The notes beneath the pieces are model-generated. The model saw nothing but the letters and a program-made list of their open reading frames with translations, made no database searches and had not been told where the DNA came from. The translations under genes and the position numbers were made by a program. Shown here one piece after another: positions 1 through 64,000 of a stretch of DNA of 64,000 bases; positions within the stretch are counted from its first letter, which is position 1, and each line of letters opens with the position of its first letter. This DNA comes from Escherichia coli (GTDB taxonomy: Bacteria; Pseudomonadota; Gammaproteobacteria; Enterobacterales; Enterobacteriaceae), in assembly GCF_001677475.2 (NCBI RefSeq), contig NZ_CP015229.1; one strand, written 5' to 3'.

Positions 1-165
1 TCATTTTGTTTTTTTAGGAATATATCAATACAAAATATCAATATAATTTCATGAAGATATTCATGTGATGGATAATATTGGGGGCTATTGTTTTATTTCG
101 ATGTATTAATATGCAAAAAAAGAGGGGATTGCCTCCCCCCTTAATTCATAAATAGTGCAATATCT

Positions 166-1368
166 TTATATGTGAGCCTCACGCAACATTTTCTGTTCTG
201 GCTGACGAATCGTCGTAGAGAGCGCCAGTGACAGAATCAGCAGGGCGAAAATCACGTAGAAGGTCACATAGAAGCCGCCAAACAGTGAGGCGATAATCGA
301 CCCACAAATGCTGCCGATACCGAAACCGAGATAAATCACACCGTAGTTTTTCGCCAGGTTATTGAGGCCGAAGAACTCACTGACCAGTGACGGAAAGACG
401 GTAATAGTGCCGCCAAAGTTAAATGCCACGCAGGCAATCGCTGCAAAGAACGTCACTGCATTCAATGGTGCAAACAGCAGGGCCGCCATACCCACCAGCG
501 AAATCACCTGACCAATGGTGATAACACGGATACGGGCGATTTTGTCAGACAGTATCCCCAGAACCAGACGACCTGAAAGGTTGGCGATGGAAATAACAGT
601 AACTGCATTAGCTGCGGAAACCACATCAAGGTGTGCCAGACTTTGGGCGATATCTTTCGCTACCCCAATCACGTACAGGCCGCTCATGCAGGCAGTCAGG
701 AACATTACCGCTAACATCCAGTACTGCGGTTTACGCATCGACTCTGCCAGCGTGTAATCTTTCTCCACCACACCATTGCTGGTTTTCACTTCCTGTTTTG
801 GTGCGTCTTTCATTAACGTTGCGCCGAAAACAATCATCACCAGCGCAATCGCTCCCCAAATCACAAAGGTTTTTTCCAGACCGACCGTTTCCAGCAGCTG
901 CGTGTCGATAAATTTGAAACCCAGGCTACCCAGACCATAAGAACCGATAGCGAACGCGGAGATCAGACCTTTACGCTCCGGGAACCACTTCACGCAGTTA
1001 GAGAGCGTCAGCAGGTAACCCGCGCCATCCGCCAGACCGACCAGCACACCGGCGCTTAACCACAGCATCATCAGGTTGTCAGAATGCGCTGTCAGGAAGA
1101 AGCCTAATCCTAGCAAAATGCCGGAAGCCATAGTGACGCGTTTAACGCCAAAACGTTCCTGTAATTTCCCCGCAACAGAAGATGAAATTGCCAGCCCCAG
1201 ACTTAACAAGCCGAAAGAGAAAGCGACCTGGCTTACCGGCGCATCCAGCTTGGCAGAAAGCGCGCCGTTAAACAGGCTCCAGGTATAAACCGACCCCAGC
1301 GCAAACTGGGTAATGATAGTACCGATGAGTGTCAGCCAGCGGGTACGCTGATAATTTGAAGGTGTCAT
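166..1368 (-). CDS. yhjX: MFS transporter, oxalate/formate antiporter-like (YhjX)
   Basis: ORF 166..1413; translation recognised as YhjX with multiple hydrophobic helices. Start placed at internal ATG 1368 (MTPSNYQ...), which has an AGGAA Shine-Dalgarno about 9 nt upstream; the upstream ATG at 1413 is an alternative. Confidence 0.85.
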   Translation of the reverse strand: MTPSNYQRTRWLTLIGTIITQFALGSVYTWSLFNGALSAKLDAPVSQVAFSFGLLSLGLAISSSVAGKLQERFGVKRVTMASGILLGLGFFLTAHSDNLMMLWLSAGVLVGLADGAGYLLTLSNCVKWFPERKGLISAFAIGSYGLGSLGFKFIDTQLLETVGLEKTFVIWGAIALVMIVFGATLMKDAPKQEVKTSNGVVEKDYTLAESMRKPQYWMLAVMFLTACMSGLYVIGVAKDIAQSLAHLDVVSAANAVTVISIANLSGRLVLGILSDKIARIRVITIGQVISLVGMAALLFAPLNAVTFFAAIACVAFNFGGTITVFPSLVSEFFGLNNLAKNYGVIYLGFGIGSICGSIIASLFGGFYVTFYVIFALLILSLALSTTIRQPEQKMLREAHI

Positions 1369-1596
1369 GGCAGTATTCCTGCAGTAATAAAAAGGAAAAA
1401 TCTCTGCCGACAACCATAACGAAGTGCACTTTATGCCTGGGGAAAAACGGCATGAAATGCCATCAGAACGGAATGAAATGCCTTAGTTCAGGAATGAATG
1501 ACGCGACAATTATTCACCAAATTTATTATTTGGTAAGTTAGCACCCACTATCGCCACAACTATTGTTATTCAATGGTTTCAATTGTGATTGTTACG

Positions 1597-2301
1597 TTAA
1601 AATCTGGCACTAACCCCCATCGTATACAGATAATCGCTATTGTTAGTGGTATTTTCTGCCTGAGATAGCGCGGCATAGGCGGCAATATTTTGATTGAGCA
1701 ACATATCAGCGCCTACGGTGACATCCAGCCAGTTGCCGTTCTGGTTTGTCGCCGTCATCCGGCTCAGGCCTGATTGCGCCTTCCAGATATTCTCGCCAAA
1801 TTGCTGGTTATAGCTGATTTGCGCCCAGGGTCGGAGATCGCCAAGCCGGGAGTCAACACGCCAGCCTAAGGTACTCACGCTGGCATGCCATAACGGATCG
1901 GTCAGCGTGGTAGTACTGTCGCCAAACTCGTTATACATCGAGGTGGTTGTGCCATCGTAATGTAATGCCGCGACCGGGCCAGTTGTAACCTGTTCATATA
2001 AAGGAAAATTCCAGCCCATACTCATACTGCTGGTCACATCCACAGGGGTTTCTTCCGCCAGATTAACTTCCAGTCCCAGCGCCCTTTGGCTACTTTGAAT
2101 ACGTTGCGACAAAATATCGTTGTAATCAGGTTGATGATCACTATCCCAGGTGTAACGCTCTGTGGAATGTCCGGGTTGCGTATCAACGATATATTCTTGT
2201 TGCCAGGCGTAAGCTGTGTTGAGAAAAAAGGCACTGATTACCACACTCGCCAGCAGGCTTAGCTGCCAGCGACCACCGCTTTTTTTTATGATCATTAACA
2301 C
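1597..2301 (-). CDS. yhjY: Uncharacterised protein YhjY with N-terminal signal-like hydrophobic segment
   Basis: 234-aa ORF; hydrophobic N-terminus (LLASVVISAFFLNTAYA) and C-terminal aromatic residue (ends ...VSARF); position between yhjX and tag as in K-12. Confidence 0.75.
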   Translation of the reverse strand: MLMIIKKSGGRWQLSLLASVVISAFFLNTAYAWQQEYIVDTQPGHSTERYTWDSDHQPDYNDILSQRIQSSQRALGLEVNLAEETPVDVTSSMSMGWNFPLYEQVTTGPVAALHYDGTTTSMYNEFGDSTTTLTDPLWHASVSTLGWRVDSRLGDLRPWAQISYNQQFGENIWKAQSGLSRMTATNQNGNWLDVTVGADMLLNQNIAAYAALSQAENTTNNSDYLYTMGVSARF

Positions 2302-2452
2302 GACTCCAGGGAAGAGCCGAATTCGGCAATATTATTGTCATTGTATGAAGGATATCGGGCATAGTAGCCCTGTATTAAATATTGACTTTTTCACCGATGC
2401 GTCAAGAAAAGCTGCTGAAATTTTTACGATCGGGTACATAGCGAGGGAAAGT

Positions 2453-3016
2453 ATGGAACGTTGCGGCTGGGTGAGTCAGGACCCGCTTTATATTGCCTAC
2501 CATGATAATGAATGGGGCGTGCCTGAAACTGACAGTAAAAAACTGTTCGAAATGATCTGCCTTGAAGGGCAGCAGGCTGGGTTATCGTGGATCACCGTCC
2601 TCAAAAAACGCGAAAACTATCGCGCATGCTTTCATCAGTTCGATCCGGTGAAGGTTGCCGCAATGCAGGTAGAGGATGTCGAAAGACTGGTACAGGACGC
2701 CGGGATTATCCGCCATCGCGGGAAAATTCAGGCAATCATTGGTAATGCGCGGGCGTACCTGCAAATGGAACAGAACGGCGAACCGTTTGCCGACTTTGTC
2801 TGGTCGTTTGTAAATCATCAGCCACAGGTGACACAAGCCACAACGTTGAGCGAAATCCCCACATCTACGCCCGCCTCCGACGCCCTATCTAAGGCACTGA
2901 AAAAACGTGGTTTTAAGTTTGTCGGTACCACAATCTGTTACTCCTTTATGCAGGCATGTGGGCTGGTGAATGATCATGTGGTTGGCTGCTGTTGCTATCC
3001 GGGAAATAAACCATGA
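2453..3016 (+). CDS. tag: DNA-3-methyladenine glycosylase I
   Basis: Internal ATG of ORF 2216..3016 gives a 187-aa protein (MERCGWVSQDPLYIAYHDNEWGVPE...) recognised as Tag; the longer upstream extension is not used. Confidence 0.9.
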   Translation: MERCGWVSQDPLYIAYHDNEWGVPETDSKKLFEMICLEGQQAGLSWITVLKKRENYRACFHQFDPVKVAAMQVEDVERLVQDAGIIRHRGKIQAIIGNARAYLQMEQNGEPFADFVWSFVNHQPQVTQATTLSEIPTSTPASDALSKALKKRGFKFVGTTICYSFMQACGLVNDHVVGCCCYPGNKP

Positions 3017-3453
3017 TTCGGGAAGCGCAACGTTCAGAACTCCCCGCGATCCTCGAACTGTGGCTGGAAAGTACAACCTGGGGGCATCCCTTTATAAAAG
3101 CGAATTACTGGCGTGATTGCATTCCGCTGGTGCGGGATGCGTATCTTGCCAATGCGCAAAACTGGGTCTGGGAAGAAGACGGTAAGCTTCTCGGTTTTGT
3201 CAGCATTATGGAAGGCCGATTTCTGGCAGCAATGTTTGTCGCACCGAAGGCCGTCAGACGCGGTATTGGTAAGGCGCTGATGCAATATGTGCAGCAGCGC
3301 CATCCCCATCTGATGCTGGAGGTTTATCAAAAAAATCAACCGGCGATAGATTTTTACCATGCGCAGGGTTTTCACATTGTCGATTGCGCATGGCAGGATG
3401 AAACCCAACTACCCACCTGGATTATGAGCTGGCCGGTGGATCAAACGCTGTAA
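3013..3453 (+). CDS. yiaC: GNAT-family N-acetyltransferase YiaC
   Basis: 146-aa ORF recognised as YiaC; start overlaps the tag stop by 4 nt (ATGA), suggesting translational coupling. Confidence 0.85.
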
Positions 3454-5755
3454 GTGTCAGTTCCGGACCGTTGTATTTTTCCAGCCATGCCAGCGCCGTA
3501 TTACCCGCACAGCCATTCCCCAGCCGCGAGCTGGGGAGATCTTTGGTCAGCACGTTCACTGCGCCGTTTTTACAAATACCGTCAGCGGTTAAATCCAGAT
3601 CCGGCCATGCCCCTTCGTGAATGCAAATCACGCCAGGTTTAATTCCCTCGCTAATGACTGCCCCGGCAAGAATTTGCCCGCGTGCGTTCCACAGCCGAAC
3701 AGTATCGCCATCTTGTATGCCGCGCGCCTGAGCATCGTCAGGATGAATGGTGACAGGCTCACGGTTTGCCACCGCGTACAATTCGCGCAGAGAACTGTAA
3801 TTCAGCTGGCTGTGCAGACGATGTGCCGGATGAGCAGAAAGTACCTGCAACTGTTCCGGTTCGGCATTGCCCTGCCATTCGTCCGGCTCCAGCCACATTG
3901 GATGCCCCGGGCAATCCGGATAAGCGTAATCAGCAATACGCTGCGAGAAGATTTCAATCTTACCACTGGCAGTTTTTAATGGATGCGCCTGCGGATCGCG
4001 GCGAAAATCGGCGAAGCGAATAAACCGCTCGCTGTCTGGGTTTTCCGGCATCTCAATTAACTGGTTGGCTTGCCAGAACTCAGCAAATGGCGGCAATTCA
4101 ACCTGCTGGCTTGCCCCGCGCTGCCGGGCAACGTTATAAAACGTTTCCAGCCATTGCAGCTCACTTTTTCCTTCCGTAAACCGCGCATAGCCGCCCTTCT
4201 CCCAACGTTCACTCAACTCGGCAAAGACATCAAAATCATTACGCGCTTCATAACGTGGCGGCACCACTTGTTTCATCAGCACCAGATGCTGATTGCTGTA
4301 ATCGCCGGTCATGGTGAGATCATTACGCTCAAACGAGGTGGTCGCAGGCAGAACGATATCCGCGTGTTTCGCCGCCGCCGTCCAGAAGCATTCAGAGATC
4401 ACCACCAGCTCCGGTTTTTGCCAGGCACGGATCAGGCGATTGGTATCCTGATGATGAGTAAAGTTGGCACCGCCCGCCCACCAGATAAAACGAATATCCG
4501 GGAAATGTCGGTCCATACCGTTATGTTGATATGCGCCACCGGGGTTTTCCAGTGCTTCAACAATGCGGGCAACAGGGATTTTATCCACCGCATCGGTGCC
4601 GCCAGGCAAGCTGCCCTGCATGGAAGAGAGCACCGCAGCGCGGCGAGTGGGGTTACCACCATTGGCAAAATGGTAAGAAAGTCCAAAACCGCCGCCGGGT
4701 GTGCCGATTTGCCCCAACATTGCCGCCAGCGTGACGATCATCCAGTGTTTTTGCTCACCAAACTGTTGGCGCTGCATTCCCCAGCCAGCCATCAGCATGG
4801 TAGTATTTTGATGGAAAAGAGCCGCCAGTTCGCGGATTTTCGCTGCGCCAACACCACAAATCCCTGCCGCCCATTCGGCGGTTTTCGCTATTCCGTCGCT
4901 CTCGCCCAGCAAATAAGAGGCGAAAACGTCATAACCTGTGGTGCAACGCGTCAGAAACGCTTCGTCGTGCCAGCCATTTTCCACCAGCGTATGGGCGATC
5001 CCTAGCATCAGCGCAACATCGGTGCCCATGTGCGGTGCCACCCACTCCATTTTATCGCCAAAGAAATCGACGGTTTCCGATCGCATTGGATCAATGCAGA
5101 TCAGCTTTTTCCCGCTGTCACGCAGTGCGGAAAAGTAAGAAAGCCCCTGCTCATCAGATGCATTCCACGCAATTTTCAGCGTATTGAGTGGGTTAGCACT
5201 CCACAACACCACGACATCGCTATGTTCCAGCACCAGCGGCCAACTGGTTTGCTGCTGATAGACTTCGCTGCCCCCCACGACATATGGCATGATCGCCTGT
5301 GCCGCGCCGGTCGAATAATCCCCCAGATGCCCGGTATAACCGCCTGCCAGCGCCATATAGCGTTGTAATAATGTCGAGGCCTTATGCAGCACGCCGTTTG
5401 AACGCCAGCCGTAGGAACCAGCAAAAATCGATGCCGGACCATAAGCCTCACGAATACGTTTATGTTGTTGGTGAATAAGCTCCAGCGCCTCATCCCAACT
5501 CACACGAACAAATTCATCCTGCCCACGAATGCCTTGCGGGTTTTCCGGTGACGCGAGAAAGCCTTTGCGCACCATTGGAAATCGTACCCGCGTATTGCTG
5601 TGAACCTGGTCGCGAACCGCGCTCTGCAAGGAATTTTCCATTCCTGTGGCTAACGCGCCACGTGAGCTAAACACGGTTTCGCCGTCAGTTTCAACCAGCA
5701 TGGGCCCCCAGTGGGCGGCAGTCAGAACGGAATATCGTGAGGATGAGTTGGCCAA
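3422..5755 (-). CDS. bisC: Biotin sulfoxide reductase (molybdopterin oxidoreductase)
   Basis: 777-aa ORF recognised as BisC ([26 protein letters not shown]...); 3' end overlaps the 3' end of yiaC by 32 nt, convergently. Confidence 0.9.
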
Positions 5756-5907
5756 ACCGAAGGCTCCTGAAAGGTTAGATGTATTGAGCAGTTAAATATT
5801 ACTTACAAATTTCCGAGTATTCCCAGGAATAATCTTCATGTTCACGCGGCATAATCTCCCGCCACGGAACCCGTGGCAAAGAATAAAAAGGTTATTAAGG
5901 ATTAACA

Positions 5908-6567
5908 ATGAAGAAACGTGTTTATCTTATTGCCGCCGTAGTGAGTGGCGCTCTGGCGGTATCTGGCTGCACAACTAACCCTTACACCGGCGAACGCGAA
6001 GCAGGTAAATCTGCTATCGGCGCAGGTCTGGGCTCTCTCGTTGGCGCGGGTATTGGTGCGCTCTCTTCTTCGAAGAAAGATCGCGGTAAAGGCGCGCTCA
6101 TTGGCGCAGCAGCAGGCGCGGCTCTGGGCGGCGGCGTGGGTTATTACATGGATGTGCAGGAAGCGAAGCTGCGTGACAAAATGCGCGGCACCGGTGTTAG
6201 CGTAACCCGCAGCGGGGATAACATTATCCTCAATATGCCGAACAATGTGACCTTCGACAGCAGCAGCGCGACCCTGAAACCGGCGGGCGCTAACACCCTG
6301 ACCGGCGTGGCAATGGTACTGAAAGAGTATCCGAAAACGGCGGTTAACGTGATTGGTTATACCGACAGCACGGGTGGTCACGACCTGAACATGCGTCTCT
6401 CCCAGCAGCGTGCGGATTCCGTTGCCAGCGCGTTGATCACCCAGGGCGTGGACGCCAGCCGCATCCGTACTCAGGGCCTTGGCCCGGCTAACCCAATCGC
6501 CAGCAACAGCACCGCAGAAGGTAAGGCGCAAAACCGCCGTGTAGAAATTACCTTAAGCCCGCTGTAA
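5908..6567 (+). CDS. yiaD: OmpA-domain lipoprotein YiaD
   Basis: 219 aa; lipoprotein signal peptide with lipobox (LAVSGC); glycine-rich linker; C-terminal OmpA-like peptidoglycan-binding region (...GYTDSTGGHDLNMRLSQQRADSV...). Confidence 0.9.
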   Translation: MKKRVYLIAAVVSGALAVSGCTTNPYTGEREAGKSAIGAGLGSLVGAGIGALSSSKKDRGKGALIGAAAGAALGGGVGYYMDVQEAKLRDKMRGTGVSVTRSGDNIILNMPNNVTFDSSSATLKPAGANTLTGVAMVLKEYPKTAVNVIGYTDSTGGHDLNMRLSQQRADSVASALITQGVDASRIRTQGLGPANPIASNSTAEGKAQNRRVEITLSPL

Positions 6568-6670
6568 TCCCTTTCATGCCAGGTGATGCAGAAATCACCT
6601 GGCATTCTTCAGTTTTCCTTCATCATATTTCAGGCTAAGGTGATCGCCTTATCAGTGAATGGAGAGAAGC

Positions 6671-7645
6671 ATGAAGCCGTCCGTTATCCTCTACAAAGCC
6701 TTACCTGATGATTTACTGCAACGCCTGCAAGAGCATTTCACCGTTCACCAGGTGGCAAACCTCAGCCCACAAACCGTCGATCAAAATGCAGCAATTTTTG
6801 CAGAAGCTGAAGGTTTACTGGGTTCAAACGAGAATGTAGATGCCGCATTGCTGGAAAAAATGCCGAAACTGCGTGCCACATCAACGATCTCCGTCGGCTA
6901 TGACAATTTTGATGTCGATGCGCTTACCGCCCGAAAAATTCTGCTGATGCACACGCCAACCGTATTAACAGAAACCGTCGCCGATACGCTGATGGCGCTG
7001 GTGTTGTCTACCGCTCGTCGGGTTGTGGAGGTAGCTGAACGGGTAAAAGCAGGCGAATGGACCGCGAGCATAGGCCCGGACTGGTACGGCACTGACGTTC
7101 ACCATAAAACACTGGGCATTGTCGGGATGGGACGGATCGGCATGGCGCTGGCACAACGTGCGCACTTTGGCTTCAACATGCCCATCCTCTATAACGCGCG
7201 CCGCCACCATAAAGAAGCAGAAGAACGCTTCAACGCCCGCTACTGCGATTTGGATACTCTGTTACAAGAGTCAGATTTCGTTTGCCTGATCCTGCCGTTA
7301 ACTGATGAGACGCATCATCTGTTTGGCGCAGAACAATTCGCCAAAATGAAATCCTCCGCCATTTTCATTAATGCCGGACGTGGCCCGGTGGTTGATGAAA
7401 ATGCACTGATTGCTGCATTGCAGAAAGGGGAAATTCACGCCGCCGGGCTGGATGTTTTCGAACAAGAGCCACTGTCCGAAGATTCGCCGTTGCTCTCAAT
7501 GACCAACGTCGTCGCAGTACCGCATATTGGATCTGCCACTCATGAGACGCGTTATGGCATGGCCGCCTGTGCCGTGGATAATTTGATTGATGCGTTACAA
7601 GGAAAGGTTGAGAAGAACTGTGTGAATCCGCACGTCGCGGACTAA
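6671..7645 (+). CDS. ghrB: Glyoxylate/hydroxypyruvate reductase B (2-ketoaldonate reductase)
   Basis: Internal ATG at 6671 gives 324 aa ([14 protein letters not shown]...); D-isomer 2-hydroxyacid dehydrogenase pattern with NAD-binding GxGxxG (GIVGMGRIG). Confidence 0.9.
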
Positions 7646-7694
7646 GCCGCGACTGCGTGGAGTAAAGCCCGATAATCGCTCGGGCTTTTACTCT

Positions 7695-8405
7695 TTATTG
7701 GGTTGCAGTAACTGCTGTAGTCCAGGCCTGATTAAACGCCTGATGCTGTGCCGGTAATGGCGCAATCAGTTTGTTATATTCACTTGCCTGTTGTGACGTC
7801 GGGAACTGGATGCCATTTGCTACAAAGCTCACCTGAGTACCTTGCTGAGCAATGTAGTCTCCAACCATCACCAGTTGTTGCGTGAAAGTTTGTGCCGCCG
7901 GAATCAACGGTTGCAATGCATCAGCTGGTGTCGTTACCACTTTGGTGAATGCCTGATCAAAGACCGGTTTCAAATCATCGGTCTGTTTTAGCGCAGAGTG
8001 CGCAGCATCGGCCTGCAACTTCGCATTTTGCAGTTGTTGCGCCAGCACACCTAGCGAACCGTTCATTTCACGCAGCGGACCGCTTTGCGTAACGTAATCC
8101 TGCGGTACGCGAATTGCGTTAACGCTGTCTACGACCGGGCGCAGACCGGAATCCATCGCCTGATTCACCTGCTGAGAATAACCATACAGAATCGCGTAAT
8201 CAGAGACAAAAGGACCAAACTGTTTTTTCTGATCGGCAGTCAGGGTTGGTAGACGTTCGCCGCTACGCATCACTGTATTCTGCAGGAAGTCGATAAACGC
8301 TTTACGCTGATCGCCTTCTTTATCAAAACACCCACTCAGGCTAACTACCATTAATAACGCCGCAAGAGGCGCAAACCAGCGAGAGCAGGACTTTCCTGTC
8401 GCCAT
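7695..8405 (-). CDS. yiaF: Putative inner-membrane lipoprotein YiaF
   Basis: Start placed at internal ATG 8405 (MATGKSCSRWFAPLAALLMVVSLSGC...), 236 aa with lipobox LSGC; the upstream ORF extension is not used. Confidence 0.8.
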   Translation of the reverse strand: MATGKSCSRWFAPLAALLMVVSLSGCFDKEGDQRKAFIDFLQNTVMRSGERLPTLTADQKKQFGPFVSDYAILYGYSQQVNQAMDSGLRPVVDSVNAIRVPQDYVTQSGPLREMNGSLGVLAQQLQNAKLQADAAHSALKQTDDLKPVFDQAFTKVVTTPADALQPLIPAAQTFTQQLVMVGDYIAQQGTQVSFVANGIQFPTSQQASEYNKLIAPLPAQHQAFNQAWTTAVTATQ

Positions 8406-8838
8406 TTTCTTACTCCTTTCACCCAAAAAAAGCGCACAACGACACACGCGTGTCTGACGTGACAAGGATAGTCCAGGACAGGCTTGCAGGATACCCTTTC
8501 TACGTAATCTTCCTGGTAAAATCATGGAGAAAATGAAACAAGGTTAATTTGTTGTTTCATTGTTAAAAAATGATAGTGCCGTTGCTTTTTTTGTTGCCAG
8601 AGATTTACGCCTTCTCAGAACGTTAGATTTTCGAAATCTTTACAAACCGGGAGTGGTAAGAGATATATCGGCATTTATCAGATCGTTAGGTGGCTATAAG
8701 TCACGCTAAATGACTGGCTGAATCGAATCATAGCCAGAGCATGCCCTGACTTCACCCCGCTGTGTCTGCTTTTCCCGACTATTCTTAATGAGCTTCGATG
8801 CAATTCACGATCCCGCAGTGTGATTTGAGGAGTTTTCA

Positions 8839-9129
8839 ATGGAATATAAAGATCCAATGCATGAGCTGTTGAGCAGCCTGGAACAGATTGTTTTTAAAGA
8901 TGAAACGCAGAAAATTACCCTGACGCACAGAACAACGTCCTGTACCGAAATTGAGCAGTTACGAAAAGGGACAGGGTTAAAAATCGATGATTTCGCCCGG
9001 GTTTTGGGCGTATCAGTCGCCATGGTAAAGGAATGGGAATCCAGACGCGTGAAGCCTTCAAGTGCCGAACTAAAATTGATGCGTTTGATTCAAGCCAACC
9101 CGGCATTAAGTAAGCAGTTGATGGAATAG
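8839..9129 (+). CDS. yiaG: XRE-type helix-turn-helix transcriptional regulator YiaG
   Basis: 96-aa ORF recognised as YiaG; HTH segment (IDDFARVLGVSVAMVKEWESRR). Confidence 0.85.
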   Translation: MEYKDPMHELLSSLEQIVFKDETQKITLTHRTTSCTEIEQLRKGTGLKIDDFARVLGVSVAMVKEWESRRVKPSSAELKLMRLIQANPALSKQLME

Positions 9130-9213
9130 ACTTTTATCCACTTTATTGCTGTTTACGGTCCTGATGACAGGACCGTTTTCCAACCGATTAATCATAAATA
9201 TGAAAAATAATTG

Positions 9214-9242
9214 TTGCATCACCCGCCAATGCGTGGCTTAAT
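9214..9242 (+). promoter_or_regulatory. cspA: cspA sigma70 promoter (-35 TTGCAT, -10 CTTAAT) with AT-rich UP-like region upstream
   Basis: TTGCAT at 9214..9219 and CTTAAT at 9237..9242 with 17-nt spacing; AT-rich tract at 9191..9212; placed about 160 nt upstream of the cspA ATG, matching the known long leader. Confidence 0.7.
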
Positions 9243-9250
9243 GCACATCA

Positions 9251-9409
9251 ACGGTTTGACGTACAGACCATTAAAGCAGTGTAGTAAGGCAAGTCCCTTC
9301 AAGAGTTATCGTTGATACCCCTCGTAGTGCACATTCCTTTAACGCTTCAAAATCTGTAAAGCACGCCATATCGCCGAAAGGCACACTTAATTATTAAAGG
9401 TAATACACT
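9251..9409 (+). promoter_or_regulatory. cspA: cspA long 5'UTR (cold-box, RNA thermosensor leader)
   Basis: Leader begins ACGGTTTGACGTACAGACC, containing the cold-box-like TGACGTACAGA at 9256..9266, and runs about 159 nt to the ATG; the cspA leader is an established cold-responsive RNA element. Confidence 0.75.
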
Positions 9410-9622
9410 ATGTCCGGTAAAATGACTGGTATCGTAAAATGGTTCAACGCTGACAAAGGCTTCGGCTTCATCACTCCTGACGATGGCTCTAAAGACGTGT
9501 TCGTACACTTCTCTGCTATCCAGAACGATGGTTACAAATCTCTGGACGAAGGTCAGAAAGTGTCCTTCACCATCGAAAGCGGCGCTAAAGGCCCGGCAGC
9601 TGGTAACGTAACCAGCCTGTAA
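9410..9622 (+). CDS. cspA: Major cold-shock protein CspA
   Basis: 70-aa [41 protein letters not shown]...; RNP1 motif KGFGFI and RNP2-like VFVHF. Confidence 0.97.
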
Positions 9623-9650
9623 TCTCTGCTTAAAAGCACAGAATCTAAGA

Positions 9651-9678
9651 TCCCTGCCATTTGGCGGGGATTTTTTTA
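9651..9678 (+). terminator. Rho-independent terminator of cspA
   Basis: Stem TCCCTGCC / GGCGGGGA followed by T-run TTTTTTTATT at 9671..9680. Confidence 0.8.
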
Positions 9679-9774
9679 TTTGTTTTTCAGGAAATAAATA
9701 ATCGATCGCGTAGTAAAATCTATTATTATTTTTGTGAAAAATAAATTTGGGTGCAATGAGAATGCGCAACGCCG

Positions 9775-9801
9775 TAAGAAAGGCGGGAATAACTTCCCGC
9801 C
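9775..9801 (-). terminator. 3' stem-loop / terminator downstream of hokA
   Basis: On the minus strand, stem TTCCCGCC / GGCGGGAA (plus coordinates 9782..9801) is followed by TTTCTT; lies 8 nt after the hokA stop. Confidence 0.5.
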
Positions 9802-9809
9802 GAAGACTC

Positions 9810-9962
9810 TTACTCTTTTAAATTGCAGGCTAAAAATGCCGCCAGCTCATAACTCCCCTGTTTAATATGCAATTCACACAGTGAATCTCTTATCATCCAG
9901 GTGAAAAATAAAAGCGTGAAACAAATCACTATTAAAGAAAGCAATCTATATTTCTGCGGCAT
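9810..9962 (-). CDS. hokA: Hok-family type I toxin (small membrane peptide), HokA-like
   Basis: 50-aa product MPQKYRLLSLIVICFTLLFFTWMIRDSLCELHIKQGSYELAAFLACNLKE: single transmembrane helix plus conserved Cys, characteristic of Hok/Gef peptides. The same frame extends upstream to an ATG at 10022 (70 codons). No IS element interrupts the locus. Confidence 0.8.
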   Translation of the reverse strand: MPQKYRLLSLIVICFTLLFFTWMIRDSLCELHIKQGSYELAAFLACNLKE

Positions 9963-10284
9963 TCCCAGCCCCCTGTGTTGATTTCCAACGAGTAAGAGGC
10001 TAACCTTATGGTGTCTATGCATAGAGGGGCCTCACTTTGATTTATAGTCAGGTGGGGCTTTTCTCTGTCTGCCTTTCGGTGAATACCTGAGACAAACAGT
10101 CTCAAGCACCCGTGGCTATTCTAGCTTAATAAGTTTGTTTCTTCTCCTTGATATAATCCTAAAAAAATCTCATAAAATTAATATATGAGATAATCTTTAT
10201 TCAGCAGAAGATTATTAAAGGTTGCTGTATTATTTAGCGATAAAAAAAGCCTGCCAGATGGCAGGCTTTTTAATAACGGCGTTA

Positions 10285-12354
10285 TTACTGCAACAGCGAA
10301 ATATCCGCAACGCGCAGGAACAGTTCGCGCAGTTTCTCCAGCATGGTCAGACGGTTGATACGCAATTCTTTGTCATCAACCATGACCATCACTTTATCGA
10401 AGAAGGCATCGACCGGTTCACGCAGCTCTGCCAGTTCGACCAGCGCATCCTGGTAACGACCTTCCGCAAAGTACGGCTCCAGCTTGTCACGTAGCACCAC
10501 AACCTGCATCGCCAGTTTAATTTCTTCCGGCTCTTTCAGAGTAGAGGCATTCACGCGATCGCTCAGCACTTCGTCAGATTTCGCCAGGATGTTAGATACA
10601 CGTTTGTTCGCCGCCGCCAGTGCTGCAGCTGCTTCCAGGGTACGGAAGTGCGATACCGCTTTCATGCGGGCATCGAAATCAGCCGGACGAGTCGGACGAC
10701 GCGCCAGTACCGCCTGGATGGTGTCAACGGTATAACCTTCGTCCTGATACCAGGCGCGGAAGCGACCGAGCATAAAGTCGATAACATCATCAACTACGTT
10801 GGCATTAGTCAGCTTATCGCCATACAGACGCACCGCTTCTTCGGTCAGCGTTTGCAGATCAAGGTTGAGGTTCTTCTCAACGATAATTCGCAGCACGCCA
10901 AGTGCGGCACGACGCAGCGCAAACGGGTCTTTGTCGCCTTTCGGATGCTGACCGATACCGAAGATACCCGCCAGAGTATCCATCTTATCAGCAATCGCCA
11001 GCGCACAAGCTACCGGGTTGGACGGCAGGTCATCACCGGCAAAGCGCGGCTGATACTGCTCATTCAGCGCGACGGCTACGTCTTCCGCTTCGCCATCGTG
11101 ACGCGCGTAGTGCATCCCCATAACGCCTTGGGTGTCGGTGAACTCGAAGACCATGTTGGTCATCAGGTCACACTTAGACAGCAGGCCCGCACGGGTTGCG
11201 TGGTTAACGTCAGCGCCAATCTGTTCGGCGATCCAGCCAGCCAGCGCCTGGATGCGGTCAGTCTTGTCACGCAGCGTACCCAGCTGTTGCTGGAACAGCA
11301 CGGTTTGCAGGCGCGGCAGGTTATCTTCCAGACGTTTTTTACGGTCGGTGTTGAAGAAGAACTCGGCATCAGCCAGACGTGGACGAACGACTTTCTCGTT
11401 ACCAGAGATAATTTGCTGCGGATCTTTCGATTCGATGTTGGCAACGAAGATAAAGTTCGGCAGCAGTTTGCCGTCGTTCGCATACACCGGGAAGTATTTC
11501 TGGTCACCTTTCATGGTGTAAACCAGCGCTTCAGACGGCACCGCGAGGAATTTCTCTTCGAATTTCGCGGTCAGAACGACCGGCCACTCCACCAGCGAAG
11601 CGACTTCTTCCAGCAGGCTTTCGCTTAAGTCAGCGTTACCGCCAATCTTACGCGCTGCTTCTTCGGCATCGGCTTTAATCTTCGCCTTACGTTCTTCGTA
11701 ATCGGCGATGACTTTCCCGCGCTCACGCAGAATTTCTGGATATTGATCGGCGTTGTCGATAGTGAATTCCGGCTCGCCCATAAAGCGGTGGCCGCGAATC
11801 ACGCGATCGGACTGAATGCCCAGAATGGTTGCCGGAATGACTTTGTCGCCCAGCAGCAGGGTCACGGTGTGCACCGGACGCACGAAGTGCACGTCGCTTG
11901 CACCCCAGCGCATCAGTTTCGGGATCGGCAGTTTCGCCAGCGAAGTCGCAACCATATTCGGCAGCAGTGCTTCAGTGCTTTCGCCCTTCACATGGGCGCG
12001 ATACAGCAGCCATTCGCCTTTATCGGTAGTCAGACGCTCAGCCTGGTCAACGGTAATACCGCAACCACGCGCCCAACCTTCTGCCGCTTTGCTCGGTTTG
12101 CCTTCAGCGTCGAACGCCTGGGCAATCGCCGGGCCGCGTTTTTCGATTTCACGATCCGGTTGCGCTTCCGCCAGGTTAGCTACTTTCAGCGCCAGACGAC
12201 GCGGAGCAGCAAACCATTGAACGGTGCCGTGTGCGAGGCCAGCGTTATCCAGCTCCGCAGTAAAGTTCGCAGCAAAGGACTCAGCCAGGCTGCGCAGTGC
12301 TTTTGGTGGCAGCTCTTCAGTGCCGATTTCCACCAGAAAAGTTTTCTCAGACAT
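10285..12354 (-). CDS. glyS: Glycine--tRNA ligase beta subunit
   Basis: 689-aa ORF recognised as GlyS ([23 protein letters not shown]...); immediately downstream of glyQ on the same strand. Confidence 0.97.
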
Positions 12355-12363
12355 AGCCGCCTC

Positions 12364-13275
12364 TTACTTATCTTTGTTGCACATCGGGAAGCCGAGGGCT
12401 TCACGGGAAGCGTAGTATGCTTCTGCCACTGCTTTGGTCAGGGTGCGAATGCGCAGAATGTAGCGCTGACGCTCGGTGACGGAGATGGCTTTACGCGCAT
12501 CCAGCAGGTTGAAGCTGTGGGCGGCTTTCAGAATACGCTCGTAGGCTGGCAGCGGCAGCGGATTTTCCAGCGCCAGCAACTGCTGCGCTTCTTTCTCGTA
12601 TTGCTCGAAGCAGGTGAACAGGAAATCCACATCCGCGTATTCGAAGTTGTAAGTGGACTGCTCCACTTCGTTCTGATGGAACACGTCGCCGTAGGTGGTT
12701 TTACCCAGCGGGCCGTCGCTCCAGACCAGGTCGTAAACGCTGTCTACGCCCTGAATGTACATGGCCAGACGTTCCAGACCGTAAGTGATCTCGCCGGTAA
12801 CCGGTTTACACTCCAGACCACCAACCTGCTGGAAGTAAGTGAACTGCGTCACTTCCATGCCGTTTAGCCACACTTCCCAGCCCAGCCCCCAGGCACCCAG
12901 CGTCGGGTTTTCCCAGTTATCTTCCACGAAACGGATGTCGTGAATAGTCGGGTCCATGCCCAGCTCTTTCAGAGAACCGAGGTACAGCTCCTGAATATTG
13001 TCCGGCGATGGCTTAATGACCACCTGGAACTGATAGTAGTGCTGTAAACGGTTGGGGTTTTCGCCGTAGCGACCATCGGTCGGGCGACGAGAAGGCTGAA
13101 CATAAGCAGCCGCCATCGGTTCTGGCCCCAGCGCGCGCAGACAGGTCATTGGGTGAGAGGTTCCCGCGCCGACTTCCATGTCCAATGGTTGAACAATGGT
13201 GCAGCCCTGGCGAGCCCAGTAATCCTGTAAGGTCAGGATCAAGCCCTGGAAGGTCCTGGTATCAAACTTTTGCAT
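12364..13275 (-). CDS. glyQ: Glycine--tRNA ligase alpha subunit
   Basis: 303-aa ORF recognised as GlyQ ([25 protein letters not shown]...); 9-nt spacer to glyS. Confidence 0.97.
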
Positions 13276-13369
13276 ATTATTTCGTGCTGGATACGTGTGG
13301 ATTTAAAGGAAGGGATCAGTATACCCGCTGGATGGAAGATATACAGTACGAAACGGGAAAAAGCAGGGC

Positions 13370-13678
13370 TTAACGCATGGAAAGATGCAAAAAATGGCCA
13401 TCTGCGTCAAAAGAACAGACAAACTGCTCTTTACGGAAGGTATAACCGCGCATTTCGTAGCTTCCCTGGAACTGTTCAAATGCGGTGACGTCGATTTTTT
13501 GCTCGCCGGTGTTATAACGTTTCGCCGCCTGATCCTTGCATAACGCTTCCATATTCAACGAACGCAGAGGATCAACCTTTACCCGTTGTGCTTTCTGCAC
13601 GGGTGACGGTGTAGAACAACCCACTAGCACCATAAGCGCCATAAGCGCCATTGCCGGAAAGAAAGAGTTCATCATCAT
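13370..13678 (-). CDS. ysaB: Uncharacterised lipoprotein YsaB
   Basis: About 100 aa; signal peptide with lipobox LVGC. Three consecutive ATG codons at 13670..13678 make the exact start ambiguous. Confidence 0.75.
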   Translation of the reverse strand: MMMNSFFPAMALMALMVLVGCSTPSPVQKAQRVKVDPLRSLNMEALCKDQAAKRYNTGEQKIDVTAFEQFQGSYEMRGYTFRKEQFVCSFDADGHFLHLSMR

Positions 13679-13852
13679 TAAATTACCGTCTGGTTTGCAG
13701 GTGAGTCTTATTATTTATATCGGTATAGTGGCTGATATCTTACGAACTTCCTTAAGCCTCTATAAGCTGTAGTGATAAAACTCAGATTATTCCAGTGCGC
13801 CAACTGAATGATTTATCGGTCAGACTTTTTTTAACCAGATACAGAGACACAG

Positions 13853-14848
13853 ATGCAGCCCAAAATTTACTGGATTGATAACCTGCGAGGGATAGCGTGT
13901 TTAATGGTGGTGATGATTCACACCACTACCTGGTATGTGACCAATGCTCATAGTGTTAGCCCCGTCTCCTGGGATATCGCCAATGTTCTGAACTCTGCCT
14001 CTCGTGTCAGCGTGCCGCTATTTTTCATGATTTCCGGCTATCTCTTTTTTGGCGAACGCAGCGCCCAGCCGCGCCATTTCTTGCGTATCGGCTTATGTCT
14101 GTTTTTTTATAGCGCAATCGCGCTGCTCTACATTGCACTGTTTACCTCCATTAATGTGGAGTTAGCGCTGAAAAACCTGCTGCAAAAGCCAGTGTTTTAC
14201 CACTTATGGTTTTTCTTCGCGATTGCGGTGATTTATCTGGTTTCACCGTTGATTCAGGTGAAGAACGTCGGCGGAAAAATGTTGCTGGTGCTAATGGTGG
14301 TGATTGGTATCATCGCTAACCCAAACACCGTGCCGCAGAAAATCGACGGTTTTGAATGGCTGCCAATTAACTTATATATCAATGGCGATACTTTTTACTA
14401 CATCCTGTATGGCATGTTGGGCCGAGCTATAGGAATGATGGACACACAGCATAAAGCACTGTCGTGGGTGAGCGCCGCACTGTTTGCAACGGGGGTTTTT
14501 ATTATCTCTCGCGGGACATTATATGAATTGCAGTGGCGCGGAAATTTTGCCGATACCTGGTATCTTTACTGTGGGCCGATGGTTTTTATCTGCGCAATCG
14601 CGCTATTGACTCTGGTTAAAAACACGCTGGATACGCGTACCATTCGCGGACTTGGCTTAATCTCCCGCCATTCGTTGGGTATATACGGATTCCACGCCTT
14701 GATTATCCATGCGCTGCGCACCCGGGGAATTGAGCTTAAAAATTGGCCAATACTGGATATTATTTGGATCTTTTGCGCGACGTTGGCAGCGAGTTTGTTA
14801 CTTTCTATGCTGGTACAACGAATCGACAGAAACAGATTAGTGAGTTAA
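13853..14848 (+). CDS. wecH: Membrane O-acyltransferase (acyltransferase-3 family), WecH/YiaH
   Basis: 331 aa, polytopic hydrophobic protein recognised as YiaH/WecH ([25 protein letters not shown]...). Confidence 0.85.
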
Positions 14849-14889
14849 GTAAAAGCCCGGTCACATTGGACTGACCGGGCTTACGTGAG

Positions 14890-15330
14890 TTATTCGCTGT
14901 ATTCTTCCGGGGTAACCTGTGTTTCTTTTGGTGGGTTTATTCCGGCATCACGAATATTTTTCTGCACCGCTACTGCACCAAACAAGCTTAAGAAGAAAGC
15001 CAGTCCATAAAAACCTTTTTCGCTGAGTAATAATGTCGCATTCCACAGACCTACCATCAGTAATGCAACAGAGATAATAAAGACAGTCAGGCAGGTCATA
15101 TAATAAATGGAAGTGGTCGGTATGCCTTCATACTTGTCCCGAACGGTCTTTTGATAAGACGCCGCAGAAAACAGTCCTAATACCAGTACGGCAAAATAAT
15201 ATCCTTTTTCATTTAACTGCATCTCTGCATTCCATAGCCCTAACAGATAGGTAACGATACCACCAACGAGAGCTATCCATGACACAATACTAAAGGCCGG
15301 TGAATAGGTTGATATTTTGTTGTCCATCAC
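14890..15330 (-). CDS. yiaA: Inner-membrane protein YiaA (YiaA/YiaB family)
   Basis: 146-aa ORF with four hydrophobic helices arranged as two internally repeated halves (...[19 protein letters not shown]... / ...[19 protein letters not shown]...). Confidence 0.8.
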
Positions 15331-15372
15331 AGTATTCCTTTCATTCCTGAATGTGTAAGAGCTTTATGTTGC

Positions 15373-15714
15373 TCATGCCGAGCGAAACAAACGCATTTGA
15401 CCAAACAAGCAGACAAAAAAGGCGATGGGATAGATCACCATTTCATAAGCATTGATAGGTGCATTTAAAACACCGATAAACAAGAGACCGATAGTGATTA
15501 ACGCAACTAACTGGCAAATATGGATAAAAAAATCATCCAGTTGCCCGAGTTTTTCTGCGCGAAGATATGCATAGTTGCCAAAAGTTGCCGTCATTAACAC
15601 GCCAAGAAAATAGCCTTTTCCACTTAACAATGGGCATGAGATCCATAGCCCAACCAGATAAACCAGCGCCCCGACAACAAATAATAGTTTTGCCACAGTC
15701 TTTGAGGTTTTCAT
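15373..15714 (-). CDS. yiaB: Inner-membrane protein YiaB (YiaA/YiaB family)
   Basis: Start at internal ATG 15714 (MKTSKTVAKLLFVVGALVYLVGLWI...), 113 aa, with GGAG Shine-Dalgarno about 6 nt upstream; paralogous to the adjacent yiaA. Confidence 0.8.
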   Translation of the reverse strand: MKTSKTVAKLLFVVGALVYLVGLWISCPLLSGKGYFLGVLMTATFGNYAYLRAEKLGQLDDFFIHICQLVALITIGLLFIGVLNAPINAYEMVIYPIAFFVCLFGQMRLFRSA

Positions 15715-15882
15715 AACGATCTCCATATCTACCAGCGATACATTACGAGTAACCAACGAAAGACAAAACTGAAAAATGCCATTAACAAATGATTTTCAGA
15801 ATAAATTCATACTAAATATTAATTAATTACTGAGATGTATAGATGTGAATTATCCCCCACCCGGTCAGGCAGGGGATAACGT

Positions 15883-17337
15883 TTACGCCATTAATGGCAG
15901 AAGTTGCTGATAGAGGCGACGGAACGTTTCTCGTCGTGGCTGATAAGCGGCATAACGCTGCGCATCAGGTAGATGCGACTGTTCTAACGGTAGCTGCGGC
16001 AACAACTCAATGAGCGATTTCTCTGGATTCGCCGCAATCTGCGCCAGCCTTGCTGCGCCCAGTGCTGGCCCCACATCCCCCCCCGTACGGTAATCGAGCT
16101 GCTGACCGCTGATATCCGCCAGCATCTGACGCCAGTACTCACTACGCGCCCCGCCACCAATCAACGTAACACTTTGCGGTTTAATGCCGCAGGCATGCAC
16201 GACATCCATGCCATCTGCCAGCGCATAACCCACGCCTTCCAGCACTGCTCGCGCCAGTTCATTGGGGCCATGTTGATGAGTCAAACCAAAGAAAACCCCC
16301 TTCGCCTGGGGATTATTGTGTGGTGTACGCTCGCCGGAAAGATAAGGCAGAAACCAAACTGGCTCGGCACTTTCATCAGCCTGTTGAGCAGCCGCGATTA
16401 AAGCTGGGACATTGTTCAGGCCCGTTAATTTCGCGGCCCAATCCAGACACGACGCTGCACTCAGCATTACAGACATTAAATGCCAACGCTGCGGTAGCGC
16501 ATGGCAAAAGCTGTGTACGGCGCTTTCTGGCTTGCTTAAAAACCCTTCGCTAACAGCAAAATAGACCCCCGACGTCCCCAGCGATAACATTGCCTGATTA
16601 GCATCAACCATTCCCACACCAACCGCACCAGCTGCATTGTCGCCACCGCCTGCGACAACTGGCACCGTCGCCATCCCCCACGCTTTCGCAACTTCAGGTA
16701 ACAAAGCACCAGTAATTTCGCTGCCTTCGTATAATGCGGGCATCTGGTCACGAGATAAGTGGCAAGCCTGCAGCATGACGTCACTCCAGTCACGCTTTGC
16801 GACATCCAGCCACATGGTGCCAGCTGCGTCAGACATATCGCTGGCAAACTCCCCCGTCATACGCAGACGCAAGTAATCTTTCGGTAATAATACTTTGTCG
16901 ATTTGACGGAATATCTCCGGCTCATGCCGCTGAACCCATAGCAATTTAGGCGCAGTAAATCCGGGCATCATCAGGTTGCCGGTAATCACCCGCGATTGCG
17001 GAACTCGCGCTTCCAGCAAAGTGCACTCTTGCGCACAGCGCCCGTCGTTCCACAAAATGGCAGGGCGCAATACCCGTTGTTGAGCATCCAGTAAGGTTGC
17101 ACCGTGCATCTGGCCGGCAATACCCAATGCTTTAACGTCCTGCAGAGAATGCTGATCGCCCAGGGCTTTCATTGCGCGATCAGTTGCCTGCCACCACTGT
17201 TCCGGGTCTTGTTCCGACCAGAGTGGATGCGGGCGCGAAACGGTCAGCTTTTCCGTTTGCGAAGCAACCACCTCACCCTGCTCGTTGAGCAAAATAACTT
17301 TTACGCCCGAGGTGCCAAGATCTATCCCGATATACAT
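15883..17337 (-). CDS. xylB: Xylulokinase
   Basis: 484 aa; FGGY sugar-kinase N-terminus MYIGIDLGTSGVKVILL; directly downstream of xylA. Confidence 0.97.
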   Translation of the reverse strand: MYIGIDLGTSGVKVILLNEQGEVVASQTEKLTVSRPHPLWSEQDPEQWWQATDRAMKALGDQHSLQDVKALGIAGQMHGATLLDAQQRVLRPAILWNDGRCAQECTLLEARVPQSRVITGNLMMPGFTAPKLLWVQRHEPEIFRQIDKVLLPKDYLRLRMTGEFASDMSDAAGTMWLDVAKRDWSDVMLQACHLSRDQMPALYEGSEITGALLPEVAKAWGMATVPVVAGGGDNAAGAVGVGMVDANQAMLSLGTSGVYFAVSEGFLSKPESAVHSFCHALPQRWHLMSVMLSAASCLDWAAKLTGLNNVPALIAAAQQADESAEPVWFLPYLSGERTPHNNPQAKGVFFGLTHQHGPNELARAVLEGVGYALADGMDVVHACGIKPQSVTLIGGGARSEYWRQMLADISGQQLDYRTGGDVGPALGAARLAQIAANPEKSLIELLPQLPLEQSHLPDAQRYAAYQPRRETFRRLYQQLLPLMA

Positions 17338-17408
17338 ATCGATCGTTCCTTAAAAAAATGCCCGGTATCGCTACCGATAACCGGGCCAACGGACTGCACA
17401 GTTAGCCG

Positions 17409-18731
17409 TTATTTGTCGAACAGATAATGGTTTACCAGATTTTCCAGTTGTTCCTGGCGACCACTCTGATGCACCGGAGACAAATTGTGTTCCTGAGCAT
17501 ATTTGGCTAAATCTGCCAGTGACATTTGGCCTTTCAGGATTTGCTGGCCTAATTCGCTATTCCAGCCGGAATAACGCTGCGCGATGCGTTTATCCAGCTC
17601 GCCATCTTCAATCATGCGTGCTGCAATTTTCAGCGCCAACGCCATCGTATCCATCGCGCCGATATGACCGTAAAACAGATCATATTTATCAGTACTTTGA
17701 CGACGTACTTTGGCATCGAAGTTCAGACCACCGGTGGTGAAACCGCCTGCTTTGAGAATTTCATACATCACCAGCGCATTCTCTTCCACACTGTTCGGGA
17801 ACTGGTCGGTGTCCCAGCCCAGTTGCGCATCGCCACGGTTGGCGTCGACAGAACCGAACAGGCCAAGCGCAATGGCGGTGGCTATTTCATGATGGAAAGA
17901 GTGACCTGCCAGCGTCGCGTGGTTAGCTTCAATGTTCAGTTTAATCTCTTTTTCCAGACCAAACTGTTTCAGGAAGCCATAGACCGTCGCGGCATCGTAA
18001 TCATATTGATGTTTGGTCGGTTCTTGCGGTTTCGGTTCGATAAGCAACGTGCCCTGGAAACCGATTTTATGTTTATGCTCAACCACCATCTGCATAAAGC
18101 GGCCCAGCTGTTCACGCTCCTGACGCAAGTCGGTATTTAACAGCGTTTCGTAACCTTCACGACCGCCCCACAGGACATAGTTTTCACCGCCCAATTTATG
18201 GGTTGCTTCCATCGCTGTAACAACTTGCGTTGCCGCCCAACTGAAGACTTCAGGATCTGGGTTCGTCGCCGCACCCGCGCCATAGCGAGGGTTTGTAAAG
18301 CAGTTAGCGGTTCCCCACAGCAGCTTCACGCCGCTCTCTTCTTGCTTGCCTGCCAGGACATCAACCATTTGCGCAAAATTATTGATGTACTCTTTTAACG
18401 ACGCGCCCTCAGGGGAAACATCCACATCGTGGAAGCAATAAAATGGCACATGTAACTTGTGGAAAAACTCAAATGCGACATCTGCTTTACGCTTCGCCAA
18501 CGCCAGTGCCTCACCAGGCTGCTGCCACGGACGATTAAACGCCCCCACACCAAACATGTCCGCTCCGTTCCAGCAGAAGGTGTGCCAGTAGCAGGCGGCA
18601 AAACGCAAGTGCTCTTCCATACGCTTACCCAACACCAGTTCGTCGGGATTGTAGTGACGGAATGCTAACGGGTTTGAGGATTTTGAGCCTTCATAACGAA
18701 CGCGATCGAGCTGGTCAAAATAGGCTTGCAT
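17409..18731 (-). CDS. xylA: Xylose isomerase
   Basis: Start at ATG 18731 ([28 protein letters not shown]...), 440 aa, recognised as XylA. Confidence 0.97.
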
Positions 18732-19096
18732 ATTGAACTCCATAATAAGGTAATGCCGCGGGTAATGGATGATGTCCTAATATTGGGCACTCCCTTTCAG
18801 TTGCTCAATTATGTTATTTCACACTGCTATTGAGATAATTCACAAGTGTGCGCTCGCTCGCAAAATAAAATGGGATGATGAAACTGGGTAATTCCTCGAA
18901 GAGAAAAATGCAATAAGTACAATTGCGCAACAAAAGTAAGATCTCTGTCATAAATCAAGAAATAAACCAAAAATCGTAATCGAAAGATAAAAATCTGTAA
19001 TTGTTTTCCCCTGTTTAGTTGCTAAAAATTGGTTACGTTTATCGCGGTGATTGTTACTTATTAAAGCTGTCCTCTAACTACAGAAGGCCCTACACC
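18732..19096. promoter_or_regulatory. Divergent xylAB / xylFGH control region (expected XylR and CRP operators)
   Basis: 365-bp AT-rich intergenic region between divergent operons; contains CRP-half-site-like TTCACAC and TTCACAAG (about 18815..18850). Individual operators were not mapped. Confidence 0.55.
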
Positions 19097-20089
19097 ATGA
19101 AAATAAAGAACATTCTACTCACCCTTTGCACCTCACTTCTGCTTACCAACGTTGCGGCACACGCCAAAGAAGTCAAAATAGGTATGGCGATTGATGATCT
19201 CCGTCTTGAACGCTGGCAAAAAGATCGAGATATTTTTGTGAAAAAGGCAGAATCTCTCGGCGCGAAAGTATTTGTACAGTCTGCAAATGGCAATGAAGAA
19301 ACACAAATGTCGCAGATTGAAAACATGATTAACCGGGGTGTCGATGTTCTTGTCATTATTCCGTATAACGGTCAGGTATTAAGTAACGTTGTAAAAGAAG
19401 CCAAACAAGAAGGTATTAAAGTATTAGCTTACGACCGTATGATTAACGATGCGGATATCGATTTTTATATTTCTTTCGATAACGAAAAAGTCGGTGAACT
19501 GCAGGCAAAAGCCCTGGTCGATATTGTTCCGCAAGGTAATTACTTCCTGATGGGCGGCTCGCCGGTAGATAACAACGCCAAGCTGTTCCGCGCCGGACAA
19601 ATGAAAGTGTTAAAACCTTATGTTGATTCCGGAAAAATTAAAGTCGTTGGTGACCAATGGGTTGATGGCTGGTTACCGGAAAACGCATTGAAAATTATGG
19701 AAAACGCGCTAACCGCCAATAATAACAAAATTGATGCTGTAGTTGCCTCAAACGATGCCACCGCAGGTGGGGCAATTCAGGCATTAAGCGCGCAAGGTTT
19801 ATCAGGGAAAGTAGCAATTTCCGGCCAGGATGCGGATCTCGCAGGTATTAAACGTATTGCTGCCGGTACGCAAACTATGACGGTGTATAAACCTATTACA
19901 TTGTTGGCAAATACTGCCGCAGAAATTGCCGTTGAGTTGGGCAATGGTCAGGAACCAAAAGCAGATACCACACTGAATAATGGTCTGAAAGATGTTCCCT
20001 CCCGCCTGCTGACACCGATCGATGTGAATAAAAACAACATCAAAGATACGGTAGTTAAAGACGGATTCCACAAAGAGAGCGAGCTGTAA
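19097..20089 (+). CDS. xylF: D-xylose ABC transporter periplasmic binding protein
   Basis: Start at internal ATG 19097, 330 aa, signal peptide MKIKNILLTLCTSLLLTNVAAHA; periplasmic sugar-binding fold pattern. Confidence 0.95.
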   Translation: MKIKNILLTLCTSLLLTNVAAHAKEVKIGMAIDDLRLERWQKDRDIFVKKAESLGAKVFVQSANGNEETQMSQIENMINRGVDVLVIIPYNGQVLSNVVKEAKQEGIKVLAYDRMINDADIDFYISFDNEKVGELQAKALVDIVPQGNYFLMGGSPVDNNAKLFRAGQMKVLKPYVDSGKIKVVGDQWVDGWLPENALKIMENALTANNNKIDAVVASNDATAGGAIQALSAQGLSGKVAISGQDADLAGIKRIAAGTQTMTVYKPITLLANTAAEIAVELGNGQEPKADTTLNNGLKDVPSRLLTPIDVNKNNIKDTVVKDGFHKESEL

Positions 20090-20166
20090 GCGTTACGCCC
20101 CGGCGAGGAGCGGGGGCGTGATTTCTCTCCATGCCGCGTGAATTAATTGGCTTAGGTGGAGTCGTT

Positions 20167-21708
20167 ATGCCTTATCTACTTGAAATGAAGAACATTACCA
20201 AAACCTTCGGCAGTGTGAAGGCGATTGATAACGTCAGCTTGCGGTTGAATGCTGGCGAAATCGTCTCACTCTGTGGGGAAAATGGGTCTGGTAAATCAAC
20301 GCTGATGAAAGTGCTGTGTGGTATTTATCCCCATGGCTCCTACGAAGGCGAAATTATTTTTGCGGGAGAAGAGATTCAGGCGAGTCACATCCGCGATACC
20401 GAACGCAAAGGTATCGCCATCATTCACCAGGAATTGGCGCTGGTGAAAGAATTGACCGTGCTGGAAAATATCTTCCTGGGTAACGAAATAACCCATAATG
20501 GTATTATGGATTATGATCTGATGACGCTACGCTGTCAGAAGCTGCTCGCACAGGTCAGTTTATCTATTTCACCAGATACCCGCGTTGGCGATTTAGGGCT
20601 TGGGCAACAACAACTGGTTGAAATTGCCAAGGCACTTAATAAACAGGTGCGTTTGTTAATTCTCGATGAGCCGACAGCCTCATTAACTGAGCAGGAAACG
20701 TCGGTTTTACTGGATATTATTCGCGATCTACAACAGCACGGTATCGCCTGTATTTATATTTCGCATAAACTTAACGAAGTCAAAGCGATTTCCGATACGA
20801 TTTGCGTTATTCGCGACGGTCAGCACATTGGTACGCGTGATGCTGCCGGAATGAGTGAAGACGATATTATCACCATGATGGTCGGGCGAGAGTTAACCGC
20901 GCTTTACCCAAATGAACCACATACCACCGGAGATGAAATATTACGTATTGAACATCTGACGGCATGGCATCCGGTTAATCGTCATATTAAACGAGTTAAT
21001 GATGTCTCGTTTTCCCTGAAACGTGGCGAAATACTGGGTATTGCCGGACTCGTTGGTGCCGGACGTACCGAGACTATTCAGTGCCTGTTTGGCGTGTGGC
21101 CCGGAAAATGGGAAGGAAAAATTTATATTGATGGCAAACAGGTAGATATTCGTAACTGTCAGCAAGCCATCGCCCAGGGGATTGCGATGGTACCCGAAGA
21201 CAGAAAGCGCGACGGCATCGTTCCGGTAATGGCGGTTGGTAAAAATATTACCCTCGCCGCACTCAATAAATTTACCGGTGGCATTAGCCAGCTTGATGAC
21301 GCGGCAGAGCAAAAATGTATTCTGGAATCAATCCAGCAACTCAAAGTTAAAACGTCGTCCCCCGACCTTGCTATTGGACGTTTGAGCGGCGGCAATCAGC
21401 AAAAAGCGATCCTCGCTCGCTGTCTGTTACTTAACCCGCGTATTCTCATTCTTGATGAACCCACCAGGGGTATCGATATTGGCGCGAAATACGAGATCTA
21501 CAAATTAATTAACCAACTCGTCCAGCAGGGCATTGCCGTTATTGTCATCTCTTCTGAATTACCTGAAGTGCTCGGCCTTAGCGATCGTGTACTGGTGATG
21601 CATGAAGGGAAACTAAAAGCCAACCTGATAAATCATAACCTGACTCAGGAGCAGGTGATGGAAGCCGCATTGAGGAGCGAGCATCATGTCGAAAAGCAAT
21701 CCGTCTGA
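20167..21708 (+). CDS. xylG: D-xylose ABC transporter ATP-binding protein (tandem ABC domains)
   Basis: Start at internal ATG 20167, 513 aa; Walker [10 protein letters not shown]; ABC signature-like LSGGNQQK and a second nucleotide-binding domain. Confidence 0.95.
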
Positions 21709-22867
21709 AGTGAAATTGGCCGTACCGACATCCGGTGGCTTTTCCGGGCTGAAGTCACTGAATTTGCAGGTCTTCGTGATGATTGCAGCTATCATCGCAA
21801 TCATGCTGTTCTTCACCTGGACCACCGATGGTGCCTACTTAAGCGCCCGTAACGTCTCCAACCTGTTACGCCAGACCGCGATTACCGGCATCCTCGCAGT
21901 AGGAATGGTGTTCGTCATAATTTCTGCTGAAATCGACCTTTCCGTCGGCTCAATGATGGGGCTATTAGGTGGCGTCGCGGCGATTTGTGACGTCTGGCTA
22001 GGCTGGCCTTTGCCACTTACCATCATTGTGACTTTGATTCTGGGACTGCTTCTCGGTGCCTGGAACGGATGGTGGGTAGCGTACCGCAAAGTCCCGTCAT
22101 TTATTGTCACCCTCGCGGGCATGTTGGCATTTCGCGGCATACTCATTGGCATCACCAACGGCACGACTGTATCCCCCACCAGCGCCGCGATGTCACAAAT
22201 TGGGCAAAGCTATCTACCTGCCAGCACCGGCTTCATCATTGGCGCGCTTGGCTTAATGGCTTTTGTTGGCTGGCAATGGCGCGGAAGAATGCGCCGTCAG
22301 GCTTTGGGTTTGCAGTCTCCGGCCTCTACCGCAGTTGTCGGTCGCCAGGCATTAACGGCGATTATCGTCTTAGGCGCAATCTGGCTTTTGAATGATTACC
22401 GTGGCGTTCCCACTCCTGTTCTGCTGCTGACGTTGCTGTTACTCGGCGGAATGTTTATGGCAACGCGGACAGCATTTGGACGACGCATTTATGCCATCGG
22501 CGGCAATCTGGAAGCAGCACGTCTCTCCGGGATTAACGTTGAACGCACCAAACTTGCCGTATTCGCTATTAACGGATTAATGGTCGCTATCGCCGGATTA
22601 ATCCTCAGTTCTCGACTTGGCGCTGGTTCACCTTCTGCGGGGAATATCGCCGAGCTGGACGCAATTGCAGCATGCGTGATTGGCGGCACCAGTCTGGCAG
22701 GCGGCGTCGGGAGCGTGGCTGGAGCGGTAATGGGGGCATTCATCATGGCTTCACTGGATAACGGTATGAGTATGATGGATGTACCGACCTTCTGGCAGTA
22801 TATCGTTAAAGGTGCGATTCTGTTGCTGGCAGTATGGATGGACTCCGCAACCAAACGCCGTTCTTGA
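21686..22867 (+). CDS. xylH: D-xylose ABC transporter permease
   Basis: 393-aa polytopic membrane protein; start overlaps the xylG 3' end by 23 nt. Confidence 0.95.
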
Positions 22868-22944
22868 TTTTGATAAAAATTTTCTCAAAGCCGGTAACGT
22901 ATTACCGGTGTTGAGTTTTTGCATGATTCAGCAGGAAAAGAACC

Positions 22945-24123
22945 ATGTTTACTAAACGTCACCGCATCACATTACTGTTCAATGCCAATAAAGCCTATGA
23001 CCGGCAGGTAGTAGAAGGCGTAGGAGAATATTTACAGGCGTCACAATCGGAATGGGATATTTTCATTGAAGAAGATTTCCGCGCCCGCATTGATAAAATC
23101 AAGGACTGGTTAGGAGATGGCGTCATTGCCGACTTCGACGACAAACAAATCGAGCAAGCGCTGGCTGATGTCGACGTCCCCATTGTTGGGGTTGGCGGCT
23201 CGTATCACCTTGCAGAAAGTTACCCACCCGTTCATTACATTGCCACCGATAACTATGCGCTGGTTGAAAGCGCATTTTTGCATTTAAAAGAGAAAGGTGT
23301 TAACCGCTTTGCATTTTATGGTCTTCCAGAATCAAGCGGCAAACGTTGGGCCACTGAACGCGAATATGCATTTCGCCAGCTTGTCGCCGAAGAAAAGTAT
23401 CGCGGAGTGGTTTATCAGGGGTTAGAAACCGCGCCAGAAAACTGGCAACACGCGCAAAATCGGCTGGCAGACTGGCTACAAACGCTGCCACCGCAAACCG
23501 GGATTATTGCCGTTACTGACGCCCGGGCGCGGCATATTCTGCAAGTATGTGAACATCTACATATTCCCGTACCGGAAAAATTATGTGTGATTGGCATCGA
23601 TAACGAAGAACTGACCCGCTATCTGTCGCGTGTCGCCCTTTCTTCGGTCGCTCAGGGCGCGCGGCAAATGGGCTATCAGGCGGCAAAACTGTTGCATCGA
23701 TTATTAGATAAAGAAGAAATGCCGCTACAGCGGATTTTGGTCCCACCAGTTCGCGTCATTGAACGGCGCTCAACAGATTATCGCTCGCTGACCGATCCCG
23801 CCGTTATTCAGGCCATGCATTACATTCGCAATCACGCCTGTAAAGGGATTAAAGTGGATCAGGTACTCGATGCGGTCGGGATCTCGCGCTCCAATCTTGA
23901 GAAGCGTTTTAAAGAAGAGGTGGGTGAAACCATCCATGCCATGATTCATGCCGAGAAGCTGGAGAAAGCGCGCAGTCTGCTGATTTCAACCACCTTGTCG
24001 ATCAATGAGATATCGCAAATGTGCGGTTATCCATCGCTGCAATATTTCTACTCTGTTTTTAAAAAAGCATATGACACGACGCCAAAAGAGTATCGCGATG
24101 TAAATAGCGAGGTCATGTTGTAG
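22945..24123 (+). CDS. xylR: Xylose operon activator (AraC/XylS family with sugar-binding N-domain)
   Basis: 392 aa; C-terminal AraC-type HTH (...EISQMCGYPSLQYFYSVFKKAYDTTPKEYR). Confidence 0.95.
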   Translation: MFTKRHRITLLFNANKAYDRQVVEGVGEYLQASQSEWDIFIEEDFRARIDKIKDWLGDGVIADFDDKQIEQALADVDVPIVGVGGSYHLAESYPPVHYIATDNYALVESAFLHLKEKGVNRFAFYGLPESSGKRWATEREYAFRQLVAEEKYRGVVYQGLETAPENWQHAQNRLADWLQTLPPQTGIIAVTDARARHILQVCEHLHIPVPEKLCVIGIDNEELTRYLSRVALSSVAQGARQMGYQAAKLLHRLLDKEEMPLQRILVPPVRVIERRSTDYRSLTDPAVIQAMHYIRNHACKGIKVDQVLDAVGISRSNLEKRFKEEVGETIHAMIHAEKLEKARSLLISTTLSINEISQMCGYPSLQYFYSVFKKAYDTTPKEYRDVNSEVML

Positions 24124-24167
24124 CGATGATGAGAATTGTCGGCGTCACATCAGGTAACGCTGCATGG

Positions 24168-24203
<36 letters not shown>

Positions 24204-24267
24204 CCGCCAGGCATGATAAAACGCACCAACAACGCTTCAGGCTCGTAGCTCAACTGCCTGAGACAAA

Positions 24268-24305
24268 GTAAAAAGCCTTATCCGACTGACAAGTCGGATA
24301 AGGCT
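24268..24305 (-). terminator. Rho-independent terminator of bax
   Basis: Perfect 13-bp inverted repeat GCCTTATCCGACT / AGTCGGATAAGGC at 24275..24305, followed on the minus strand by CTTTTTAC. Confidence 0.7.
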
Positions 24306-24318
24306 CAAGGAAATGCAA

Positions 24319-25143
24319 TTACATATGCGCCGCGATTAACCGTTGGTTATCCTGGTACATTGCGAACAGGTAGTTGTTATAACTCTTCCCTTTGGTCGAG
24401 TAGCCCTTCAGCTTGTGAATCATCGCTGTAGCAGTCACTTCCTGATCCGCTTTACGCAGCTGTGCACGCGATTTACGGAACGAAGAGTAAGCCGGGTGCG
24501 TATTCAGGTTAGTGACATAGGCGCTCACCGATTCTTTGACAGAACTAAACTGTGAGTACCCTTTCACTTTACCCGGCGCATTAGTACAACGTCCTTTCAT
24601 GCATTTCATGCCGAACAGGTTGTTGTTGTTGCGCGCCAGCTTCGACGTTCCCCAACCGCTTTCTGCTGCAGCCATCGTCGCCACCATACTAGTGGGGATA
24701 ATGTCTACGCGTTCAAGCAAGGTATTCCACGGGATTTTTCGCGTATTACCAGACCACTTCACCTTGTAGCGTTTGGCGATGTCTTTCAGACGCGCACGCT
24801 CAGCAGGTGACCATTGGCCCTGATACTGTTTTGAAATGAGCCAGTTACGTTCCGCAGTAATGGCCGCATTTTGGCTGGTAATGTAAGGCATTACGGTCCG
24901 GAGAAACGCTTTTTTCCTTGGTGTTCCGGAAGGGTATTTTCGCAAATCAGGAAGTGAACTACTCTTTGCACTATTGCGAGAATACTCTTGTTTACTGCTT
25001 ACCTGTTTATTACTAGCTTTAGTTAAGTGGGACTTTTGACTCGCTGTTGTTGTGTGCGTCTTCGCTAACACCTCACTCGAAAACACCAGAGTGAGTAACA
25101 TAAGAATCATCGCCCCATATCGTCGTATGGGAGTCAAAATCAT
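24319..25143 (-). CDS. bax: Bax protein (putative peptidoglycan glucosaminidase-like)
   Basis: 274 aa recognised as Bax; N-terminal signal sequence (MILMLLTLVFSSEVLA); position between xylR and malS as in K-12. Confidence 0.85.
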   Translation of the reverse strand: MILTPIRRYGAMILMLLTLVFSSEVLAKTHTTTASQKSHLTKASNKQVSSKQEYSRNSAKSSSLPDLRKYPSGTPRKKAFLRTVMPYITSQNAAITAERNWLISKQYQGQWSPAERARLKDIAKRYKVKWSGNTRKIPWNTLLERVDIIPTSMVATMAAAESGWGTSKLARNNNNLFGMKCMKGRCTNAPGKVKGYSQFSSVKESVSAYVTNLNTHPAYSSFRKSRAQLRKADQEVTATAMIHKLKGYSTKGKSYNNYLFAMYQDNQRLIAAHM

Positions 25144-25462
25144 CAGGTCTCCTGGTCGGATTTAATCATTCCAACACCTTATATTTTTCACAAATTTGAG
25201 AGTTGAATCTCAAATCATATCAAAAATAGCTGTCAAGAGCACCCCAAGGAATAGTCCAAATCTGAAACTATGTCACGAGTTAACGATTCAGATTGGCGCT
25301 AAATCGCAGAAAATGTGGGGTTTATCGCAAAATTCAGCCGTTTTTTGCGCGCGATCGCTCCCCCTTGCTTCTCATCCTGTGGACTTACCGTTCAGGGATG
25401 AGTTTTGTCTGGCTTATCGCTGGCAAACTGTCTGAAATCGCAGCAATAAGGACTCATCCGCC

Positions 25463-27493
25463 ATGAAACTCGCCGCCTGTTTTCTGACACTCCTTCCTGG
25501 CTTTGCCGTTGCCGCCAGCTGGACTTCTCCGGGGTTCCCTGCCTTTAGCGAACAGGGAACGGGAACATTTGTCAGCCACGCGCAGTTGCCCAAAGGTACG
25601 CGTCCACTAACGCTAAATTTTGACCAACAGTGCTGGCAGCCTGCGGATGCGATAAAACTCAATCAGATGCTTTCCCTGCAACCTTGTAGCAACACGCCGC
25701 CTCAATGGCGATTGTTCAGGGACGGCGAATATACGCTGCAAATAGACACCCGCTCCGGTACGCCAACATTGATGATTTCCATCCAGAACGCCGCCGAACC
25801 GGTAGCAAGCCTGGTCCGTGAATGCCCGAAATGGGATGGATTACCGCTCACGCTGGATGTCAGCGCCACTTTTCCGGAGGGAGCCGCAATCCGGGATTAT
25901 TACAGCCAGCAAATTGCGATAGTGAAGAACGGTCAAATAACGTTACAACCCGCTGCCACCAGCAACGGTTTACTCCTGCTGGAACGGGCCGAAACTGACG
26001 CCCCTGCCCCTTTCGACTGGCATAACGCCACGGTTTACTTTGTGCTGACAGATCGTTTCGAAAACGGCGATCCCAGTAATGACCAGAGTTACGGACGTCA
26101 TAAAGACGGTATGGCAGAAATTGGCACTTTTCACGGCGGCGATTTACGCGGCCTGACCAACAAACTGGATTATCTCCAGCAGCTGGGCATCAATGCTTTA
26201 TGGATAAGCTCCCCATTTGAGCAAATTCACGGCTGGGTCGGCGGCGGTACAAAAGGTGATTTCCCGCATTATGCCTATCATGGTTATTACACACAGGACT
26301 GGACGAATCTTGATGCCAATATGGGCAACGAAGCCGATCTACGGACGCTGGTTGATAGCGCACATCAGCGCGGTATTCGTATTCTCTTTGATGTCGTGAT
26401 GAACCACACCGGCTATGCCACGCTGGCGGATATGCAGGAGTATCAGTTTGGCGCGTTATATCTTTCTGGTGACGAAGTGAAAAAAACGCTGGGTGAACGC
26501 TGGAGCGACTGGAAACCTGCCGCCGGGCAAACCTGGCATAGCTTTAACGATTACATTAATTTCAGCGACAAAACAGGCTGGGATAAATGGTGGGGAAAAA
26601 ACTGGATCAGAACCGATATCGGCGATTACGACAATCCTGGATTTGACGATCTCACTATGTCGCTGGCCTTTTTGCCGGATATCAAAACCGAATCAACGAC
26701 CGCTTCTGGTCTGCCGGTGTTCTATAAAAACAAAACGGATACCCACGCTAAAGTCATCGACGGCTTTACCCCTCGCGATTACTTAACCCACTGGTTAAGT
26801 CAGTGGGTCCGCGACTATGGGATTGATGGTTTTCGGGTCGATACCGCCAAACATGTTGAGTTGCCCGCCTGGCAGCAACTGAAAACCGAAGCCAGCGCCG
26901 CGCTTCGCGAATGGAAAAAAGCTAACTCCGACAAAGCATTAGATGACAAACCTTTCTGGATGACCGGTGAAGCCTGGGGCCACGGCGTGATGCAAAGTGA
27001 CTACTATCGCCACGGCTTCGATGCGATGATCAATTTCGATTATCAGGAGCAGGCGGCGAAAGCAGTCGATTGTTTTGCACAGATGGATACTACCTGGCAG
27101 CAAATGGCGGAGAAATTGCAGGGTTTCAACGTGTTGAGCTACCTATCGTCGCATGATACCCGCCTGTTCCGTGACGGGGGCGACAAAGCAGCAGAGTTAT
27201 TATTATTAGCGCCAGGCGCGGTACAAATCTTTTACGGTGATGAATCCTCGCGTCCGTTCGGTCCTACCGGTTCTGATCCGCTGCAAGGCACACGTTCAGA
27301 TATGAACTGGCAGGATGTTAGCGGTAAATCTGCCGCCAGCGTCGCACACTGGCAGAAAATCAGCCAGTTCCGCGCCCGTCATCCCGCAATTGGCGCGGGC
27401 AAACAAACGACACTTTCGCTGAAGCAGGGCTACGGCTTTGTTCGTGAGCATGGCGACGATAAAGTGCTGGTCGTCTGGGCAGGGCAACAGTAA
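25463..27493 (+). CDS. malS: Periplasmic alpha-amylase
   Basis: 676 aa; signal peptide MKLAACFLTLLPGFAVAA; GH13 motifs (DVVMNH, GFRVDTAKH). Confidence 0.95.
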   Translation: MKLAACFLTLLPGFAVAASWTSPGFPAFSEQGTGTFVSHAQLPKGTRPLTLNFDQQCWQPADAIKLNQMLSLQPCSNTPPQWRLFRDGEYTLQIDTRSGTPTLMISIQNAAEPVASLVRECPKWDGLPLTLDVSATFPEGAAIRDYYSQQIAIVKNGQITLQPAATSNGLLLLERAETDAPAPFDWHNATVYFVLTDRFENGDPSNDQSYGRHKDGMAEIGTFHGGDLRGLTNKLDYLQQLGINALWISSPFEQIHGWVGGGTKGDFPHYAYHGYYTQDWTNLDANMGNEADLRTLVDSAHQRGIRILFDVVMNHTGYATLADMQEYQFGALYLSGDEVKKTLGERWSDWKPAAGQTWHSFNDYINFSDKTGWDKWWGKNWIRTDIGDYDNPGFDDLTMSLAFLPDIKTESTTASGLPVFYKNKTDTHAKVIDGFTPRDYLTHWLSQWVRDYGIDGFRVDTAKHVELPAWQQLKTEASAALREWKKANSDKALDDKPFWMTGEAWGHGVMQSDYYRHGFDAMINFDYQEQAAKAVDCFAQMDTTWQQMAEKLQGFNVLSYLSSHDTRLFRDGGDKAAELLLLAPGAVQIFYGDESSRPFGPTGSDPLQGTRSDMNWQDVSGKSAASVAHWQKISQFRARHPAIGAGKQTTLSLKQGYGFVREHGDDKVLVVWAGQQ

Positions 27494-27670
27494 CTTTTCC
27501 GGCTTCCCGTTCGTCAGTACCTCGGGAAGCCGCCAACCAGGATAAAATGTCAGCCCTAATCAGCGTTGCAGGATAAAGTACCGCTCACCCTTCAACAGAC
27601 CGATTTGCACCCCAGCAAATGTAGCGTTATTGTTACCTTCCTTGCTACAGAGTTCGACAGATATCCCGCT

Positions 27671-28924
27671 ATGACATTCTCCCTTTTTGGTGACAAATTT
27701 ACCCGCCACTCCGGCATTACGCTGCTGATGGAAGATCTGAACGACGGTTTACGCACGCCCGGCGCGATTATGCTCGGCGGCGGTAATCCGGCGCAGATCC
27801 CGGAAATGCAGGACTACTTCCAGACGCTACTGACCGACATGCTGGAAAGTGGCAAAGCGACTGATGCACTGTGTAACTACGACGGTCCACAGGGGAAAAC
27901 GGAGCTACTCACACTGCTTGCCGGAATGCTGCGCGAGAAGTTGGGTTGGGATATCGAACCACAGAATATTGCACTAACAAACGGCAGCCAGAGCGCGTTT
28001 TTCTACTTATTTAATCTGTTTGCCGGACGCCGTGCCGATGGTCGGGTCAAAAAAGTGCTGTTTCCGCTGGCACCGGAATACATTGGCTACGCTGACGCCG
28101 GACTGGAAGAAGATCTGTTTGTCTCTGCGCGTCCGAATATTGAACTGCTGCCGGAAGGCCAGTTTAAATACCACGTCGATTTTGAGCATCTGCATATTGG
28201 CGAAGAAACCGGGATGATTTGCGTCTCCCGGCCGACGAATCCAACAGGCAATGTGATTACTGACGAAGAGTTGCTGAAGCTTGACGCGCTGGCGAATCAA
28301 CACGGCATTCCGCTGGTGATTGATAACGCTTATGGCGTCCCGTTCCCGGGTATCATCTTCAGCGAAGCGCGCCCGCTGTGGAATCCGAATATCGTGCTGT
28401 GCATGAGTCTTTCCAAGCTGGGTCTACCTGGCTCCCGCTGCGGCATTATCATCGCCAATGAAAAAATCATCACCGCCATCACCAATATGAACGGCATTAT
28501 CAGCCTGGCACCTGGCGGTATTGGTCCGGCGATGATGTGTGAAATGATTAAGCGTAACGATCTGCTGCGCCTGTCTGAAACAGTCATCAAACCGTTTTAC
28601 TACCAGCGTGTTCAGGAAACTATCGCCATCATTCGCCGCTATTTACCGGAAGATCGCTGCCTGATTCATAAACCGGAAGGAGCCATTTTCCTCTGGCTAT
28701 GGTTTAAGGATTTGCCCATTACGACCGAGCAGCTCTACCAGCGCCTGAAAGCTCGGGGCGTGCTGATGGTGCCGGGGCACAACTTCTTCCCAGGGCTGGA
28801 TAAACCGTGGCCACATACACATCAATGTATGCGCATGAACTACGTGCCGGAGCCGGATAAAATTGAGGCGGGTGTGAAGATTCTGGCAGAAGAGATAGAA
28901 AGAGCCTGGGCTGAAAGTCACTAA
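27671..28924 (+). CDS. avtA: Valine--pyruvate aminotransferase
   Basis: Start at internal ATG 27671 (MTFSLFGDKFTRHSGITLLMEDL...), 417 aa, recognised as AvtA; candidate PLP-binding lysine in SLSKLG. Confidence 0.93.
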   Translation: MTFSLFGDKFTRHSGITLLMEDLNDGLRTPGAIMLGGGNPAQIPEMQDYFQTLLTDMLESGKATDALCNYDGPQGKTELLTLLAGMLREKLGWDIEPQNIALTNGSQSAFFYLFNLFAGRRADGRVKKVLFPLAPEYIGYADAGLEEDLFVSARPNIELLPEGQFKYHVDFEHLHIGEETGMICVSRPTNPTGNVITDEELLKLDALANQHGIPLVIDNAYGVPFPGIIFSEARPLWNPNIVLCMSLSKLGLPGSRCGIIIANEKIITAITNMNGIISLAPGGIGPAMMCEMIKRNDLLRLSETVIKPFYYQRVQETIAIIRRYLPEDRCLIHKPEGAIFLWLWFKDLPITTEQLYQRLKARGVLMVPGHNFFPGLDKPWPHTHQCMRMNYVPEPDKIEAGVKILAEEIERAWAESH

Positions 28925-28929
28925 AAATT

Positions 28930-29028
28930 GCCTGATGCGCTACGCTTATCAGGCCTACATGATTTCTGCAATATATTGAATTTGGTAGAATTTGTAGGCC
29001 GGATAAGGCGTTTTAGCCGCATCCGGCA
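28930..29028. repeat. BIME: pair of inverted REP elements
   Basis: GCCTGATGCGCTACGCTTATCAGGCCTAC (28930..28958) and GTAGGCCGGATAAGGCGTTTTAGCCGCATCCGGCA (28994..29028). Confidence 0.85.
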
Positions 29029-29075
29029 TAAACAAAGCGCACTATCCCTGCGTTGAGAAACGCCGGAAAAACGTT

Positions 29076-29549
29076 TCAAACAGGCTGCTGCCGTAGCCGA
29101 TGCCGCTGCACTTTCTCGACATCCATGCACTGCAATGCCTTTGTCGGGCAGGCTTCAACACAGGCCGGTCCCGTCTCCCGATGCCAGCACAGATCGCACT
29201 TAATCGCCCTCGCCTTTTTGCGCGAAGAAACGACCTCCATCGCACCAAACGGGCAAGCCAGCATACAGCTTTTACAGCCAATGCAACGTGTTTGTTCAAC
29301 GAAAATATGCCCATGTTCGCGGCTTATCGCGCCAACAGGGCAGACATTCGCGCACGGTGCATCTTCACACTGATGACAGGCTACCGCCGTGGTCCAGCAG
29401 TGGTCTTTAATGACACGAATACGGGAAATAAACTCGTCTGGTGACAACGCAGCGCAATCCTGATTCTCCTGATGCGACACTGCGCAAGCCACTTCACAGG
29501 TACGGCAACCGATACATTTCGTCGCATCCGCAATAATAAACCGGTTCAT
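29076..29549 (-). CDS. ysaA: 4Fe-4S ferredoxin-type protein YsaA (HycB-like electron-transfer subunit)
   Basis: Start at ATG 29549 (MNRFIIADATKCIGCRTCEVAC...), 157 aa; four Cys clusters of CxxCxxCxxxC type. Confidence 0.88.
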   Translation of the reverse strand: MNRFIIADATKCIGCRTCEVACAVSHQENQDCAALSPDEFISRIRVIKDHCWTTAVACHQCEDAPCANVCPVGAISREHGHIFVEQTRCIGCKSCMLACPFGAMEVVSSRKKARAIKCDLCWHRETGPACVEACPTKALQCMDVEKVQRHRLRQQPV

Positions 29550-29792
29550 GATCACTCCTTTGCACTAAAACAGCAGAGTGCCAGAGAGCGCGTCTCTACT
29601 GCTTTGATCCAACGAAGGAAATGTTAAAGTTTTGGCACTTGTCCAAAGCGTTATTTGATCGCGCCCTGGTCGTCCCTGACAGTAAATCCCAGTTCATTAG
29701 AAATAGCCTGCGCGGTTTCACGCAGTGGTTTCAGGAGATTTTTCTCCCCCACCTGTTTCAGACGTGATGTCGAAAGAGAAATCGACACGGCA

Positions 29793-30608
29793 CTACGAAT
29801 TGATATGTTCCTTGCTGTAACGCCGCTTCCACGCTGCTGGCGTTAAACCGGTGTGTTTGCGAAAAATCTGCCGGAAATAGCCAACGTCATTAAACCCGCA
29901 CAACGCCGCCACTTCCGTGAGCGATCGCGCTTCGCTAATTAACAGCTTTTCGGCTTCGCGCACCCGCTGGCGATGGATTGCTTCTGTTAACGTCAGATGA
30001 AACACCCGCCGGTAGACGCGCCCAAGATAATCGGCATTGCAGTACAGCTCGCGGGCCAGAAGCGCCGTAGAAAGCGGGCGATGATATTGCGTGCGGATCA
30101 GTTTCTGCGCTTTCCAGGCAAGGGTGGTGCCTGCGCCATCGGCCTGTTCATCAAGACGCGCGTCACGGGTGAGCTGCTGCAAAATGAGCAGCACAATAAA
30201 CTCCAGCGCCGGAGTGCGTTGATGCTTTTCCTGTTCGCTTAAGAACTGGCGAAACAGGGCCACCAGCGCCTGCGGATCGACAACCTTCGTTTGTTGCGGC
30301 ACGCTAAGATGAGTAAGCCAGCGAGGGTCGTTGTCCGGCGCTTTAACCTCAAAATGCAGCCAGTAAAATTTGAGATCGGCGGGAAAATCCTCCACCCCAA
30401 CATGTTGTCGGTTCGGCCAGAGTAATAAACTCTCTCCCGCATCGACCAGAAATATCCGTTCTTCTTCCTGAATCGTTAATCGACCTTTTTCGACAAAGAT
30501 AATTTCCCATGACTCCAGCCGCCTTGCAGGATGCCTCCCTACGCCACGGGAAATAAATAATCCACCATTTTGCACTTTAATCGGTAACGTCATGGATAAT
30601 TCGAGCAT
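29793..30608 (-). CDS. AraC/XylS-family transcriptional regulator (cupin-like N-domain plus C-terminal HTH)
   Basis: 271 aa; N-terminal effector-binding region; C-terminal AraC HTH (...LTEVAALCGFNDVGYFRQIFRKHTGLTPAAWKRR). Divergent from the downstream transporter gene. Start could be ATG 30608 or 30593. Confidence 0.8.
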   Translation of the reverse strand: MLELSMTLPIKVQNGGLFISRGVGRHPARRLESWEIIFVEKGRLTIQEEERIFLVDAGESLLLWPNRQHVGVEDFPADLKFYWLHFEVKAPDNDPRWLTHLSVPQQTKVVDPQALVALFRQFLSEQEKHQRTPALEFIVLLILQQLTRDARLDEQADGAGTTLAWKAQKLIRTQYHRPLSTALLARELYCNADYLGRVYRRVFHLTLTEAIHRQRVREAEKLLISEARSLTEVAALCGFNDVGYFRQIFRKHTGLTPAAWKRRYSKEHINS

Positions 30609-30833
30609 TGATATGTAATTTCCCGCTTATTCATTAATGATTAAACACATTACCTTTTGATTATTAATCAAAAATATTAATTTCACCTGATCCATTTCAC
30701 ACTTTTAAATTCAGGTCGGAATCGTCACCTTTTTTTACTCTTTTCTCGCCTTGTTGATATTCCCGTTCACGGCAGAATTAATCAGGTCATTTCAATAAAA
30801 CTAAAAATTGCTCCCTATTCACGAGGAATATCT

Positions 30834-32234
30834 ATGACCTCTACACCGATTACTACCGCTGATATCGCTAAAGGTAAAATTGACGATGCGTTATCTGTAC
30901 GGGAAAAAATAGGCTACGGCCTGGGTGACGCAGGCGGCACCGTAATAACTTGCCTGATCATGAATTTTCTCACCTTTTTCTACACCGACGTTTTTGGATT
31001 AACTCCGGCGCTGGTTGGCACGCTGTTTATTGCACTGCGCGTGTTTGATGCCATCTCCGACCCGGTGATGGGCGTCATTGCCGACCGGACGCAAAGTCGC
31101 TGGGGGCGCTTTCGCCCGTGGCAGCTATGGATTGCCATTCCCATCGGCATTATCGGCATCCTGACGTTCACCGTGCCAGATGCCAGCATGGGAGTAAAAA
31201 TCGCCTGGGCGTTCGGTACTTACCTGCTCCTTTCAGTCGGTTATACCGCCATCAACGTACCGTACTGCGCGCTGATCAACACCATGACCACCCGCCACAA
31301 TGAAGTGATCTCCTGCCAGTCCTGGCGATTCGTTCTCTGTGGCGTAGCGGGATTTCTGGTTTCGGTAGGCTTACCGTGGATGGTAGATCTCTTCGGTCAG
31401 GGTAATGCCGCGCGCGGCTATCAATTGGGCGTCGGCGTGCTGTGCGCCATTGCCGTGGTGATGTTCCTGTGCTGTTTTTTCTGGGTTCGTGAACGGGTGC
31501 CACTCTCCACAATGGGGAAATTTACCCTGCGCGAACATCTTGCCGGGCTGCGGAACAACGACCAACTGCTGCTGATGCTGGTCATGTCTTTCCTGCTGAT
31601 TAACGTCTTTAACATTCGCGGCGGTGGGTATATGTACTTCATTACCTACGTCTTACAAGGCAGTACGGGCTACACGTCGCTGTTCTTCACCATGGTCACC
31701 TTCGCCTCCATTATCGGCTCGGTGATTGTCAGCCCGTTAACGCGGCGTTTCGATACCGTCAAAATTTACTACTACACCAACCTGCTCCTCGCTGCGCTGG
31801 CGGTGTTGATGTGGTTCCTGCCCTCCGGCCCGGCTTATCAAACGCTGTGGCTGGCGGTGATCCTCGGTAATGGCGTAATTCTTGGCTTCACATTGCCACT
31901 GCACTTCTCATTGATGGCCTTTGCCGATGACTACGGCGAGTGGAAAACCCGCGTACGTTCTTCCGGCATGAACTTCGCCTTCAATCTGTTTTTCATCAAG
32001 CTGGCCTGGGCCTCCAGCGCCGGGATCATCAGCCTGCTGTTTATTTTTGTCGCCTACCAGCCTGGCGTGGAAAACCAGACCGCCAGTTCGCTTGGCGGGA
32101 TCGCGGCGATGGAAACATTACTGCCTGCGCTATTCCACCTGCTGCTGGCAGGGGCGATCCGCTTTTGCAAACTCAATAATCCTATGATGTCACGCATAGC
32201 TACCGACCTGCGTCAGCGTCATGTACAGCCTTAA
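30834..32234 (+). CDS. GPH-family (glycoside-pentoside-hexuronide) cation symporter, MelB/YicJ-like
   Basis: 466 aa, about 12 transmembrane helices; GPH hallmark [25 protein letters not shown]; GAGGA Shine-Dalgarno 8 nt upstream of the ATG. Confidence 0.85.
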
Positions 32235-32244
32235 GGAGCACAAG

Positions 32245-34215
32245 ATGAACATTTCGGAAGTCGATCTGCATAAACTGACGGTCAGCGATCCGTTCCTCGG
32301 TCAGTACCAACAACTGGTCCGCGACGTGGTGATTCCTTATCAGTGGGATGCCTTGAACGATCGTATCCCAGAAGCGGAACCCAGCCATGCGATTGAAAAC
32401 TTTCGCATTGCCGCCGGACTTCAGGAGGGTGAATTTTACGGGATGGTGTTTCAGGACAGCGACGTCGCCAAATGGCTGGAAGCGGTAGCCTGGTCGCTGT
32501 GCCAGAAGCCGGACGCCGAACTGGAAAAAACCGCCGACGAGGTAATCGAACTGATCGCCTCCGCCCAATGCGAAGACGGCTATCTCAATACTTACTTTAC
32601 GGTAAAAGTACCCGAAGAACGCTGGAGCAATCTGGCGGAGTGTCATGAACTTTACTGCGCCGGTCATCTGATTGAAGCCGGAGTCGCCTTCTTCCAGGCC
32701 ACGGGCAAGCGGCGCTTGCTGGAAGTGGTTTGCCGTCTGGCCGATCATATCGACAGCGTATTTGGTCCAGATGAAAGTAAGTTACACGGTTACCCTGGTC
32801 ACCCGGAAATTGAACTGGCACTGATGCGTCTGTATGAAGTGACCGAAGAGCCGCGCTACCTGGCACTGACGAACTATTTTGTCGAACAGCGTGGTGCGCA
32901 ACCGCACTATTACGACCAGGAATATGAAAAGCGCGGGCAGACCTCGCACTGGCACACCTACGGCCCGGCGTGGATGGTGAAAGATAAAGCCTACAGCCAG
33001 GCGCATTTGCCCATCGCACAGCAACAAACCGCCATCGGACATGCAGTACGCTTTGTCTATCTGATGACCGGCGTCGCGCATCTCGCGCGTTTAAGTCACG
33101 ATGACAGCAAGCGTCAGGACTGCCTGCGGCTGTGGAACAATATGGCCCAGCGTCAGTTATATATTACCGGCGGCATTGGCTCGCAAAGCAGCGGCGAAGC
33201 GTTCACTAGCGATTACGATCTGCCGAATGACACGGTATACGCTGAAAGTTGCGCCTCCATCGGCCTGATGATGTTTGCCCGACGAATGCTGGAAATGGAA
33301 GGCGACAGTCAATATGCCGATGTGATGGAGCGCGCACTGTACAACACCGTGCTCGGCGGCATGGCGCTGGATGGCAAACATTTCTTCTATGTGAATCCGC
33401 TGGAAGTACATCCAAAATCGCTGAAATTCAACCATATCTACGATCACGTTAAACCGATCCGCCAGCGTTGGTTTGGCTGCGCTTGTTGTCCGCCAAATAT
33501 CGCCCGCGTGCTGACCTCGATTGGTCATTATCTCTACACGCCGCGTGAAGATGCGTTGTATATCAACATATACGCAGGAAACAGCATGGAAGTGCCGGTA
33601 GAAAATGGCACGCTGCGCCTGCGGGTTAGCGGGAACTATCCGTGGCAGGAGCAGGTGACGATTGCGGTTGAATCGCCCCAGCCGGTACGTCATACGCTGG
33701 CTTTACGTCTGCCGGACTGGTGCACACAGCCGCAGATCATATTGAATGGGGAAGAGGTCGAGCAGGATATTCGTAAAGGGTATTTGCACATTACCCGCGA
33801 ATGGCAGGAGGGCGATACGCTGAATCTGACTTTGCCGATGCCGGTACGCCGCGTTTACGGTAACCCGCTGGTGCGTCACGTCGCCGGAAAAGTGGCGATT
33901 CAGCGCGGCCCGCTGGTGTATTGCCTGGAACAGGCCGACAACGGCGAGTCACTGCATAATCTGTGGCTGCCCACCGATGCGCCATTTACGACATTTGAAG
34001 GCAAGGGATTGTTTAGCCATAAGATCTTAATCCAGGCACCGGGTTACCGGTATGAACAGAGCAATCCAGAGCAGCAACCGCTGTGGCATTACGACAGCGC
34101 GCCAGCCAAACGCCAGACGCAAACTCTGACCTTTATCCCGTGGTTTAGCTGGGCCAACCGGGGTGAAGGCGAAATGCGGATCTGGGTGAATGAGGAAAAG
34201 CATTGCCATCCGTAG
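32245..34215 (+). CDS. Glycoside hydrolase family 127 (DUF1680, beta-L-arabinofuranosidase-like) protein
   Basis: Start at ATG 32245 (AAGGAG Shine-Dalgarno at 32233..32238), 656 aa. Motifs E-S-C (YAESCASIG) and C-A-C-C-P-P-N (WFGCACCPPNIARVL) match what I recall of the Zn/Cys catalytic centre of GH127 enzymes. Immediately follows the GPH symporter. Confidence 0.75.
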   Translation: MNISEVDLHKLTVSDPFLGQYQQLVRDVVIPYQWDALNDRIPEAEPSHAIENFRIAAGLQEGEFYGMVFQDSDVAKWLEAVAWSLCQKPDAELEKTADEVIELIASAQCEDGYLNTYFTVKVPEERWSNLAECHELYCAGHLIEAGVAFFQATGKRRLLEVVCRLADHIDSVFGPDESKLHGYPGHPEIELALMRLYEVTEEPRYLALTNYFVEQRGAQPHYYDQEYEKRGQTSHWHTYGPAWMVKDKAYSQAHLPIAQQQTAIGHAVRFVYLMTGVAHLARLSHDDSKRQDCLRLWNNMAQRQLYITGGIGSQSSGEAFTSDYDLPNDTVYAESCASIGLMMFARRMLEMEGDSQYADVMERALYNTVLGGMALDGKHFFYVNPLEVHPKSLKFNHIYDHVKPIRQRWFGCACCPPNIARVLTSIGHYLYTPREDALYINIYAGNSMEVPVENGTLRLRVSGNYPWQEQVTIAVESPQPVRHTLALRLPDWCTQPQIILNGEEVEQDIRKGYLHITREWQEGDTLNLTLPMPVRRVYGNPLVRHVAGKVAIQRGPLVYCLEQADNGESLHNLWLPTDAPFTTFEGKGLFSHKILIQAPGYRYEQSNPEQQPLWHYDSAPAKRQTQTLTFIPWFSWANRGEGEMRIWVNEEKHCHP

Positions 34216-34217
34216 GT

Positions 34218-34293
34218 TGGATAAGGCACTCGCGCCGCATCCAACGTAAGGAGCACATTGCCTGATGCGACGCTTAACACGTCTTATCAGGCA
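34218..34293. repeat. REP-like palindromic elements
   Basis: GGTTGGATAAGGCACTCGCGCCGCATCCAAC and GCCTGATGCGACGCTTAACACGTCTTATCAGGC between the GH127 gene and yiaT. Confidence 0.7.
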
Positions 34294-34344
34294 TACAAGT
34301 CGGTGCGAGAGCGTAGGCCAGCCGCACCGACATCCACCGGTGAA

Positions 34345-35085
34345 TTAAAAACGCCAGCTCACGCCGGTGACAAAGGTAAAACTCTCATTACGATCAATCA
34401 TCGGGCTGTCGGTAATCTCTTCCGGCAGCTCGCTGTATCCTGCGCTCGCCATCAATACGACGTGCTCTCCTATCGGGTATTTTGCCGTCAGGCTGACATA
34501 GGGCACCCAGGAATCCTGCGCGGAATAACTTGCCAGACCGCTACGACGGGACTCACTCTCTGAAATGCCATAGTAATAGTCACTGAAATTCTCGTCATAA
34601 TAGAGAACGCCCAGCGCAGGTGTCAGCGACAGACGACCTATCTGCATTTTGTGGAATACCGATAGCTCCCCCACCCAGCCGTTGCTGTTATCCAGAACGT
34701 CCGCAGCTGCAGAGGCTTTCACGGTTCCCCAACGCTCGTGGTGATACCAGGCAACCCCCGCCATAGCCGTACTATCACGCTTATCAAGCTGTTGCATGGC
34801 ATAATCGTCATTATCGGCAGGGTCAAATTCCAGCGGCATCCAGGATGCGGTCAGGCTAAGTTCATTTTTTTCACTTTGCGACAGAATAAAACCTAACGTG
34901 GTCTGACGAACATAAAAAGAATCACCTTCATAACTAATCAGGGGAATTGCCTTTGTATTTTCATTATAACCGCGATAAGGCGATTCATTATAAGCCGCAC
35001 CGGCACCAATGGATAATTCAGAAGCAGTTGCGCTTGCCATAAAAGGCAACGCAAATAACGCCACAATATTGCGGTTAATTAACAT
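34345..35085 (-). CDS. yiaT: Outer-membrane protein YiaT (MipA/OmpV family)
   Basis: 246 aa; signal peptide (ALFALPFMASATASE); beta-strand-rich; C-terminal ...GVSWRF with terminal Phe typical of outer-membrane beta-barrels. Confidence 0.85.
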   Translation of the reverse strand: MLINRNIVALFALPFMASATASELSIGAGAAYNESPYRGYNENTKAIPLISYEGDSFYVRQTTLGFILSQSEKNELSLTASWMPLEFDPADNDDYAMQQLDKRDSTAMAGVAWYHHERWGTVKASAAADVLDNSNGWVGELSVFHKMQIGRLSLTPALGVLYYDENFSDYYYGISESESRRSGLASYSAQDSWVPYVSLTAKYPIGEHVVLMASAGYSELPEEITDSPMIDRNESFTFVTGVSWRF

Positions 35086-35208
35086 GTCCGGTATTCCATT
35101 TTAAAATAAGATAAAAAAGAGTCGGCATAGTAATGCTTACAATTTCTCCGGTGCAAGATTCATATTTATATAGTAATATATAAAATTATATATAATTGGG
35201 CTGTTGCG

Positions 35209-36183
35209 ATGACAAAATTACAACTTAAGTACCGGGAGTTAAAAATTATCTCGGTAATCGCTGCCAGTGAAAATATCAGCCATGCCGCGACTGTACTTGG
35301 CATCGCACAGGCCAACGTCAGCAAATATCTTGCTGATTTTGAATCAAAAGTAGGTTTAAAAGTCTTTGACCGAACCACCCGGCAACTGATGCTCACACCT
35401 TTTGGTACCGCGCTGTTGCCATACATCAATGACATGCTGGACAGAAACGAGCAGCTTAATAATTTTATTGCAGATTATAAGCATGAGAAACGTGGTCGGG
35501 TCACTATCTATGCACCAACCGGCATAATTACCTATTTATCCAAACATGTAATCGATAAAATTAAAGATATCGGTGATATCACCTTATCGCTAAAAACCTG
35601 CAATCTTGAGCGTAATGCCTTTTATGAAGGCGTCGAATTTCCCGATGATTGTGATGTTTTAATCAGCTACGCTCCACCAAAAGATGAATCGCTGGTTGCC
35701 AGTTTTATTACGCAATATGTCGTAACCGCTTATGCCAGCCAGCGCTATCTTGAGAAACATCACATTAGCCGTCCTGACGAACTCGAACATCACTCCTGTA
35801 TTTTGATCGACTCAATGATGATCGACGACGCGAATATCTGGCGCTTCAACGTCTCCGGGAGTAAAGAGGTGCGGGATTATCGTGTGAAGGGAAATTACGT
35901 TTGCGACAACACGCAATCGGCGCTGGAGCTGGCACGAAATCACCTGGGGATTGTGTTTGCGCCAGACAAAAGTGTGCAGAGCGATCTGCAAGACGGCACG
36001 CTGGTGCCCTGCTTTCAGCACCCGTATGAATGGTGGCTGGATCTGGTGGCTATCTTCCGTAAACGGGAATACCAGCCCTGGCGGGTCCAGTATGTGCTGG
36101 ATGAAATGCTGCGTGAAATTCGCCACCAGCTTGCTCAGTCGCAGCAACTGCGGCCTGAACAAGCGGCGGAAAGCGAAGATTAA
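35209..36183 (+). CDS. yiaU: LysR-family transcriptional regulator YiaU
   Basis: 324 aa; N-terminal LysR HTH (...[37 protein letters not shown]). Confidence 0.85.
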
Positions 36184-37316
36184 TGATCGAGATAAAGGTA
36201 ATGCACCCAGCTGGTCATGCGTAATAACACTTTGCGCATCACCGAGACATGGCTGAAATGATCGGAGTAGACCGCCACCTGGGCGTAAATACCGTCTGGT
36301 AAAGCGCTCAAATCAGTATGCTCATCCAGTTCAATGGTCGCGATAACGCCATCTGAACCCGGCGCTGTGTTTAACGTCTGTAAGGTACCGGTCGACTGAT
36401 AAGCTCCACCGGGAACAGCTGGACTAATGGCTGCCAGCTTACCGCTGAATACCTTACCTGGCAGAGCATTAAACACCACTTCCGCATCGTCACCAGGAGC
36501 CAGTCGCAGCAAGGAGTTCTGACGGAACTGCGCCACGATTTGTCGTTTCTGATCGGGTATAAACACCATCACCGGACGTAGCGGCAGCGACGCGGCATAG
36601 GTACCCGGACGAATCAGGACCTGGGCCACGTAACCATCGCTCGGCGCACGCACTATCGTCTGCTCAAGGTTATATTTTGCTTCCGCGAGCTGCGCTTTCA
36701 GGCTGGCGATTAGAGAATGTTCACCCAACACCAGGCTATCCAGCTGGCTCTGGACCTGTTTTTGTTCCGCCGCCGATGACTTTACGGAGGCTTCCTGCGC
36801 CAGATAATTTTGCCGCGCCACATCAATATCGCGTTCTGAAAACGGGTTTACTTTCGCCTGGCTGCCGCGTGCGTAACGCTGATACTCTTTAGCGAATTTA
36901 TCCCGCGTGGCCTTTGCCTGCTGAGTATTCGCCGCCATCTCATCTAACTCTGCGCCCAACGCCCGCTGTTTATGTTCTGCGGTAACGATATCCGCCATCA
37001 GCCGATCCACCCGCGCCTGATAACGCGTCGGGTCCAGTCGAAAAAGCACCTCGCCTTTTTTAATCAGCGTATTTTTCTTATCCGTCACTTCAATCACCAC
37101 GCCTGTCACCTGTGGGACAACAGGGATGGAAATAACCGCTTTTTGCGCTTTAAAGGTATACGGATGGTTATAGTTCATTAACAGAATTAAACCGCTGACA
37201 ATAAATATTCCCCCCAGGGCCGCTGTGGGAATGGTCCATTTATTTACAGGAATTTTGAAGATCTTAAACATTGCCCATGCGAAAGCCACATAGGTCAAGA
37301 TAATCAGTAAATCCAT
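36180..37316 (-). CDS. yiaV: HlyD-family membrane-fusion-type protein YiaV (no adjacent transporter)
   Basis: 378 aa; N-terminal transmembrane helix, long coiled-coil middle, C-terminal beta domain. Roughly three-quarters identical (by eye) to the ORF at 45242..46378 (yibH). 3' end overlaps yiaU by 4 nt, convergently. Confidence 0.85.
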
Positions 37317-37321
37317 AAGTA

Positions 37322-37645
37322 TTACTCGGCAGAAGAGGATTTGATGTCGGCGAGCTGTTTCTCCAGCCCGGCAATACGCTGTTGTAGTTGCACAACGGAG
37401 GAGTCATGGTTTTGCATTCCCCATCCCCGCTCCGGGCGGTAAAGCGTGGCCCAAATCCACAAAAATGGCCAGATAACATGCAGCGTAAAAAGACTCACCC
37501 AACCAGCGACATGAATGGCGTCGGCATGAGGATGATTACGTTTTTTAGCAATCAGGTAGGGAATATCATGTAAAATAATAATCCCATAGAATATCACCAG
37601 AAATACAAAAATAAGCACTCCCAGTGCAAAATAATCCAGGAACAT
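37322..37645 (-). CDS. yiaW: Small inner-membrane protein YiaW (DUF3302-type, two transmembrane helices plus C-terminal coiled coil)
   Basis: Start at ATG 37645 ([45 protein letters not shown]...), 107 aa, Shine-Dalgarno GAGGGA; stop lies 5 nt from the yiaV start; paralog of yibI. Confidence 0.8.
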
Positions 37646-38075
37646 ATTTCCCTCAGAGAATATAAAAAAGAACAATTAACGCATATTATGAAATGCCATG
37701 ATGCAGTGCAATTTCCTTATTTATATAACGACATATTGTTTTTTATATACTTTCTGAAGTGTGCTGCCTGGCTTTTCAGCAGGTCGAGGCTTATCATATT
37801 GAAATAATGGAACTATTGACAAAACTAATGAATAACTCCAGTAAAACATCCACAGTACAGATAAAGCGTATTAAACCTTCAATTATCTACCGTTTATTGC
37901 TGATTGGCCTCGGAACACCAATGGTGATTTACGGCCTGGTTCGCCCGCTCACCATCGAAACGCGAGATTAAACTCCTGGCAAAACACGCCCCAGAAACGC
38001 ACTTCTGTTGGCGTAGTCTGGGTTATTGCGCACGTAGGTTTAAAACGTAAATTGTAACAAAGTGCGCTTTGTTTA

Positions 38076-38158
38076 TGCCGGATGCGGCGTGTACGCCTTA
38101 TCCGGCCTACGGTCAGGTCCCCGTAGGCATGATAAGACGCGTAAGCGTCGCATCAGGC
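38076..38158. repeat. BIME: pair of inverted REP elements
   Basis: GCCGGATGCGGCGTGTACGCCTTATCCGGCCTAC and GTAGGCATGATAAGACGCGTAAGCGTCGCATCAGGC. Confidence 0.85.
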
Positions 38159-38189
38159 AATGAATACCCAATGCGACCAGCTTCTTATA

Positions 38190-39728
38190 TCAGAACAGCC
38201 CCAACGGTTTATCCGAGTAGCTCACCAGCAGACACTTGGTTTGCTGATAATGCTCCAGCATCATCTTATGGGTTTCGCGTCCGATGCCCGACTGTTTGTA
38301 GCCGCCAAACGCCGCATGTGCCGGGTAAGCGTGATAACAGTTGGTCCACACGCGCCCGGCCTGAATGCCGCGCCCCATCTTATAGGCCAGATTACCGTTG
38401 CGGCTCCAGACGCCCGCGCCCAGGCCATATTGCGTGTCATTCGCCAGCTCCAGCGCCTCTTCCATCGTTTTGAAGGTGGTCACCGCCAGCACCGGGCCAA
38501 ATATCTCTTCCTGGAACACACGCATATTGTTCTGACCAAACAGAATCGTCGGTTCGAGGTAGTAGCCGTCTTTCAGTTCGCCTTCCAGCAGCTTGCGCCG
38601 CCCGCCGGTAAGCACATCTGCGCCCTCTTTTTTGCCGATATCAATGTAATTGAGGATGGTTTCCAGTTGCCCGTGAGATACCTGCGCGCCCATTTGCGTC
38701 ACGCTGTCGAGCGGGTTACCGCTACGAATGCTTTCAACACGACGGATGGCGCGTTCCATAAAGCGTTCGTAGATAGACTCCTGCACTAAAGCACGGCTTG
38801 GACAGGTGCAAACTTCGCCCTGGTTGAAGGCGAACAATGCAAAGCCCTCCAGCGCCTTATCGAAGAAAGCATCTTCTTCATCCATCACATCGGCAAAGAA
38901 GATATTTGGCGACTTACCGCCCAACTCCAGCGTCACCGGAATAATATTTTGCGTGGCGTACTGCATAATCTGCTGACCGACTTCCGTTGAGCCGGTAAAC
39001 GCCACTTTGGCGATACGTTTTGAGGTCGCCAGATATTCACCTATTTCGCCGCCCGCACCGTTGACCACGTTCACCACGCCTGGCGGCAGTAAATCACCGA
39101 CGATCTCCATCAAAAGCAACACTGAAAGCGGGGTAAGTCGTGCGGGTTTTAGCACCACGCAGTTGCCCGCCGCCAGCGCGGGAGCCATTTTCCAGCTCGC
39201 CATCAGCAACGGGAAGTTCCACGGGATAATCTGCCCCACCACGCCTAACGGTTCGTGGAAGTGATAAGCCACAGTTTCGCTATCGACTTCACTGATCCCA
39301 CCTTCCTGCGCCCGAATACACGAGGCGAAATAGCGGAAATGGTCAATCGCCAGCGGCACATCGGCAGCACTGGTTTCGCGGATGGGCTTGCCGTTATCCC
39401 AGGTTTCTGCCGTCGCTAACAGTTCGAGGTTCTGCTCCATCCGATCGGCAATCTTAAACAGAATCGCCGCGCGATCCTGCACCGAGGTATGCGCCCATTT
39501 GTCTTTCACTTTATGCGCGGCATCCAGCGCCAGATCGATGTCGCGTTTGCCCGAAGACGCCACTTCGCACAGTAGCTGCCCGGTCACCGGCGTCAGGTTC
39601 TGGTAATACTCGCCGTCGGCGGGTGCTACCCATTCGCCGCCGATAAAGTTGTCATAGCGAGCTTTTAACTTGAGGGGGAAACCATACTCGCCGGGCTTAA
39701 TCTGTGCTGAAGGGGGATTGTTGGTCAT
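38190..39728 (-). CDS. aldB: Aldehyde dehydrogenase B (NADP-dependent)
   Basis: Start at internal ATG 39728 ([28 protein letters not shown]...), 512 aa; ALDH motifs including catalytic Cys in GEVCTCPSR and Glu in LELGGKSP. Confidence 0.93.
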
Positions 39729-39892
39729 GATCGTCTCCTTGCGGTGTGAGGTATAACAAGGGTAGACGTGACTGGCGAAATCTTCGCCAGCCGGTGACAG
39801 CTTTACGACGGCAATCACGAATTTACGGGCAAGGATTACAGAGATAATTGAAAAATCGGCTGACAATTTGCCAGCCGTTGTGGGAATGATGA

Positions 39893-41044
39893 TTACATCG
39901 CAGCGCGATAAATCGCCACAATTTCTTCGTGAGTTGCCTGAATCGGGTTAGTAAATCCGCAGGCATCTTTCAGAGCATTGGTCGCCAGTACCGCGAAATC
40001 TTCTTCTTTCACGTTCAGATCGCGCAGACCTGCCGGAATATCGACTTTCTTCGCCAGTTCACGGATAGCGTTAATGCAGGCTTCTGCACCTTCCGCGTCG
40101 TTTTTACCTGTCACGTTCACGCCCATTGCAGCAGCGCAGTCACGCAGACGTGCGGCAGCTACTTTGCTGTTGAATACCTGAACGTGCGGCAGCAGAACGG
40201 CGTTACATACACCGTGCGGCAGGTTGTAGAAACCGCCTAACTGGTGCGCCATCGCATGAACATAACCCAAAGACGCATTGTTGAACGCCATACCGGCGAG
40301 GAACTGGGCATAAGCCATCGCTTCACGCGCTTTCGCATTGCTGCCATCTTCTACGGCTAACGGCAGGTTTTCGGCAATCATGGTCACGGCTTTCAGTGCG
40401 CAAGCGTCAGTGATCGGCGTTGCGGCAATAGACACATACGCTTCGATAGCGTGTGTTAAGGCATCCATACCCGTTGCAGCGGTCAGTGACTTCGGCATAC
40501 CGATCATCAGAGAGGAGTCATTGACAGAAAGCAGCGGAGTCACGTGTTTATCCACAATCGCCATTTTGATGTGGCGCGCTTCGTCAGTGATAATGCAGAA
40601 ACGGGTCATTTCAGACGCAGTACCCGCCGTGGTGTTGATGGCGATCATCGGCAACTGCGGTTTTGCAGAGCGGTCAACGCCTTCGTAATCGCGAATATCA
40701 CCGCCGTTGGCTGCCACCAGCGCAATGCCTTTCGCACAATCGTGCGGAGAACCACCACCTAAGGAAATCACGCTATCGCAATTATTTTCTTTCAGCAGTT
40801 TGAGGCCTGCGGCGACGTTTTCCGTAGTTGGGTTAGGCTGGGTGCCATCATAAATAACGCTAAAAATATTGCGTTCTTCCAGTGCTTTTTGCACATCGCC
40901 CGCCATACCTAATTTCGTTAAAATATTGTCAGTAACAATTAATGTACGGGTAAAGCCATAGTCTGCCATCATATTCATTGCATCATTCAATGAATCAGCG
41001 CCGATGACATTCACTGAAGGAATAAAAAAGGTTGAAGCTGCCAT
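39893..41044 (-). CDS. yiaY: Iron-containing (group III) alcohol dehydrogenase YiaY
   Basis: 383 aa; Fe-ADH family pattern ([11 protein letters not shown]; conserved His residues in ...HAIEAYV... and ...HAMAHQLGG...). Confidence 0.88.
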
Positions 41045-41232
41045 AAAACACTCCTGGAAGAGTAAAAAGGGCTGGCAGATTACAAAGTATTTTCATTCGG
41101 AAATATGATCAACATTACCGTTTATCAAAATATTTTTAATAAAAAGCACGTTACATTCATCAAATAACGTGCTTCTTTAATATTAATAAGAATTTTGTAT
41201 TAATTCATATTTATTATGAATTAATCATTTCC

Positions 41233-43077
41233 TTATTTTTCGGGAAATAATAATGCATCGCGCAATAAATGATCATTTCCACGACGCCGCGTAAAGCCAA
41301 TGCGGTCAAAATATTCCAGAATCTGAATTGCCAGCTTTCGGCCTACACCTAAGCGATCGCGGAAATCCGCCGCGCAGGTTGAGCCACATTCCTGATCGAG
41401 ATCGCGGATCATATTGGCAAATTCAACAATCCGATCATTACGGTAATAACGATCTTTGACGATCGCCGTAATTATCCCCTGCTGTGCCGCCTGGCGTAGC
41501 GTCAAGCGCATTGCCTGCTCGTCGGTTCCCGTCTCTTTTGCCAGGTCACGCACCCACCACGGCTCGTCACCAAACAGCGGCTCTGCTTTTTGCCAGATGG
41601 CCTGCTGCTCTTCGCTGAAGCCCGCTTTGTGATCCGGCAGATGCAGCCAGCCGTGATGACTGAGGATGTCGCCGCTTTCGCGCATCTTTTCAATCAGCAA
41701 CAGTACCAGCGCTTCATCTTCCATTGGCAACGCCATACGTCGCAGACGTTCGCGCCCAGGACCAGGTTCATCGCGATGTTGCTCATGATAAGTCGCTAAT
41801 GTGTCGAGAATTTTCCGCTGCCAGCGGGCGGCAACCGGCGCATTCAACAAGCTATAACCAGCCTGAATATAGCCAGGCTGTTGCAATAGTTCGCGCATCC
41901 CTTCGCCGTTGAGCTGCCGTGCCCAGGCGAAATCGGCAAGGTTAACCGCGCCGCGTTCCAGATGAACAGATAACGCATCGGCATCGCTCTGCGCCCGTGC
42001 CAGTGACGCCAGCCATTGCAGATATTCCGGCTTACGTTTACCGCGACGCGGCGGGTTAAGCATCACCACACGCGCCCCCGCCAGCGTGTTGCGGGCCGAG
42101 ATATCGCGCAGCACTAAGCGATCGTTATCCGCCAGCCACAGCGGCGTGTCGAACACCAGCTCGGCAAGGTTATCTTCCAGCAGCGAAACGCGCCCCGTAA
42201 CATGGCTGGCGGCGTGGTGAATATGCAGCGGCTGCCACTGGGTCAGCGGTGTATGAGTTTGAAGCTCGACAATCACCCGTGTGAACGGCTCTGGCGGCAC
42301 ATCGGCAAGCAGCCAGTCGCCACGGTTAATCTGCTCTTTTTCCGCATCACCCGCGATGTTAAGTGCGATACGCTGCCCGGCATGGGCGGTTTCTGTTGGC
42401 TGGTTTTGCGCATGCAGCGCACGTACACGCATCGATTTATTTACACCAGTCAGCCATAGTGAATCGCCTACCTTCACTTCCCCGCTTAACGCCGTACCGG
42501 TGACGACCAGCCCGGCACCTTTTACAGTAAATGCGCGGTCGATCGCGAGGCGGAAACTATGTTGGCTGGCGTGTTCACGTTCTGGTAACTGAAGCAGATG
42601 CTCGCGCAGGGCATCAATTCCCCGACCTTCGGTTGCTGCGGTGATAAACAGTTTTGCCTCAGCAAAACCGTATTCCCGCAGCACCTCCTTTACCTGGCGT
42701 TCAACCTCATCAACACGCGCTTCGTCCACGCGATCGGCTTTGGTCAGCGCCACTGTCAGCATCGGGTTACCAGTCAGCTGCAAAATCGCCAGATGCTCAC
42801 GGGTCTGTGCCATCACGCCGTCATCGCACGCCACCACCAACAGCGCGTGATCGATACCACCAACGCCCGCCAGCATGTTGGAAAGAAACTTTTCATGACC
42901 GGGAACGTCGATAAAACCAGGCACGCGGCCATCCGGCTGCGGCCAGTAGGCATAACCGAGATCGATGGTCATGCCGCGCTTTTTTTCTTCCGGCAGACGG
43001 TCGGCATTTACGCCAGTAATCGCCTGCAATAAGGTTGTTTTGCCGTGGTCAACGTGTCCGGCAGTCGCAATAATCAT
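41233..43077 (-). CDS. selB: Selenocysteine-specific translation elongation factor
   Basis: 614 aa; GTPase G1 motif GHVDHGKT at the N-terminus; C-terminal extension; 4-nt overlap with selA. Confidence 0.95.
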
Positions 43078-44465
43078 TTCAACAACATCTCCAAAAACCG
43101 TTGCTCATCTTCAAGGCAGCGTAAATCCAGCCACAATCGTCCGTCATAAATACGACCAATCACCGGCACTGGCAATTCACGCCAGCGGGCGGCTAATGAC
43201 TCAAGGTGGCTACCGCGTCCATCATGGGGTGTAAACGTTAATGCCGCGCTCGGCAGGCGATCAACCGGCAGCGAACCACTGCCAATCTGCGAAAGACATG
43301 GCATAACCTGGACTGCAAACTCCGCGCCGTAATGTGCGGCAAGGGGAGCCTGTAAACGTTGTGCCTGGATTTGAATGACCTCTGCGCTGCGGGTAAGCAG
43401 GCGCAGGGTCGGTAATTTTTCACTCAGCGCCTCAGGGTGTAAATAAAGACGCAGCGTGGCTTCCAGCGCCGCGAGGGTCATTTTATCCGCGCGTAATGCA
43501 CGCTTCAGTGGATGGCTTTGCAGGCGGGCGATCATCTCTTTTTTACCAACGATAATCCCTGCCTGCGGCCCGCCTAACAACTTGTCGCCGGAGAAGCTCA
43601 CCAGGCTGACGCCCGCCGCAATCAACTCCTGCGGCATCGGCTCTTTCGGCAAACCGTACTGGCTAAGATCGACCAGCGAACCACTGCCTAAATCAGTCAC
43701 TACGGGAACATCCAGTTCTTTGCCAAGCGCCACCAGTTCAGCTTCATCTATCGCTTTGGTGAACCCCTGAATGCTGTAGTTACTGGTATGTACTTTCATC
43801 AACAGTGCGGTATTTTCATTCACCGCCTGACGATAATCATTCGCGTGCGTGCGGTTGGTGGTCCCCACTTCGTGCAGGGTACAGCCAGCCTGACGCATGA
43901 CGTCAGGGATACGAAACGCGCCGCCGATCTCCACCAGTTCGCCACGAGACACCACCACCTCTTTACCGCTGGCAGTGGCCGCCAACATCAATAACACCGC
44001 CGCCGCATTGTTATTAACGATACAGGCATCTTCCGCCCCCGTAATACGGCACAGCAGCTGCGCCAGCGCACGATCGCGATGTCCGCGTCCGGCGTCGTCC
44101 AGATCGTACTCCAGCGTCACCGGCGAACGCATAGCCTGCGCAACGGCTTCCACCGCGGCTTCTGCCTGTAAAGCTCGCCCAAGATTGGTATGCAGCACGG
44201 TTCCCGTCAGGTTGATCACCGGACGCAGCGCGCTCTGCGCTTCTTTCGTCAACCGGGCATCGACTTCTTGCGCCCAGTTCTCACACCACGCGGGCAGCGT
44301 CTGGCTGTCACGAATCACTTCTCGCGCTTCGTCAAGCATCTGACGCAGCAATTCCACCACGCGGGTGTGACCATAAGTATCACGCAAAGAAAGGAAGGAG
44401 CTATCGCGCAATAAGCGATCAATAGCCGGAAGTTGACTATAGAGGGAACGCGTTTCGGTTGTCAT
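43074..44465 (-). CDS. selA: L-seryl-tRNA(Sec) selenium transferase
   Basis: 463-aa ORF recognised as SelA ([21 protein letters not shown]...); candidate PLP-lysine region [13 protein letters not shown]. Confidence 0.95.
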
Positions 44466-44562
44466 AGGAAACCTGGCTAATCAAGGCTCTCTCACACGGA
44501 GAAGGGCGTTTAACATAACCACGGATTGTAACGTGAGATGGGTCAGGAGGACATATCGCGCA

Positions 44563-45171
44563 TCAAGCCTTTGGCGGTTCGGTGCGAGCAAAACTTTCGC
44601 GGCTAAACAGGTTTTCGACCAGTTTGACTAAGTGTGGGCGGTCGACACACCAGCCTGGCGCAACGCGGCGGAAATTGAGATATCCGACGGCACAGGCAAT
44701 GGCGATAGTCGCCAGATTGACCGTATCGGTTTTGAGTGTGCCATCGACCAGATATCCTTCCAGCACATCCAGACTGCGGTTGATTTTCTCCCGCTGGCGT
44801 AACAATTCATCTTCAGACTGCTGCGCCGCCGGACGCGCCTGTTCGCGCACCGACACCAGCCCGGCATCCATAATACCGTCGGCCAGCGCCTCAATTTTAC
44901 GCACTCGCAACGACTCCAGCGGATCGCGCGGCAACATCGCCGGAGCGACATTCATTAATTCAATATATTCGGCAATGATCGGCGAATCAAACCAACATTC
45001 GCCCTCTTCGGTCACCAGCACCGGCACTTTCCCTAACGGGTTAAATTGCGCCACGCCGTTGTCCGCGTTATAGGGCAGCTCATTAATAAATTCGAAAGTT
45101 ATGCCCTTTTCTAACAACAGAATAGAAAGTTTGCGTACAAACGGGCTGGTGTAGCTACCGACGAGTTTCAT
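44563..45171 (-). CDS. yibF: Glutathione S-transferase-family protein YibF
   Basis: 202 aa; N-terminal thioredoxin-like GST domain ([28 protein letters not shown]). Confidence 0.88.
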
Positions 45172-45241
45172 GCCGAGTCCTTTGTGCGAGGAAAAATATC
45201 AGTATGGCTCAGGCTCGCGCAAAACACAGGTGACATAAGTC

Positions 45242-46378
45242 TCAATGATCCAAATAAAGATAATGCATCCAACTGGTCATTCTCAGCAGCACCTTCCGCA
45301 TCACCGAAACATGGCTGAAATGGTCGGAGTAAACTGCTACCTGGGCGTAAATGCCGTCGGGTAAGGCATCGATATCATCGTTGGGGTCCAGTTCAATGGT
45401 TCCCAGCACACCGTCCGTGCCGGGCACGACCGTTAATGATTGCAATACCCCCTGCGCCTGATAAGAACCGCCTGGCACGACAGGTAAAATACTGGTCAGT
45501 TTGCCGTGGAACACCTGCCCAGGTAGCGCGTTAAACACCACTTCCGCATCATCGCCGGGTTTCAGACGTAACAGCGAGTTCTGCCGAAATTGGGCGACAA
45601 TTTGCCGTTTTTGCTCGGGGATGAAAACCATCACCGGACGTAGCGGCAAGGCAGCTGCGTATGTACCTGGGCGGATCAGTACCTGAGTAACGTAGCCATT
45701 GCTTGGTGCGCGAATGACAGTCTGCTCAAGGTTATATTTTGCTTCAGTAAGTTGCGCTCTTAAGCTCACAATCTGCGACTGCTCGCCGTTAACCATACTG
45801 TCGAGCTGGCTCTGGATCTGCGCCTGCTCCGCCACCGAGCCTTTCACCAGCGCGTCCTGCGCGAGGAAGTTTTGCCGCGCATCGTCGATGTCACGTTCCG
45901 AGAACGGATTCACCGCCGCCTGGCTACCTTTCAGGTAACGTTGATAATTTTTAAACAGACGGTCGCGCTCCGCTGAAACCTGGGTGGTGTTGGCCTGCGC
46001 TTCAGTGAGCTGGGCGCGCAGCGTCTTTATATTATGCGTCGCCGTCATCAGGTCAGCCTGAAGTCTGTCAACTCGCGCCTGGTAACGAACCGGGTCGAGT
46101 TTAAAAAGCACCTCGCCCTTTTGAATAAGCTGATTATTCTTGTCAGTGACTTCAGTAACAATTCCCGTCACCTGTGGCGTGATGGGGATCGCTATCACTG
46201 CCTTTTGCGCGGTAAAAGTGTAAGGATGGTTGTAGTTCATCAATAAAATCAAACCACTCACCAGAAATACGCCTCCCAACGCCGCCGTCGCCAGCGTCCA
46301 CTGATTCACCGGAATGCGGAAGATTTTAAATACTGCCCATGCCAGCGCCACGTAAGTTAAAACAATTAACAGATCCAT
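45242..46378 (-). CDS. yibH: HlyD-family membrane-fusion-type protein YibH (paralog of YiaV)
   Basis: 378 aa; same architecture as yiaV; the N-terminal region and the last ~30 residues are near-identical to YiaV (differing at one position in the final 30, V/M). Confidence 0.85.
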
Positions 46379-46380
46379 AA

Positions 46381-46743
46381 TCAGATCTCCGGGAACGTGG
46401 AATAGTCACTCTTTTTTTCAGCTGCAAGTTGGTGCTCCAGCCGGGAAATACGGTCAGAAAGTGCGGCGATTTCCGGGTCAGTCACTTTCTCCTGCGACGC
46501 AACATGTGACTGCATGCCCCAGCCGCGCTCCGGTTGATAGAGCGTCGCCCAGATCCACAGAAACGGCCAGATAACATGCAGAGTAAACAGGCTAACCCAG
46601 CCCGCCGTATGAATAGCGTCGGCATGGGGATGGTTGCGCTTTTTGGCAATCAAATAAGGGATGTCATGTATCGCGATGATTCCATAAAAAATCACCAGAA
46701 AGACGAAGATCAGCACTCCCAACGCGAAGTAGTTTAGAAACAT
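46381..46743 (-). CDS. yibI: Small inner-membrane protein YibI (DUF3302-type, paralog of YiaW)
   Basis: 120 aa; N-terminal region near-identical to YiaW, C-terminal tail divergent; stop is 2 nt from the yibH start; GAGG Shine-Dalgarno. Confidence 0.85.
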
Positions 46744-47279
46744 ATCTGCCTCGGATTCACGCTTATCAGTGTTGTTTTTTGGCTGGCAGCCGGAAGGGAG
46801 TCAGGCTGATACTTTGACATTAATCTGCGTTTGCCAATCTCGCCATCACACCGAAGGATAATTTTAAAAGGCGATGAGTTGCTCAGTTACAAAACTGTCT
46901 TAAGGCAAAGTCAGAACATGTTGCAGATCACATCAGGTGAATTACCGAAGAAAATATCTTGTGATTCAGATCACAAAAATCTAACAAACCATCAAAACAA
47001 AAATGTGACATTACTCACATTTAAATGCCATTTTTAGCGAAAATCGCCGCCTTGTTGCTTTTTTACACAAGCGTTTTGTGATGAACGTCACGCCAATTAC
47101 CTCTCTACCCCCTATATTTATGTGACTGATATCACACAAAAGACCGTCGACTGGACAGTTAACCGATTCAGTGCCAGATTTCGCAGTATCTACAAGGTCC
47201 GGCTACCTCTGCCGCCACATTAACAAAAAACCTCGGGCTTCCAGCCTGCGCGACAGCAAACATAAGAAGGGGTGTTTTT
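46744..47279 (+). promoter_or_regulatory. mtlADR promoter/operator region
   Basis: 536-bp AT-rich non-coding region upstream of mtlA; known to carry the sigma70 promoter with CRP and MtlR operators. Individual sites were not mapped here. Confidence 0.5.
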
Positions 47280-49193
47280 ATGTCATCCGATATTAAGATC
47301 AAAGTGCAAAGCTTTGGTCGTTTCCTCAGCAACATGGTGATGCCAAATATCGGCGCGTTTATCGCGTGGGGTATCATCACCGCGTTATTTATTCCAACAG
47401 GGTGGTTACCGAACGAAACGCTGGCGAAGCTGGTCGGGCCGATGATCACTTATCTCCTGCCGCTGCTGATCGGTTATACCGGTGGTAAGCTGGTAGGCGG
47501 CGAACGTGGCGGCGTAGTCGGTGCCATTACCACCATGGGCGTTATCGTCGGCGCAGACATGCCGATGTTCCTCGGTTCTATGATTGCAGGTCCGCTGGGC
47601 GGCTGGTGCATTAAGCACTTCGACCGCTGGGTAGACGGTAAGATCAAATCCGGTTTTGAGATGCTGGTGAATAACTTCTCCGCAGGCATCATCGGGATGA
47701 TCCTCGCTATTCTGGCATTCCTCGGCATTGGCCCGATTGTTGAAGCCCTGTCCAAAATGCTGGCTGCGGGCGTTAACTTCATGGTTGTCCATGACATGCT
47801 GCCGCTGGCGTCTATCTTTGTTGAACCGGCGAAAATCCTGTTCCTCAACAACGCCATTAACCACGGTATCTTCTCGCCGCTGGGCATTCAGCAGTCCCAT
47901 GAACTGGGTAAATCCATCTTCTTCCTGATTGAAGCTAACCCAGGTCCAGGTATGGGCGTGCTGCTGGCGTACATGTTCTTTGGTCGTGGCAGTGCTAAAC
48001 AATCTGCGGGCGGTGCGGCAATCATCCACTTCCTGGGTGGTATCCACGAAATCTACTTCCCGTATGTGCTGATGAATCCGCGTCTGATTCTGGCCGTTAT
48101 TCTCGGCGGTATGACTGGCGTGTTCACGCTAACTATCCTGGGCGGTGGTCTGGTTTCTCCGGCATCTCCAGGTTCTATCCTTGCGGTACTGGCGATGACA
48201 CCAAAAGGTGCTTATTTCGCTAACATCGCGGGTGTGTGTGCGGCGATGGCTGTCTCCTTCGTTGTCTCTGCTATTTTGCTGAAAACCAGCAAAGTGAAAG
48301 AAGAAGATGATATTGAAGCAGCAACTCGTCGTATGCAGGACATGAAAGCTGAGTCTAAAGGTGCGTCTCCGCTGTCTGCGGGCGATGTGACTAACGACCT
48401 GAGCCACGTACGTAAAATCATCGTTGCCTGTGACGCCGGTATGGGTTCCAGTGCAATGGGCGCAGGCGTGCTGCGTAAGAAAATTCAGGATGCAGGTCTG
48501 TCGCAGATTTCGGTCACTAACAGCGCGATCAACAACCTGCCGCCAGATGTGGACCTGGTCATCACTCACCGTGACCTGACCGAACGCGCTATGCGCCAGG
48601 TTCCGCAGGCACAGCATATTTCGCTGACCAACTTCCTCGACAGCGGCTTGTACACCAGCCTGACCGAACGTCTGGTTGCTGCCCAGCGCCATACTGAAAA
48701 CGAAGTAAAAGTGAAAGACAGTCTGAAAGACAGCTTTGACGATTCCAGTGCTAACCTGTTCAAGCTAGGCGCGGAGAACATCTTCCTCGGTCGCAAAGCG
48801 GCCACCAAAGAAGAAGCGATTCGTTTTGCTGGCGAGCAACTGGTGAAAGGCGGTTACGTTGAGCCGGAATATGTTCAGGCGATGCTGGATCGTGAAAAAC
48901 TGACCCCGACTTATCTGGGTGAGTCTATCGCGGTGCCACACGGTACGGTTGAAGCGAAAGATCGCGTACTCAAAACGGGCGTCGTGTTCTGCCAGTACCC
49001 GGAAGGCGTACGCTTCGGTGAAGAAGAAGATGACATTGCCCGTCTGGTGATTGGTATTGCTGCCCGTAACAACGAGCACATTCAGGTTATAACCAGCCTG
49101 ACCAATGCACTGGATGATGAGACTGTCATCGAGCGTCTGGCACACACCACCAGCGTGGATGAAGTGCTGGAACTGCTGGCAGGTCGTAAGTAA
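47280..49193 (+). CDS. mtlA: PTS mannitol-specific EIICBA component
   Basis: 637-aa ORF recognised as MtlA: N-terminal polytopic EIIC, then EIIB (candidate phospho-cysteine in IVACDAGMGSS) and C-terminal EIIA. Confidence 0.97.
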   Translation: MSSDIKIKVQSFGRFLSNMVMPNIGAFIAWGIITALFIPTGWLPNETLAKLVGPMITYLLPLLIGYTGGKLVGGERGGVVGAITTMGVIVGADMPMFLGSMIAGPLGGWCIKHFDRWVDGKIKSGFEMLVNNFSAGIIGMILAILAFLGIGPIVEALSKMLAAGVNFMVVHDMLPLASIFVEPAKILFLNNAINHGIFSPLGIQQSHELGKSIFFLIEANPGPGMGVLLAYMFFGRGSAKQSAGGAAIIHFLGGIHEIYFPYVLMNPRLILAVILGGMTGVFTLTILGGGLVSPASPGSILAVLAMTPKGAYFANIAGVCAAMAVSFVVSAILLKTSKVKEEDDIEAATRRMQDMKAESKGASPLSAGDVTNDLSHVRKIIVACDAGMGSSAMGAGVLRKKIQDAGLSQISVTNSAINNLPPDVDLVITHRDLTERAMRQVPQAQHISLTNFLDSGLYTSLTERLVAAQRHTENEVKVKDSLKDSFDDSSANLFKLGAENIFLGRKAATKEEAIRFAGEQLVKGGYVEPEYVQAMLDREKLTPTYLGESIAVPHGTVEAKDRVLKTGVVFCQYPEGVRFGEEEDDIARLVIGIAARNNEHIQVITSLTNALDDETVIERLAHTTSVDEVLELLAGRK

Positions 49194-49197
49194 TCCA

Positions 49198-49385
<188 letters not shown>

Positions 49386-49421
49386 CCCTCTCGGGTAAAA
49401 ACATTGATGAAGGTTAATACT

Positions 49422-50570
49422 ATGAAAGCATTACATTTTGGCGCAGGTAATATCGGTCGTGGCTTTATCGGTAAACTGCTGGCAGACGCGGGTATCCAAC
49501 TGACGTTTGCCGATGTCAATCAGGTGGTACTTGATGCCCTGAATGCCCGTCATAGCTATCAGGTTCATGTGGTCGGTGAAACCGAGCAGGTAGATACCGT
49601 TTCCGGCGTCAATGCCGTCAGCAGCATTGGTGATGATGTCGTTGATCTGATTGCTCAGGTTGATTTAGTCACTACCGCCGTTGGTCCGGTTGTGCTGGAA
49701 CGTATTGCCCCGGCAATCGCCAAAGGGCTGGTGAAACGTAAAGAACAAGGTAATGAATCCCCGCTGAACATCATCGCTTGTGAAAACATGGTCCGCGGCA
49801 CCACACAGCTGAAAGGCCATGTGATGAACGCCCTGCCGGAAGATGCCAAAGCGTGGGTAGAAGAACACGTTGGCTTTGTTGATTCCGCCGTTGACCGCAT
49901 CGTGCCGCCTTCGGCTTCTGCAACCAACGATCCGCTGGAAGTGACGGTAGAAACATTCAGCGAATGGATTGTCGATAAAACTCAGTTCAAAGGCACGCTG
50001 CCAAACATTCCTGGTATGGAGTTAACCGACAACCTGATGGCGTTTGTCGAACGTAAACTCTTCACCCTGAACACGGGTCATGCTATAACCGCGTACCTCG
50101 GAAAACTGGCCGGTCATCAGACCATTCGTGACGCTATTCTCGACGAGAAAATCCGCGCGGTGGTTAAAGGTGCGATGGAAGAAAGTGGTGCAGTATTGAT
50201 CAAGCGCTACGGCTTTGACGCTGACAAGCATGCGGCGTACATCCAGAAAATCCTCGGCCGTTTCGAGAACCCGTATCTGAAAGATGATGTAGAGCGCGTA
50301 GGCCGTCAGCCGCTGCGTAAACTGAGTGCTGGCGACCGTCTGATCAAGCCACTGCTGGGTACGCTGGAATACGGCCTTCCGCACAAGAATCTGATTCAGG
50401 GGATTGCTGGTGCAATGCACTTCCGCAGTGAAGATGATCCGCAGGCTCAGGAGCTGGCAGCACTGATCGCTGACAAAGGCCCGCAGGCGGCGCTGGCACA
50501 GATTTCCGGTCTTGATGCCAACAGCGAGGTTGTATCCGAGGCGGTAACCGCTTATAAAGCAATGCAATAA
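49422..50570 (+). CDS. mtlD: Mannitol-1-phosphate 5-dehydrogenase
   Basis: Start at internal ATG 49422 ([20 protein letters not shown]...), 382 aa; NAD-binding GAGNIGRG; the upstream part of the ORF is the palindrome-rich spacer. Confidence 0.96.
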
Positions 50571-51157
50571 TGGTGGACCAGGCGCAGGACACCCTGCGCC
50601 CGAATAACAGATTGTCAGATATGCAGGCAACAATGGAACAAACCCAGGCCTTTGAAAACCGTGTGCTTGAGCGTCTGAATGCTGGCAAAACCGTGCGAAG
50701 CTTTCTGATCACCGCCGTCGAGCTTTTGACCGAGGCGGTAAATCTTCTGGTGCTTCAGGTATTCCGCAAAGACGATTACGCGGTGAAGTATGCTGTAGAA
50801 CCGTTACTCGACGGCGACGGTCCGCTGGGCGATCTTTCTGTGCGTTTAAAACTCATTTACGGGTTGGGTGTCATTAACCGCCAGGAATACGAAGATGCGG
50901 AGCTACTGATGGCATTGCGTGAAGAGCTAAATCACGACGGCAACGAGTACGCGTTTACCGATGATGAAATCCTTGGACCCTTTGGTGAACTGCATTGCGT
51001 GGCGGCGTTACCACCGCCGCCACAGTTTGAACTTGCAGACGCCAGTTTGTATGCAATGCAAATTCAGCGTTACCAACAGGCTGTGCGATCAACAATGGTC
51101 CTTTCACTGACAGAGCTGATTTCCAAAATCAGCTTAAAAAAAGCCTTTCAAAAGTAA
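50570..51157 (+). CDS. mtlR: Mannitol operon repressor
   Basis: 195-aa ORF recognised as MtlR; ATG shares one nucleotide with the mtlD stop (TAATG). Confidence 0.92.
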   Translation: MVDQAQDTLRPNNRLSDMQATMEQTQAFENRVLERLNAGKTVRSFLITAVELLTEAVNLLVLQVFRKDDYAVKYAVEPLLDGDGPLGDLSVRLKLIYGLGVINRQEYEDAELLMALREELNHDGNEYAFTDDEILGPFGELHCVAALPPPPQFELADASLYAMQIQRYQQAVRSTMVLSLTELISKISLKKAFQK

Positions 51158-51167
51158 GTACTTTCGC

Positions 51168-51377
51168 TTACTTCTCCTCTACCTGTTTCGGCCGATAAAG
51201 CCGACGATAATACTCCAGACGTTGTAGATATAACGGCACGCTTTCATCAGGTATTCCGGACGGAATCGCGTTACGGGGAGGTAGTTTTTTCAGATACTCC
51301 CGGAACGCCTGGCTGGATGCCATGAAATCTACGGCTTTATCGATAAGAAGCGGAACGTTTTCACCTAATTTGCCCAT
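51168..51377 (-). CDS. yibT: Small uncharacterised protein YibT
   Basis: 69-aa [44 protein letters not shown]...; position as in K-12. Confidence 0.75.
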
Positions 51378-51660
51378 GATGATATCTCCGAATTACCCCG
51401 CGCCGGGAATGCGCGGCCGCCAATTTTAGTTTAGATCCCGGTATAAATGACATTAAGGAAAACGTGCTCAATCCTCAATAATCATCCGCTTCTGTTAATT
51501 ATCTTTTTTCTATAAATTTCTTAGTTAATCAACAAATTGCGTGCTTTTTAAGCAAGTTAATGATTACGTTATAGAACTATTGCAATGTCATCAGTTGTGA
51601 ACAAAGCACCTGGTCGCGCATACTAGGGGCTATAAATTTATCTTTATCAGAAGTCATCAC

Positions 51661-52023
51661 ATGAAAGAAGTCGAAAAAAACGAAATCAAACGTCTCAGCG
51701 ATCGTCTGGACGCCATCCGTCACCAGCAGGCCGATCTGTCGCTGGTTGAAGCCGCAGACAAATATGCCGAACTGGAAAAAGAGAAAGCTACGCTGGAAGC
51801 TGAAATTGCCCGCCTGCGTGAAGTTCATAGCCAGAAACTCAGCAAAGAAGCACAAAAGCTGATGAAGATGCCGTTCCAGCGTGCGATTACCAAAAAAGAA
51901 CAAGCCGATATGGGTAAGCTGAAGAAGAGTGTCCGTGGGTTAGTCGTAGTGCATCCGATGACCGCACTGGGTCGTGAAATGGGTCTGCAAGAGATGACCG
52001 GGTTCTCAAAGACAGCGTTTTAA
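51661..52023 (+). CDS. yibL: Uncharacterised coiled-coil protein YibL
   Basis: 120-aa [45 protein letters not shown]... Confidence 0.8.
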
Positions 52024-52513
52024 CCCTCTTACCTGTATATCTCCCTCACATCCCGCGTTTCTAAATGCGGGATGCAACAAATATCCTCCTCTTTTTCCTC
52101 TGTTACCTCGTAGAGTCTACTTTTTACCAATGGCACTAAATCTGAAAATGCATTCAGTAAAAGGTTTGGTTCGACGCCTAAAAATGGAAGATATCATTCA
52201 TAAAATAAAACTTTTGCCGTTATTTTTTCCATCTACATTCTAAAAACTCACCCAAAACATTTATTGTGTGAATATTAAATGAAAGCTATTTTTCTGCTTT
52301 AAATGCAGTGTTTGACATCTGATAACCCTCCTCATTAAAATCCGCCTCCCTAACACAATTAAACAATTTTAAAACTTAATAAATAATTTTCATAACAAAT
52401 ATATTCGCAACATTCATAAAGCCAGCCGTATAAATCGCAAAAGCATCAACCACAAATGGACACATCCCTTAGACCGCGTTGGTATCAGGGATGATATGTA
52501 AGGATAACTTTAT

Positions 52514-53197
52514 ATGAAAGTGAATAAATTATTGATAAGCGTCCTGGCGGCTTCGACAATACTGATGCTGTCAGGTTGTGATTACGTCGAAAAAACGAAA
52601 GTCGTTGATGAACTCACAAAACAACAAGAAGAACAAAAGGCCAGAATTGATCAACTCGAAAAACGATTAGAACAAGAAACCAAAAAGACAAACACCATTG
52701 AAAAACAAAGCATTAGTCTGATAAACAGTACAAAGCTGCTGGCTCAGGTAGTGAAAGAGATTAAGCATCAGCAAGATACATTTGTCTTTACTGAATTTAA
52801 CCCCGATCAAACAAAATATTTCATTTTAAATAACGGTTCGGTAGGTATTGCCGGCAGGGTGTTATCTGTTGAAGCAATAGAAAATGGCAGTGTTATTCAT
52901 ATGTCATTGGCCAATTTATTAAGTGTTCCCGTATCAAATATTGGTTTTCATGCCACCTGGGGCGGTGAAAGACCGGGTGATCAAAAAGAATATGCCAAAT
53001 GGCAACAACTGCTATTTAGCACCAACATGAACTCCACGCTGAAATTATTACCAGGTCAATGGCAAGACATTAACTTGACGTTAAAAGGGGTGTCTCCCAA
53101 CAACCTGAAATACCTGAAGTTGGCTATTAATATGCAGAATATCAACTTCGACAACCTTCCACCTGCTGATAACCGGCAGAAAAAAAGCAAAAAATAA
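52514..53197 (+). CDS. Inner-membrane lipoprotein with coiled coil, SadB-like putative export helper for the downstream trimeric autotransporter
   Basis: 227 aa; signal peptide with lipobox LSGC followed by Asp at +2 (the inner-membrane retention signal); long coiled-coil (QQEEQKARIDQLEKRLEQETKK), then a beta-rich domain; Shine-Dalgarno AAGGA; AT-rich codon usage; 43 bp upstream of the adhesin gene on the same strand. Confidence 0.65.
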   Translation: MKVNKLLISVLAASTILMLSGCDYVEKTKVVDELTKQQEEQKARIDQLEKRLEQETKKTNTIEKQSISLINSTKLLAQVVKEIKHQQDTFVFTEFNPDQTKYFILNNGSVGIAGRVLSVEAIENGSVIHMSLANLLSVPVSNIGFHATWGGERPGDQKEYAKWQQLLFSTNMNSTLKLLPGQWQDINLTLKGVSPNNLKYLKLAINMQNINFDNLPPADNRQKKSKK

Positions 53198-53240
53198 ATG
53201 CAGTCATTGCACTTATATCAAGGAATAGAGAGCAACAACA

Positions 53241-56200
53241 ATGAACAAAATTTTTAAAGTTATCTGGAACCCTGCGACGGGAAGTTACAGCGTCGCCAGC
53301 GAAACGGCAAAAAGCCGTGGAAAGAAGAGCGGTCGCAGCAAGCTGTTAATTTCTGCGTTGGTTGCCGGTGGGTTGCTGTCGTCGTTCGGGGCGAGTGCTT
53401 CTGTCAGTCTTGATGGTGGTACATATTCTGATGGCACCGAACTTACTGATGCATGGATTGCTATTGGTAAAGGTGCGAAAGCTTCCTCTGTAGGCGGTAG
53501 CACAGCAAGTATTTCTATTGGGGTAAATGCAATCTCTGCTGCTGGGGCTACTGCAGTGGGTTATAACAGTAATGCTACTGGACAAAGTTCAGTATCAATG
53601 GGGCAGCTATCGAAAGCCACAGGGAGCAGGGGGGTTGCTATCGGCAGTGGAGCTAGTGCCATTGGCGACTATACAGTTGCATTAGCGGTTGGCTCCAGTG
53701 CTAGCGGTGAGAGTGCAGTGGCAATAGGTCAAGGTTCCGGAGCCAAAAATAAAGGTAGTGTTGCGTTAGGTAACAGAGCGTCATCATTAGGAGAAAAATC
53801 GGTAGCACTAGGGGTAGACAGTAAGGCCACTGGTGACGATAGCCTGGCATTAGGTAGAAACGCCTTGGGCAATAGCACAGGTTCCATTGCAATGGGTGCC
53901 GCAAGCGAAGCCAATGGATTATATAGTTTGGCATTAGGCGCAAGCAGCGTAGCTAACGCGGACAATACCGTTGCGCTCGGATATGGTGCCAATGCAGCCA
54001 AAGCTGGAGCAATGGCTTTCGGTCAGGCAGGAAAGGCAGATGGTGTAAATTCTATTGCGCTGGGTAATAAAAGTCAGTCAAGCGGCGAAAACAGTATTGT
54101 GCTTGGACAAGAAAGCTATGCTGGTAGTGAAAAAAGTATTGCGATTGGTAGCCTGTCCAACGTAACCGGTGTTAACTCCGTTGCTCTGGGCACAGAGTCT
54201 ACTGCCGTGGAAGATAATACTGTTTCAGTAGGTAACGACACGCTGCAGCGTAAAATTGTCCATATGGGAAAAGGCGATATTAGCAGTACCAGTACTGATG
54301 CCATCAATGGTTCACAGCTTTATGATATCAGTAAGTCAGTTGCAGACCGTCTGGGCGGCGGTGCCTCCGTGAGTACTGCCGGGGTTGTTAACGCCCCTAA
54401 CTACAAACTGCAAAGTGGTAACTTTAATAATGTTGGCGACGCATTAAAGGGTCTTGATGATAATACGTTGCAATGGGACTCGCTTAAAAAAGTCTACAGT
54501 GCAAAACACGGTTCCGATGCCACCAGCAAAATCACCAACGTTACGGCGGGTGAGCTGAACGCATCCAGTACCGACGCCGTTAACGGTTCTCAGTTGAAAA
54601 CCACTAACGACAATGTGGCAACCAACACCACTAATATCAGCAACCTGACCGGCGAAGTTGCTAACAACACCACCAATATCACTAACCTGACGAATGATGT
54701 TGCCGCCAACACCACCAGTATCACCAACCTGGCTGATACGGTGACTAACCTTGGTGAAGATGCGCTGAAATGGGATGACACCGCTGGCGTATTCACTGCT
54801 GCACACGGCACCGAAGCCACCAACAAAATCACCAATGTTACGGCAGGTGAGCTGACGGAGACCAGTACCGATGCGGTTAACGGTTCTCAGTTGAAAACCA
54901 CTAACGATAACGTGGCAACCAACACCACCAGTATCACCAACCTGACTGATACAGTGACTAACCTTGGTGCCGACGCGCTGGCATGGGATGACGCCTCAGG
55001 TGCATTCACCGCCAAACACGGCACCGAAGCCACCAACAAAATCACTAACGTTACGGCAGGTGAACTGACGGAGACCAGTACCGATGCCGTTAACGGTTCT
55101 CAGTTGAAAACCACTAACGATAACGTGGCAACCAACACCACCAATATCAGCAACCTGACCGGCGAAGTTGCTAACAACACCACCAACATCACTAACCTGA
55201 CGAATGATGTTGCCGCCAACACCACCAGTATCACCAACCTGGCTGATACGGTGACTAACCTTGGTGCCGACGCGCTGGCATGGGATGACGCCTCAGGTGC
55301 ATTCACCGCCAAACACGGCACCGAAGCCACCAACAAAATCACTAACGTTACGGCGGGTGAGCTGACGGAGACCAGTACTGATGCCGTTAACGGTTCTCAG
55401 TTAAAAACCACTAACGACAATGTGGCAACCAACACCACCAACATCACCAATCTGGCTGATACGGTGAACAACCTCGGTGAAGATGCGCTGAAATGGGATG
55501 ACGCCGCAAGCGCATTCACCGCTGCACACGGCACCGAAGCCACCAGCAAAATCACTAACGTCACCGCTGGAACAATCTCGTCTACCAGTACCGACGCTGT
55601 TAACGGTGGGCAACTCTTTAGCTTAAGTGATTCACTGGCAGACTATTTTGGCGGTAACGCCTCGGTTGATGAAAACGGTGTATTTACTGGCCCGTCCTAC
55701 ACCATCGGTAGCAACAGCTACGATAACGTAGGTGATGCGCTGGCGGCGATTAACACCTCCTTTAGCACTTCACTGGGCGACGCTCTGCTGTGGGATGAAA
55801 CGGCAAGTGCATTCAGCGCCGGCCACGGTGGCAATGCCAGCAAAATTACCAATGTCGCAAACGGTACTATTTCTGAAACCAGCACCGATGCCATCAATGG
55901 TGGGCAACTCTACGGTGTGAGCAACTCTGTTGTTGATGCCCTGGGCGGTGGCGCCGCAGTAAATGCTGACGGTAGCATCAGTGCGCCGACGTACTCCATT
56001 GCTGATACCGATTACAATAACGTCGGTGATGCTCTGGACGCGATCGACTCAACCCTGGATGATGCGCTGCTCTGGGACGCAACCGCCGGTGAAAATGGTG
56101 CGTTCAGCGCCAGCCGCGATGGCAAAGCCAGCGTAATCACTAATGTTGCTAATGGTGATATTTCTGAAACCAGTACTGATGCAATTAATGGTTCACAGTT

Positions 56201-57905
56201 GTTCGCCACCAACACGTTGATCAATCAGCAAAATGAGATCATCAACCAGATTGCCGGTAATACCAGCACAGACTACATCGAAGAGAACGGTGCGGGTCTG
56301 AACTATGCGCGTACTAATGACACCGGCTTAACCTTTATTGATGCGAGCGCATCAGGTACTGGCGCTACAGCGGTGGGTTATAACGCTGTCGCTTCCGGCG
56401 AAAGCAGTGTCGCAATTGGTCAGAATAGCAGCAGCAGCGTTGATACTGGTATCGCGCTGGGTAGCGAATCCGTCTCCAGCCGTGTGATTGTTAAAGGTTC
56501 TCGTAACACCAGCGTAACCGAAGAAGGCGTTGTGATTGGTTACGACACCACTGACGGCGAACTGCTTGGTGCATTGTCGATTGGCGATGATGGTAAGTAC
56601 CGTCAGATCATCAACGTTGCTGATGGTACTGAATCCCATGACGCCGTGACTGTACGCCAGTTGCAAAACGCCATTGGTGCGGTCGCCACTACGCCGACCA
56701 AGTACTACCATGCCAACTCAACGGAAGAAGATTCACTGGCGGTAGGTACTGACTCGCTGGCGATGGGCGCGAAAACTATCGTCAATGGTAATGCGGGTAT
56801 TGGTATCGGCCTGAATACTCTGGTTCTGGCAGATGCCATCAACGGTATTGCTATCGGTTCTAACGCACGCGCCAACCATGCAAACAGTATTGCAATGGGT
56901 AATGGTTCTCAGACCACTCGCGGCGCTCAGACTGGCTACACCGCCTACAACATGGACGCGCCGCAGAACTCTGTCGGTGAGTTCTCTGTCGGCAGTGAAG
57001 ACGGTCAACGTCAGATCACTAATGTCGCGGCGGGTTCGGCAGATACCGATGCCGTTAACGTTGGTCAGTTGAAAGTGACGGACGCACAGGTTTCCCAGAA
57101 CACCCAGAGCATTACTAACCTGAATACTCAGGTAACGAATCTGGATACCCGCGTCACCAATATCGAAAACGGTATTGGCGATATCGTAAGCACCGGTAGC
57201 ACCAAGTACTTCAAGACCAACACCGATGGCGTAGATGCTAACGCGCAGGGTAAAGACAGTGTTGCGATTGGCTCTGGCTCTATTGCTGCCGCTGATAACA
57301 GCGTTGCGCTGGGTACTGGCTCTGTGGCAAACGAAGAAAATACGATCTCCGTAGGTTCTTCCACTAACCAACGCCGTATCACCAACGTTGCCGCTGGTAA
57401 AAATGCTACTGACGCGGTTAACGTTGCGCAGTTGAAGTCTTCCGAAGCAGGCGGCGTGCGCTATGACACCAAAGCTGACGGTTCTGTTGATTACAGCAAC
57501 ATCACTCTCGGCGGTGGTAATGGCGGAACGACTCGCATCAGCAACGTTTCCGCTGGCGTTAACAACAACGACGCGGTGAACTACGCGCAGTTGAAGCAAA
57601 GCGTGCAGGAAACGAAGCAATACACCGATCAGCGCATGGTTGAGATGGATAACAAACTGTCCAAAACCGAAAGCAAGTTGAGCGGTGGTATCGCTTCTGC
57701 AATGGCGATGACCGGTCTGCCGCAGGCTTACACGCCAGGTGCCAGCATGGCCTCCATTGGTGGCGGTACATACAACGGTGAATCGGCTGTTGCTTTAGGT
57801 GTGTCGATGGTGAGCGCCAACGGTCGTTGGGTCTACAAATTACAAGGTAGTACCAATAGCCAGGGTGAATACTCCGCCGCACTTGGTGCCGGTATTCAGT
57901 GGTAA
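53241..57905 (+). CDS. upaG: Trimeric autotransporter adhesin (YadA-like head/stalk repeats and C-terminal membrane anchor), UpaG/EhaG/SadA-like
   Basis: 1554 aa; extended signal peptide [27 protein letters not shown]...; many head-type repeats (SVALG, NSIALG, AVAIG); neck-like motifs (TDAVNGSQL); tandem stalk repeats; C-terminal YadA-type anchor ending ...AALGAGIQW. Confidence 0.8.
54540..55600 (+). repeat. In-frame tandem coding repeats (alternating ~297-nt and ~213-nt units) within the adhesin stalk
   Basis: GTTAACGGTTCTCAGTTGAAAACCACTAACGA recurs at about 54579, 54875, 55088 and 55385; the encoded 99-aa and 71-aa units ([21 protein letters not shown]...[21 protein letters not shown]) are near-identical at nucleotide level. 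Confidence 0.9.
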
Positions 57906-57907
57906 TG

Positions 57908-57925
57908 ACCCATTAACAAATGGGT
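57908..57925 (+). terminator. Stem-loop immediately after the adhesin stop codon
   Basis: ACCCATT AACA AATGGGT, a perfect 7-bp inverted repeat 3 nt after TAA; no strong T-run, so terminator function is uncertain. Confidence 0.4.
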
Positions 57926-57945
57926 AAACGCCAAATTGCCTGATG

Positions 57946-58022
57946 CGCTACGCTTATCAGGCCTACAGGGGATTCTGCACATTCCTGTAGGCCGGATAAG
58001 GCGTTCACGCCGCATCCGGCAA
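57946..58022. repeat. BIME: pair of inverted REP elements
   Basis: GCCTGATGCGCTACGCTTATCAGGCCTAC and GTAGGCCGGATAAGGCGTTCACGCCGCATCCGGCA. Confidence 0.85.
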
Positions 58023-58321
58023 GATAAGACGCACCAGGTCAATGGTCTAAGGGCAATTCTCTGACGGGGATTGCCCTTTTCTTTACCAGACATCTCCCTA
58101 TCAAAAAATTGGCCCTACCAATTCTTCGCTTATCTGACCACTGGTTCACAGTTCCCCAATTAAAACTCACATTAACGTTGCCAATACAAAACATTTAGTT
58201 AACTATTCATTGTCATTATCCCTACACAACAAAATTGGCAGTGCCACTTTTACACAACGTGTGACAAGGAGATGAGCAACAGACTCATTACACGATGTGC
58301 GTGGCCTCCAGGAGACCTGCA

Positions 58322-59977
58322 ATGAATCTCTGGCAACAAAACTACGATCCCGCCGGGAATATCTGGCTTTCCAGCCTGATAGCATCGCTTCCCATCCTGT
58401 TTTTTTTCTTTGCGCTTATTAAGCTCAAACTAAAAGGCTATGTCGCCGCTACATGGACAGTCGTTATCGCTCTGACTGTCGCGCTATTGTTCTACAAAAT
58501 GCCGGTCGCCAATGCGCTGGCCTCAGTGGTTTATGGCTTCTTCTACGGTTTGTGGCCCATCGCGTGGATCATTATTGCAGCGGTGTTCGTCTATAAGATC
58601 TCGGTGAAAACCGGACAGTTTGACATCATCCGCTCGTCTATTCTTTCAATAACCCCTGACCAGCGCCTGCAAATGCTGATCGTCGGTTTCTGTTTCGGCG
58701 CATTTCTCGAAGGTGCCGCAGGCTTTGGCGCACCGGTAGCAATTACCGCCGCATTGCTGGTCGGGCTGGGCTTTAAACCGCTGTACGCCGCCGGGCTGTG
58801 CCTGATTGTTAACACCGCGCCGGTGGCATTTGGCGCGATGGGTATTCCGATTCTGGTTGCCGGACAGGTAACAGGCATCGACAGCTTTGAGATTGGCCAG
58901 ATGGTGGGACGTCAGCTACCGTTTATGACCATTATCGTGCTGTTCTGGATCATGGCGATTATGGACGGCTGGCGGGGTATCAAAGAGACGTGGCCTGCGG
59001 TCGTGGTCGCGGGAGGCTCGTTTGCCATCGCACAGTACCTTAGCTCTAACTTTATTGGGCCGGAACTGCCGGACATTATCTCTTCGCTGGTATCGCTGCT
59101 CTGCCTGACACTGTTCCTCAAACGTTGGCAGCCGGTGCGCGTTTTCCGCTTCGGCGATCTGGGCGCATCGCAAGTTGATATGACGCTGGCTCATACCGGT
59201 TACACCGCAGGTCAGGTGTTACGCGCCTGGACACCGTTCCTGTTCCTGACCGCCACCGTAACGCTGTGGAGTATTCCGCCGTTTAAAGCCCTGTTCGCTT
59301 CGGGTGGTGCGCTGTATGAATGGGTGATCAATATTCCGGTGCCGTACCTCAATAAACTGGTTGCCCGTATGCCGCCAGTGGTCAGCGAAGCGACAGCGTA
59401 TGCCGCCGTGTTTAAGTTCGACTGGTTCTCTGCCACCGGTACCGCCATTCTTTTTGCTGCCCTGCTCTCGATTGTCTGGCTGAAGATGAAACCATCTGAC
59501 GCTATCAGCACCTTCGGCAGCACGCTGAAAGAACTGGCTCTGCCCATCTACTCCATCGGTATGGTGCTGGCGTTCGCCTTTATCTCGAACTATTCCGGAC
59601 TATCATCAACGCTGGCGCTGGCACTGGCGCACACCGGCCATGCATTCACCTTCTTCTCGCCGTTCCTCGGCTGGCTTGGTGTCTTCCTGACCGGATCGGA
59701 TACCTCATCTAACGCCCTGTTCGCCGCCCTGCAAGCCACTGCAGCACAACAAATTGGCGTTTCTGACCTGTTGTTGGTTGCCGCCAACACCACCGGTGGT
59801 GTCACCGGTAAGATGATCTCTCCGCAATCTATCGCTATCGCCTGTGCGGCGGTAGGCCTGGTAGGCAAAGAGTCAGATCTGTTCCGCTTTACCGTCAAAC
59901 ACAGCCTGATCTTCACCTGTATGGTGGGCGTGATTACCACGCTTCAGGCCTACGTCTTAACGTGGATGATTCCGTAA
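58322..59977 (+). CDS. lldP: L-lactate permease
   Basis: Start at internal ATG 58322 ([30 protein letters not shown]...), 551 aa, polytopic membrane protein recognised as LldP. Confidence 0.95.
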
Positions 59978-60753
59978 TGATGGTTATACCCAGACGCCTG
60001 TCAGACGAGGTAGCTTCCCGTGTGCGGGCGCTGATTGAAGAACAAAATCTGGAACCGGGCATGAAGTTGCCCGCTGAACGCCAACTGGCGATGCAGCTCG
60101 GCGTGTCGCGTAATTCACTGCGCGAGGCGCTGGCGAAACTGGTGAGTGAAGGTGTGCTTCTTAGTCGTCGCGGTGGCGGGACGTTTATTCGCTGGCGCCA
60201 TGACGTGTGGTCGGAACAAAACATCGTCCAGCCGCTGAAAACGCTAATGGCCGATGATCCGGATTACAGCTTCGATATTCTGGAAGCCCGCTACGCCATT
60301 GAGGCCAGCACCGCCTGGCACGCAGCAATGCGTGCCACACAAGCCGATAAAGAAAAGATACAGCTCTGCTTTGAAGCGACGCTGAGTGAAGACCCGGATC
60401 TCGCCTCGCAAGCGGACGTTCGTTTTCATCTGGCAATTGCCGAAGCCTCACATAACATCGTGCTGCTGCAAACCATGCGCGGTTTCTTTGATGTCCTGCA
60501 ATCTTCAGTGATGCAAAGTCGTCAGCGGATGTATCTGGTGCCGCCCGTTTTTTCGCAACTGACTGAACAGCATCAGGCGGTCATTAACGCCATTTTTGCC
60601 GGTGATGCCGACGGTGCGCGTAAAGCAATGATGTCGCACCTCAGCTTTGTCCACACCACCATGAAACGATTCGATGAAGATCAGGCTCGCCGTGCACGCA
60701 TTACCCGCCTGCCCGGTGAGCATAATGAGCATTCGAGGGAGAAAAACGCATGA
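59977..60753 (+). CDS. lldR: GntR/FadR-family L-lactate operon regulator
   Basis: Start at ATG 59977 ([25 protein letters not shown]...), 258 aa; GntR-type HTH (...[25 protein letters not shown]); shares one nucleotide with the lldP stop. Confidence 0.9.
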
Positions 60754-61940
60754 TTATTTCCGCAGCCAGCGATTATCGCGCCGCAGCGCAACGCATTTTG
60801 CCGCCGTTCCTGTTCCACTATATGGATGGTGGTGCATATTCTGAATACACGCTGCGCCGCAACGTGGAGGATTTGTCAGAAGTGGCGCTGCGCCAGCGTA
60901 TTCTGAAAAACATGTCCGACTTAAGCCTGGAAACGACGCTGTTTAATGAGAAATTGTCGATGCCAGTGGCGCTGGCTCCGGTGGGTTTGTGCGGCATGTA
61001 TGCGCGTCGCGGCGAAGTTCAGGCAGCCAAAGCGGCTGATGCGCATGGCATTCCGTTTACTCTCTCAACGGTTTCAGTTTGCCCGATTGAAGAAGTCGCT
61101 CCAGCTATCAAACGTCCGATGTGGTTCCAGCTTTATGTGCTGCGCGATCGCGGCTTTATGCGTAACGCACTGGAACGGGCAAAAGCGGCGGGCTGTTCGA
61201 CACTGGTTTTCACCGTGGATATGCCGACGCCAGGCGCACGTTATCGTGACGCACACTCCGGTATGAGCGGCCCGAATGCCGCAATGCGCCGCTACTTGCA
61301 GGCGGTGACGCATCCGCAATGGGCGTGGGATGTCGGCCTGAACGGTCGTCCACATGATTTAGGTAATATTTCGGCTTACCTCGGCAAACCGACCGGACTG
61401 GAAGATTACATCGGCTGGCTGGGGAATAACTTCGATCCGTCCATCTCATGGAAAGACCTTGAGTGGATCCGCGATTTCTGGGATGGCCCGATGGTGATCA
61501 AAGGGATCCTCGACCCGGAAGATGCGCGTGATGCAGTACGTTTTGGTGCTGACGGGATTGTGGTTTCTAACCACGGTGGCCGCCAGCTGGACGGTGTACT
61601 CTCTTCCGCTCGTGCGCTGCCCGCTATTGCGGATGCGGTAAAAGGTGATATCGCCATTCTGGCGGATAGCGGGATTCGTAACGGGCTTGATGTCGTGCGT
61701 ATGATTGCGCTCGGTGCCGACACCGTACTGCTGGGTCGTGCTTTCCTGTATGCGCTGGCAACAGCGGGCCAGGCGGGTGTAGCTAACCTGCTGAATCTGA
61801 TCGAAAAAGAGATGAAAGTGGCAATGACGCTGACTGGCGCGAAATCGATTAGCGAAATTACGCAAGATTCGCTGGTGCAGGGGCTGGATAAAGAGTTGCC
61901 TGCGGCACTGGCTCCGATGGCGAAAGGGAATGCGGCATAG
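60750..61940 (+). CDS. lldD: L-lactate dehydrogenase (FMN-dependent)
   Basis: 396-aa ORF recognised as LldD, FMN-dependent alpha-hydroxyacid dehydrogenase pattern; 4-nt overlap with lldR. Confidence 0.96.
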
Positions 61941-62011
61941 TTGGGGTGAGGGGAAAAGGCCGTACCAATCACCAATTTTCTGCTATCCTGCCCCCGCACT
62001 AAGGGGGCAGT

Positions 62012-62485
62012 ATGCTAAACATCGTACTTTACGAACCAGAAATTCCGCCAAATACTGGCAACATCATCCGTCTTTGCGCTAATACCGGCTTTCGTCTACA
62101 TATCATCGAACCGATGGGATTTGCCTGGGACGATAAGCGCCTGCGCCGCGCGGGGCTGGACTATCACGAGTTTACCGCCGTTACGCGTCATCATGACTAT
62201 CGCGCGTTCGTCGAAGCCGAAAATCCCCAGCGCCTGTTTGCCCTCACCACGAAAGGTACGCCTGCTCACAGCGCCGTAAGCTATCAGGATGGCGATTATC
62301 TGATGTTCGGCCCGGAAACGCGCGGCCTGCCAGCAAGCATTCTTGATGCCCTGCCCGCTGAACAAAAAATTCGCATTCCAATGGTGCCGGACAGCCGCAG
62401 CATGAACCTGTCCAATGCGGTGTCGGTCGTGGTGTATGAAGCCTGGCGGCAGTTGGGATATCCGGGAGCGGTGTTGAGAGATTAG
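62012..62485 (+). CDS. trmL: tRNA (cytidine/uridine-2'-O)-methyltransferase TrmL (SPOUT family)
   Basis: 157-aa [37 protein letters not shown]..., recognised as TrmL/YibK. Confidence 0.93.
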
Positions 62486-62496
62486 TTACGCCATGC

Positions 62497-62533
62497 CGGA
62501 TAAGATGCGTTATGAACCGCATCGCATCCGGCA
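62497..62533. repeat. REP-like palindromic element
   Basis: GCCGGATAAGATGCGTTATGAACCGCATCGCATCCGGC between trmL and cysE. Confidence 0.7.
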
Positions 62534-62546
62534 TAATCACAGGACA

Positions 62547-63368
62547 TCAGATCCCATCCCCATATTCAAACGTATGGTTAATACCGTTGAAATGCTGATC
62601 CATGTCCATTGACGGTTTATCGCTGTCTGGTTTACCGACAATGCGTGCCGGAACGCCAGCGGCGGTGGTATGCGGCGGCACCGGTTGCAGCACCACGGAA
62701 CCTGCGCCAATCTTCGCGCCGCGCCCAACTTCAATATTGCCGAGGATTTTCGCGCCCGCGCCAATCATCACACCTTCACGAATTTTCGGGTGACGGTCAC
62801 CACCAGATTTACCCGTACCGCCAAGCGTGACAGATTGCAGTATCGACACATCGTTTTCAATCACCGCCGTTTCACCAACGACGATGCCTGTCGCGTGGTC
62901 GAGCATGATACCGCGACCGATTTTTGCTGCCGGGTGAATATCCACCTGGAACGTCACAGAAACCTGGTTTTGCAGAAAGATTGCCAGTGCGCGGCGGCCC
63001 TGATTCCACAGCCAGTGACCGATGCGATAGGCCTGCAAGGCATGAAAACCTTTCAGGTATAACAGTGGGGTTGAGTATTTATCGACTGCCGGGTCGCGGG
63101 TACGTACGGCCTGAATATCGCAGGCCGCAGAAGCGATCATTTCCGGGTCGGCGGCGTAGGCTTCTTCAACCACTTCGCGGATAGCAATGGCAGGCATAAT
63201 TGGCGATGACAGCTTGTTCGCCAGCATGTAGCTCAGTGCACTGCCAAGGTTTTCGTGCTTGAGTAGCGTTGCGTGGTAAAAACTGGCCAGCATTGGCTCA
63301 CAGTCCGCCAGCGTTCTGGCTTCCGCTTTAATATTGTTCCAGACAATTTCCAGTTCTTCACACGACAT
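62547..63368 (-). CDS. cysE: Serine O-acetyltransferase
   Basis: 273 aa; N-terminus MSCEELEIVWNNIKAEAR; C-terminal left-handed beta-helix hexapeptide repeats. Confidence 0.97.
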   Translation of the reverse strand: MSCEELEIVWNNIKAEARTLADCEPMLASFYHATLLKHENLGSALSYMLANKLSSPIMPAIAIREVVEEAYAADPEMIASAACDIQAVRTRDPAVDKYSTPLLYLKGFHALQAYRIGHWLWNQGRRALAIFLQNQVSVTFQVDIHPAAKIGRGIMLDHATGIVVGETAVIENDVSILQSVTLGGTGKSGGDRHPKIREGVMIGAGAKILGNIEVGRGAKIGAGSVVLQPVPPHTTAAGVPARIVGKPDSDKPSMDMDQHFNGINHTFEYGDGI

Positions 63369-63447
63369 TGCTTACTCCACACGATGAGATAATGACCGGC
63401 TCGTTCTGCGCGAGCCGGGTCATAGCGGTAACAAAGGTTCCCTGGGT

Positions 63448-64000
63448 TTAGTGGCTGCTTCGCTCGTCCTTGCGTGCACGACCTAATAACGTCAATGCTG
63501 CCTCGCGCGCGTTTTTTCCGCAATATAATACTTGATAAATTTCCTCGGTTATTGGCATTTCAACGCCGAAGCGATGCGCCAGTTCGCGGACTTCTTTCGT
63601 ATTGCGGTAGCCTTCCACCACCTGACCAATCTTCTCTTGCGCGCTTTGTACATCCATGCCCTGACCGAGCATCATGCCAAAACGGCGGTTACGCGACTGG
63701 TTGTCGGTACAGGTAAGCACCAGATCGCCCAGCCCCGCCATGCCCATAAAGGTGGCAGGATCGGCACCCAGCGCCGCGCCAAGACGCGACATTTCAGCCA
63801 GGCCACGGGTGATTAGCGCCGTACGCGCATTCGCGCCAAAACCGATACCGTCGGACATCCCCGCGCCAATGGCAATGACGTTTTTCACCGCGCCGCCAAG
63901 CTGCACGCCAATGAAATCCGGGTTACTGTAAACGCGGAAACTTTTACCGCAGTGCAGCAGCTGCTGAAGATCATCAGCAAAAGTTTGGTCGGTCGAGGCC
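63448..64000 (-). CDS. gpsA: Glycerol-3-phosphate dehydrogenase [NAD(P)+], C-terminal part (gene continues beyond the window end)
   Basis: Reading frame open from the window edge to the stop at 63448; C-terminal sequence ...[59 protein letters not shown] recognised as GpsA. Confidence 0.9.

Follow-up and report, generated by a model that had tools for sequence, protein, structure and literature searches.

The window analysed here is a stretch of 64,000 nucleotides of Escherichia coli DNA (contig NZ_CP015229.1 of RefSeq assembly GCF_001677475.2), in which two pairs of genes meet tail to tail and share bases at their 3' ends. The genes at the two junctions and the overlaps between them are given below by window position, with the basis of each assignment in brackets.

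2453..3016, + strand: tag, 3-methyladenine DNA glycosylase I (intact translation; coordinates transferred from K-12 and SCU-171)
3013..3453, + strand: yiaC, GNAT lysine acetyltransferase/lactylase, 146 aa (open reading frame, translation, Pfam GNAT, RefSeq)
3422..5755, − strand: bisC, biotin sulfoxide reductase, 777 aa (open reading frame, Pfam Molybdopterin and Molydop_binding, RefSeq)
3422..3453, both strands: tail-to-tail CDS overlap of yiaC and bisC, 32 bp (phase 123:132)
35209..36183, + strand: yiaU (LpsR), LysR-type regulator, 324 aa, with a tail of variable length (open reading frame, Pfam, RefSeq)
36180..37316, − strand: yiaV, HlyD-family membrane fusion protein, 378 aa (open reading frame, Pfam, RefSeq)
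36180..36183, both strands: overlap of yiaU and yiaV, 4 bp, TTAA (the two stops share this palindrome; phase 123:213)
37322..37645, − strand: yiaW, DUF3302 (intact translation; annotated in AR_0077 and K-12)

The original prediction had placed a 32-bp overlap between yiaC and bisC and a 4-bp overlap between yiaU and yiaV at these positions, and both the open reading frame list and a direct reading of the sequence confirmed them. Both are pairs of convergent genes that share bases through their opposite-strand stops. The 32 bp encode (I)MSWPVDQTL and a stop codon on the yiaC strand and (L)TAFDPPASS and a stop codon on the bisC strand, and the tetranucleotide at the other junction is read as TAA at 36181-36183 on the + strand and as TAA at 36182-36180 on the − strand. 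Each junction has a further gene behind one of the partners: tag lies upstream of yiaC on the same strand, with its stop overlapping the yiaC start (ATGA, 3013..3016), and yiaW precedes yiaV on its strand, with 5 bp between yiaW and the start of yiaV. The RefSeq records of strains SCU-171 and AR_0077 give gene names and overlaps identical to those of the window, and RefSeq K-12 MG1655 annotates identical overlaps for yiaC (3713652..3714092) with bisC (3714061..3716394) and for yiaU (3751992..3752966) with yiaV (3752963..3754099). The same ends were found in every RefSeq record inspected (three by coordinates), with both genes at the junction among the rows listed. Both overlaps are therefore already known as part of the standard annotation, and the transcript overlap has been catalogued as well.

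To judge the coding ends themselves, we looked at the four proteins. All of them carry Pfam domains (YiaC, BisC, YiaU and YiaV), the GNAT domain spanning residues 12-123 of YiaC, and the shared codons lie beyond the domain models, which end at residue 123 of 146 in YiaC, 741 of 777 in BisC, 302 of 324 in YiaU and 367 of 378 in YiaV. YiaC has been studied experimentally as a lysine acetyltransferase and lactylase (PMC6199490, PMC9636275), and YiaU is the regulator LpsR (PMC9068703). The last residues of BisC align with the extreme C-terminus of the solved DMSO/TMAO reductases 1EU1, 1DMR and 7L5I, which end 2-4 residues past the aligned stretch, implying that the bisC stop is at the ancestral position of the family. 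YiaC is 146-148 aa long in all 27 aligned orthologs. In its AlphaFold model (with the same 27 orthologs), the mean pLDDT is 94.5, the last beta-strand covers residues 133-141 and the pLDDT falls to ~60 for residues 141-146; the alignment shows no variation at P134, T135, W136, M138 and W140 and a variable tail, which is 2 aa longer in some genera. The yiaC and bisC frames are kept to their stop codons in the 13 sequences compared, and we regard the partners as real protein-coding genes.

To estimate how long an overlap should be by chance, we took the 42 annotated K-12 CDS of this region as a null model and followed the opposite-strand frame that enters the 3' end of each gene to its first stop. 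The median run to the first antisense stop was 59 nt; the run was at least 32 nt in 63% of the cases, and in the matching phase it was exactly 4 nt for 31% of the genes. For the four genes at our junctions in their actual phases, the predicted first-stop values are exactly 32 and 4 nt. Junctions with no spacer are a minority, comprising two of the eight convergent pairs in a 49-kb K-12 stretch, and the unusual feature is the missing spacer, not the lengths of the overlaps. A genome-wide survey found 58 convergent overlaps in E. coli, with the tetramers TTAA, CTAA, CTAG and TTAG as the modal class, and with phase 123:132 the commonest (49%) among overlaps of at least 5 nt; convergent overlaps fit a stop-codon-mutation model, and a rho-independent terminator was present in only 20% of the genes of the convergent overlaps in E. 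coli (Lillo & Krakauer 2007, PMC2174442). Both overlaps in the window fall in the commonest length and phase classes.

The yiaC/bisC junction is nearly universal in the species. A 1-kb probe across it matched 5422 of 5426 complete genomes, the best matches being 99% identical, and 5420 of the 5426 E. coli genomes contain the junction itself. The search of genome contigs with yiaC peptide patterns returned five Escherichia loci only, the patterns being strict, and the other sequences were obtained through protein homologs and contig look-ups. Among the 13 sequences compared, the overlap is exactly 32 bp in 12, including E. albertii, E. whittamii, three cryptic or divergent Escherichia lineages, Salmonella enterica, Citrobacter amalonaticus, Enterobacter ludwigii, a Raoultella-like contig and the Enterobacteriaceae isolate C23F, and it is 38 bp in Kosakonia. 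The YiaC proteins of the non-Escherichia taxa are only 57-66% identical to that of the window, and the retention of one length across genera at such identity could reflect selection on the overlap itself.

The pattern of substitution within the 32 bp points to another source of this conservation. The BisC tail, LTAFDPPA(S/N)(S/P/A) followed by the stop, is almost invariant, with D replaced by E in K-12 and Escherichia sp. MOD1. That of YiaC is variable, nearly all of its differences being at codon position 2, which lies opposite the wobble base of bisC. We compared site classes in all sequences but that of isolate C23F (12 of 13) and found variable yiaC wobble sites at one of nine positions in the overlap vs 45 of 50 in the flanks (Fisher p 4.8e-6), and variable bisC wobble sites at five of nine in the overlap vs 55 of 59 in the flanks (Fisher p 0.008). 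From this site-class pattern, it follows that the constraint on the BisC protein dominates the overlap. The substitutions fit dual coding in which the BisC C-terminus would be fixed and the YiaC tail would drift with synonymous changes in bisC. The constraint also runs in the other direction: the conserved W-I-M-x-W of YiaC lies opposite the variable last two residues and stop of BisC, and the conserved LTAFDPP of BisC lies opposite the variable residues 141-146 of YiaC, so that the invariant W136, M138 and W140 restrict the last codons of bisC. Because each variable tail overlies the constrained element of its partner, the conservation of the junction DNA is explained without any function at the RNA level. 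The position of the YiaC end may be a partial exception. In 12 of the 13 sequences, BisC has CTT or CTC as the Leu codon facing the yiaC stop, and either of them keeps that stop; in Kosakonia the codon is CTG, and YiaC extends by another 6 nt, up to the preceding Leu-Thr. E. coli prefers CTG for Leu, and the use of CTT/CTC despite this preference hints at selection on where YiaC ends.

The yiaU/yiaV overlap behaves differently. Of 5426 E. coli genomes, just 3779 contain its region. The orthologs of YiaU are 311 to 329 aa long and lose their similarity past a conserved ...ILDEML.EIR.QL.Q segment, the tail varying in both length and sequence. The TTAA overlap is kept in C. freundii; in C. braakii it is lost, with a 48-bp spacer between yiaU and yiaV. 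Enterobacter cloacae has no yiaVW, and there yiaU forms a CTAG overlap with aldB; Kluyvera has a 31-bp spacer containing a GC hairpin and a T run after yiaU, followed by a TonB-dependent receptor; and Serratia has a 328-bp spacer downstream of yiaU. The 4-bp overlap is thus lineage-specific and unconserved, and such overlaps form and dissolve readily, even with other partners. Conservation across the Enterobacteriaceae, which the original prediction had named as a check, therefore holds for yiaC/bisC, with its 12 of 13 sequences at 32 bp, and fails for yiaU/yiaV, with its loss in C. braakii and its new partner in Enterobacter.

We then looked for intrinsic terminators at the junctions. A consensus scan around yiaC/bisC gave six terminator-like sites vs 5.5 in shuffled sequences, which is no enrichment, and the nearest such site ends in the tail ATCTTTGG, which is not a proper T tract; the − strand offers no more than a 4-bp stem ahead of a T7 run. 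The first ~120 nt after each stop gave folds no more stable than those of shuffled sequences (z = -0.88 and -0.45). Around yiaU/yiaV, the nearest terminator-like sites are ~190 nt (− strand) and ~560 nt (+ strand) away, and both are weak. A GC-rich stem-loop followed by a U tract was found within ~100 nt of the stop at neither junction, and an Rfam scan of the whole window gave no match at either. We rejected an intrinsic terminator placed inside the partner's coding sequence, given the absence of enrichment at yiaC/bisC and of a convincing site near either junction. One hairpin-forming element does lie close to yiaC/bisC, and no comparable one was found at yiaU/yiaV:

3518..3536, either transcript: palindrome CCCCAGC-CGCGA-GCTGGGG, inside bisC, 65 nt past the yiaC stop

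This palindrome has a perfect 7-bp stem that folds in both strands at about -20 kcal/mol, and it lies 94 nt upstream of the bisC stop, within translated bisC. It does not vary among the Escherichia sequences and is also strong in Enterobacter; it is degraded with no compensatory changes in Salmonella, the Raoultella-like contig and Kosakonia, where the encoded LPSS(R/K)LGNG is unchanged. We rejected it as a conserved bidirectional element on the ground of this uncompensated decay in three genera; the palindrome is probably incidental to the P-S-S-R-L-G codons.

Published data point to Rho instead. Adams et al. 2021 (PMC7815308) performed DirectRNA-seq with and without bicyclomycin and scored 800-nt windows, so that the resolution is low. 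Their Supplementary file 2 places one region of Rho termination downstream of each + strand gene:

~3600..3800, + strand: Rho termination region of tag-yiaC read-through, antisense to bisC
~36700..36900, + strand: Rho termination region of yiaU read-through, antisense to yiaV

The peak of the first is at MG1655 3714344 (+), about window position 3705 and 252 nt past the yiaC stop, with a Rho score of 7.30 (p = 5.5e-14); the peak of the second is at MG1655 3753583 (+), about window position 36800 and 617 nt past the yiaU stop, with a Rho score of 4.98 (p = 1.9e-8) (PMC7815308). The + strand reads upstream of them are low, at 90 and 40 per 800 nt, respectively (PMC7815308 Supplementary file 2). 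In the window, the GC skew of the + strand is -0.09 to -0.26 (C>G) over 3450-3700, as expected upstream of a Rho site, and it is weaker on the yiaU side, at about 0 to -0.19 over 36200-36800. A weak hairpin with a T run lies on the + strand at 36739..36754, just upstream of the Rho peak on the yiaU side. No Term-seq 3' ends of yiaC, bisC, yiaU or yiaV appear in Supplementary files 1 and 3 of the same study, which also lists no Rho region on the − strand within tag, yiaC, yiaU or yiaT. On the + strand, the published sensitivity to bicyclomycin, the untranslated RNA and the C>G skew together indicate Rho-dependent 3' termination. Termination on this strand rests on published data, whereas for the − strand (bisC and yiaWV) we infer that Rho acts in the same way. 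The original prediction had argued that the overlapping ends leave no room for separate terminators. This is correct for intergenic hairpins, but it ignores Rho, for which untranslated RNA beyond the stop is sufficient.

The transcripts of both pairs are known to overlap. ExcludonFinder (NAR 2025, PMC12288877 Table 1) includes both yiaC-bisC and yiaU-yiaV in its set of 165 convergent excludons of MG1655, which are defined by RNA-seq coverage that overlaps in at least 50% of 58 transcriptomes. Because there is no intergenic DNA, each mRNA carries sequence complementary to its partner, and by anatomy the transcripts overlap by at least 32 nt at yiaC/bisC and at least 4 nt at yiaU/yiaV. That transcription of one gene must extend into the antisense of the other, as had been proposed, is thus supported, by the RNA-seq catalogue for both pairs (PMC12288877) and by the + strand transcription that runs 250-620 nt into the partner before Rho ends it (PMC7815308). 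The proposal went on to mutual antisense or interference regulation. Its antisense premise is right, but nothing in the evidence calls for the regulatory step, and crosstalk is no more than possible.

The best of the alternatives makes regulation the reason for the overlaps. Under this reading, the two junctions are functional excludons whose overlaps have been selected, with tag-yiaC and bisC, and likewise yiaU and yiaWV, repressing each other through polymerase collision and/or cleavage of the 3' RNA duplex by RNase III, so that expression of one would exclude that of the other. Membership of both pairs in the MG1655 'excludome' (PMC12288877) and the documented read-through into the partner gene (PMC7815308) are consistent with it, as is the conservation of the yiaC/bisC overlap across the Enterobacteriaceae, although that 32-bp conservation follows the expectation from dual coding, and close relatives have lost the 4-bp overlap or formed one with another gene. 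Higher synteny and reduced single-cell co-expression are reported for excludon pairs (ExcludonFinder, PMC12288877), but this evidence describes the class as a whole. The pair mscL/arfA provides a demonstrated precedent in E. coli (PMC10070815), and validation of double-stranded RNA with p19 was not feasible for convergent excludons in this species. The low read counts given above (90 and 40 per 800 nt) imply that two convergent polymerases should rarely be present simultaneously. Furthermore, the partners have no evident functional link: YiaU is reported to target yiaT, the waa operon and adeP but not yiaV, and the RNA-seq paper on the yiaU knockout does not mention yiaV. The comparison of the palindrome, the folding and the Rfam scan found no conserved RNA structure at the junctions. 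Taken together, we consider selection for mutual repression unlikely. A narrower form of the idea is more doubtful still, namely that the yiaC/bisC interlock alone was selected as a true excludon that makes tag-yiaC (alkylation repair, lysine acylation) and bisC (biotin/methionine sulfoxide repair) exclusive through Rho-limited antisense RNA and RNase III.

The palindrome at 3518..3536 raises a second alternative, a collision-driven bidirectional terminator of the type described by Ju et al. 2019, in which the hairpin would pause both polymerases and set both transcript ends independently of Rho. This model needs a hairpin in the overlapping region, and the palindrome is a candidate near the junction, with a perfect stem that folds in both strands and does not vary within Escherichia. 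However, the + strand read-through is sensitive to bicyclomycin and thus Rho-dependent, whereas the class is defined as Rho-independent; the published bicyclomycin data, with + strand Rho scores of 7.30 and 4.98, speak against Rho-independent termination. The hairpin also lies inside translated bisC, where a stop would truncate the bisC mRNA, its stem shows the uncompensated decay in three genera described above, and both the regional fold (z -0.88) and the number of terminator-like sites match those of shuffled sequences. We therefore regard a collision terminator at this site as highly improbable. That an overlap is an annotation artefact, the true coding end of one partner lying elsewhere, has next to no chance of being correct and was rejected: no supporting point was found, reading frames fix stop codons, which unlike starts cannot be re-annotated, the frames are conserved in 13 sequences, the BisC end matches its solved homologs and the 27 YiaC orthologs are 146-148 aa long, so that the overlap also withstands the different or shorter true stop by which, according to the original prediction, it could have been removed.

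In our view, both overlaps are probably passive by-products of convergent genes abutting with no spacer, in which dual coding is tolerated and Rho ends the read-through. A loosely constrained C-terminal tail, that of yiaC or yiaU, would read into the 3' end of its neighbour up to the first in-frame stop. For yiaU, the first stop met would be the palindrome TTAA, which holds the stop of yiaV as well; for yiaC, it would be the TAA opposite the Leu-Thr codons of the final strand of BisC. The BisC end would have been fixed as the ancestral C-terminus of the DMSO-reductase family, and the last residues of YiaC would follow the wobble changes of bisC. Because each variable tail overlies the constrained element of its partner, the yiaC/bisC interlock would be tolerated and hard to undo. 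Past the stop codon, where the ribosome dissociates, the RNA is untranslated and antisense to the partner, and Rho would terminate it a few hundred nucleotides further on. The 3' ends of the mRNAs would then be complementary along the 32 or 4 shared bases at the least, and probably for hundreds of bases. Such complementarity may permit cleavage by RNase III or collisions between polymerases, the effect of which, at low expression, is probably small.

As a discovery, the two overlaps carry little weight: they are in the standard annotation, their transcript overlap is catalogued, and their length and phase classes are the textbook ones. The added value of our analysis is modest and comparative. 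The yiaC/bisC overlap is an old one and offers a clean, small example of dual coding freezing a junction. If regulatory coupling were demonstrated at either junction, it would be one more case in the class exemplified by mscL/arfA. In practice, deletions of bisC or yiaV must spare the shared bases, as in the engineered strain BE104.

Finally, we compared the two junctions with known systems. The pair mscL/arfA (PMC10070815) is like them in being convergent, with overlap of the 3' UTR and the 3' CDS, conserved co-location and 3' antisense complementarity; it differs in that antisense regulation and RNase III processing have been demonstrated experimentally there, whereas the pairs of the window are known from sequence and transcript overlap. 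Listing in the excludome (PMC12288877) documents transcript overlap only, whereas here the coding sequences overlap, not only the UTRs. The collision terminators of Ju et al. 2019 and of Wang et al. (preprint 10.1101/2022.10.23.513370), resemble yiaC/bisC in that two convergent genes have a palindrome able to form a hairpin close to where they meet; these terminators lie between genes and are Rho-independent, whereas here there is no intergenic DNA, the + strand is Rho-sensitive and the hairpin is unconserved across genera. The Rho sites of Adams et al. 2021 (PMC7815308) are a closer match, since the + strand read-through of yiaC and yiaU lies in bicyclomycin-sensitive regions of their 'antisense' class, with a C>G skew upstream on the yiaC side; the differences here are that the − strand ends are undetected and that the resolution, with 800-nt windows, is low. 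The closest match is the set of convergent overlaps of Lillo & Krakauer 2007 (PMC2174442). As there, yiaU/yiaV has a permitted tetramer, TTAA, yiaC/bisC exceeds 4 nt and has phase 123:132, the origin fits stop-codon mutation and extension, and intrinsic terminators are mostly absent (from ~80% of the genes in that set). Nothing essential differs from that set, and what yiaC/bisC adds to it is a length of 32 bp kept across several genera of the Enterobacteriaceae, in 12 of 13 sequences.

The convergent neighbour of yiaU is not the same throughout the family. In Enterobacter cloacae, which lacks yiaV-yiaW, yiaU converges instead on aldB, and the two genes share the 4-bp palindrome CTAG (3463..3466 of the comparison locus, L016). 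This yiaU/aldB overlap is of the same type as the yiaU/yiaV overlap and arose independently.

On the other side of yiaC, the junction with tag, the co-directional gene 5' of it, also takes more than one form:

Window 3013..3016, co-directional tag/yiaC overlap of 4 bp (ATGA), tag of 187 aa, in the window and in annotated E. coli

Longer tag calls with a wider yiaC overlap also occur: 193 aa and 23 bp for Salmonella, Citrobacter, Enterobacter, the Raoultella-like contig and isolate C23F, and 192 aa and 20 bp for Kosakonia. The loss of bisC in E. coli BE104 (NZ_CP040643.1) is an engineered deletion, and the FRT scar GAAGTTCCTATTCTCTAGAAAGTATAGGAACTTC that stands in its place (L019, the BE104 locus, 3075..3170) begins 8 nt past the yiaC stop. 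The last ~13 bisC codons are retained in this strain, so that yiaC is intact.

When two 1-kb probes from the window were compared with 5426 complete E. coli genomes, the best identity was only 98.5-99.0% and most of the genomes fell in the 95-99% band, suggesting that the lineage of the window has no close representative in this set. The window also holds an ORF upstream of yiaT and three RNA families matched at the Rfam gathering score:

Window 32221..34215, + strand, ORF of 664 aa, whose counterpart in strain AR_0077 is annotated as 'glycoside hydrolase family 127'
Window 9250..9677, + strand, cspA thermoregulator (Rfam)
Window 9960..10111, - strand, sok antitoxin RNA, full-length (model positions 1-157 of 157; Rfam)
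Window 28951..28993, - strand, ES036 sRNA (Rfam)

At the position of the 664-aa ORF, K-12 has only the pseudogene remnants ysaC/ysaD. The window appears to carry an uninterrupted hokA/sokA locus, because its sok match is full-length whereas the sokA locus of K-12 is a pseudogene adjoining an IS150 insertion.

Two further convergent pairs lie in the K-12 MG1655 stretch (L003). ghrB and yiaF are separated by a 49-bp spacer (L003 9265..9335, corresponding to about 7625..7695 of the window), yet in the Term-seq data a strong 3' end of the - strand lies at MG1655 3718264, 20 nt within ghrB. Convergent transcripts thus need no overlap of the coding sequences in order to overlap. The small-protein genes ysaE and hokA form a third convergent coding overlap of the stretch (24 bp; L003 11401..11601), which the earlier note does not include, and this pair is also in the ExcludonFinder list of catalogued MG1655 convergent pairs with overlapping transcripts (PMC12288877).

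Follow-up and report, generated by a model that had tools for sequence, protein, structure and literature searches.

The cspA cold-shock promoter and transcript and the convergent hokA/sokA locus on an Escherichia coli chromosome

Promoter, leader and thermosensor mRNA of cspA

The window analyzed here, a stretch of 64,000 nucleotides from an E. coli chromosome (NCBI RefSeq assembly GCF_001677475.2, contig NZ_CP015229.1; all coordinates below are window positions unless noted otherwise), carries the gene order ghrB-yiaF-yiaG-cspA-hokA-glyS that is common to 5,425 of the 5,426 complete E. coli genomes as annotated in RefSeq. The cspA open reading frame (9410-9622, plus strand) encodes 70 amino acids with a clear match to the cold-shock domain (PF00313 CSD, E 4e-33) and differs from its K-12 counterpart by a single synonymous change (GAC here, GAT in K-12). 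We note that the RefSeq annotation of this protein, WP_000014594.1, is inconsistent: the majority of the listed genomes label it [quoted passage not shown], others “cspA”.

Upstream, the cspA promoter region is bounded by the intrinsic terminator of yiaG (9156-9180, plus strand), which reads from the sequence as a hairpin of CGGTCCTG-ATGA-CAGGACCG followed by TTTT, coincides with a Term-seq 3′ end mapped in K-12 (3719819, equivalent to window position 9180; Adams et al. 2021) and separates cspA from upstream transcription. YiaG itself (8839-9129, plus strand), encoded directly upstream of cspA, belongs to the helix-turn-helix (HTH) proteins and matches the MqsA antitoxin family with 26 bits, below the cutoff of 30. 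Between this terminator and the promoter lies an AT-rich stretch (9185-9213, plus strand), identical to K-12, that we take to be the UP-element region of the cspA promoter. The core promoter (9214-9242, plus strand) was delineated by a hexamer scan and consists of a −35 hexamer TTGCAT (9214-9219) and a −10 hexamer CTTAAT (9237-9242) across a 17-nt spacer, with a TG dinucleotide at 9234-9235 that turns the latter into an extended −10 element, TGnCTTAAT. A scan for consensus sigma-70 promoters did not flag this site because its −10 hexamer lacks the A at position 2, and our promoter call therefore follows from identity with the mapped K-12 promoter and not from the scan. At the K-12 cspA promoter, footprints of FIS and H-NS cover positions −90 to +20 (PMC4877382).

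The interval 9214-9409 had originally been predicted to hold the cspA promoter and leader, and this assignment held, with exact coordinates: the −35 hexamer starts at 9214, the cspA ATG at 9410 follows directly on 9409, the whole of 9130-9409 shows 100% identity to K-12 in an alignment with the K-12 derivative MC4100, including a leader identical to the K-12 cspA 5′UTR, and the transcript is recognized by the Rfam family RF01766 with 501 bits. As part of an overall explanation that also includes the relationship to the neighboring genes discussed below, we thus regard it as highly probable from the sequence that 9214-9409 represents the canonical sigma-70 promoter and the 160-nt 5′UTR of E. 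coli cspA; the identification of cspA as such is secure because the sequence is identical to the characterized K-12 element.

The 160-nt 5′UTR extends from 9250, where the RF01766 alignment begins, to 9409 on the plus strand and contains a cold box (TGACGTACAGA, 9257-9267), an upstream box (GCCGAAAGGCACA, 9373-9385) and a Shine-Dalgarno (SD) motif AAGG (9397-9400), all read from the sequence and named as is established in the literature on the cspA leader. The RF01766 model (“cspA thermoregulator”) matches the complete cspA mRNA of 428 nt end to end (9250-9677, plus strand; model positions 1-428 of 428) with an E value of 1e-142 and a score far above the gathering score of 78, well outside anything that chance would produce and in line with the literature on a full-length transcript of 428 nt with a 5′UTR of 160 nt and a thermosensor function (PMC9947658). 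Compared with the K-12 cspA thermosensor (RF01766; Giuliodori et al. 2010), the window has the same promoter, the same 5′UTR, the same transcript length of 428 nt and the same terminator. The cspA promoter, leader and thermosensor mRNA are already known and belong to the best-studied cold-shock elements of bacteria.

The leader had been described beforehand as a cold-sensing RNA, and the cold-sensing function is indeed established, but the sensing element is the whole cspA mRNA and not the 5′UTR (from 9250/9251 to 9409) alone, given that the RF01766 consensus pairs leader positions with positions in the coding region. The predicted fold of the leader on its own (9250-9425) has a z-score of −0.77 and is thus no more stable than shuffled sequence, a value that is mute on function and would agree with a metastable sensor that folds together with coding sequence. 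When the 427-nt cspA mRNA (from 9251) was folded by equilibrium partition function at 10 to 42°C, the accessibility of the SD motif and the AUG remained unchanged; the published switch is kinetic and co-transcriptional and lies beyond such a calculation. Since equilibrium folding gave no cold-specific opening of the SD motif or the AUG, we take the thermosensor behavior of this RNA from the literature. According to published work, the cspA transcript adopts a different fold at low temperature that is stabler and better translated, and the CspA protein binds its own leader.

The cspA terminator and the hokA locus with its predicted mokA and sokA elements

The cspA transcript ends at an intrinsic terminator (9647-9677, plus strand) found by a terminator scan, with a 12-bp stem at 9647-9674 followed by a T-run to 9677 that gives 7 U residues. 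With a folding energy of −19 kcal/mol and a z-score of −5.0, this terminator looks strong, so that termination is predicted to be largely efficient, and its stem is kept in 12 enterobacterial species with changes confined to the loop. The terminator is followed by an AT-rich, imperfectly palindromic spacer of 69 bp (9678-9746) that separates it from the hokA RNA end and can form one long hairpin on either strand. Past the cspA terminator, this spacer shows one extra T and one A-to-G change relative to K-12. Synteny with Escherichia whittamii and with other genera is lost just past the cspA T-run where the spacer begins, and the spacer is the left edge of an Escherichia-specific hokA insert.

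On the minus strand, hokA (9810-9962) encodes a toxin of 50 amino acids that is annotated in RefSeq and belongs to the Hok/gef family (PF01848, E 9e-24, 83 bits against a cutoff of 22), with two residues, G35E and N47K, that differ from K-12 HokA as read from the alignment. An in-frame upstream ATG extends this frame to an open reading frame of 70 amino acids (9810-10022, minus strand) that, by analogy with the hok family, would play the role of mokA. The hokA mRNA 5′ leader with the predicted SokA target region (9960-10111, minus strand) is matched over the full length of the RF01794 model (positions 1-157 of 157; 120 bits against a gathering score of 59) on the hokA-sense strand, starting with GGGUGCUUGAG and stopping at the hokA AUG. 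We note that RF01794, though named “sok antitoxin”, thus matches the strand of the hokA mRNA leader and not the plus strand that is expected to encode SokA, so that a strand label taken from this match would mislead.

Judging from folding and the analogy with plasmid R1 hok, the full-length hokA mRNA probably extends from 10111 to around 9740. Near this putative 3′ end, an fbi-like element GCACCC (9747-9752, minus strand) pairs with the mRNA 5′ end GGGUGC (10111-10106), and the minimum free energy fold of the RNA from 10111 to 9738 (−139.4 kcal/mol, z-score −6.7) is closed by precisely this helix, for which covariation offers no support as relatives are invariant at these positions. The closure may be a tac/fbi-type lock like the one known from R1 hok. 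Upstream of the fbi-like element, the minus strand carries a 3′ hairpin found by the terminator scan (9782-9801, GGCGGGAA-GUUA-UUCCCGCC) that also forms on the plus strand, with energies of −16.8 kcal/mol (minus) and −15.7 kcal/mol (plus) for 41-nt folds that include flanking pairs.

The plus strand opposite the hokA leader would fit a sokA gene (9978-10066), placed by analogy with R1 sok, with a −35 hexamer TTGATT (9978-9983), a 17-nt spacer and a −10 hexamer TAACCT (10001-10006) that would drive an RNA from about 10013 to about 10066. This candidate SokA RNA ends in a hairpin plus UUUUCUCU, and the region 10007-10070 folds with −25 kcal/mol and a z-score of −3.8. With its Hok/gef open reading frame, in-frame mok-like frame, RF01794 leader, predicted helix closing the 5′ and 3′ ends and predicted antisense promoter layout, the locus resembles hokA/sokA as described previously (Pedersen and Gerdes 1999), of which an intact version is known from E. 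coli C, and hokA/mokA/sokA appears to be a structurally intact type I toxin-antitoxin locus in the window.

The arrangement of cspA and hokA differs from the original prediction in part. The cspA promoter and leader had been placed back-to-back with hokA at a distance of about 130 bp from the hokA 3′ end, but the two genes lie tail-to-tail (convergent), so that promoter and leader sit at the end of cspA that faces away from hokA, and around 340 nt separate the leader from the likely hokA RNA 3′ end at the fbi-like element; a value of 130 bp would instead suit the stretch between the last base of the cspA coding sequence and this RNA end (9622 to 9747, about 125 nt). The further estimate of around 100 bp between the cspA terminator and the hokA 3′ hairpin proved accurate, as 107 bp lie between the two stems (9647-9674 on the plus strand and 9801-9782 on the minus strand).

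Disruption by IS150 and lineage-restricted adjacency of cspA and hokA

The K-12 sequence ceases to match the window at around 9994, within the predicted sokA promoter, where IS150 is inserted, and the literature states that sokA of MG1655 is disrupted by this element. While the K-12 locus is thus split within the sokA promoter and its hokA leader is cut, the locus in the window is uninterrupted. Across the complete E. coli genomes, hokA/sokA is uninterrupted in 2,845 of 5,426, and the other 2,581 have no contiguous match across the region. In the two interrupted genomes that we examined, the IS150 copies differ in their insertion site and point in opposite directions, one being of the K-12 type (around 9994) and the other, in strain Nord1, lying at around 10039.

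A further scan with the cspA 3′ end as query, in which each species was represented by a single genome, yielded 12 loci, and hokA was found 188 to 191 nt past the cspA stop codon only in E. coli, Escherichia albertii and a cryptic Escherichia lineage, Escherichia sp. E1V33. No hokA is present at cspA in E. whittamii, Citrobacter, Enterobacter, Raoultella or Klebsiella, which have other DNA between cspA and glyS, and in K. indica cspA is directly convergent with glyS. Because hokA adjoins cspA in only a few Escherichia lineages and similarity breaks after the cspA T-run, hokA/sokA looks like an Escherichia-specific acquired cassette in a variable cspA-glyS gap. This restricted adjacency, together with the interruption of the locus in about half of the complete E. 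coli genomes, argues against a conserved coupled function of cspA and hokA.

Plus-strand RNA across the hokA 3′ end

The transcript evidence discussed here stems from K-12, in which both the sokA promoter and the hokA leader are interrupted by IS150, and not from a strain with an intact locus. In the Term-seq data of MG1655, published as supplementary file 1 of Adams et al. 2021 with a separate sheet for each of three growth conditions, two plus-strand 3′ ends are listed three times each, presumably with one entry per condition sheet. The main 3′ end (3720313, window position 9674) falls into the T-run of the cspA terminator with scores of 157794 and 118320, and a second one (3720444, around window position 9806), annotated as “antisense hokA”, has scores of 3529 and 1115 (Adams et al. 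2021). The latter lies 5 nt past the hokA 3′ hairpin and reaches around 1% to 2% of the terminator-end score, bearing in mind that Term-seq scores are not strict molar ratios. Neither the supplements of SMRT-Cappable-seq nor an RNA-seq compendium nor RNA-seq/Ribo-seq data of EHEC contained transcription start site or full-length transcript data for this locus.

The same strand carries a small open reading frame annotated in RefSeq, ysaE, that overlaps the hokA 3′ end on the strand of cspA. The ysaE-like frame of the window (9762-9821) has 19 codons with a TAA at 9819-9821, whereas K-12 ysaE reaches a position equivalent to 9833; the difference of four codons stems from a TTG-to-TTA change that is synonymous in hokA and creates the TAA in the ysaE frame. 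An exact 32-mer of this early-stop allele is present in 1,585 of 5,426 complete E. coli genomes, and two full-length alleles are found in 761 and 2,026. One benchmark places ysaE among the experimentally verified small open reading frames (sORFs) of Weaver et al. 2019, and of the novel sORFs given in its smORFer ranking, ysaE has the highest translation initiation site (TIS) count.

ExcludonFinder moreover counts the pair of ysaE and hokA among the convergent excludons seen in 50% or more of 58 MG1655 transcriptomes (PMC12288877). The window shares with this MG1655 excludon the locus and the overlap of plus-strand RNA with the hokA 3′ end, but here the ysaE frame stops early and hokA keeps its own promoter, so that a two-sided overlap is possible. 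Both the ysaE-hokA overlap and the hokA/sokA locus are already published.

According to the original prediction, read-through from either gene would create RNA antisense to the other. This is supported in part for the direction from cspA into hokA, by the K-12 Term-seq end, ysaE and the excludon listing, whereas nothing supports the direction from hokA into cspA. Read-through from cspA into hokA is plausible and weakly documented in K-12, and it is not new. In our preferred explanation, cspA and hokA/sokA would be independent neighbors, with the toxin-antitoxin cassette having landed in the cspA-glyS gap. A small fraction of plus-strand RNA in K-12 would pass, or start beyond, the cspA terminator and end mostly just past the hokA 3′ hairpin, so that it would overlap roughly the final 60 nt of the hokA mRNA, comprising the fbi tail and the hairpin, and would carry ysaE. 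We infer that this RNA is mostly low-level cspA read-through and probably a bystander.

The most serious competitor, which we consider possible though clearly the less probable reading, is that the plus-strand RNA is a separate short ysaE mRNA made from a weak AT-rich promoter in the spacer region (9678-9760). The verified translation of ysaE with its high initiation-site read count and the predicted strength of the cspA terminator would fit this idea, and so would several AT-rich hexamer pairs in 9678-9760, among them TCGATC-16-TATTAT (9702-9729) and AGGAAA-19-TAAAAT (9689-9719), whose crude score of 8 equals that of the real cspA promoter. A crude hexamer count over 9660-9790 does not separate read-through from an independent promoter. 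Against a separate mRNA, the consensus scan flagged nothing promoter-like in this region. Moreover, the 3′ end at around 9806 lies inside the ysaE frame and no plus-strand 3′ end is listed downstream of the ysaE stop in the K-12 Term-seq data, which makes heterogeneous read-through likelier than a dedicated transcription unit. The frame is also stopped early in the 1,585 genomes mentioned above, including that of the window.

Possible cross-talk between cspA and hokA

A working excludon, in which cold-raised cspA mRNA and antitermination by CspA yield read-through RNA that pairs with the fbi-containing hokA 3′ tail and thereby alters processing, stability or translation of the hokA mRNA, seems very improbable to us. 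The plus-strand RNA over the hokA 3′ tail does exist in K-12, ysaE-hokA has been called an excludon, and the overlap covers a segment that, by analogy with R1 hok, would lock the mRNA in an inactive state. The amount of cspA mRNA rises greatly in the cold. Proteins of the Csp family are described in PMC9765468, citing Bae et al. 2000, as weakening intrinsic termination. On the other hand, our literature search found no experiment in which expression of cspA or hokA lowers the other, no effect on hokA and no cold-shock data for the locus; the downstream 3′ end amounts to only 1% to 2% of the terminator signal at 37°C; and the adjacency of cspA and hokA is limited to a few Escherichia lineages, while roughly every second E. 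coli genome has an interrupted hokA/sokA, due to IS150 in both of those that we inspected.

A more far-reaching version for strains with an intact locus, which we regard as more improbable still, would have cold-induced cspA read-through and CspA antitermination generate an RNA that pairs with the fbi tail of a stable hokA mRNA, so that cold shock would determine whether a dormant toxin mRNA is activated or destroyed. If true, a type I toxin-antitoxin system would thereby receive temperature as an input. K-12, the source of nearly all transcript data, has its hokA/sokA broken by IS150, and any cross-talk between cspA read-through and hokA is therefore testable only in strains with an uninterrupted locus, i.e., in about half of sequenced E. 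coli.

The converse scenario, read-through from hokA into cspA that would produce antisense RNA and lower cspA expression, is highly improbable, even though the hokA hairpin on the minus strand is followed only by UUUCUU and the reversed cspA terminator forms a less stable hairpin (−12.4 kcal/mol) lacking a U tract, through which escaping minus-strand polymerases could enter cspA. The Term-seq data of K-12 contain no minus-strand 3′ end in this interval and no antisense signal over cspA, although the hokA promoter is cut off by IS150 in that strain. The hok genes have weak promoters, whereas the cspA mRNA ranks with the most abundant ones, so that any stoichiometric effect of hokA on cspA would be negligible.

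Additional Rfam matches at 9595-9693 and 10162-10384 (rnk_pseudo, STnc370, leader families and others) stayed below the respective gathering scores and were rejected as terminator look-alikes. Among them, the terminator of glyS gave sub-threshold matches to STnc370 and several leader families on both strands; its hairpin (AAAAAAAGCCTGCCAGATGGCAGGCTTTTT, 10239-10277) is flanked by A and T runs on both sides and looks bidirectional.

What the first reader, a model, noticed from the sequence alone, without database searches (positions are those of the whole stretch)
9775..10140. Apparently intact hokA type I toxin locus next to cspA, without the IS150 copy present in K-12
The 50-codon ORF encodes a typical Hok/Gef membrane toxin. 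In K-12, as I recall, this locus is disrupted by IS150 (insJK) between cspA and glyS; here no transposase ORF or IS terminal repeats are visible across the 660-bp cspA-glyS spacer, so the locus may be functional. An in-frame upstream ATG (10022) extends the ORF to 70 codons; whether that is a mok-like leader frame cannot be decided from sequence alone. An antisense Sok-type RNA would be expected on the plus strand around 10000..10100.
Basis: partly seen in the sequence, partly recalled or inferred. Interest (0 to 1): 0.45.

Follow-up and report, generated by a model that had tools for sequence, protein, structure and literature searches.

The report
Intact hokA/mokA/sokA toxin–antitoxin locus
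This is the ordinary, uninterrupted form of the well-known chromosomal hokA type I toxin–antitoxin locus, carried by about half of sequenced E. coli genomes; the IS150-broken copy in K-12 is the derived form.

Summary

**The gene.** The minus strand carries a 50-codon hokA gene at 9962..9810. It matches the NCBIfam HokA equivalog at 131.9 bits and Pfam HOK_GEF at E 2.9e-23. It is 48/50 identical to K-12 HokA.

**Family RNA elements, all present:**
- a -10 box TAGAAT and a +1 at 10111
- a tac 5' end that pairs with an fbi element at 9761..9749 in the full-length fold, and with ucb once the 3' end is trimmed
- a 3' stem-loop at 9801..9782
- a leader that matches Rfam RF01794 at 120 bits

**The upstream ATG.** The ATG at 10022 aligns with the mok start codon of plasmid R1. 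It opens an in-frame 70-codon ORF in all eight hokA-clade sequences compared, so it is mokA.

**The antisense RNA.** A SokA-like RNA (5' tail plus hairpin) is predicted on the plus strand at about 10012-10068. Its promoter is placed only by homology.

**IS150.** No IS150 end occurs anywhere in the window. The leader is uninterrupted in 2800 of 5426 complete E. coli genomes.

**Prior knowledge.** Intact hokA loci are already published for E. coli C and NRG857c. The E. coli C locus is reported to give no post-segregational killing.

The parts
10118..10123 (-). hokA promoter -10 box TAGAAT, 6 nt upstream of the inferred +1. No recognisable -35.
   Evidence: It aligns with the R1 -10 box TATGAT and with TAGAAT in Klebsiella, Kluyvera and Citrobacter hokA loci. 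The consensus scan did not report it because there is no -35. Placement is by homology.
9746..10111 (-). hokA/mokA mRNA from the inferred +1 (10111) to just past the fbi element. The true 3' end of the primary transcript is not determined.
   Evidence: MFE is -139.4 kcal/mol with z -7.1. On 21 aligned hok mRNAs the fold is 74.8% paired, against 38-47% when partners are slid, and 44 pairs show changes on both sides. The +1 is placed by alignment with R1 numbering, which matches PMC9841398 (mok AUG at nt 116-118).
9960..10111 (-). hok mRNA 5' leader, matching the Rfam family named 'sok'.
   Evidence: RF01794 scores 120.2 bits, E 7.9e-27, over the full model 1-157. In an R1-type locus the same model also hits the hok sense strand.
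10100..10111 (-). tac (translational activator) element, mRNA nt 1-12, GGGUGCUUGAGA.
   Evidence: It pairs with 9749-9761 in every full-length fold and with 10054-10060 in the 3'-truncated fold.
10054..10060 (-). ucb (upstream complementary box / anti-SD), AAGCCCC, mRNA nt 52-58.
   Evidence: It pairs with tac nt 1-8 in the truncated fold. That helix is 93% paired across 21 loci but does not vary.
10030..10033 (-). mok Shine-Dalgarno GAGG (mRNA nt 79-82).
   Evidence: It aligns with the R1 mok SD GAGG, whose G105/A106 positions were mutated in PMC9841398.
9810..10022 (-). mokA reading frame, 70 codons, in frame with hokA.
   Evidence: List of ORFs. The start codon sits in the same alignment column as the R1 mok ATG, and the ORF is an in-frame 70 codons in all 8 hokA-clade loci.
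9969..9974 (-). hokA Shine-Dalgarno AGGGGG.
   Evidence: Read directly from the sequence, with 6 nt between it and the ATG. The aligned position is GGAGG in the other loci.
9810..9962 (-). hokA toxin gene, 50 codons plus stop. Cys29 and Cys46 are both encoded.
   Evidence: Pfam PF01848. NCBIfam HokA equivalog. 48/50 identical to K-12 HokA, differing at E36G and K47N. 40% identical to R1 Hok.
9782..9801 (-). GC-rich 3' stem-loop just after the stop codon. It is homologous to the stem-loop that ends the processed, active hok mRNA.
   Evidence: The terminator-like scan reports 8 pairs, 6 of them G-C. Across 21 loci the helix is 91.5% paired and 6 of 8 pairs change on both sides.
9749..9761 (-). 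fbi (fold-back inhibitory) element, UCUCAUUGCACCC.
   Evidence: It pairs with mRNA nt 1-12, with a duplex energy of -18.9 kcal/mol. The helix is 88% paired across 21 loci and 4 of 11 pairs change on both sides.
9978..10006 (+). Predicted sokA promoter: -35 TTGATT (9978-9983), 17-nt spacer, -10 TAACCT (10001-10006).
   Evidence: The placement rests on my recollection of where the R1 Sok promoter lies (TTGCGC, 17 nt, TATCCT), transferred through the alignment. The -35 complement AATCAA is present in all 8 hokA-clade rows. The site falls below the threshold of the consensus scan. Inferred, not shown.
10012..10068 (+). Predicted SokA antisense RNA: a short single-stranded 5' tail complementary to the mok start region, then one long hairpin ending in a U-rich run.
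   Evidence: The fold gives -24.7 to -25 kcal/mol, z -3.7 to -4.8. It is the complement of the Rfam-matched leader. The ends are inferred and no expression data exist.

Best explanation
The cspA-glyS spacer holds a complete, uninterrupted hokA/mokA/sokA locus. [quoted passage not shown]

**Likely mechanism, by homology with plasmid R1 hok/sok:**
1. A weak promoter (-10 at 10118-10123) makes a very stable, tightly folded minus-strand mRNA starting at 10111.
2. In the full-length RNA the 5' end (tac) pairs with the 3' fbi element (9749-9761). This keeps the mok ribosome-binding site closed.
3. Slow 3' trimming back to the stem-loop at 9801-9782 removes fbi.
4. tac then pairs with ucb (10054-10060), and the mok start region opens.
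5. Ribosomes translating mokA from 10022 run through the hokA ribosome-binding site and allow hokA translation. HokA is a 50-aa inner-membrane toxin.
6. A short, unstable plus-strand RNA, SokA (about 10012-10068), pairs with the mok start region of the processed mRNA and triggers its destruction. Toxin is therefore made only if SokA disappears.

**Shown here:** every sequence and structure element, and their conservation and covariation.

**Inferred:** the transcripts, the processing, the SokA ends and promoter, the RNase III cleavage and the toxicity.
For: - **Toxin identity.** Pfam HOK_GEF E 2.9e-23. NCBIfam HokA equivalog 131.9 bits against a cut-off of 89. 96% identical to K-12 HokA.
- **Leader.** Rfam RF01794 at 120 bits.
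- **Element-by-element alignment.** The locus aligns with R1-type hok/sok and with Klebsiella hokA.
- **The structural switch.** The minimum-energy fold of the full-length RNA pairs nt 1-12 with nt 351-363. The fold of the truncated RNA pairs nt 1-8 with nt 52-58.
- **Fold strength.** z-score -7.1.
- **Comparative support.** The structure is 74.8% paired, against 38-47% for slid controls. Compensatory changes occur in the tac/fbi helix (4 of 11 pairs), the 5' hairpin (4 of 10) and the 3' stem-loop (6 of 8).
- **mok.** The start codon is conserved and the frame stays open past the hok start.
- **SokA.** The candidate folds as a tail plus a hairpin.
- **No IS150.**
- **Published toxicity.** HokA is reported to be toxic on overexpression (bioRxiv 10.1101/2025.08.07.668861).
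Against: - The consensus scan reports neither the hokA nor the sokA promoter. The hokA promoter has no -35, and the sokA -10 (TAACCT) matches only 3 of 6 consensus positions.
- No canonical terminator follows fbi. Klebsiella hokA and R1 (from my own knowledge) both have one. The primary 3' end is therefore unknown.
- The tac/ucb helix is invariant, so comparison neither supports nor contradicts it.
- The intact hokA locus of E. coli C is reported to give no post-segregational killing and no activation by rifampicin (bioRxiv 10.1101/2025.08.07.668861, citing Pedersen & Gerdes 1999). The physiological output of such loci is unproven.
Confidence: 0.9

Rival explanations
1. The locus is intact by sequence but physiologically silent. 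It is transcribed weakly, or kept permanently repressed, and gives no killing phenotype. On this view it is a conserved relic or serves some other role, and it is not an active addiction or stress module.
For: - E. coli C hokA, K-12 hokB and ECOR24 hokC are reported to give no post-segregational killing and no rifampicin activation (bioRxiv 10.1101/2025.08.07.668861).
- The hokA promoter lacks a -35.
- About half of E. coli genomes tolerate loss of the leader to IS150.
Against: - All regulatory RNA elements are kept, with compensatory changes, across Escherichia, Klebsiella, Kluyvera and Citrobacter. This argues for continued selection on regulated expression.
- HokA is toxic when expressed.
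- R1 hok is toxic from a single chromosomal copy once Sok is removed (PMC9841398).
Confidence: 0.4
2. The 70-codon in-frame ORF is itself the main product. The toxin would then be an N-terminally extended HokA (a MokA-HokA read-through protein), not a separately initiated 50-aa peptide.
For: - mok is in frame with hok in all 8 hokA-clade loci.
- Many public annotations call the 70-aa ORF.
Against: - A purine-rich Shine-Dalgarno lies just upstream of the internal ATG and is conserved.
- In R1-type and some Rouxiella loci mok is in another frame, and in Serratia it stops before hok. The extension is therefore dispensable in the family.
- The ST131 allele has a 1-nt deletion that shifts mok out of frame with hok.
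- The NCBIfam HokA equivalog covers only the 50 residues.
Confidence: 0.1
3. The hairpin at 9801-9782 followed by TTTCTT is the real transcription terminator. The mRNA would then never contain fbi, and the locus would be controlled by SokA alone.
For: The terminator-like scan flags this hairpin. No canonical terminator lies downstream of fbi in this spacer.
Against: - The tac/fbi complement is kept, with compensatory changes, in 21 loci.
- The same hairpin in R1 is internal to the primary transcript and marks the processed 3' end (PMC9841398).
- The U-run after the hairpin is short and interrupted.
Confidence: 0.08

Closest known systems
hokA/mokA/sokA of E. coli K-12 (IS150-disrupted)
   Same: It lies at the same chromosomal position between cspA and glyS. 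HokA is 48/50 identical. The 3' UTR, fbi element and promoter-proximal leader are nearly identical.
   Different: In K-12, IS150 sits between window-equivalents 9994 and 10034. There is no target duplication, and about 39 bp are missing. The lost segment includes the mok SD, the mok ATG, the Sok target and the predicted sokA -10 and +1. The window has none of this.
Intact hokA loci of other E. coli strains (E. coli C, AIEC NRG857c)
   Same: These are the same IS-free arrangement. The leader is uninterrupted in 2800 of 5426 complete genomes, and in some it is 100% identical over 152 nt, for example ATCC 11775 and Nissle 1917. The published descriptions are in PMC7232551 and bioRxiv 10.1101/2025.08.07.668861.
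   Different: Only allelic differences. This window carries the less common allele of the mok-start/Sok-target loop. It also carries HokA G36 and N47.
hok/mok/sok (parB) of plasmid R1
   Same: The order of elements is the same: -10, tac, ucb, mok SD and ATG, Sok target, hok SD and ATG, 3' stem-loop, fbi. The predicted full-length versus truncated refolding is also the same.
   Different: - Hok is only 40% identical.
- The R1 leader is about 26 nt longer.
- R1 mok is in the +1 frame relative to hok, whereas here it is in frame.
- R1 has a terminator hairpin after fbi (my own knowledge, not tested here).
- R1 gives post-segregational killing, whereas chromosomal hokA reportedly does not.
hokA of Klebsiella, Kluyvera and Citrobacter
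   Same: These are orthologous loci with the same tac sequence, an in-frame 70-codon mok and 68-74% identical HokA (34-37 of 50 residues). Of these, only the K. pneumoniae locus (L004) was checked for its neighbours; it lies next to glyS.
   Different: In the K. pneumoniae locus the neighbour on the other side is an ABC-F gene, not cspA, and a canonical terminator follows fbi.

Membership tests
[quoted passage not shown] | Small hydrophobic Hok/Gef toxin ORF of about 50 aa | tested here: met
   Pfam PF01848, E 2.9e-23. NCBIfam HokA equivalog at 131.9 bits against a cut-off of 89.
[quoted passage not shown] | Two conserved cysteines (29 and 46) that form the disulfide needed for toxicity | tested here: met
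   Both are encoded directly (C29, C46). Their role is taken from bioRxiv 10.1101/2025.08.07.668861.
[quoted passage not shown] | mok leader ORF that starts upstream of hok and is translated through the hok initiation region | tested here: met
   The ATG at 10022 sits in the same column as the R1 mok ATG. The ORF is open for 70 codons. ATG is conserved in 20 of 21 loci.
[quoted passage not shown] | Conserved structured 5' leader of the hok mRNA | tested here: met
   Rfam RF01794 at 120.2 bits against a gathering score of 59.
[quoted passage not shown] | Long-range tac/fbi pairing of the 5' and 3' ends in the full-length mRNA | tested here: met
   The MFE fold pairs nt 1-12 with nt 351-363. The helix is 88% paired across 21 loci, with 4 of 11 pairs compensatory.
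[quoted passage not shown] | Alternative tac/ucb pairing after 3' truncation, which opens the mok SD | tested here: inconclusive
   The truncated RNA is predicted to form it, and the helix is 93% paired. It is invariant, so there is no covariation for or against.
[quoted passage not shown] | Stable 3' stem-loop after the stop codon that ends the processed mRNA | tested here: met
   Hairpin at 9801-9782. 91.5% paired, with 6 of 8 pairs compensatory.
[quoted passage not shown] | Short cis-encoded antisense Sok RNA with its own promoter, complementary to the mok start region | tested here: inconclusive
   A tail-plus-hairpin RNA is predicted at 10012-10068. The promoter is placed by homology only and is not found by the consensus scan. 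There are no expression data.
[quoted passage not shown] | Toxicity of Hok and its repression by Sok; post-segregational killing | not testable with these tools
   The literature reports that HokA is toxic on overexpression and that the E. coli C hokA locus gives no post-segregational killing.
K-12-type IS150-disrupted hokA allele | IS150 inserted in the hokA leader between the hokA ORF and its promoter | tested here: not met
   No IS150 end occurs in the 64-kb window. The spacer is colinear over all 662 bp with 2830 genomes. K-12 and ST131 carry the IS.

The most novel reading that the evidence does not exclude
IS150 has entered the same roughly 45-bp stretch of the hokA leader at least three separate times:
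- the K-12 type, with a 39-bp loss and no target duplication;
- an ST131 type at the CTT triplet 10035-10037, in one orientation;
- an ST131 type at the same triplet, in the opposite orientation.

An unrelated IS (ISKpn28) lies just upstream of hokA in a Klebsiella strain, although that junction sequence was not read.

The mok-start/Sok-target loop also exists as two sharply different alleles, with 6 differences in 14 nt, inside otherwise near-identical DNA.

Together these would mean that intact alleles such as this one are active and costly. They would be repeatedly selected for inactivation, and the Sok/target recognition would be under diversifying selection. The alternative is that the leader is simply an IS target hot spot.
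Probability: 0.2. Interest if true: 0.35.

Novelty: already known. Interest (0 to 1): 0.1.

Why it matters
This adds little that is new. hokA is a named gene with its own NCBI equivalog model, and intact hokA loci in non-K-12 strains have been described and tested.

The practical value is for annotation:
- The locus should be annotated as hokA plus mokA plus sokA, and the mRNA should extend to the fbi element at 9749-9761.
- The Rfam 'sok' hit marks the hok leader strand, not the strand of the antisense RNA.

The side observations on recurrent IS150 insertion and on the two Sok-target alleles could feed a population-genetic test of whether chromosomal hok loci are under selection.

Tried and rejected
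- **Consensus promoter scan.** It found neither the hokA nor the sokA promoter. Both were placed by homology and are marked as inferred.
- **Literature.** A search for hokA plus IS150 gave no relevant paper. The Fozo/Storz review id I guessed is not held. The full text of Pedersen & Gerdes 1999 is not in the library, so its findings are cited second-hand from PMC7232551 and bioRxiv 10.1101/2025.08.07.668861.
- **Junction queries for counting IS150 alleles.** They are confounded because nearby pieces are joined into one place. One search's count mixes the K-12 type with the direct-orientation ST131 type. I therefore give approximate proportions, cross-checked.
- **First automatic mok detection.** It took the last ATG before the pattern and mis-assigned frames in loci that have ATGCATG. 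I redid it by alignment column.
- **Chance ORF.** Considered and rejected, given the Pfam, NCBIfam and Rfam scores.
- **Hidden IS remnant in the spacer.** Considered and rejected.
- **Repeats in the spacer.** They are the two flanking terminators and the long-range helices of the hok mRNA. They are not mobile-element ends.

Full report
**1. What is in the sequence**

- cspA occupies 9410-9622 on the plus strand. The Rfam cspA thermoregulator covers 9250-9677 at 501 bits.
- glyS occupies 12354-10285 on the minus strand. The spacer between them is 662 bp.
- On the minus strand a 50-codon ORF runs 9962..9810. An in-frame ATG at 10022 extends it to 70 codons.
- The ORF is a Hok/Gef toxin:
  - Pfam HOK_GEF scores E 2.9e-23.
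  - The NCBIfam equivalog 'type I toxin-antitoxin system toxin HokA' scores 131.9 bits against a curated cut-off of 89.
  - It is 48/50 identical to K-12 HokA, differing at E36G and K47N, and 40% identical to R1 Hok.

**2. No IS150**

- The spacer has no large ORF.
- A search for the IS150 terminal repeat with up to 3 mismatches finds nothing in the whole 64-kb window.
- The repeats in the spacer are the cspA and glyS terminators and the internal helices of the hok mRNA.
- The complete spacer is colinear with 2830 of 5426 complete E. coli genomes. The 152-nt leader is uninterrupted in 2800 of them.

**3. Anatomy by homology**

I recalled the R1 parB sequence from memory. It matched plasmid records at 100% identity, and I used one of those records as the R1-type reference.

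The alignment of the window with that reference and with a Klebsiella hokA locus shows the same order of elements:
- the -10 box (TAGAAT at 10123..10118, against TATGAT in R1);
- the +1 at 10111 (GGGUGCUUGAG, against GGCGCUUGAGG in R1);
- the mok SD (GAGG at 10033..10030);
- the mok ATG (10022);
- the invariant UAGCCUCUUAC box;
- the hok SD and the hok ATG (9962);
- the GC-rich stem-loop after the stop codon (9801..9782);
- the 3' complement of the 5' end (9761..9749).

With the R1 +1 placed this way, the R1 mok AUG falls at nt 116-118. This is exactly the numbering used in PMC9841398 (T117, G118), which validates the register.

Rfam RF01794 matches 10111..9960 at 120 bits. The same model hits the hok sense strand in the R1-type locus. 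The Rfam family therefore describes the hok leader, and the real antisense RNA is its complement.

**4. RNA structure**

- The 366-nt RNA from 10111 to 9746 folds at -139.4 kcal/mol, z -7.1.
- In every full-length version tested, nt 1-12 pair with nt 351-363. This is the tac/fbi pairing.
- When the RNA is cut just after the 9801-9782 stem-loop, nt 1-8 pair instead with nt 52-58. This is the tac/ucb pairing. It is the two-state switch described for R1 hok mRNA (PMC9841398).

To test the fold by comparison, I scanned one genome per species for the conserved box CATNAGNNTAGCCTCTTAC. The scan returned 99 stretches of DNA, and 60 pattern matches had a Hok ORF downstream. I aligned 21 mRNAs:
- 8 from the hokA clade (Escherichia, Klebsiella, Kluyvera, Citrobacter);
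- 8 from Rouxiella, Serratia and Mixta;
- 5 of the R1 type.

The window's own fold, projected on that alignment, gives these figures:
- 74.8% of cells are paired, against 38-47% when the partners are slid by 1-3 columns.
- The tac/fbi helix is 88% paired, with 4 of 11 pairs changed on both sides.
- The 5' hairpin is 93% paired, with 4 of 10 pairs changed on both sides.
- The 3' stem-loop is 91.5% paired, with 6 of 8 pairs changed on both sides.

Per-locus duplex predictions show tac and fbi changing together between clades:

| Clade | tac | fbi |
|---|---|---|
| hokA clade | GGGUGCUUGAGA | UCUCAAUGCACCC |
| Rouxiella/Serratia/Mixta | GGGUGCUCUGGAUC | GGAUCCAUGAGCACCC |
| R1 type | GGCGCUU | GAAGCGCC |

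The tac/ucb helix is 93% paired but invariant.

**5. The upstream ATG is mokA**

- The ATG at 10022 lies in the alignment column of the R1 mok start. That column holds ATG in 20 of 21 loci and TTG in one.
- In all eight hokA-clade loci the ORF from that ATG is 70 codons long and in frame with hok.
- In R1-type loci it is also 70 codons in four of the five sequences (49 in the fifth), but in the +1 frame.
- In Serratia it stops before the hok start.
- In the ST131 allele a 1-nt deletion puts it out of frame with hok.

The conserved property is therefore translation from this ATG towards the hok initiation region, not the Mok peptide itself. This agrees with the R1 genetics (PMC9841398).

**6. 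SokA**

From my own knowledge of R1, the Sok promoter is TTGCGC, 17 nt, TATCCT on the antisense strand. The aligned window sequence gives -35 TTGATT (9978-9983), a 17-nt spacer and -10 TAACCT (10001-10006).

The RNA starting about 7 nt downstream folds as a short 5' tail plus one long hairpin that ends in a U-rich run. The fold energy is -25 kcal/mol, z -3.7 to -4.8.

The consensus scan does not report this promoter, and I have no expression data. SokA is therefore predicted, not shown.

**7. Comparison with the broken alleles**

- **K-12 type.** The hokA side ends at window-equivalent 9994 and the glyS side resumes at about 10034. There is no target-site duplication. About 39 bp are lost, including the mok SD, the mok ATG, the Sok target and the sokA -10 and +1.
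- **ST131 type.** IS150 sits at the CTT triplet 10035-10037 with a 3-bp duplication. Different isolates carry it in opposite orientations.
- **Approximate proportions among 5426 complete genomes**:
  - about 2800 intact;
  - about 1650 lacking the segment 9986-10037;
  - about 1000 with the insertion at 10037.
- **Klebsiella.** One strain has ISKpn28 just upstream of hokA.

The window carries the intact form, which is the majority state and presumably the ancestral one.

**8. What is known**

- PMC7232551 states that the K-12 hok loci are non-functional through insertion elements, point mutations or rearrangement (Pedersen & Gerdes 1999). It also states that NRG857c has intact, IS-free homologues, including hokA.
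- bioRxiv 10.1101/2025.08.07.668861 states that hokA from E. coli C could not mediate post-segregational killing and was not activated by rifampicin. It also states that HokA is toxic when overexpressed and already encodes both cysteines.

**9. Verdict**

The finding is correct, ordinary and already described. The remaining uncertainty is physiological: whether this intact locus ever releases toxin. It is not a question of what the locus is.

Two features stay unresolved. The primary 3' end is unknown, because no canonical terminator follows fbi here, unlike in Klebsiella and, from my own knowledge, R1. The true SokA ends are also unknown.

**10. Source of the window**

The first 20 kb are at most 98.4% identical to any of the 5426 complete E. 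coli genomes. The best matches are O157:H7 and O55:H7. The source is therefore an Escherichia or Shigella lineage not closely represented in that collection.

Noticed in passing
window 9960-10111 (minus); L005 200-376 (plus): The Rfam family RF01794, named 'sok antitoxin', matches the hok-mRNA sense strand both here and in an R1-type locus. The model describes the hok 5' leader from +1 to the hok AUG, not the antisense RNA. The strand of a hit should not be read as the strand of Sok.
   Followed up: yes
window-equivalents 9994-10037; L002 3360-3380 and 4800-4830; L003 3405-3420 and 4850-4862; L006 1865-1885: IS150 has entered the hokA leader in at least three configurations. The K-12 type has a 39-bp loss and no target duplication. 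The ST131 type sits at the CTT triplet 10035-10037 with a 3-bp duplication and is found in both orientations. About 48% of complete E. coli genomes carry one of these. A Klebsiella pneumoniae strain has ISKpn28 just upstream of hokA (L007).
   Followed up: partly
window 10013-10028: The mok-start/Sok-target loop has two alleles. The 52-nt segment 9986-10037 is at least 95% identical in about 1325 genomes but only 80-90% identical in 2297. Against the ST131 allele there are 6 differences within 14 nt, three of them in the predicted single-stranded 5' tail of SokA. The flanking DNA is much more conserved (96-99.5% over the whole spacer). The window carries the less common allele.
   Followed up: partly
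window 9762-9821 (plus): The small plus-strand ORF annotated as ysaE in K-12 overlaps the 3' end of hokA. It is 19 aa here, against 23 aa in K-12 and in the closest genome. The premature TAA at 9819-9821 comes from a change that is synonymous in hokA (Leu48, TTG to TTA).
   Followed up: yes
window 1-20000: The best identity to any of the 5426 complete RefSeq E. coli genomes is only 98.3-98.4%, with O157:H7 and O55:H7 strains. The window therefore comes from an Escherichia or Shigella lineage without a close complete E. coli genome in that collection.
   Followed up: no
window 9410-9622: RefSeq/PGAP records label the gene at this position 'cspE' (WP_000014594.1). By its position, its match to the Rfam cspA thermoregulator (501 bits) and, from my own knowledge, its sequence, it is cspA.
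   Followed up: no
window 9678-9746: An AT-rich imperfect inverted repeat (29-nt arms, 79% complementary) lies between the fbi element and the cspA terminator. No canonical terminator follows fbi in this spacer, whereas Klebsiella hokA has one. The 3' end of the primary hokA transcript is therefore unclear.
   Followed up: partly
L030 4436-4860; L031 4399-4820: An R1-identical hok/mok lies on contigs of about 5 kb labelled as an Oscillibacter MAG and as Streptomyces morookaense. This is most likely contamination by an enterobacterial plasmid or a vector.
   Followed up: no
L018 1466-5886; L026 1028-2169; L064 2771-3745: Tandem arrays of hok loci occur in other genera: six copies in Photorhabdus thracensis, three in Rouxiella aceris and three in Serratia inhibens. 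In Rouxiella the frame of mok relative to hok differs between adjacent copies.
   Followed up: partly
window 28951-28993 (minus): An Rfam ES036 (CssrF) sRNA match scores 38.9 bits, just above the gathering score of 37.6.
   Followed up: no

Follow-up and report, generated by a model that had tools for sequence, protein, structure and literature searches.

The region analyzed here carries yiaA and yiaB, which encode inner-membrane proteins of the YiaAB family (PF05360, TCDB 9.B.44). We consider this identification, taken together with the evolutionary account presented below, highly probable. The two genes lie in a stretch of 64,000 nucleotides of Escherichia coli DNA, which we call the window. 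Duplication of a two-helix hairpin came first and is ancient and family-wide; duplication of the whole gene came later and is recent, being confined to a few enterobacterial genera. The pair is a worked example of ancient intragenic doubling followed by gene duplication with asymmetric divergence. The two coding sequences are:

14890..15327, minus strand: yiaA, open reading frame of 145 aa, stop codon within the span; RefSeq yiaA has the same span.
15373..15714, minus strand: yiaB, open reading frame of 113 aa, stop codon within the span; divergent four-helix paralog of yiaA.

The yiaA reading runs from an ATG at 15327 to 14890, and a GTG is located one codon upstream of that ATG. The gene order, wecH - yiaA - yiaB - xylB, matches the RefSeq annotation of E. 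coli. Both proteins exceeded the gathering threshold of Pfam PF05360 (26.6 bits): YiaA scored 135.5 bits (E = 7e-40) in two domain stretches, and YiaB 44.7 bits (E = 1.6e-11) in a single stretch, residues 6-51. Each scored best on its own NCBIfam model. YiaA obtained 197.8 bits on NF008482 (cut-off 150) and 75.8 on NF008492; YiaB obtained 171.6 bits on NF008492 (cut-off 130) and 46.6 on NF008482. We identified the genes as yiaA and yiaB because these scores far exceed the curated cut-offs and RefSeq agrees, using these names in 5424-5425 of 5426 complete E. coli genomes. The alleles of the window show 99.2-99.3% DNA identity to their nearest counterparts in complete E. coli genomes, among them K-12 derivatives, and the top protein match carries the name Shigella dysenteriae. 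The window proteins are founding members of the YiaAB family (PF05360 'yiaA/B two helix domain'; NF008482, NF008492; TCDB 9.B.44); open reading frames, motifs, two-domain architecture and gene order are all alike, with no difference of substance. Standard databases and published work already cover both genes, their family, and the two-helix domain with its internal duplication.

The initial annotation described YiaA as two similar halves, each a pair of transmembrane (TM) helices with a GLWNA...EKG(Y/F)Y motif. We located the following elements, the repeats by self-alignment and hhalign and the turn motifs by direct reading of the sequence:

15130..15303, minus strand: YiaA repeat 1, residues 9-66 (TM1, periplasmic turn, TM2, cytoplasmic QKTVRD).
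14941..15114, minus strand: YiaA repeat 2, residues 72-129 (TM3, periplasmic turn, TM4, cytoplasmic QKNIRD).
15196..15240, minus strand: turn motif of repeat 1, G30-L-W-N-A34 ... E40-K-G-Y-Y44.
15007..15051, minus strand: turn motif of repeat 2, G93-L-W-N-A97 ... E103-K-G-F-Y107.
15136..15153, minus strand: Q59-K-T-V-R-D64, juxtamembrane, at the cytoplasmic end of TM2.
14947..14964, minus strand: Q122-K-N-I-R-D127, its counterpart where TM4 meets the cytoplasm.

The description held on both points: the motifs stand at residues 30-44 and 93-107, four helices were obtained by AlphaFold2, and the formal self-alignment of the halves gave significant similarity. The halves have 18 of 42 core residues in common. 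Their Smith-Waterman score was 102, compared with a mean of 24.2 for composition-preserving shuffles (z = 16.5, 0 of 2000 reached it). Profile-profile comparison of repeat 1 with repeat 2 (hhalign, 48 family members) aligned all 58 columns, with E = 6.6e-29 and a probability of 99.8%. Transmembrane segments in general align spuriously well, and the repeat might be regarded as a mere compositional artefact of aligning hydrophobic helices. The probability of this is practically nil. When helices and loops were kept intact during shuffling, the mean score was 31.3 (z = 9.3) and 0 of 5000 shuffles reached 102, while the reversed-sequence control scored 23. These segment-preserving shuffles, together with the profile comparison, rule the artefact out. 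Moreover, the conserved motifs are placed in polar turns and in the juxtamembrane region, outside the hydrophobic cores. The QKTVRD / QKNIRD pair is a feature beyond the motif of the initial annotation.

AlphaFold2 modelled YiaA with a mean pLDDT of 92.1 (helices 10-33, 38-66, 73-96, 101-129) and YiaB with a mean pLDDT of 84.6 (helices 5-25, 33-55, 61-84, 89-112). Each protein is thus predicted to be a compact bundle of four TM helices built from two tandem helix-turn-helix hairpins; structure comparison of these bundles gave no informative relative. The four hydrophobic segments have a mean Kyte-Doolittle hydropathy of 1.76-1.96. In 48 sequences, the mean number of Lys and Arg was 1.5 in the N-terminus, 2.96 in loop 2, 2.90 in the C-terminus, 1.21 in loop 1 and 0.98 in loop 3, which sums to approximately 7.4 on the presumed cytoplasmic side vs 2.2 on the periplasmic side. 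This distribution suggests four TM segments with the N- and C-termini both in the cytoplasm. Reportedly, global topology work mapped both YiaA and YiaB as C-terminus-in. The GLWNA/EKG(Y/F)Y turns would then lie on the periplasmic face of the membrane, and the QKxxRD motifs probably mark the points at which helices 2 and 4 reach the cytoplasm.

The strongest conserved features of the YiaA family are two interfacial belts, W-N/E-K-G-aromatic outside and doubled Q-K-x-x-R-D inside. Among 48 family members, G30, L31, E40, K41, G42 and Y44 were each conserved in at least 80%. In the turn of repeat 2, G105 was invariant in family members, and E103, K104 and F106 were conserved in at least 87%. The first QKxxRD was conserved at Q59 (91%), K60 (97%), R63 (95%) and D64 (95%), and the second at Q122 (100%), K123 (97%), R126 (91%) and D127 (97%). 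We found no conserved charged or polar residue in the membrane core of the family (48 sequences); TM segments average approximately 0-0.2 Lys/Arg and approximately 0 Asp/Glu residues.

Comparison of repeats between proteins dated the hairpin duplication. Repeat 1 shared a mean of 48.7% identity with repeat 1 of other proteins, and repeat 2 shared 46.0% with repeat 2, while repeats 1 and 2 inside one protein shared 34.3%, a lower value with 0 exceptions among 48. Since repeat 1 is nearer to repeat 1 of other proteins than to its own repeat 2, the duplication is older than the sampled family, which spans Proteobacteria, Bacteroidota, Bacillota, Acidobacteria and Chloroflexi. The sequences indicate that the hairpin doubled once, before all sampled members diverged. 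Duplication from two to four helices in the YiaAB family has already been stated (PMC3061005). Like YiaA, F-type ATPase c-subunits and elements of the voltage-gated ion channel family arose by tandem intragenic hairpin duplication to four helices, the two repeats being oriented alike (PMC3061005). However, these systems translocate ions and have conserved intramembrane carboxylates or selectivity elements, whereas YiaA has no conserved intramembrane charge, and we found no sequence or specific fold relation between YiaA and either of them. As a side observation, database entry P0364 suggests an independent re-duplication of the hairpin, and entries P0288, P0354, P0360 and P0368 suggest collapse back to one hairpin.

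YiaB can be divided in the same way:

15547..15714, minus strand: YiaB hairpin 1, residues 1-56, with GLW...GKGYF kept (hhalign against YiaA-family repeat 1, E = 5.4e-15).
15376..15546, minus strand: YiaB hairpin 2, residues 57-113, degenerate, with GVLNAPINAYEMVIY instead of the turn motif and no QKxxRD (hhalign against repeat 2, E = 1.5e-12).

The initial annotation stated that YiaB repeats the YiaA unit. Homology was confirmed by BLASTP (E = 1e-12, 31% identity, collinear across approximately 110 residues), but the statement has to be amended with respect to copy number. YiaB is collinear with YiaA across both hairpins and therefore contains two units, not one, and the GLWNA/EKG(Y/F)Y signature is gone from the second, which reads GVLNAPINAYEMVIY. 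In hhalign comparisons, YiaB half 1 matched repeat 1 best and half 2 matched repeat 2 best. Pfam detected two copies of the two-helix domain in YiaA and one in YiaB, the second YiaB copy being found by hhalign. The two halves of YiaB have no detectable similarity left to each other (z = -0.1 by shuffles; hhalign E = 0.024). The more general claim, serial duplication of a two-helix membrane module, was upheld by Pfam, shuffles, BLASTP and hhalign.

Of 35 positions conserved in the family, YiaB retained only 12; the turn motif of its second hairpin and both QKxxRD motifs are gone. Its nonsynonymous rate was 3.5-4.4 times that of yiaA: dN was 0.35 for YiaB and 0.09-0.10 for YiaA in comparison with Citrobacter, and 0.71 and 0.16, respectively, in comparison with Superficieibacter. 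These losses, the single hairpin seen by Pfam, and many shortened database entries and IS1-disrupted alleles could mean that yiaB is a decaying duplicate heading for a pseudogene. We consider this very unlikely. Within Escherichia dN/dS was 0.03-0.08 for both genes, and that of yiaB (0.03-0.06) was as low as in xylB and wecH. The two-gene stretch was matched uninterrupted in approximately 98% of 5426 E. coli genomes. Hairpin 1 of YiaB has its own subfamily-invariant residues in 23 orthologs (W24, C27-P-L29 and K33GYFLGVL40), and 24 columns, including the eight-residue run KGYFLGVL, are invariant among orthologs down to 38% identity. The four-helix model of YiaB is also fairly confident. YiaB has therefore diverged approximately 4 times faster than YiaA and has lost most family-conserved residues, but it has gained an invariant motif of its own and is under purifying selection. 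IS1 insertions that inactivate yiaA or yiaB occur in natural isolates, therefore neither gene is essential.

The whole-gene duplication is narrowly distributed. Tandem yiaB-yiaA was present in 4 of 80 fetched loci (L002-L005), and among these 80 loci yiaB adjoined yiaA only in Escherichia, Citrobacter and Superficieibacter. The YiaB homologs found all came from Escherichia, Citrobacter, Klebsiella oxytoca and genera like these, and there were 141 YiaB clusters vs more than 7900 YiaA clusters. The tandem position suggests that yiaB is a copy of the whole two-hairpin gene, made in place; this argument for local duplication is drawn from position, not phylogeny. YiaB shares 30-38% identity with YiaA proteins whatever their phylum and is about as far from the enterobacterial ones as from the rest; outside the YiaB group, its best match is to an additional YiaA-like gene that Citrobacter sp. 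Cu233 carries at a different locus. Both facts would fit horizontal acquisition of an already divergent yiaB that landed beside yiaA, which we regard as improbable. The genes are in tandem on the same strand with a 45-nt spacer, yiaB is confined to a few related genera, the family was not found in phages or mobile plasmids, and no divergent donor lineage with the YiaB signature was present among 524 family representatives or the 80 loci. Local tandem duplication remains our preferred origin of yiaB.

Three intergenic elements were found around the two genes:

14855..14880, minus strand: perfect 9-bp stem with 8-nt loop in the gap between the convergent genes wecH and yiaA; UUUUA comes next on the yiaA strand.
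15328..15372, minus strand: yiaB-yiaA spacer, 45 nt, with a Shine-Dalgarno-like AGGAA ahead of the yiaA start.
15850..15880, minus strand: 14-bp hairpin directly behind the stop codon of xylB, between xylAB and yiaB.

The hairpin at 14855..14880 had a fold energy of -21.2 kcal/mol (z = -5.3, 0 of 200 shuffles). It was not called by the consensus terminator scan and is likely the yiaA terminator. The spacer contained no stable hairpin (-7.3 kcal/mol, z = -1.3), therefore read-through from yiaB to yiaA is possible. The two genes have been handled as separate transcription units (PMC10127797). The hairpin at 15850..15880 (-21.5 kcal/mol, z = -3.9, 0 of 200 shuffles) may act as a terminator or insulator. 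One terminator-like match inside yiaB (15439-15421) was taken as chance, with 1 observed vs 1.2 expected.

The initial annotation placed the genes beside the xylose operon. The adjacency is true, but it is lineage-specific synteny. A hairpin lies just past the end of xylB, and the linkage is not conserved elsewhere. We surveyed the neighbourhood by all-against-all clustering of open reading frames in 80 loci and by a Pfam scan of 150 flanking genes, which hold 130 different Pfam families. FGGY (xylB-type) kinases were found at 4 of 80 loci and wecH-type acyltransferases at 5. There was no conserved gene partner across the 80 family loci; the sole recurrent neighbour was a Crp/Fnr-type regulator, directly upstream in 14 Bacteroidota loci. 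Two apparent conserved-neighbour clusters were discarded, as they consisted of out-of-frame or antisense open reading frames overlapping yiaA itself. The position on the same strand immediately downstream of xylB, kept in Escherichia, Citrobacter and Superficieibacter, might indicate that the two genes are co-expressed with xylAB and assist in the uptake or metabolism of xylose. We find this extremely unlikely. The stable hairpin and the rarity of FGGY kinase neighbours speak against membership in the xylose (XylR) regulon or the xylAB operon. Phytobacter yiaA adjoins wecH and not xylB, and natural IS1 knock-outs exist. In addition, our literature search found no paper tying yiaA or yiaB to xylose, and the xylAB cassette engineered into Zymomonas holds only the fragments yiaB' and yiaA'. 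Being next to xylAB is no proof of functional linkage, and the adjacency is a historical accident of synteny.

Stress links of YiaAB genes in the literature are scattered and high-throughput or second-hand. The yiaA gene was described as being under sigma-32 control (PMC10519446), a SoxS ChIP site was listed at Salmonella yiaB (PMC10268841), and a YiaAB-domain gene of Variovorax was 26-fold up in biofilm (PMC7494200). The Crp/Fnr-type regulator of the 14 Bacteroidota loci may be a further hint of a stress role. We searched the window for the sigma-32 pattern CTTGAAA, 13-15 nt spacer, CCCCATnT (14 specified positions) and found no exact match. The best partial match covered 9 of 14 positions and was equalled in 298 of 300 shuffles. 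A sigma-70 consensus scan upstream of yiaA and yiaB gave nothing above chance on the gene strand. Literature matches for 'yiaA' were mostly the misspelt phylotyping gene yjaA, a YIDD-to-YIAA mutation or unrelated strings.

YiaA is a functional orphan despite more than 50% identity across phyla. Among the possible mechanisms, we tentatively favour one in which YiaA would be a membrane protein that stands alone and has no enzymatic activity. The two conserved belts and the numerous small-residue packing motifs might drive self-association, and the resulting oligomer might help to maintain envelope or membrane homeostasis during stress. The YiaB of Escherichia could be a variant subunit or a specialised partner. 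As a rather unlikely alternative, YiaA, with or without YiaB, might form a small oligomeric channel or a secondary carrier that moves an ion or small solute. Such a role would agree with the filing in TCDB class 9.B ('putative transporters'), with the treatment of 9.B.44 alongside channel and ATPase c-subunit families of two-TMS hairpin origin (PMC3061005), with a degree of conservation across phyla that is very high for a membrane protein of this small size (YiaA of E. coli and of Bacteroidota share 50-66% identity), and with the conserved charged or polar E40/K41, E103/K104, Q59 and Q122 at both membrane surfaces. However, the membrane core has no such conserved residue, and no conserved transporter, substrate-binding or regulatory partner is nearby. 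A bolder and doubtful reading is that the belts of the stand-alone, unusually well conserved YiaA mark an undescribed, widespread membrane-homeostasis or lipid-/ion-handling activity. YiaB, having shed the belts and kept C-P-L...KGYFLGVL, might then be the subunit that modulates a YiaA/YiaB hetero-oligomer in its own lineage.

PHROGs and PADLOC models gave no match to YiaA or YiaB at E <= 0.01, and tblastn against 50,697 phage records gave none. These empty searches ruled out a phage or anti-phage membrane effector (holin, abortive infection). Plasmid origin was rejected as well, the plasmid matches being chromids or mislabelled chromosomes. No Rfam family overlapped the yiaA-yiaB region. On the plus strand, antisense open reading frames of 40-49 aa were present at 14885-15010, 15452-15574 and 15567-15716; as candidate genes, we judged them to be spurious shadows of the coding strand.

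The two genes are placed as follows:
yiaA, 15327..14890, minus strand, open reading frame of 145 aa counted from the ATG
yiaB, 15714..15373, minus strand, open reading frame of 113 aa

The pair is flanked by glyQ, ysaB and wecH/yiaH at one end and by xylB and xylA at the opposite end; the order wecH - yiaA - yiaB - xylB is that of the E. coli RefSeq annotation. Of 5426 complete E. coli genomes, 5425 had a megablast match to the yiaA/yiaB stretch, invariably chromosomal (top identity 99.3%), and the top protein match of YiaA was Shigella dysenteriae YiaA (99%). Pfam PF05360, "yiaA/B two helix domain" (gathering threshold 26.6 bits), matched YiaA in two stretches (135.5 bits) and YiaB in one (44.7 bits). 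The NCBIfam models NF008482 (YiaA; 197.8 bits, cut-off 150) and NF008492 (YiaB; 171.6 bits, cut-off 130) each scored best on their own protein. Judged by these matches, both proteins belong unambiguously to the YiaAB family. The initial annotation had read the pair as serial duplication of a two-helix module. This observation and its interpretation were correct and already known; both PF05360 and TCDB 9.B.44 are named after yiaA/yiaB themselves. Our additions are descriptive and stay inside that family: which duplication came first, how YiaB diverged asymmetrically and lost motifs, a second conserved motif (QKxxRD), and a xylose linkage that is not conserved.

The motifs quoted for YiaA were exact (G30LWNA34 ... 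E40KGYY44 and G93LWNA97 ... E103KGFY107), and its two halves were similar. Smith-Waterman alignment of half 1 with half 2 scored 102, above all shuffles: composition-preserving shuffles gave a mean of 24.2 (z = 16.5, 0 of 2000 at 102), shuffles inside each helix or loop segment gave a mean of 31.3 (z = 9.3, 0 of 5000 at 102), and the control with half 2 reversed scored 23. Profiles of repeat 1 and repeat 2 (residues 9-66 and 72-129), taken from 48 diverse family members, were aligned by hhalign over 58 of 58 columns (probability 99.8%, E = 6.6e-29). On these alignments, the repeat is real. It is longer than had been described, as each unit closes with Q-K-x-x-R-D (Q59KTVRD64 and Q122KNIRD127), the top-conserved feature of the family (Q122 invariant; K60, K123 and D127 at 97%). 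In the ungapped core (residues 23-64 against 86-127) 18 of 42 residues were identical and DNA identity was only 50%; this low value shows the hairpin duplication to be old.

Among the 48 members, mean identity was 48.7% between repeat 1 and foreign repeat 1, 46.0% between repeat 2 and foreign repeat 2, and 34.3% between the two repeats inside one protein. No protein (0 of 48) had a repeat 1 that resembled its partner repeat 2 more closely than it did the median repeat 1 of the others. The hairpin doubling is therefore older than the divergence of the sampled family, which ranges over Enterobacterales, Acinetobacter, Xanthomonas, Betaproteobacteria, many Bacteroidota, Neobacillus, Acidobacteria and Chloroflexi. 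Two strict peptide patterns drew matches from at least 581 species genomes, with proteins 50-66% identical to E. coli YiaA; at the 50% clustering level the family had 524 representatives. Serial duplication was borne out by the alignment and profile tests. The tandem yiaB-yiaA pair was present in only 4 of 80 family loci (Escherichia, two Citrobacter, Superficieibacter), and homologs formed 141 clusters for YiaB versus more than 7900 for YiaA; the gene-level duplication giving yiaB is recent and local. YiaB was about equidistant (30-38%) from all YiaA proteins, so the tandem duplication is deduced from position and not from a tree.

Some family members departed from the two-repeat plan. Both halves of the divergent protein P0364 (158 aa) were of repeat-1 type with 46.6% mutual identity, a pattern suggestive of a duplication that arose independently, or of gene conversion between its repeats. 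Four proteins of 79-90 aa (P0288, P0354, P0360, P0368) had a single hairpin, in which helix 1 of repeat 1 runs straight into the repeat 2 loop and helix 4, as a deletion between the paired GLWNA...EKG motifs would produce. Either the duplication was reversed in nature or the repeats were collapsed in assembly.

The initial annotation stated that YiaB repeats the same unit. Homology to YiaA was evident, as the proteins are collinear across about 110 residues (BLASTP E = 1e-12, 31% identity), but YiaB contains both hairpins and not one extra unit. Its half 1 matched repeat 1 (E = 5.4e-15) better than repeat 2 (1.1e-8), and its half 2 matched repeat 2 (1.5e-12) better than repeat 1 (2.5e-7); therefore what was copied to give YiaB is the entire gene with its two hairpins. 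Likeness between its own halves is gone (profile E = 0.024; alignment z = -0.1). YiaB retains only 12 of the 35 positions at least 80% conserved across the family; neither QKxxRD motif survives in it, nor does the second EKG turn. Between genera it evolves much faster than YiaA (dN 0.35 against 0.09-0.10 for Citrobacter, 0.71 against 0.16 for Superficieibacter). We considered decay of YiaB and rejected it, because 24 columns were invariant in 23 orthologs reaching down to 38% identity (among them W24, C27-P28-L29 and the run K33GYFLGVL40), dN/dS inside Escherichia was 0.03-0.06, comparable to xylB and wecH, and about 98% of E. coli genomes had an uninterrupted yiaA/yiaB match (5306 of 5426 at ≥80% coverage; 58 of 60 evenly sampled records).

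About 2% of the 5426 genomes were without an uninterrupted copy. IS1 was found inside yiaA of an E. coli bloodstream isolate (NZ_CP103694.1, 161585-162798) and inside yiaB of a natural strain (NZ_CP065613.1, 2485619-2486737); therefore both genes are dispensable. Seven of the 8 best megablast matches to the region carried an insertion (IS1, in one also IS5). Compared with E. coli NU14, yiaA had 32 differences in 438 nt and dS of 0.32, approximately 3 times that of adjoining yiaB, xylB and wecH (0.11-0.12). Both yiaA and yiaH were earlier named candidates for inter-lineage recombination (PMC1779527).

Position next to the xylose operon was confirmed in that the pair adjoins xylB; the linkage is not conserved. 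FGGY kinases (xylB type) flanked 4 family loci and Acyl_transf_3 (wecH type) 5, with 130 different Pfam families among 150 directly flanking genes. The genomic context of the family is not conserved, and a role in xylose metabolism, which adjacency to xylB might recall, is highly unlikely. Two hairpins were found by folding:
immediately after the xylB stop codon, 14-bp hairpin, -21.5 kcal/mol, z = -3.9
14855-14880, beyond the yiaA stop codon, perfect 9-bp stem followed by UUUUA, -21.2 kcal/mol, z = -5.3

Folding found no stable structure in the 45-nt yiaB-yiaA spacer, and no promoter near the genes rose above chance in consensus scans. On the simplest reading, xylAB would be insulated from yiaB and yiaA, which may be read through jointly. 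An earlier study handled them as two transcription units (PMC10127797).

The sole recurrent family neighbour was a Crp/Fnr-type regulator of about 187 aa (Pfam cNMP_binding), placed next upstream of the yiaA homolog and in the same orientation in 14 loci from Bacteroidota:
L014, L027-L029, L034, L043, L047, L049, L050, L052, L054, L061, L072, L074, at about 5280-5925 in most

In six Acinetobacter loci (L046, L053, L055, L056, L059, L060) glycine-zipper lipoprotein genes (Gly-zipper_Omp / YMGG-like, about 140-210 aa, at times several in tandem) lay a few kb from the yiaA homolog. No family match was found in phages, PHROGs, PADLOC or truly mobile plasmids.

The AlphaFold2 model of YiaA from the 48-sequence alignment (mean pLDDT 92.1, pTM 0.83) shows a predicted four-helix membrane bundle of two parallel hairpins (helices 10-33, 38-66, 73-96 and 101-129; turns of 4-6 residues), and the YiaB model had the same plan (pLDDT 84.6). 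Lys+Arg in the family obeys the positive-inside rule, with means of 1.5 at the N-terminus, 2.96 in loop 2 and 2.90 at the C-terminus, against 1.21 and 0.98 in loops 1 and 3. Therefore both termini and the QKxxRD motifs are probably cytoplasmic, and the GLWNA/EKG(Y/F)Y turns would lie at the periplasmic surface. The analysis shows yiaA to be a stand-alone gene under strong purifying selection, with conservation concentrated in two interfacial belts; family conservation revealed no conserved charged residues within the membrane. The main rival to the mechanism proposed below is a small oligomeric channel or carrier, as the TCDB filing implies, but YiaA is without intramembrane polar residues and partner genes are absent, which makes such a function rather doubtful.

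Literature hints on function are indirect. The yiaA gene was described as under sigma-32 control, its transcript tracking stress-linked alsK expression (PMC10519446), and acid-adapted lines acquired a yiaA mutation (bioRxiv 10.1101/659706). In Salmonella, yiaB has a listed SoxS ChIP site (PMC10268841), and a silver screen recovered yiaB as a hit in its DNA-damage response category (PMC6071238). Lrp mutant D114E, unlike wild-type Lrp, activates both genes (PMC10127797), and a Variovorax YiaAB-domain gene was 26-fold up in biofilm (PMC7494200). We tentatively propose, as the likeliest mechanism though one of low probability, that YiaA could be a non-enzymatic membrane protein, which would self-associate via small-residue-rich helices and contribute to membrane or envelope homeostasis during stress, with YiaB acting as a specialised partner in Escherichia and closely related genera.

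No Rfam family overlapped the yiaA/yiaB region. In the window, Rfam matched:
9250-9677, plus strand, cspA thermoregulator (gathering-level match, 501 bits)
9960-10111, minus strand, CssrC, sok-type antitoxin RNA (gathering-level match, 120 bits)
28951-28993, minus strand, ES036/CssrF sRNA (38.9 bits, barely over threshold)

The small lipoprotein gene ysaB (13370-13678, minus strand) differed from its NU14 allele at 30 of 300 nt with dN/dS of 0.43, a constraint far below that of its neighbours.

Follow-up and report, generated by a model that had tools for sequence, protein, structure and literature searches.

Does the overlap between xylG and xylH, the genes for the ATP-binding protein and the permease of the D-xylose ABC transporter, reflect a genuine XylH start, and does it couple the translation of the two genes? 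The question is raised by a 64,000-nt stretch of Escherichia coli DNA (the window), in which xylH starts inside the 3′ end of xylG in a different reading frame. Our analyses make it very probable that this is the normal, annotated xylFGH(R) junction, with the initiation region of xylH placed inside the end of xylG and XylH synthesized mainly under the direction of a Shine-Dalgarno (SD) sequence. A literature search on the xylH overlap, its ribosome profiling and its start codon found no study of the xylG/xylH junction, and the TRAINSPOTTER N-terminomics supplements have no entry for xylG or xylH.

On the plus strand of the window, xylG occupies positions 20167-21708 (513 aa; TGA stop at 21706-21708; RefSeq b3567) and xylH positions 21686-22867 (393 aa; ATG at 21686-21688; RefSeq b3568). 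XylG matched the NCBIfam equivalog TIGR02633 over residues 4-502 with 965.5 bits (cut-off 723.65), and PRK13549 with 959.7 against a cut-off of 699. The best NCBIfam HMM for XylH was GguB, which scored under its cut-off (373 against 450), so that the name of the permease rests on orthology and synteny. The window's xylH aligned with K-12 xylH over its full length at 96.4% DNA identity, RefSeq names this BPD_transp_2-type permease XylH, and its homologs carry PF02653. Mapping of K-12 genes onto the window, together with RefSeq records, gave the operon order xylF (19097-20089), xylG, xylH and xylR (22945-24123), divergent from xylAB. No plus-strand promoter-like site was found in the 3′ part of xylG, so that xylH is transcribed as part of the xylFGH mRNA.

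The same genes, start, stop, overlap and operon order are found in E. coli K-12 MG1655. RefSeq record NC_000913.3 places xylG at 3732201..3733742 and xylH at 3733720..3734901, with an identical 23-nt overlap (3733720-3733742), and a second RefSeq E. coli record annotates this overlap as well. Across the xyl region the window is approximately 98.4% identical to K-12, and over the 70 nt of the junction the two differ by one synonymous substitution (GAG instead of GAA at XylG Glu505). When complete E. coli genomes were searched with junction probes of 601 nt and 70 nt, each yielding a single match, the junction was present once in 5,415 of 5,426 genomes at 97-98.6% identity, and the matched region was annotated with both genes.

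The xylH ATG is formed from the second base onward of the XylG His codon CAT, which puts xylH in the +1 frame relative to xylG. According to the sequence and the ORF list, the xylG frame stays open to the TGA at 21706-21708, and the shared stretch is 23 nt long. This dual-coding stretch (21686-21708, plus strand) encodes XylG residues 506-513 and the stop (HVEKQSV*, from the second base of the His codon) together with XylH residues 1-8 (MSKSNPSE). The two coding sequences lie on the same strand, share nucleotides in different frames and are supported at both ends; they form an overlapping gene pair. A prior sequence-only reading of the window had named both genes and described an out-of-frame overlap of 23 nt, and the sequence, the ORF list, the K-12 mapping and RefSeq all agree with it. 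It had also ranked this overlap above five shorter ones in the window, correctly, since those measure -4 (tag/yiaC), -4 (selA/selB), -1 (mtlD/mtlR), -1 (lldP/lldR) and -4 (lldR/lldD). Among the K-12 genes mapped in the window, xylG/xylH is the longest co-directional overlap. The window also holds a possible 14-nt ORF overlap at 32221-32234 and a convergent 32-nt overlap between yiaC and bisC, which that earlier list did not include.

What the shared nucleotides encode is confined to the non-conserved terminal tails of XylG and XylH. The last 11 of the 513 XylG residues fall outside the family-wide core in the TIGR02633 alignment; the corresponding tail codons (21676-21705, plus strand) are not conserved, lie beyond the end of the model at residue 502 and run past the point at which the closest non-overlapping ortholog, that of an uncultured relative (L092, described below), stops. 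The tail varies within the Enterobacteriaceae (E[HRKQP]HVE[KEN]...), and the tails of XylG paralogs are variable too. On the XylH side, homology to distant relatives and family models begins near residue 22-30 (approximately 27), and the N-terminus varies within the Enterobacteriaceae (MSK[SNT][NT][PSLQ]SE...). A search of the PDB with the XylH sequence gave no solved relative at E <= 1e-10, so no structural information was available for the N-terminal tail. Since the overlap involves only non-conserved tails, the cost of dual coding is kept low.

Conservation beyond E. coli was assessed with a genome scan that gave 80 species-representative loci, nearly all labelled Enterobacteriaceae, with XylH 86-99% identical; with the window they make 81 sequences. 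The overlap was 23 nt in 78 of the 80 loci and 14 nt in the other two, both Buttiauxella with an earlier TAA. The sequence-only reading had proposed conservation in other enterobacteria as a check, and the outcome was positive. The alignment of the 81 sequences contained no indels across the junction. Three blocks were invariant: AGGAG at -13 to -9, ATGTCGAA at 0 to +7 and TCTGA at +18 to +22; they include positions that are synonymous in one frame yet constrained by the other. The T of the xylG TGA falls at a synonymous site of xylH and is nonetheless present in all 81 sequences, and this invariance shows selection on the position of the stop. The distance between start and stop could therefore matter, although the need to avoid a longer XylG tail would account for the invariance just as well. 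Since the junction is ungapped, is conserved in 81 sequences and carries nucleotide constraints explicable only by the reading of both frames, the overlap is not a chance artefact of ORF calling. It is an old and stable feature of enterobacterial xyl operons.

With this in mind, we considered whether XylH might in fact begin downstream, at the GTG of codon 9 (21710) or at Met32, with no functional overlap. When an overlap exceeds a few nucleotides, the start codon has sometimes been called wrongly; the window does contain a GTG at codon 9 (21710-21712, plus strand), which is the only nearby downstream alternative; and homology across the family does not extend to the first ~26 residues of XylH. 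Against these points stands the conservation of the annotated start itself. The ATG is preceded by the SD sequence GAGGAG (21672-21677, plus strand; core AGGAG at 21673-21677), which lies 8 nt before it within the XylG codons Leu-Arg-Ser (ttG AGG AGc); both the ATG and the AGGAG at this spacing are invariant in the 81 sequences. XylG Arg503 is encoded by the rare codon AGG in 81/81, whereas in the xylH genes of the same species only 13 of 1,479 Arg codons are AGG, and Ser504 is always AGC or AGT. The fixation of this rare codon is direct evidence of nucleotide-level selection on the SD sequence. The same ATG and SD are also present in Yersinia.

Other potential starts are not maintained in this way. 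An in-frame TGA (21671-21673, plus strand) closes the xylH frame four codons upstream of the ATG, and a stop is found there in 80 of the 81 sequences, so that no start further upstream is possible. Downstream, the GTG at codon 9 is not conserved: a start-type codon occupies that position in 34/81 species only, and in 14/81 codons 2-31 contain no ATG, GTG or TTG at all. Ahead of the first transmembrane segment (TM1), no start codon other than the annotated ATG is conserved. The next conserved Met of XylH is codon 32, which by inspection falls within a hydrophobic stretch read as the putative first membrane helix. Codons 9-26, which immediately follow the xylG stop, behave as coding sequence, with mean column entropies of 1.07, 0.55 and 1.58 at positions 1, 2 and 3, no stops and no frameshifting indels. 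In a word-indexed protein search, whose matches were all close and Enterobacteriaceae-like (87-99% identity, one carrying an Aeromonas name), every XylH variant began MSKSNPSE. xylH is absent from Table S3 of INRI-seq, which lists non-annotated initiation sites in full. A downstream XylH start was rejected on the invariant SD-ATG, the lack of a conserved alternative and the coding character of codons 9-26; we regard it as very improbable, and the annotated xylH start as almost certainly correct.

A second alternative that would do away with a separate permease start is a programmed +1 frameshift within the overlap, joining XylG and XylH into one ATPase-permease polypeptide. Such fused ABC proteins exist in nature, the xylH frame is indeed +1 relative to that of xylG, and the overlap closes with UGA. 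The prfB frameshift also occurs at UGA, with an SD sequence only a few nucleotides from the stop; at the xyl junction the SD sequence is ~30 nt upstream of the stop, unlike that of prfB. By inspection, the P-site codon GUC before the stop cannot re-pair in the +1 frame (UCU), and 21686-21708 contains no slippery X XXY YYZ heptamer. The canonical, independent xylH start is strongly conserved, a gap separates xylG and xylH in many lineages, and no Rfam frameshift element was found at the junction. We rejected the fusion on the combination of no slippery site, no re-pairing before the UGA and an SD sequence ~30 nt from the stop, and give it a practically negligible probability.

Intermediate and distant junctions were taken from representative-library matches with contig look-ups and from plasmid records; one locus (L089), a long-read assembly riddled with frameshifts, was left out. 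Two fragmentary contigs (L090 and L091) whose XylH starts MSKNTSSE (XylH identity 81%) share the spacing of -23. In Yersinia frederiksenii (XylH identity 84%) the AGGAG, the 8-nt spacer and the ATG are the same, and XylG reads past the ATG to stop at a TAA after 14 nt (spacing -14). In the uncultured relative L092, which has xylF-G-H-R context (XylH identity 77%), XylG is 503 aa long and ends ...ALKE*, with a TAA directly after the homologous AAGGAG; the xylH ATG follows 3 nt after the stop (spacing +3), and XylH lacks the first ~18 N-terminal residues. In the E. coli xylG, an equivalent layout, with the stop placed just behind the SD sequence, would read AGGAGTAA. Spacing was +4 in Vibrio cyclitrophicus (XylH identity 69%), -4 in both a metagenomic relative (L085, 57%) and Burkholderia sp. 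(52%), and +34 in Neorhizobium sp. (52%). Three further metagenomic relatives had spacings of -14 (L093, 45%), +13 (L088, 45%) and +2 (L094, 46%).

Gene order and tight packing are thus the same in other lineages, whereas the spacing differs from that of E. coli. Based upon these comparisons, the conserved feature is tight packing, with the ribosome-binding site (RBS) of the permease located at the 3′ terminus of the ATPase gene or within it. The length of the overlap is lineage-specific, and 23 nt is where the first stop in the xylG frame falls in the Enterobacteriaceae. The most economical history would be one in which the xylG stop shifted, in either direction, relative to a pre-existing SD-ATG.

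The sequence-only reading had gone further and held that the overlap implies coupled translation of the two genes. Some coupling is plausible, since both genes lie on one transcript and a terminating ribosome would be 20 nt from an SD-flanked ATG. However, coupling is not a consequence of the overlap alone at a stop-to-start distance of d = -23, with an SD sequence that is strong and accessible and with no structure sequestering the RBS. The predicted duplex with the anti-SD was stronger for xylH (-8.5 kcal/mol) than for xylG (-5.9) or xylR (-4.3), and the mean unpaired probability of the xylH RBS was 0.46-0.50 (about 0.47) in an accessibility calculation. A strong and accessible SD sequence would allow translation to start without translation of the gene upstream. 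The fold of the junction as a single sequence was no better than that of shuffled sequences (MFE z = 0.16), the consensus fold of 13 species was weak (-9.5 kcal/mol) with 0 covarying pairs, and scanning 18700-24400 against Rfam with a permissive E-value gave no hit at the junction. Fold, accessibility and consensus fold therefore gave no stable RBS-sequestering structure, and coupling by RNA unfolding has no visible basis here.

Related sugar ABC importers pair one fused double-ATPase subunit with two permease subunits, a ratio that would favor an independent, stronger xylH start. This ratio bears on the possibility of obligate coupling, in which a ribosome or 30S subunit ends at the xylG TGA and moves back ~20 nt to the SD-flanked ATG, so that permease synthesis is tied to that of the ATPase; strict 1:1 reinitiation would not supply one ATPase for two permeases. 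Several observations are in keeping with obligate coupling. The two overlapping genes run in the same direction and specify subunits of a single complex, an SD sequence beside the restart codon favors capture of a post-termination ribosome, and xylH has no plus-strand promoter-like site of its own that we could find. The ATPase-permease spacing of -23 to +34 across lineages fits a general pressure for adjacent cistrons, and models of back-scanning and reinitiation have been discussed for E. coli (PMC12548453).

Published measurements bear directly on the distance involved. In reporter studies, coupling is most efficient between -4 and +3 nt (Brown & Wade review, PMC12548453); lengthening an overlap harms coupling more than adding spacing does, and in a systematic series there was none at -25 nt, although the same review notes that sequence context alters coupling. 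With synthetic reporters, Tian & Salis (PMC4538824) obtained a k_reinitiation of ~0.0072 for d = 0 to 25 and of 0.022 at d = -4, and past d = -10 a loss of 0.0004 for each further nt. Extrapolation of their curve would put k_reinitiation at about 0.002 for d = -23. This distance lies outside the spacing typical of termination-reinitiation (-4 to about +3), and both sources (PMC12548453, PMC4538824) describe reinitiation that declines with overlap length, to nil at -25 nt. Gene pairs with short overlaps (ATGA, -4; TGATG or TAATG, -1) are co-directional and often encode subunits of one complex (PMC12548453, PMC6728339, PMC10666635). In those canonical pairs the start and stop codons themselves overlap and termination-reinitiation is efficient, whereas at the xyl junction 20 nt separate the xylH start from the stop codon downstream of it. 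Given the distance, the strong and accessible SD sequence, the absence of inhibitory structure from the junction and the subunit ratio, we consider obligate coupling unlikely.

Taken together, these observations favor a junction at which XylH is made mostly by SD-directed initiation on the xylFGH mRNA. The xylH initiation region (AGGAG, 8-nt spacer, ATG) sits within the last codons of xylG. As XylG has no stop before the xylH ATG, its dispensable tail runs seven more codons to the TGA, and this gives rise to the 23-nt overlap. The length of the overlap follows the position of the stop: 23 nt in the Enterobacteriaceae, 14 nt in Yersinia and the two Buttiauxella, and small gaps or a 4-nt overlap farther out. 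Ribosomes finishing xylG may keep the xylH site unfolded while transiently occluding it, and a minor share of xylH starts may come from reinitiation after termination 20 nt downstream. How much de novo initiation contributes relative to reinitiation is inferred, as is the origin of the overlap by a shift of the stop.

The fixed geometry, with the SD sequence inside xylG and the start 20 nt before an invariant stop, could also be a selected device that sets the ratio of the two proteins. Ribosomes finishing xylG would then by turns block the xylH start and pass on to it, and the output of XylH relative to XylG would be fixed, at 2:1 for example, across induction levels. All that speaks for such a device is that the stop position does not vary, and this can also be put down to dual coding and to the need to avoid a longer XylG tail. 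The junction does not give the impression of special tuning, and we regard a ratio-setting role as distinctly improbable. If true, it would be a distinct mode of coupling through long overlaps, shared with alsA/alsC.

In practical terms, the analysis confirms the reference xylH start as right, and the junction has little import beyond annotation quality. The ribosome-binding site of xylH would be lost if the 3′ end of xylG were recoded or truncated, especially at the Arg-Ser codons AGG AGC. Separating xylG from xylH would require ~40 nt to be duplicated, which is relevant to the engineering of xylose uptake.

Overlapping and tightly packed genes in operons are textbook material, and the xylG/xylH overlap is an ordinary operon junction that the reference annotation already contains. 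Its length was compared with other junctions in ~125 kb of K-12 annotation, a sample biased towards paralogous transporters. The paralogous ATPase and permease genes are separated by gaps in rbsA/C (+4), araG/H (+14), mglA/C (+15), ytfR/T (+10) and yphE/D (+24), and the lsrA/C junction is -7. Further overlaps in this sample were otsB/otsA (26 nt) and ytfT/yjfF (14 nt). According to the Brown & Wade review (PMC12548453), short overlaps predominate, with <30 bp shared in more than 80% of overlapping pairs. An overlap of 23 nt is thus in the tail of the length distribution, yet unremarkable. The K-12 pair alsA/alsC, of the D-allose ABC transporter, resembles xylG/xylH in having the ATPase gene followed by the permease gene with a 22-nt out-of-frame overlap. 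Like the SD sequence of xylH inside xylG, a GAGGAG lies inside alsA, 8 nt upstream of the alsC ATG. The alsC SD sequence is, however, formed by different, non-homologous ATPase codons (the Glu-Glu of ...EEEIM...), which indicates that the arrangement arose independently in the two transporters.

The 77-nt spacer between xylF and xylG contains a GC-rich hairpin, ACGCCCCGG...CGGGGGCGT (window 20092-20122), with a predicted folding energy of -23.1 kcal/mol and a z-score of -1.1. One possible role for this hairpin is partial termination or stabilisation of the transcript, which would favour production of the binding protein relative to that of the membrane components. Further along, the xylH-xylR gap, also 77 nt, carries a terminator-like hairpin followed by a T-run (22890-22919). 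Directly 3' of xylR, at 24125-24200, both strands match the Rfam family naRNA4 with 43.7 bits, below the gathering score of 59.5, and we take this sub-threshold match to be a probable REP-type palindromic element. The annotated xylG start is the ATG at 20167, but the reading frame continues without a stop for another 12 codons in the 5' direction (20131-20166), with a further ATG at 20131. For K-12 (MG1655, NC_000913.3), INRI-seq lists an initiation signal at a GTG that is out of frame with xylG and lies 11 nt 5' of the annotated start.

Of the 5,415 complete E. coli genomes that gave a hit with the 70-nt junction spanning the xylG/xylH overlap, not one is identical to the window over that stretch. 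The XylG Glu505 codon (21681) is GAG in the window, whereas it is GAA in the aligned E. coli loci (K-12, L001 and L003). Similarity to K-12 is lower for xylH (21686-22867; 96.4%) than for its neighbours xylG (98.4%) and xylR (98.8%).

Mapping of K-12 genes onto the window showed that IS150 (insJK), which adjoins hokA in K-12, and the rhsA-yibA-yibG-yibV cluster, located between yibF and yibH in K-12, are both absent from the window; the respective sites are ~9962-10285 and ~45171-45242. In the place occupied in K-12 by the yiaK-sgbE operon and the 3' part of plaR, the window has an accessory segment (29793-34215). Its minus strand encodes an AraC-type regulator (29793-30608), and its plus strand encodes an MFS_2 sugar transporter (30834-32234) and a GH127 beta-L-arabinofuranosidase (32221-34215). 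The transporter and GH127 ORFs overlap by 14 nt in the ORF listing, with start codons as predicted. A second segment, ~6.3 kb between yibL and lldP, is missing from K-12 and includes a gene for a YadA-type trimeric autotransporter adhesin of 1,554 aa (53241-57905, plus strand) with an ESPR signal, head and stalk repeats and a membrane anchor. Just 5' of this gene lies a 227-aa ORF (52514-53197) for which there was no Pfam match.

Within the window, yiaC on the plus strand and bisC on the minus strand converge, and their 3' ends overlap by 32 nt (3422-3453). This overlap, which is also annotated in K-12, is longer than that of xylG/xylH, but it involves opposite strands. Among the K-12 loci examined for paralogs, other long co-directional overlaps occur at otsB/otsA (26 nt; L096, 1588-1613), at ytfT/yjfF (14 nt; L099, 5084-5097) and at alsA/alsC (22 nt; L098, 1449-1470), where a GAGGAG precedes the ATG by 8 nt.
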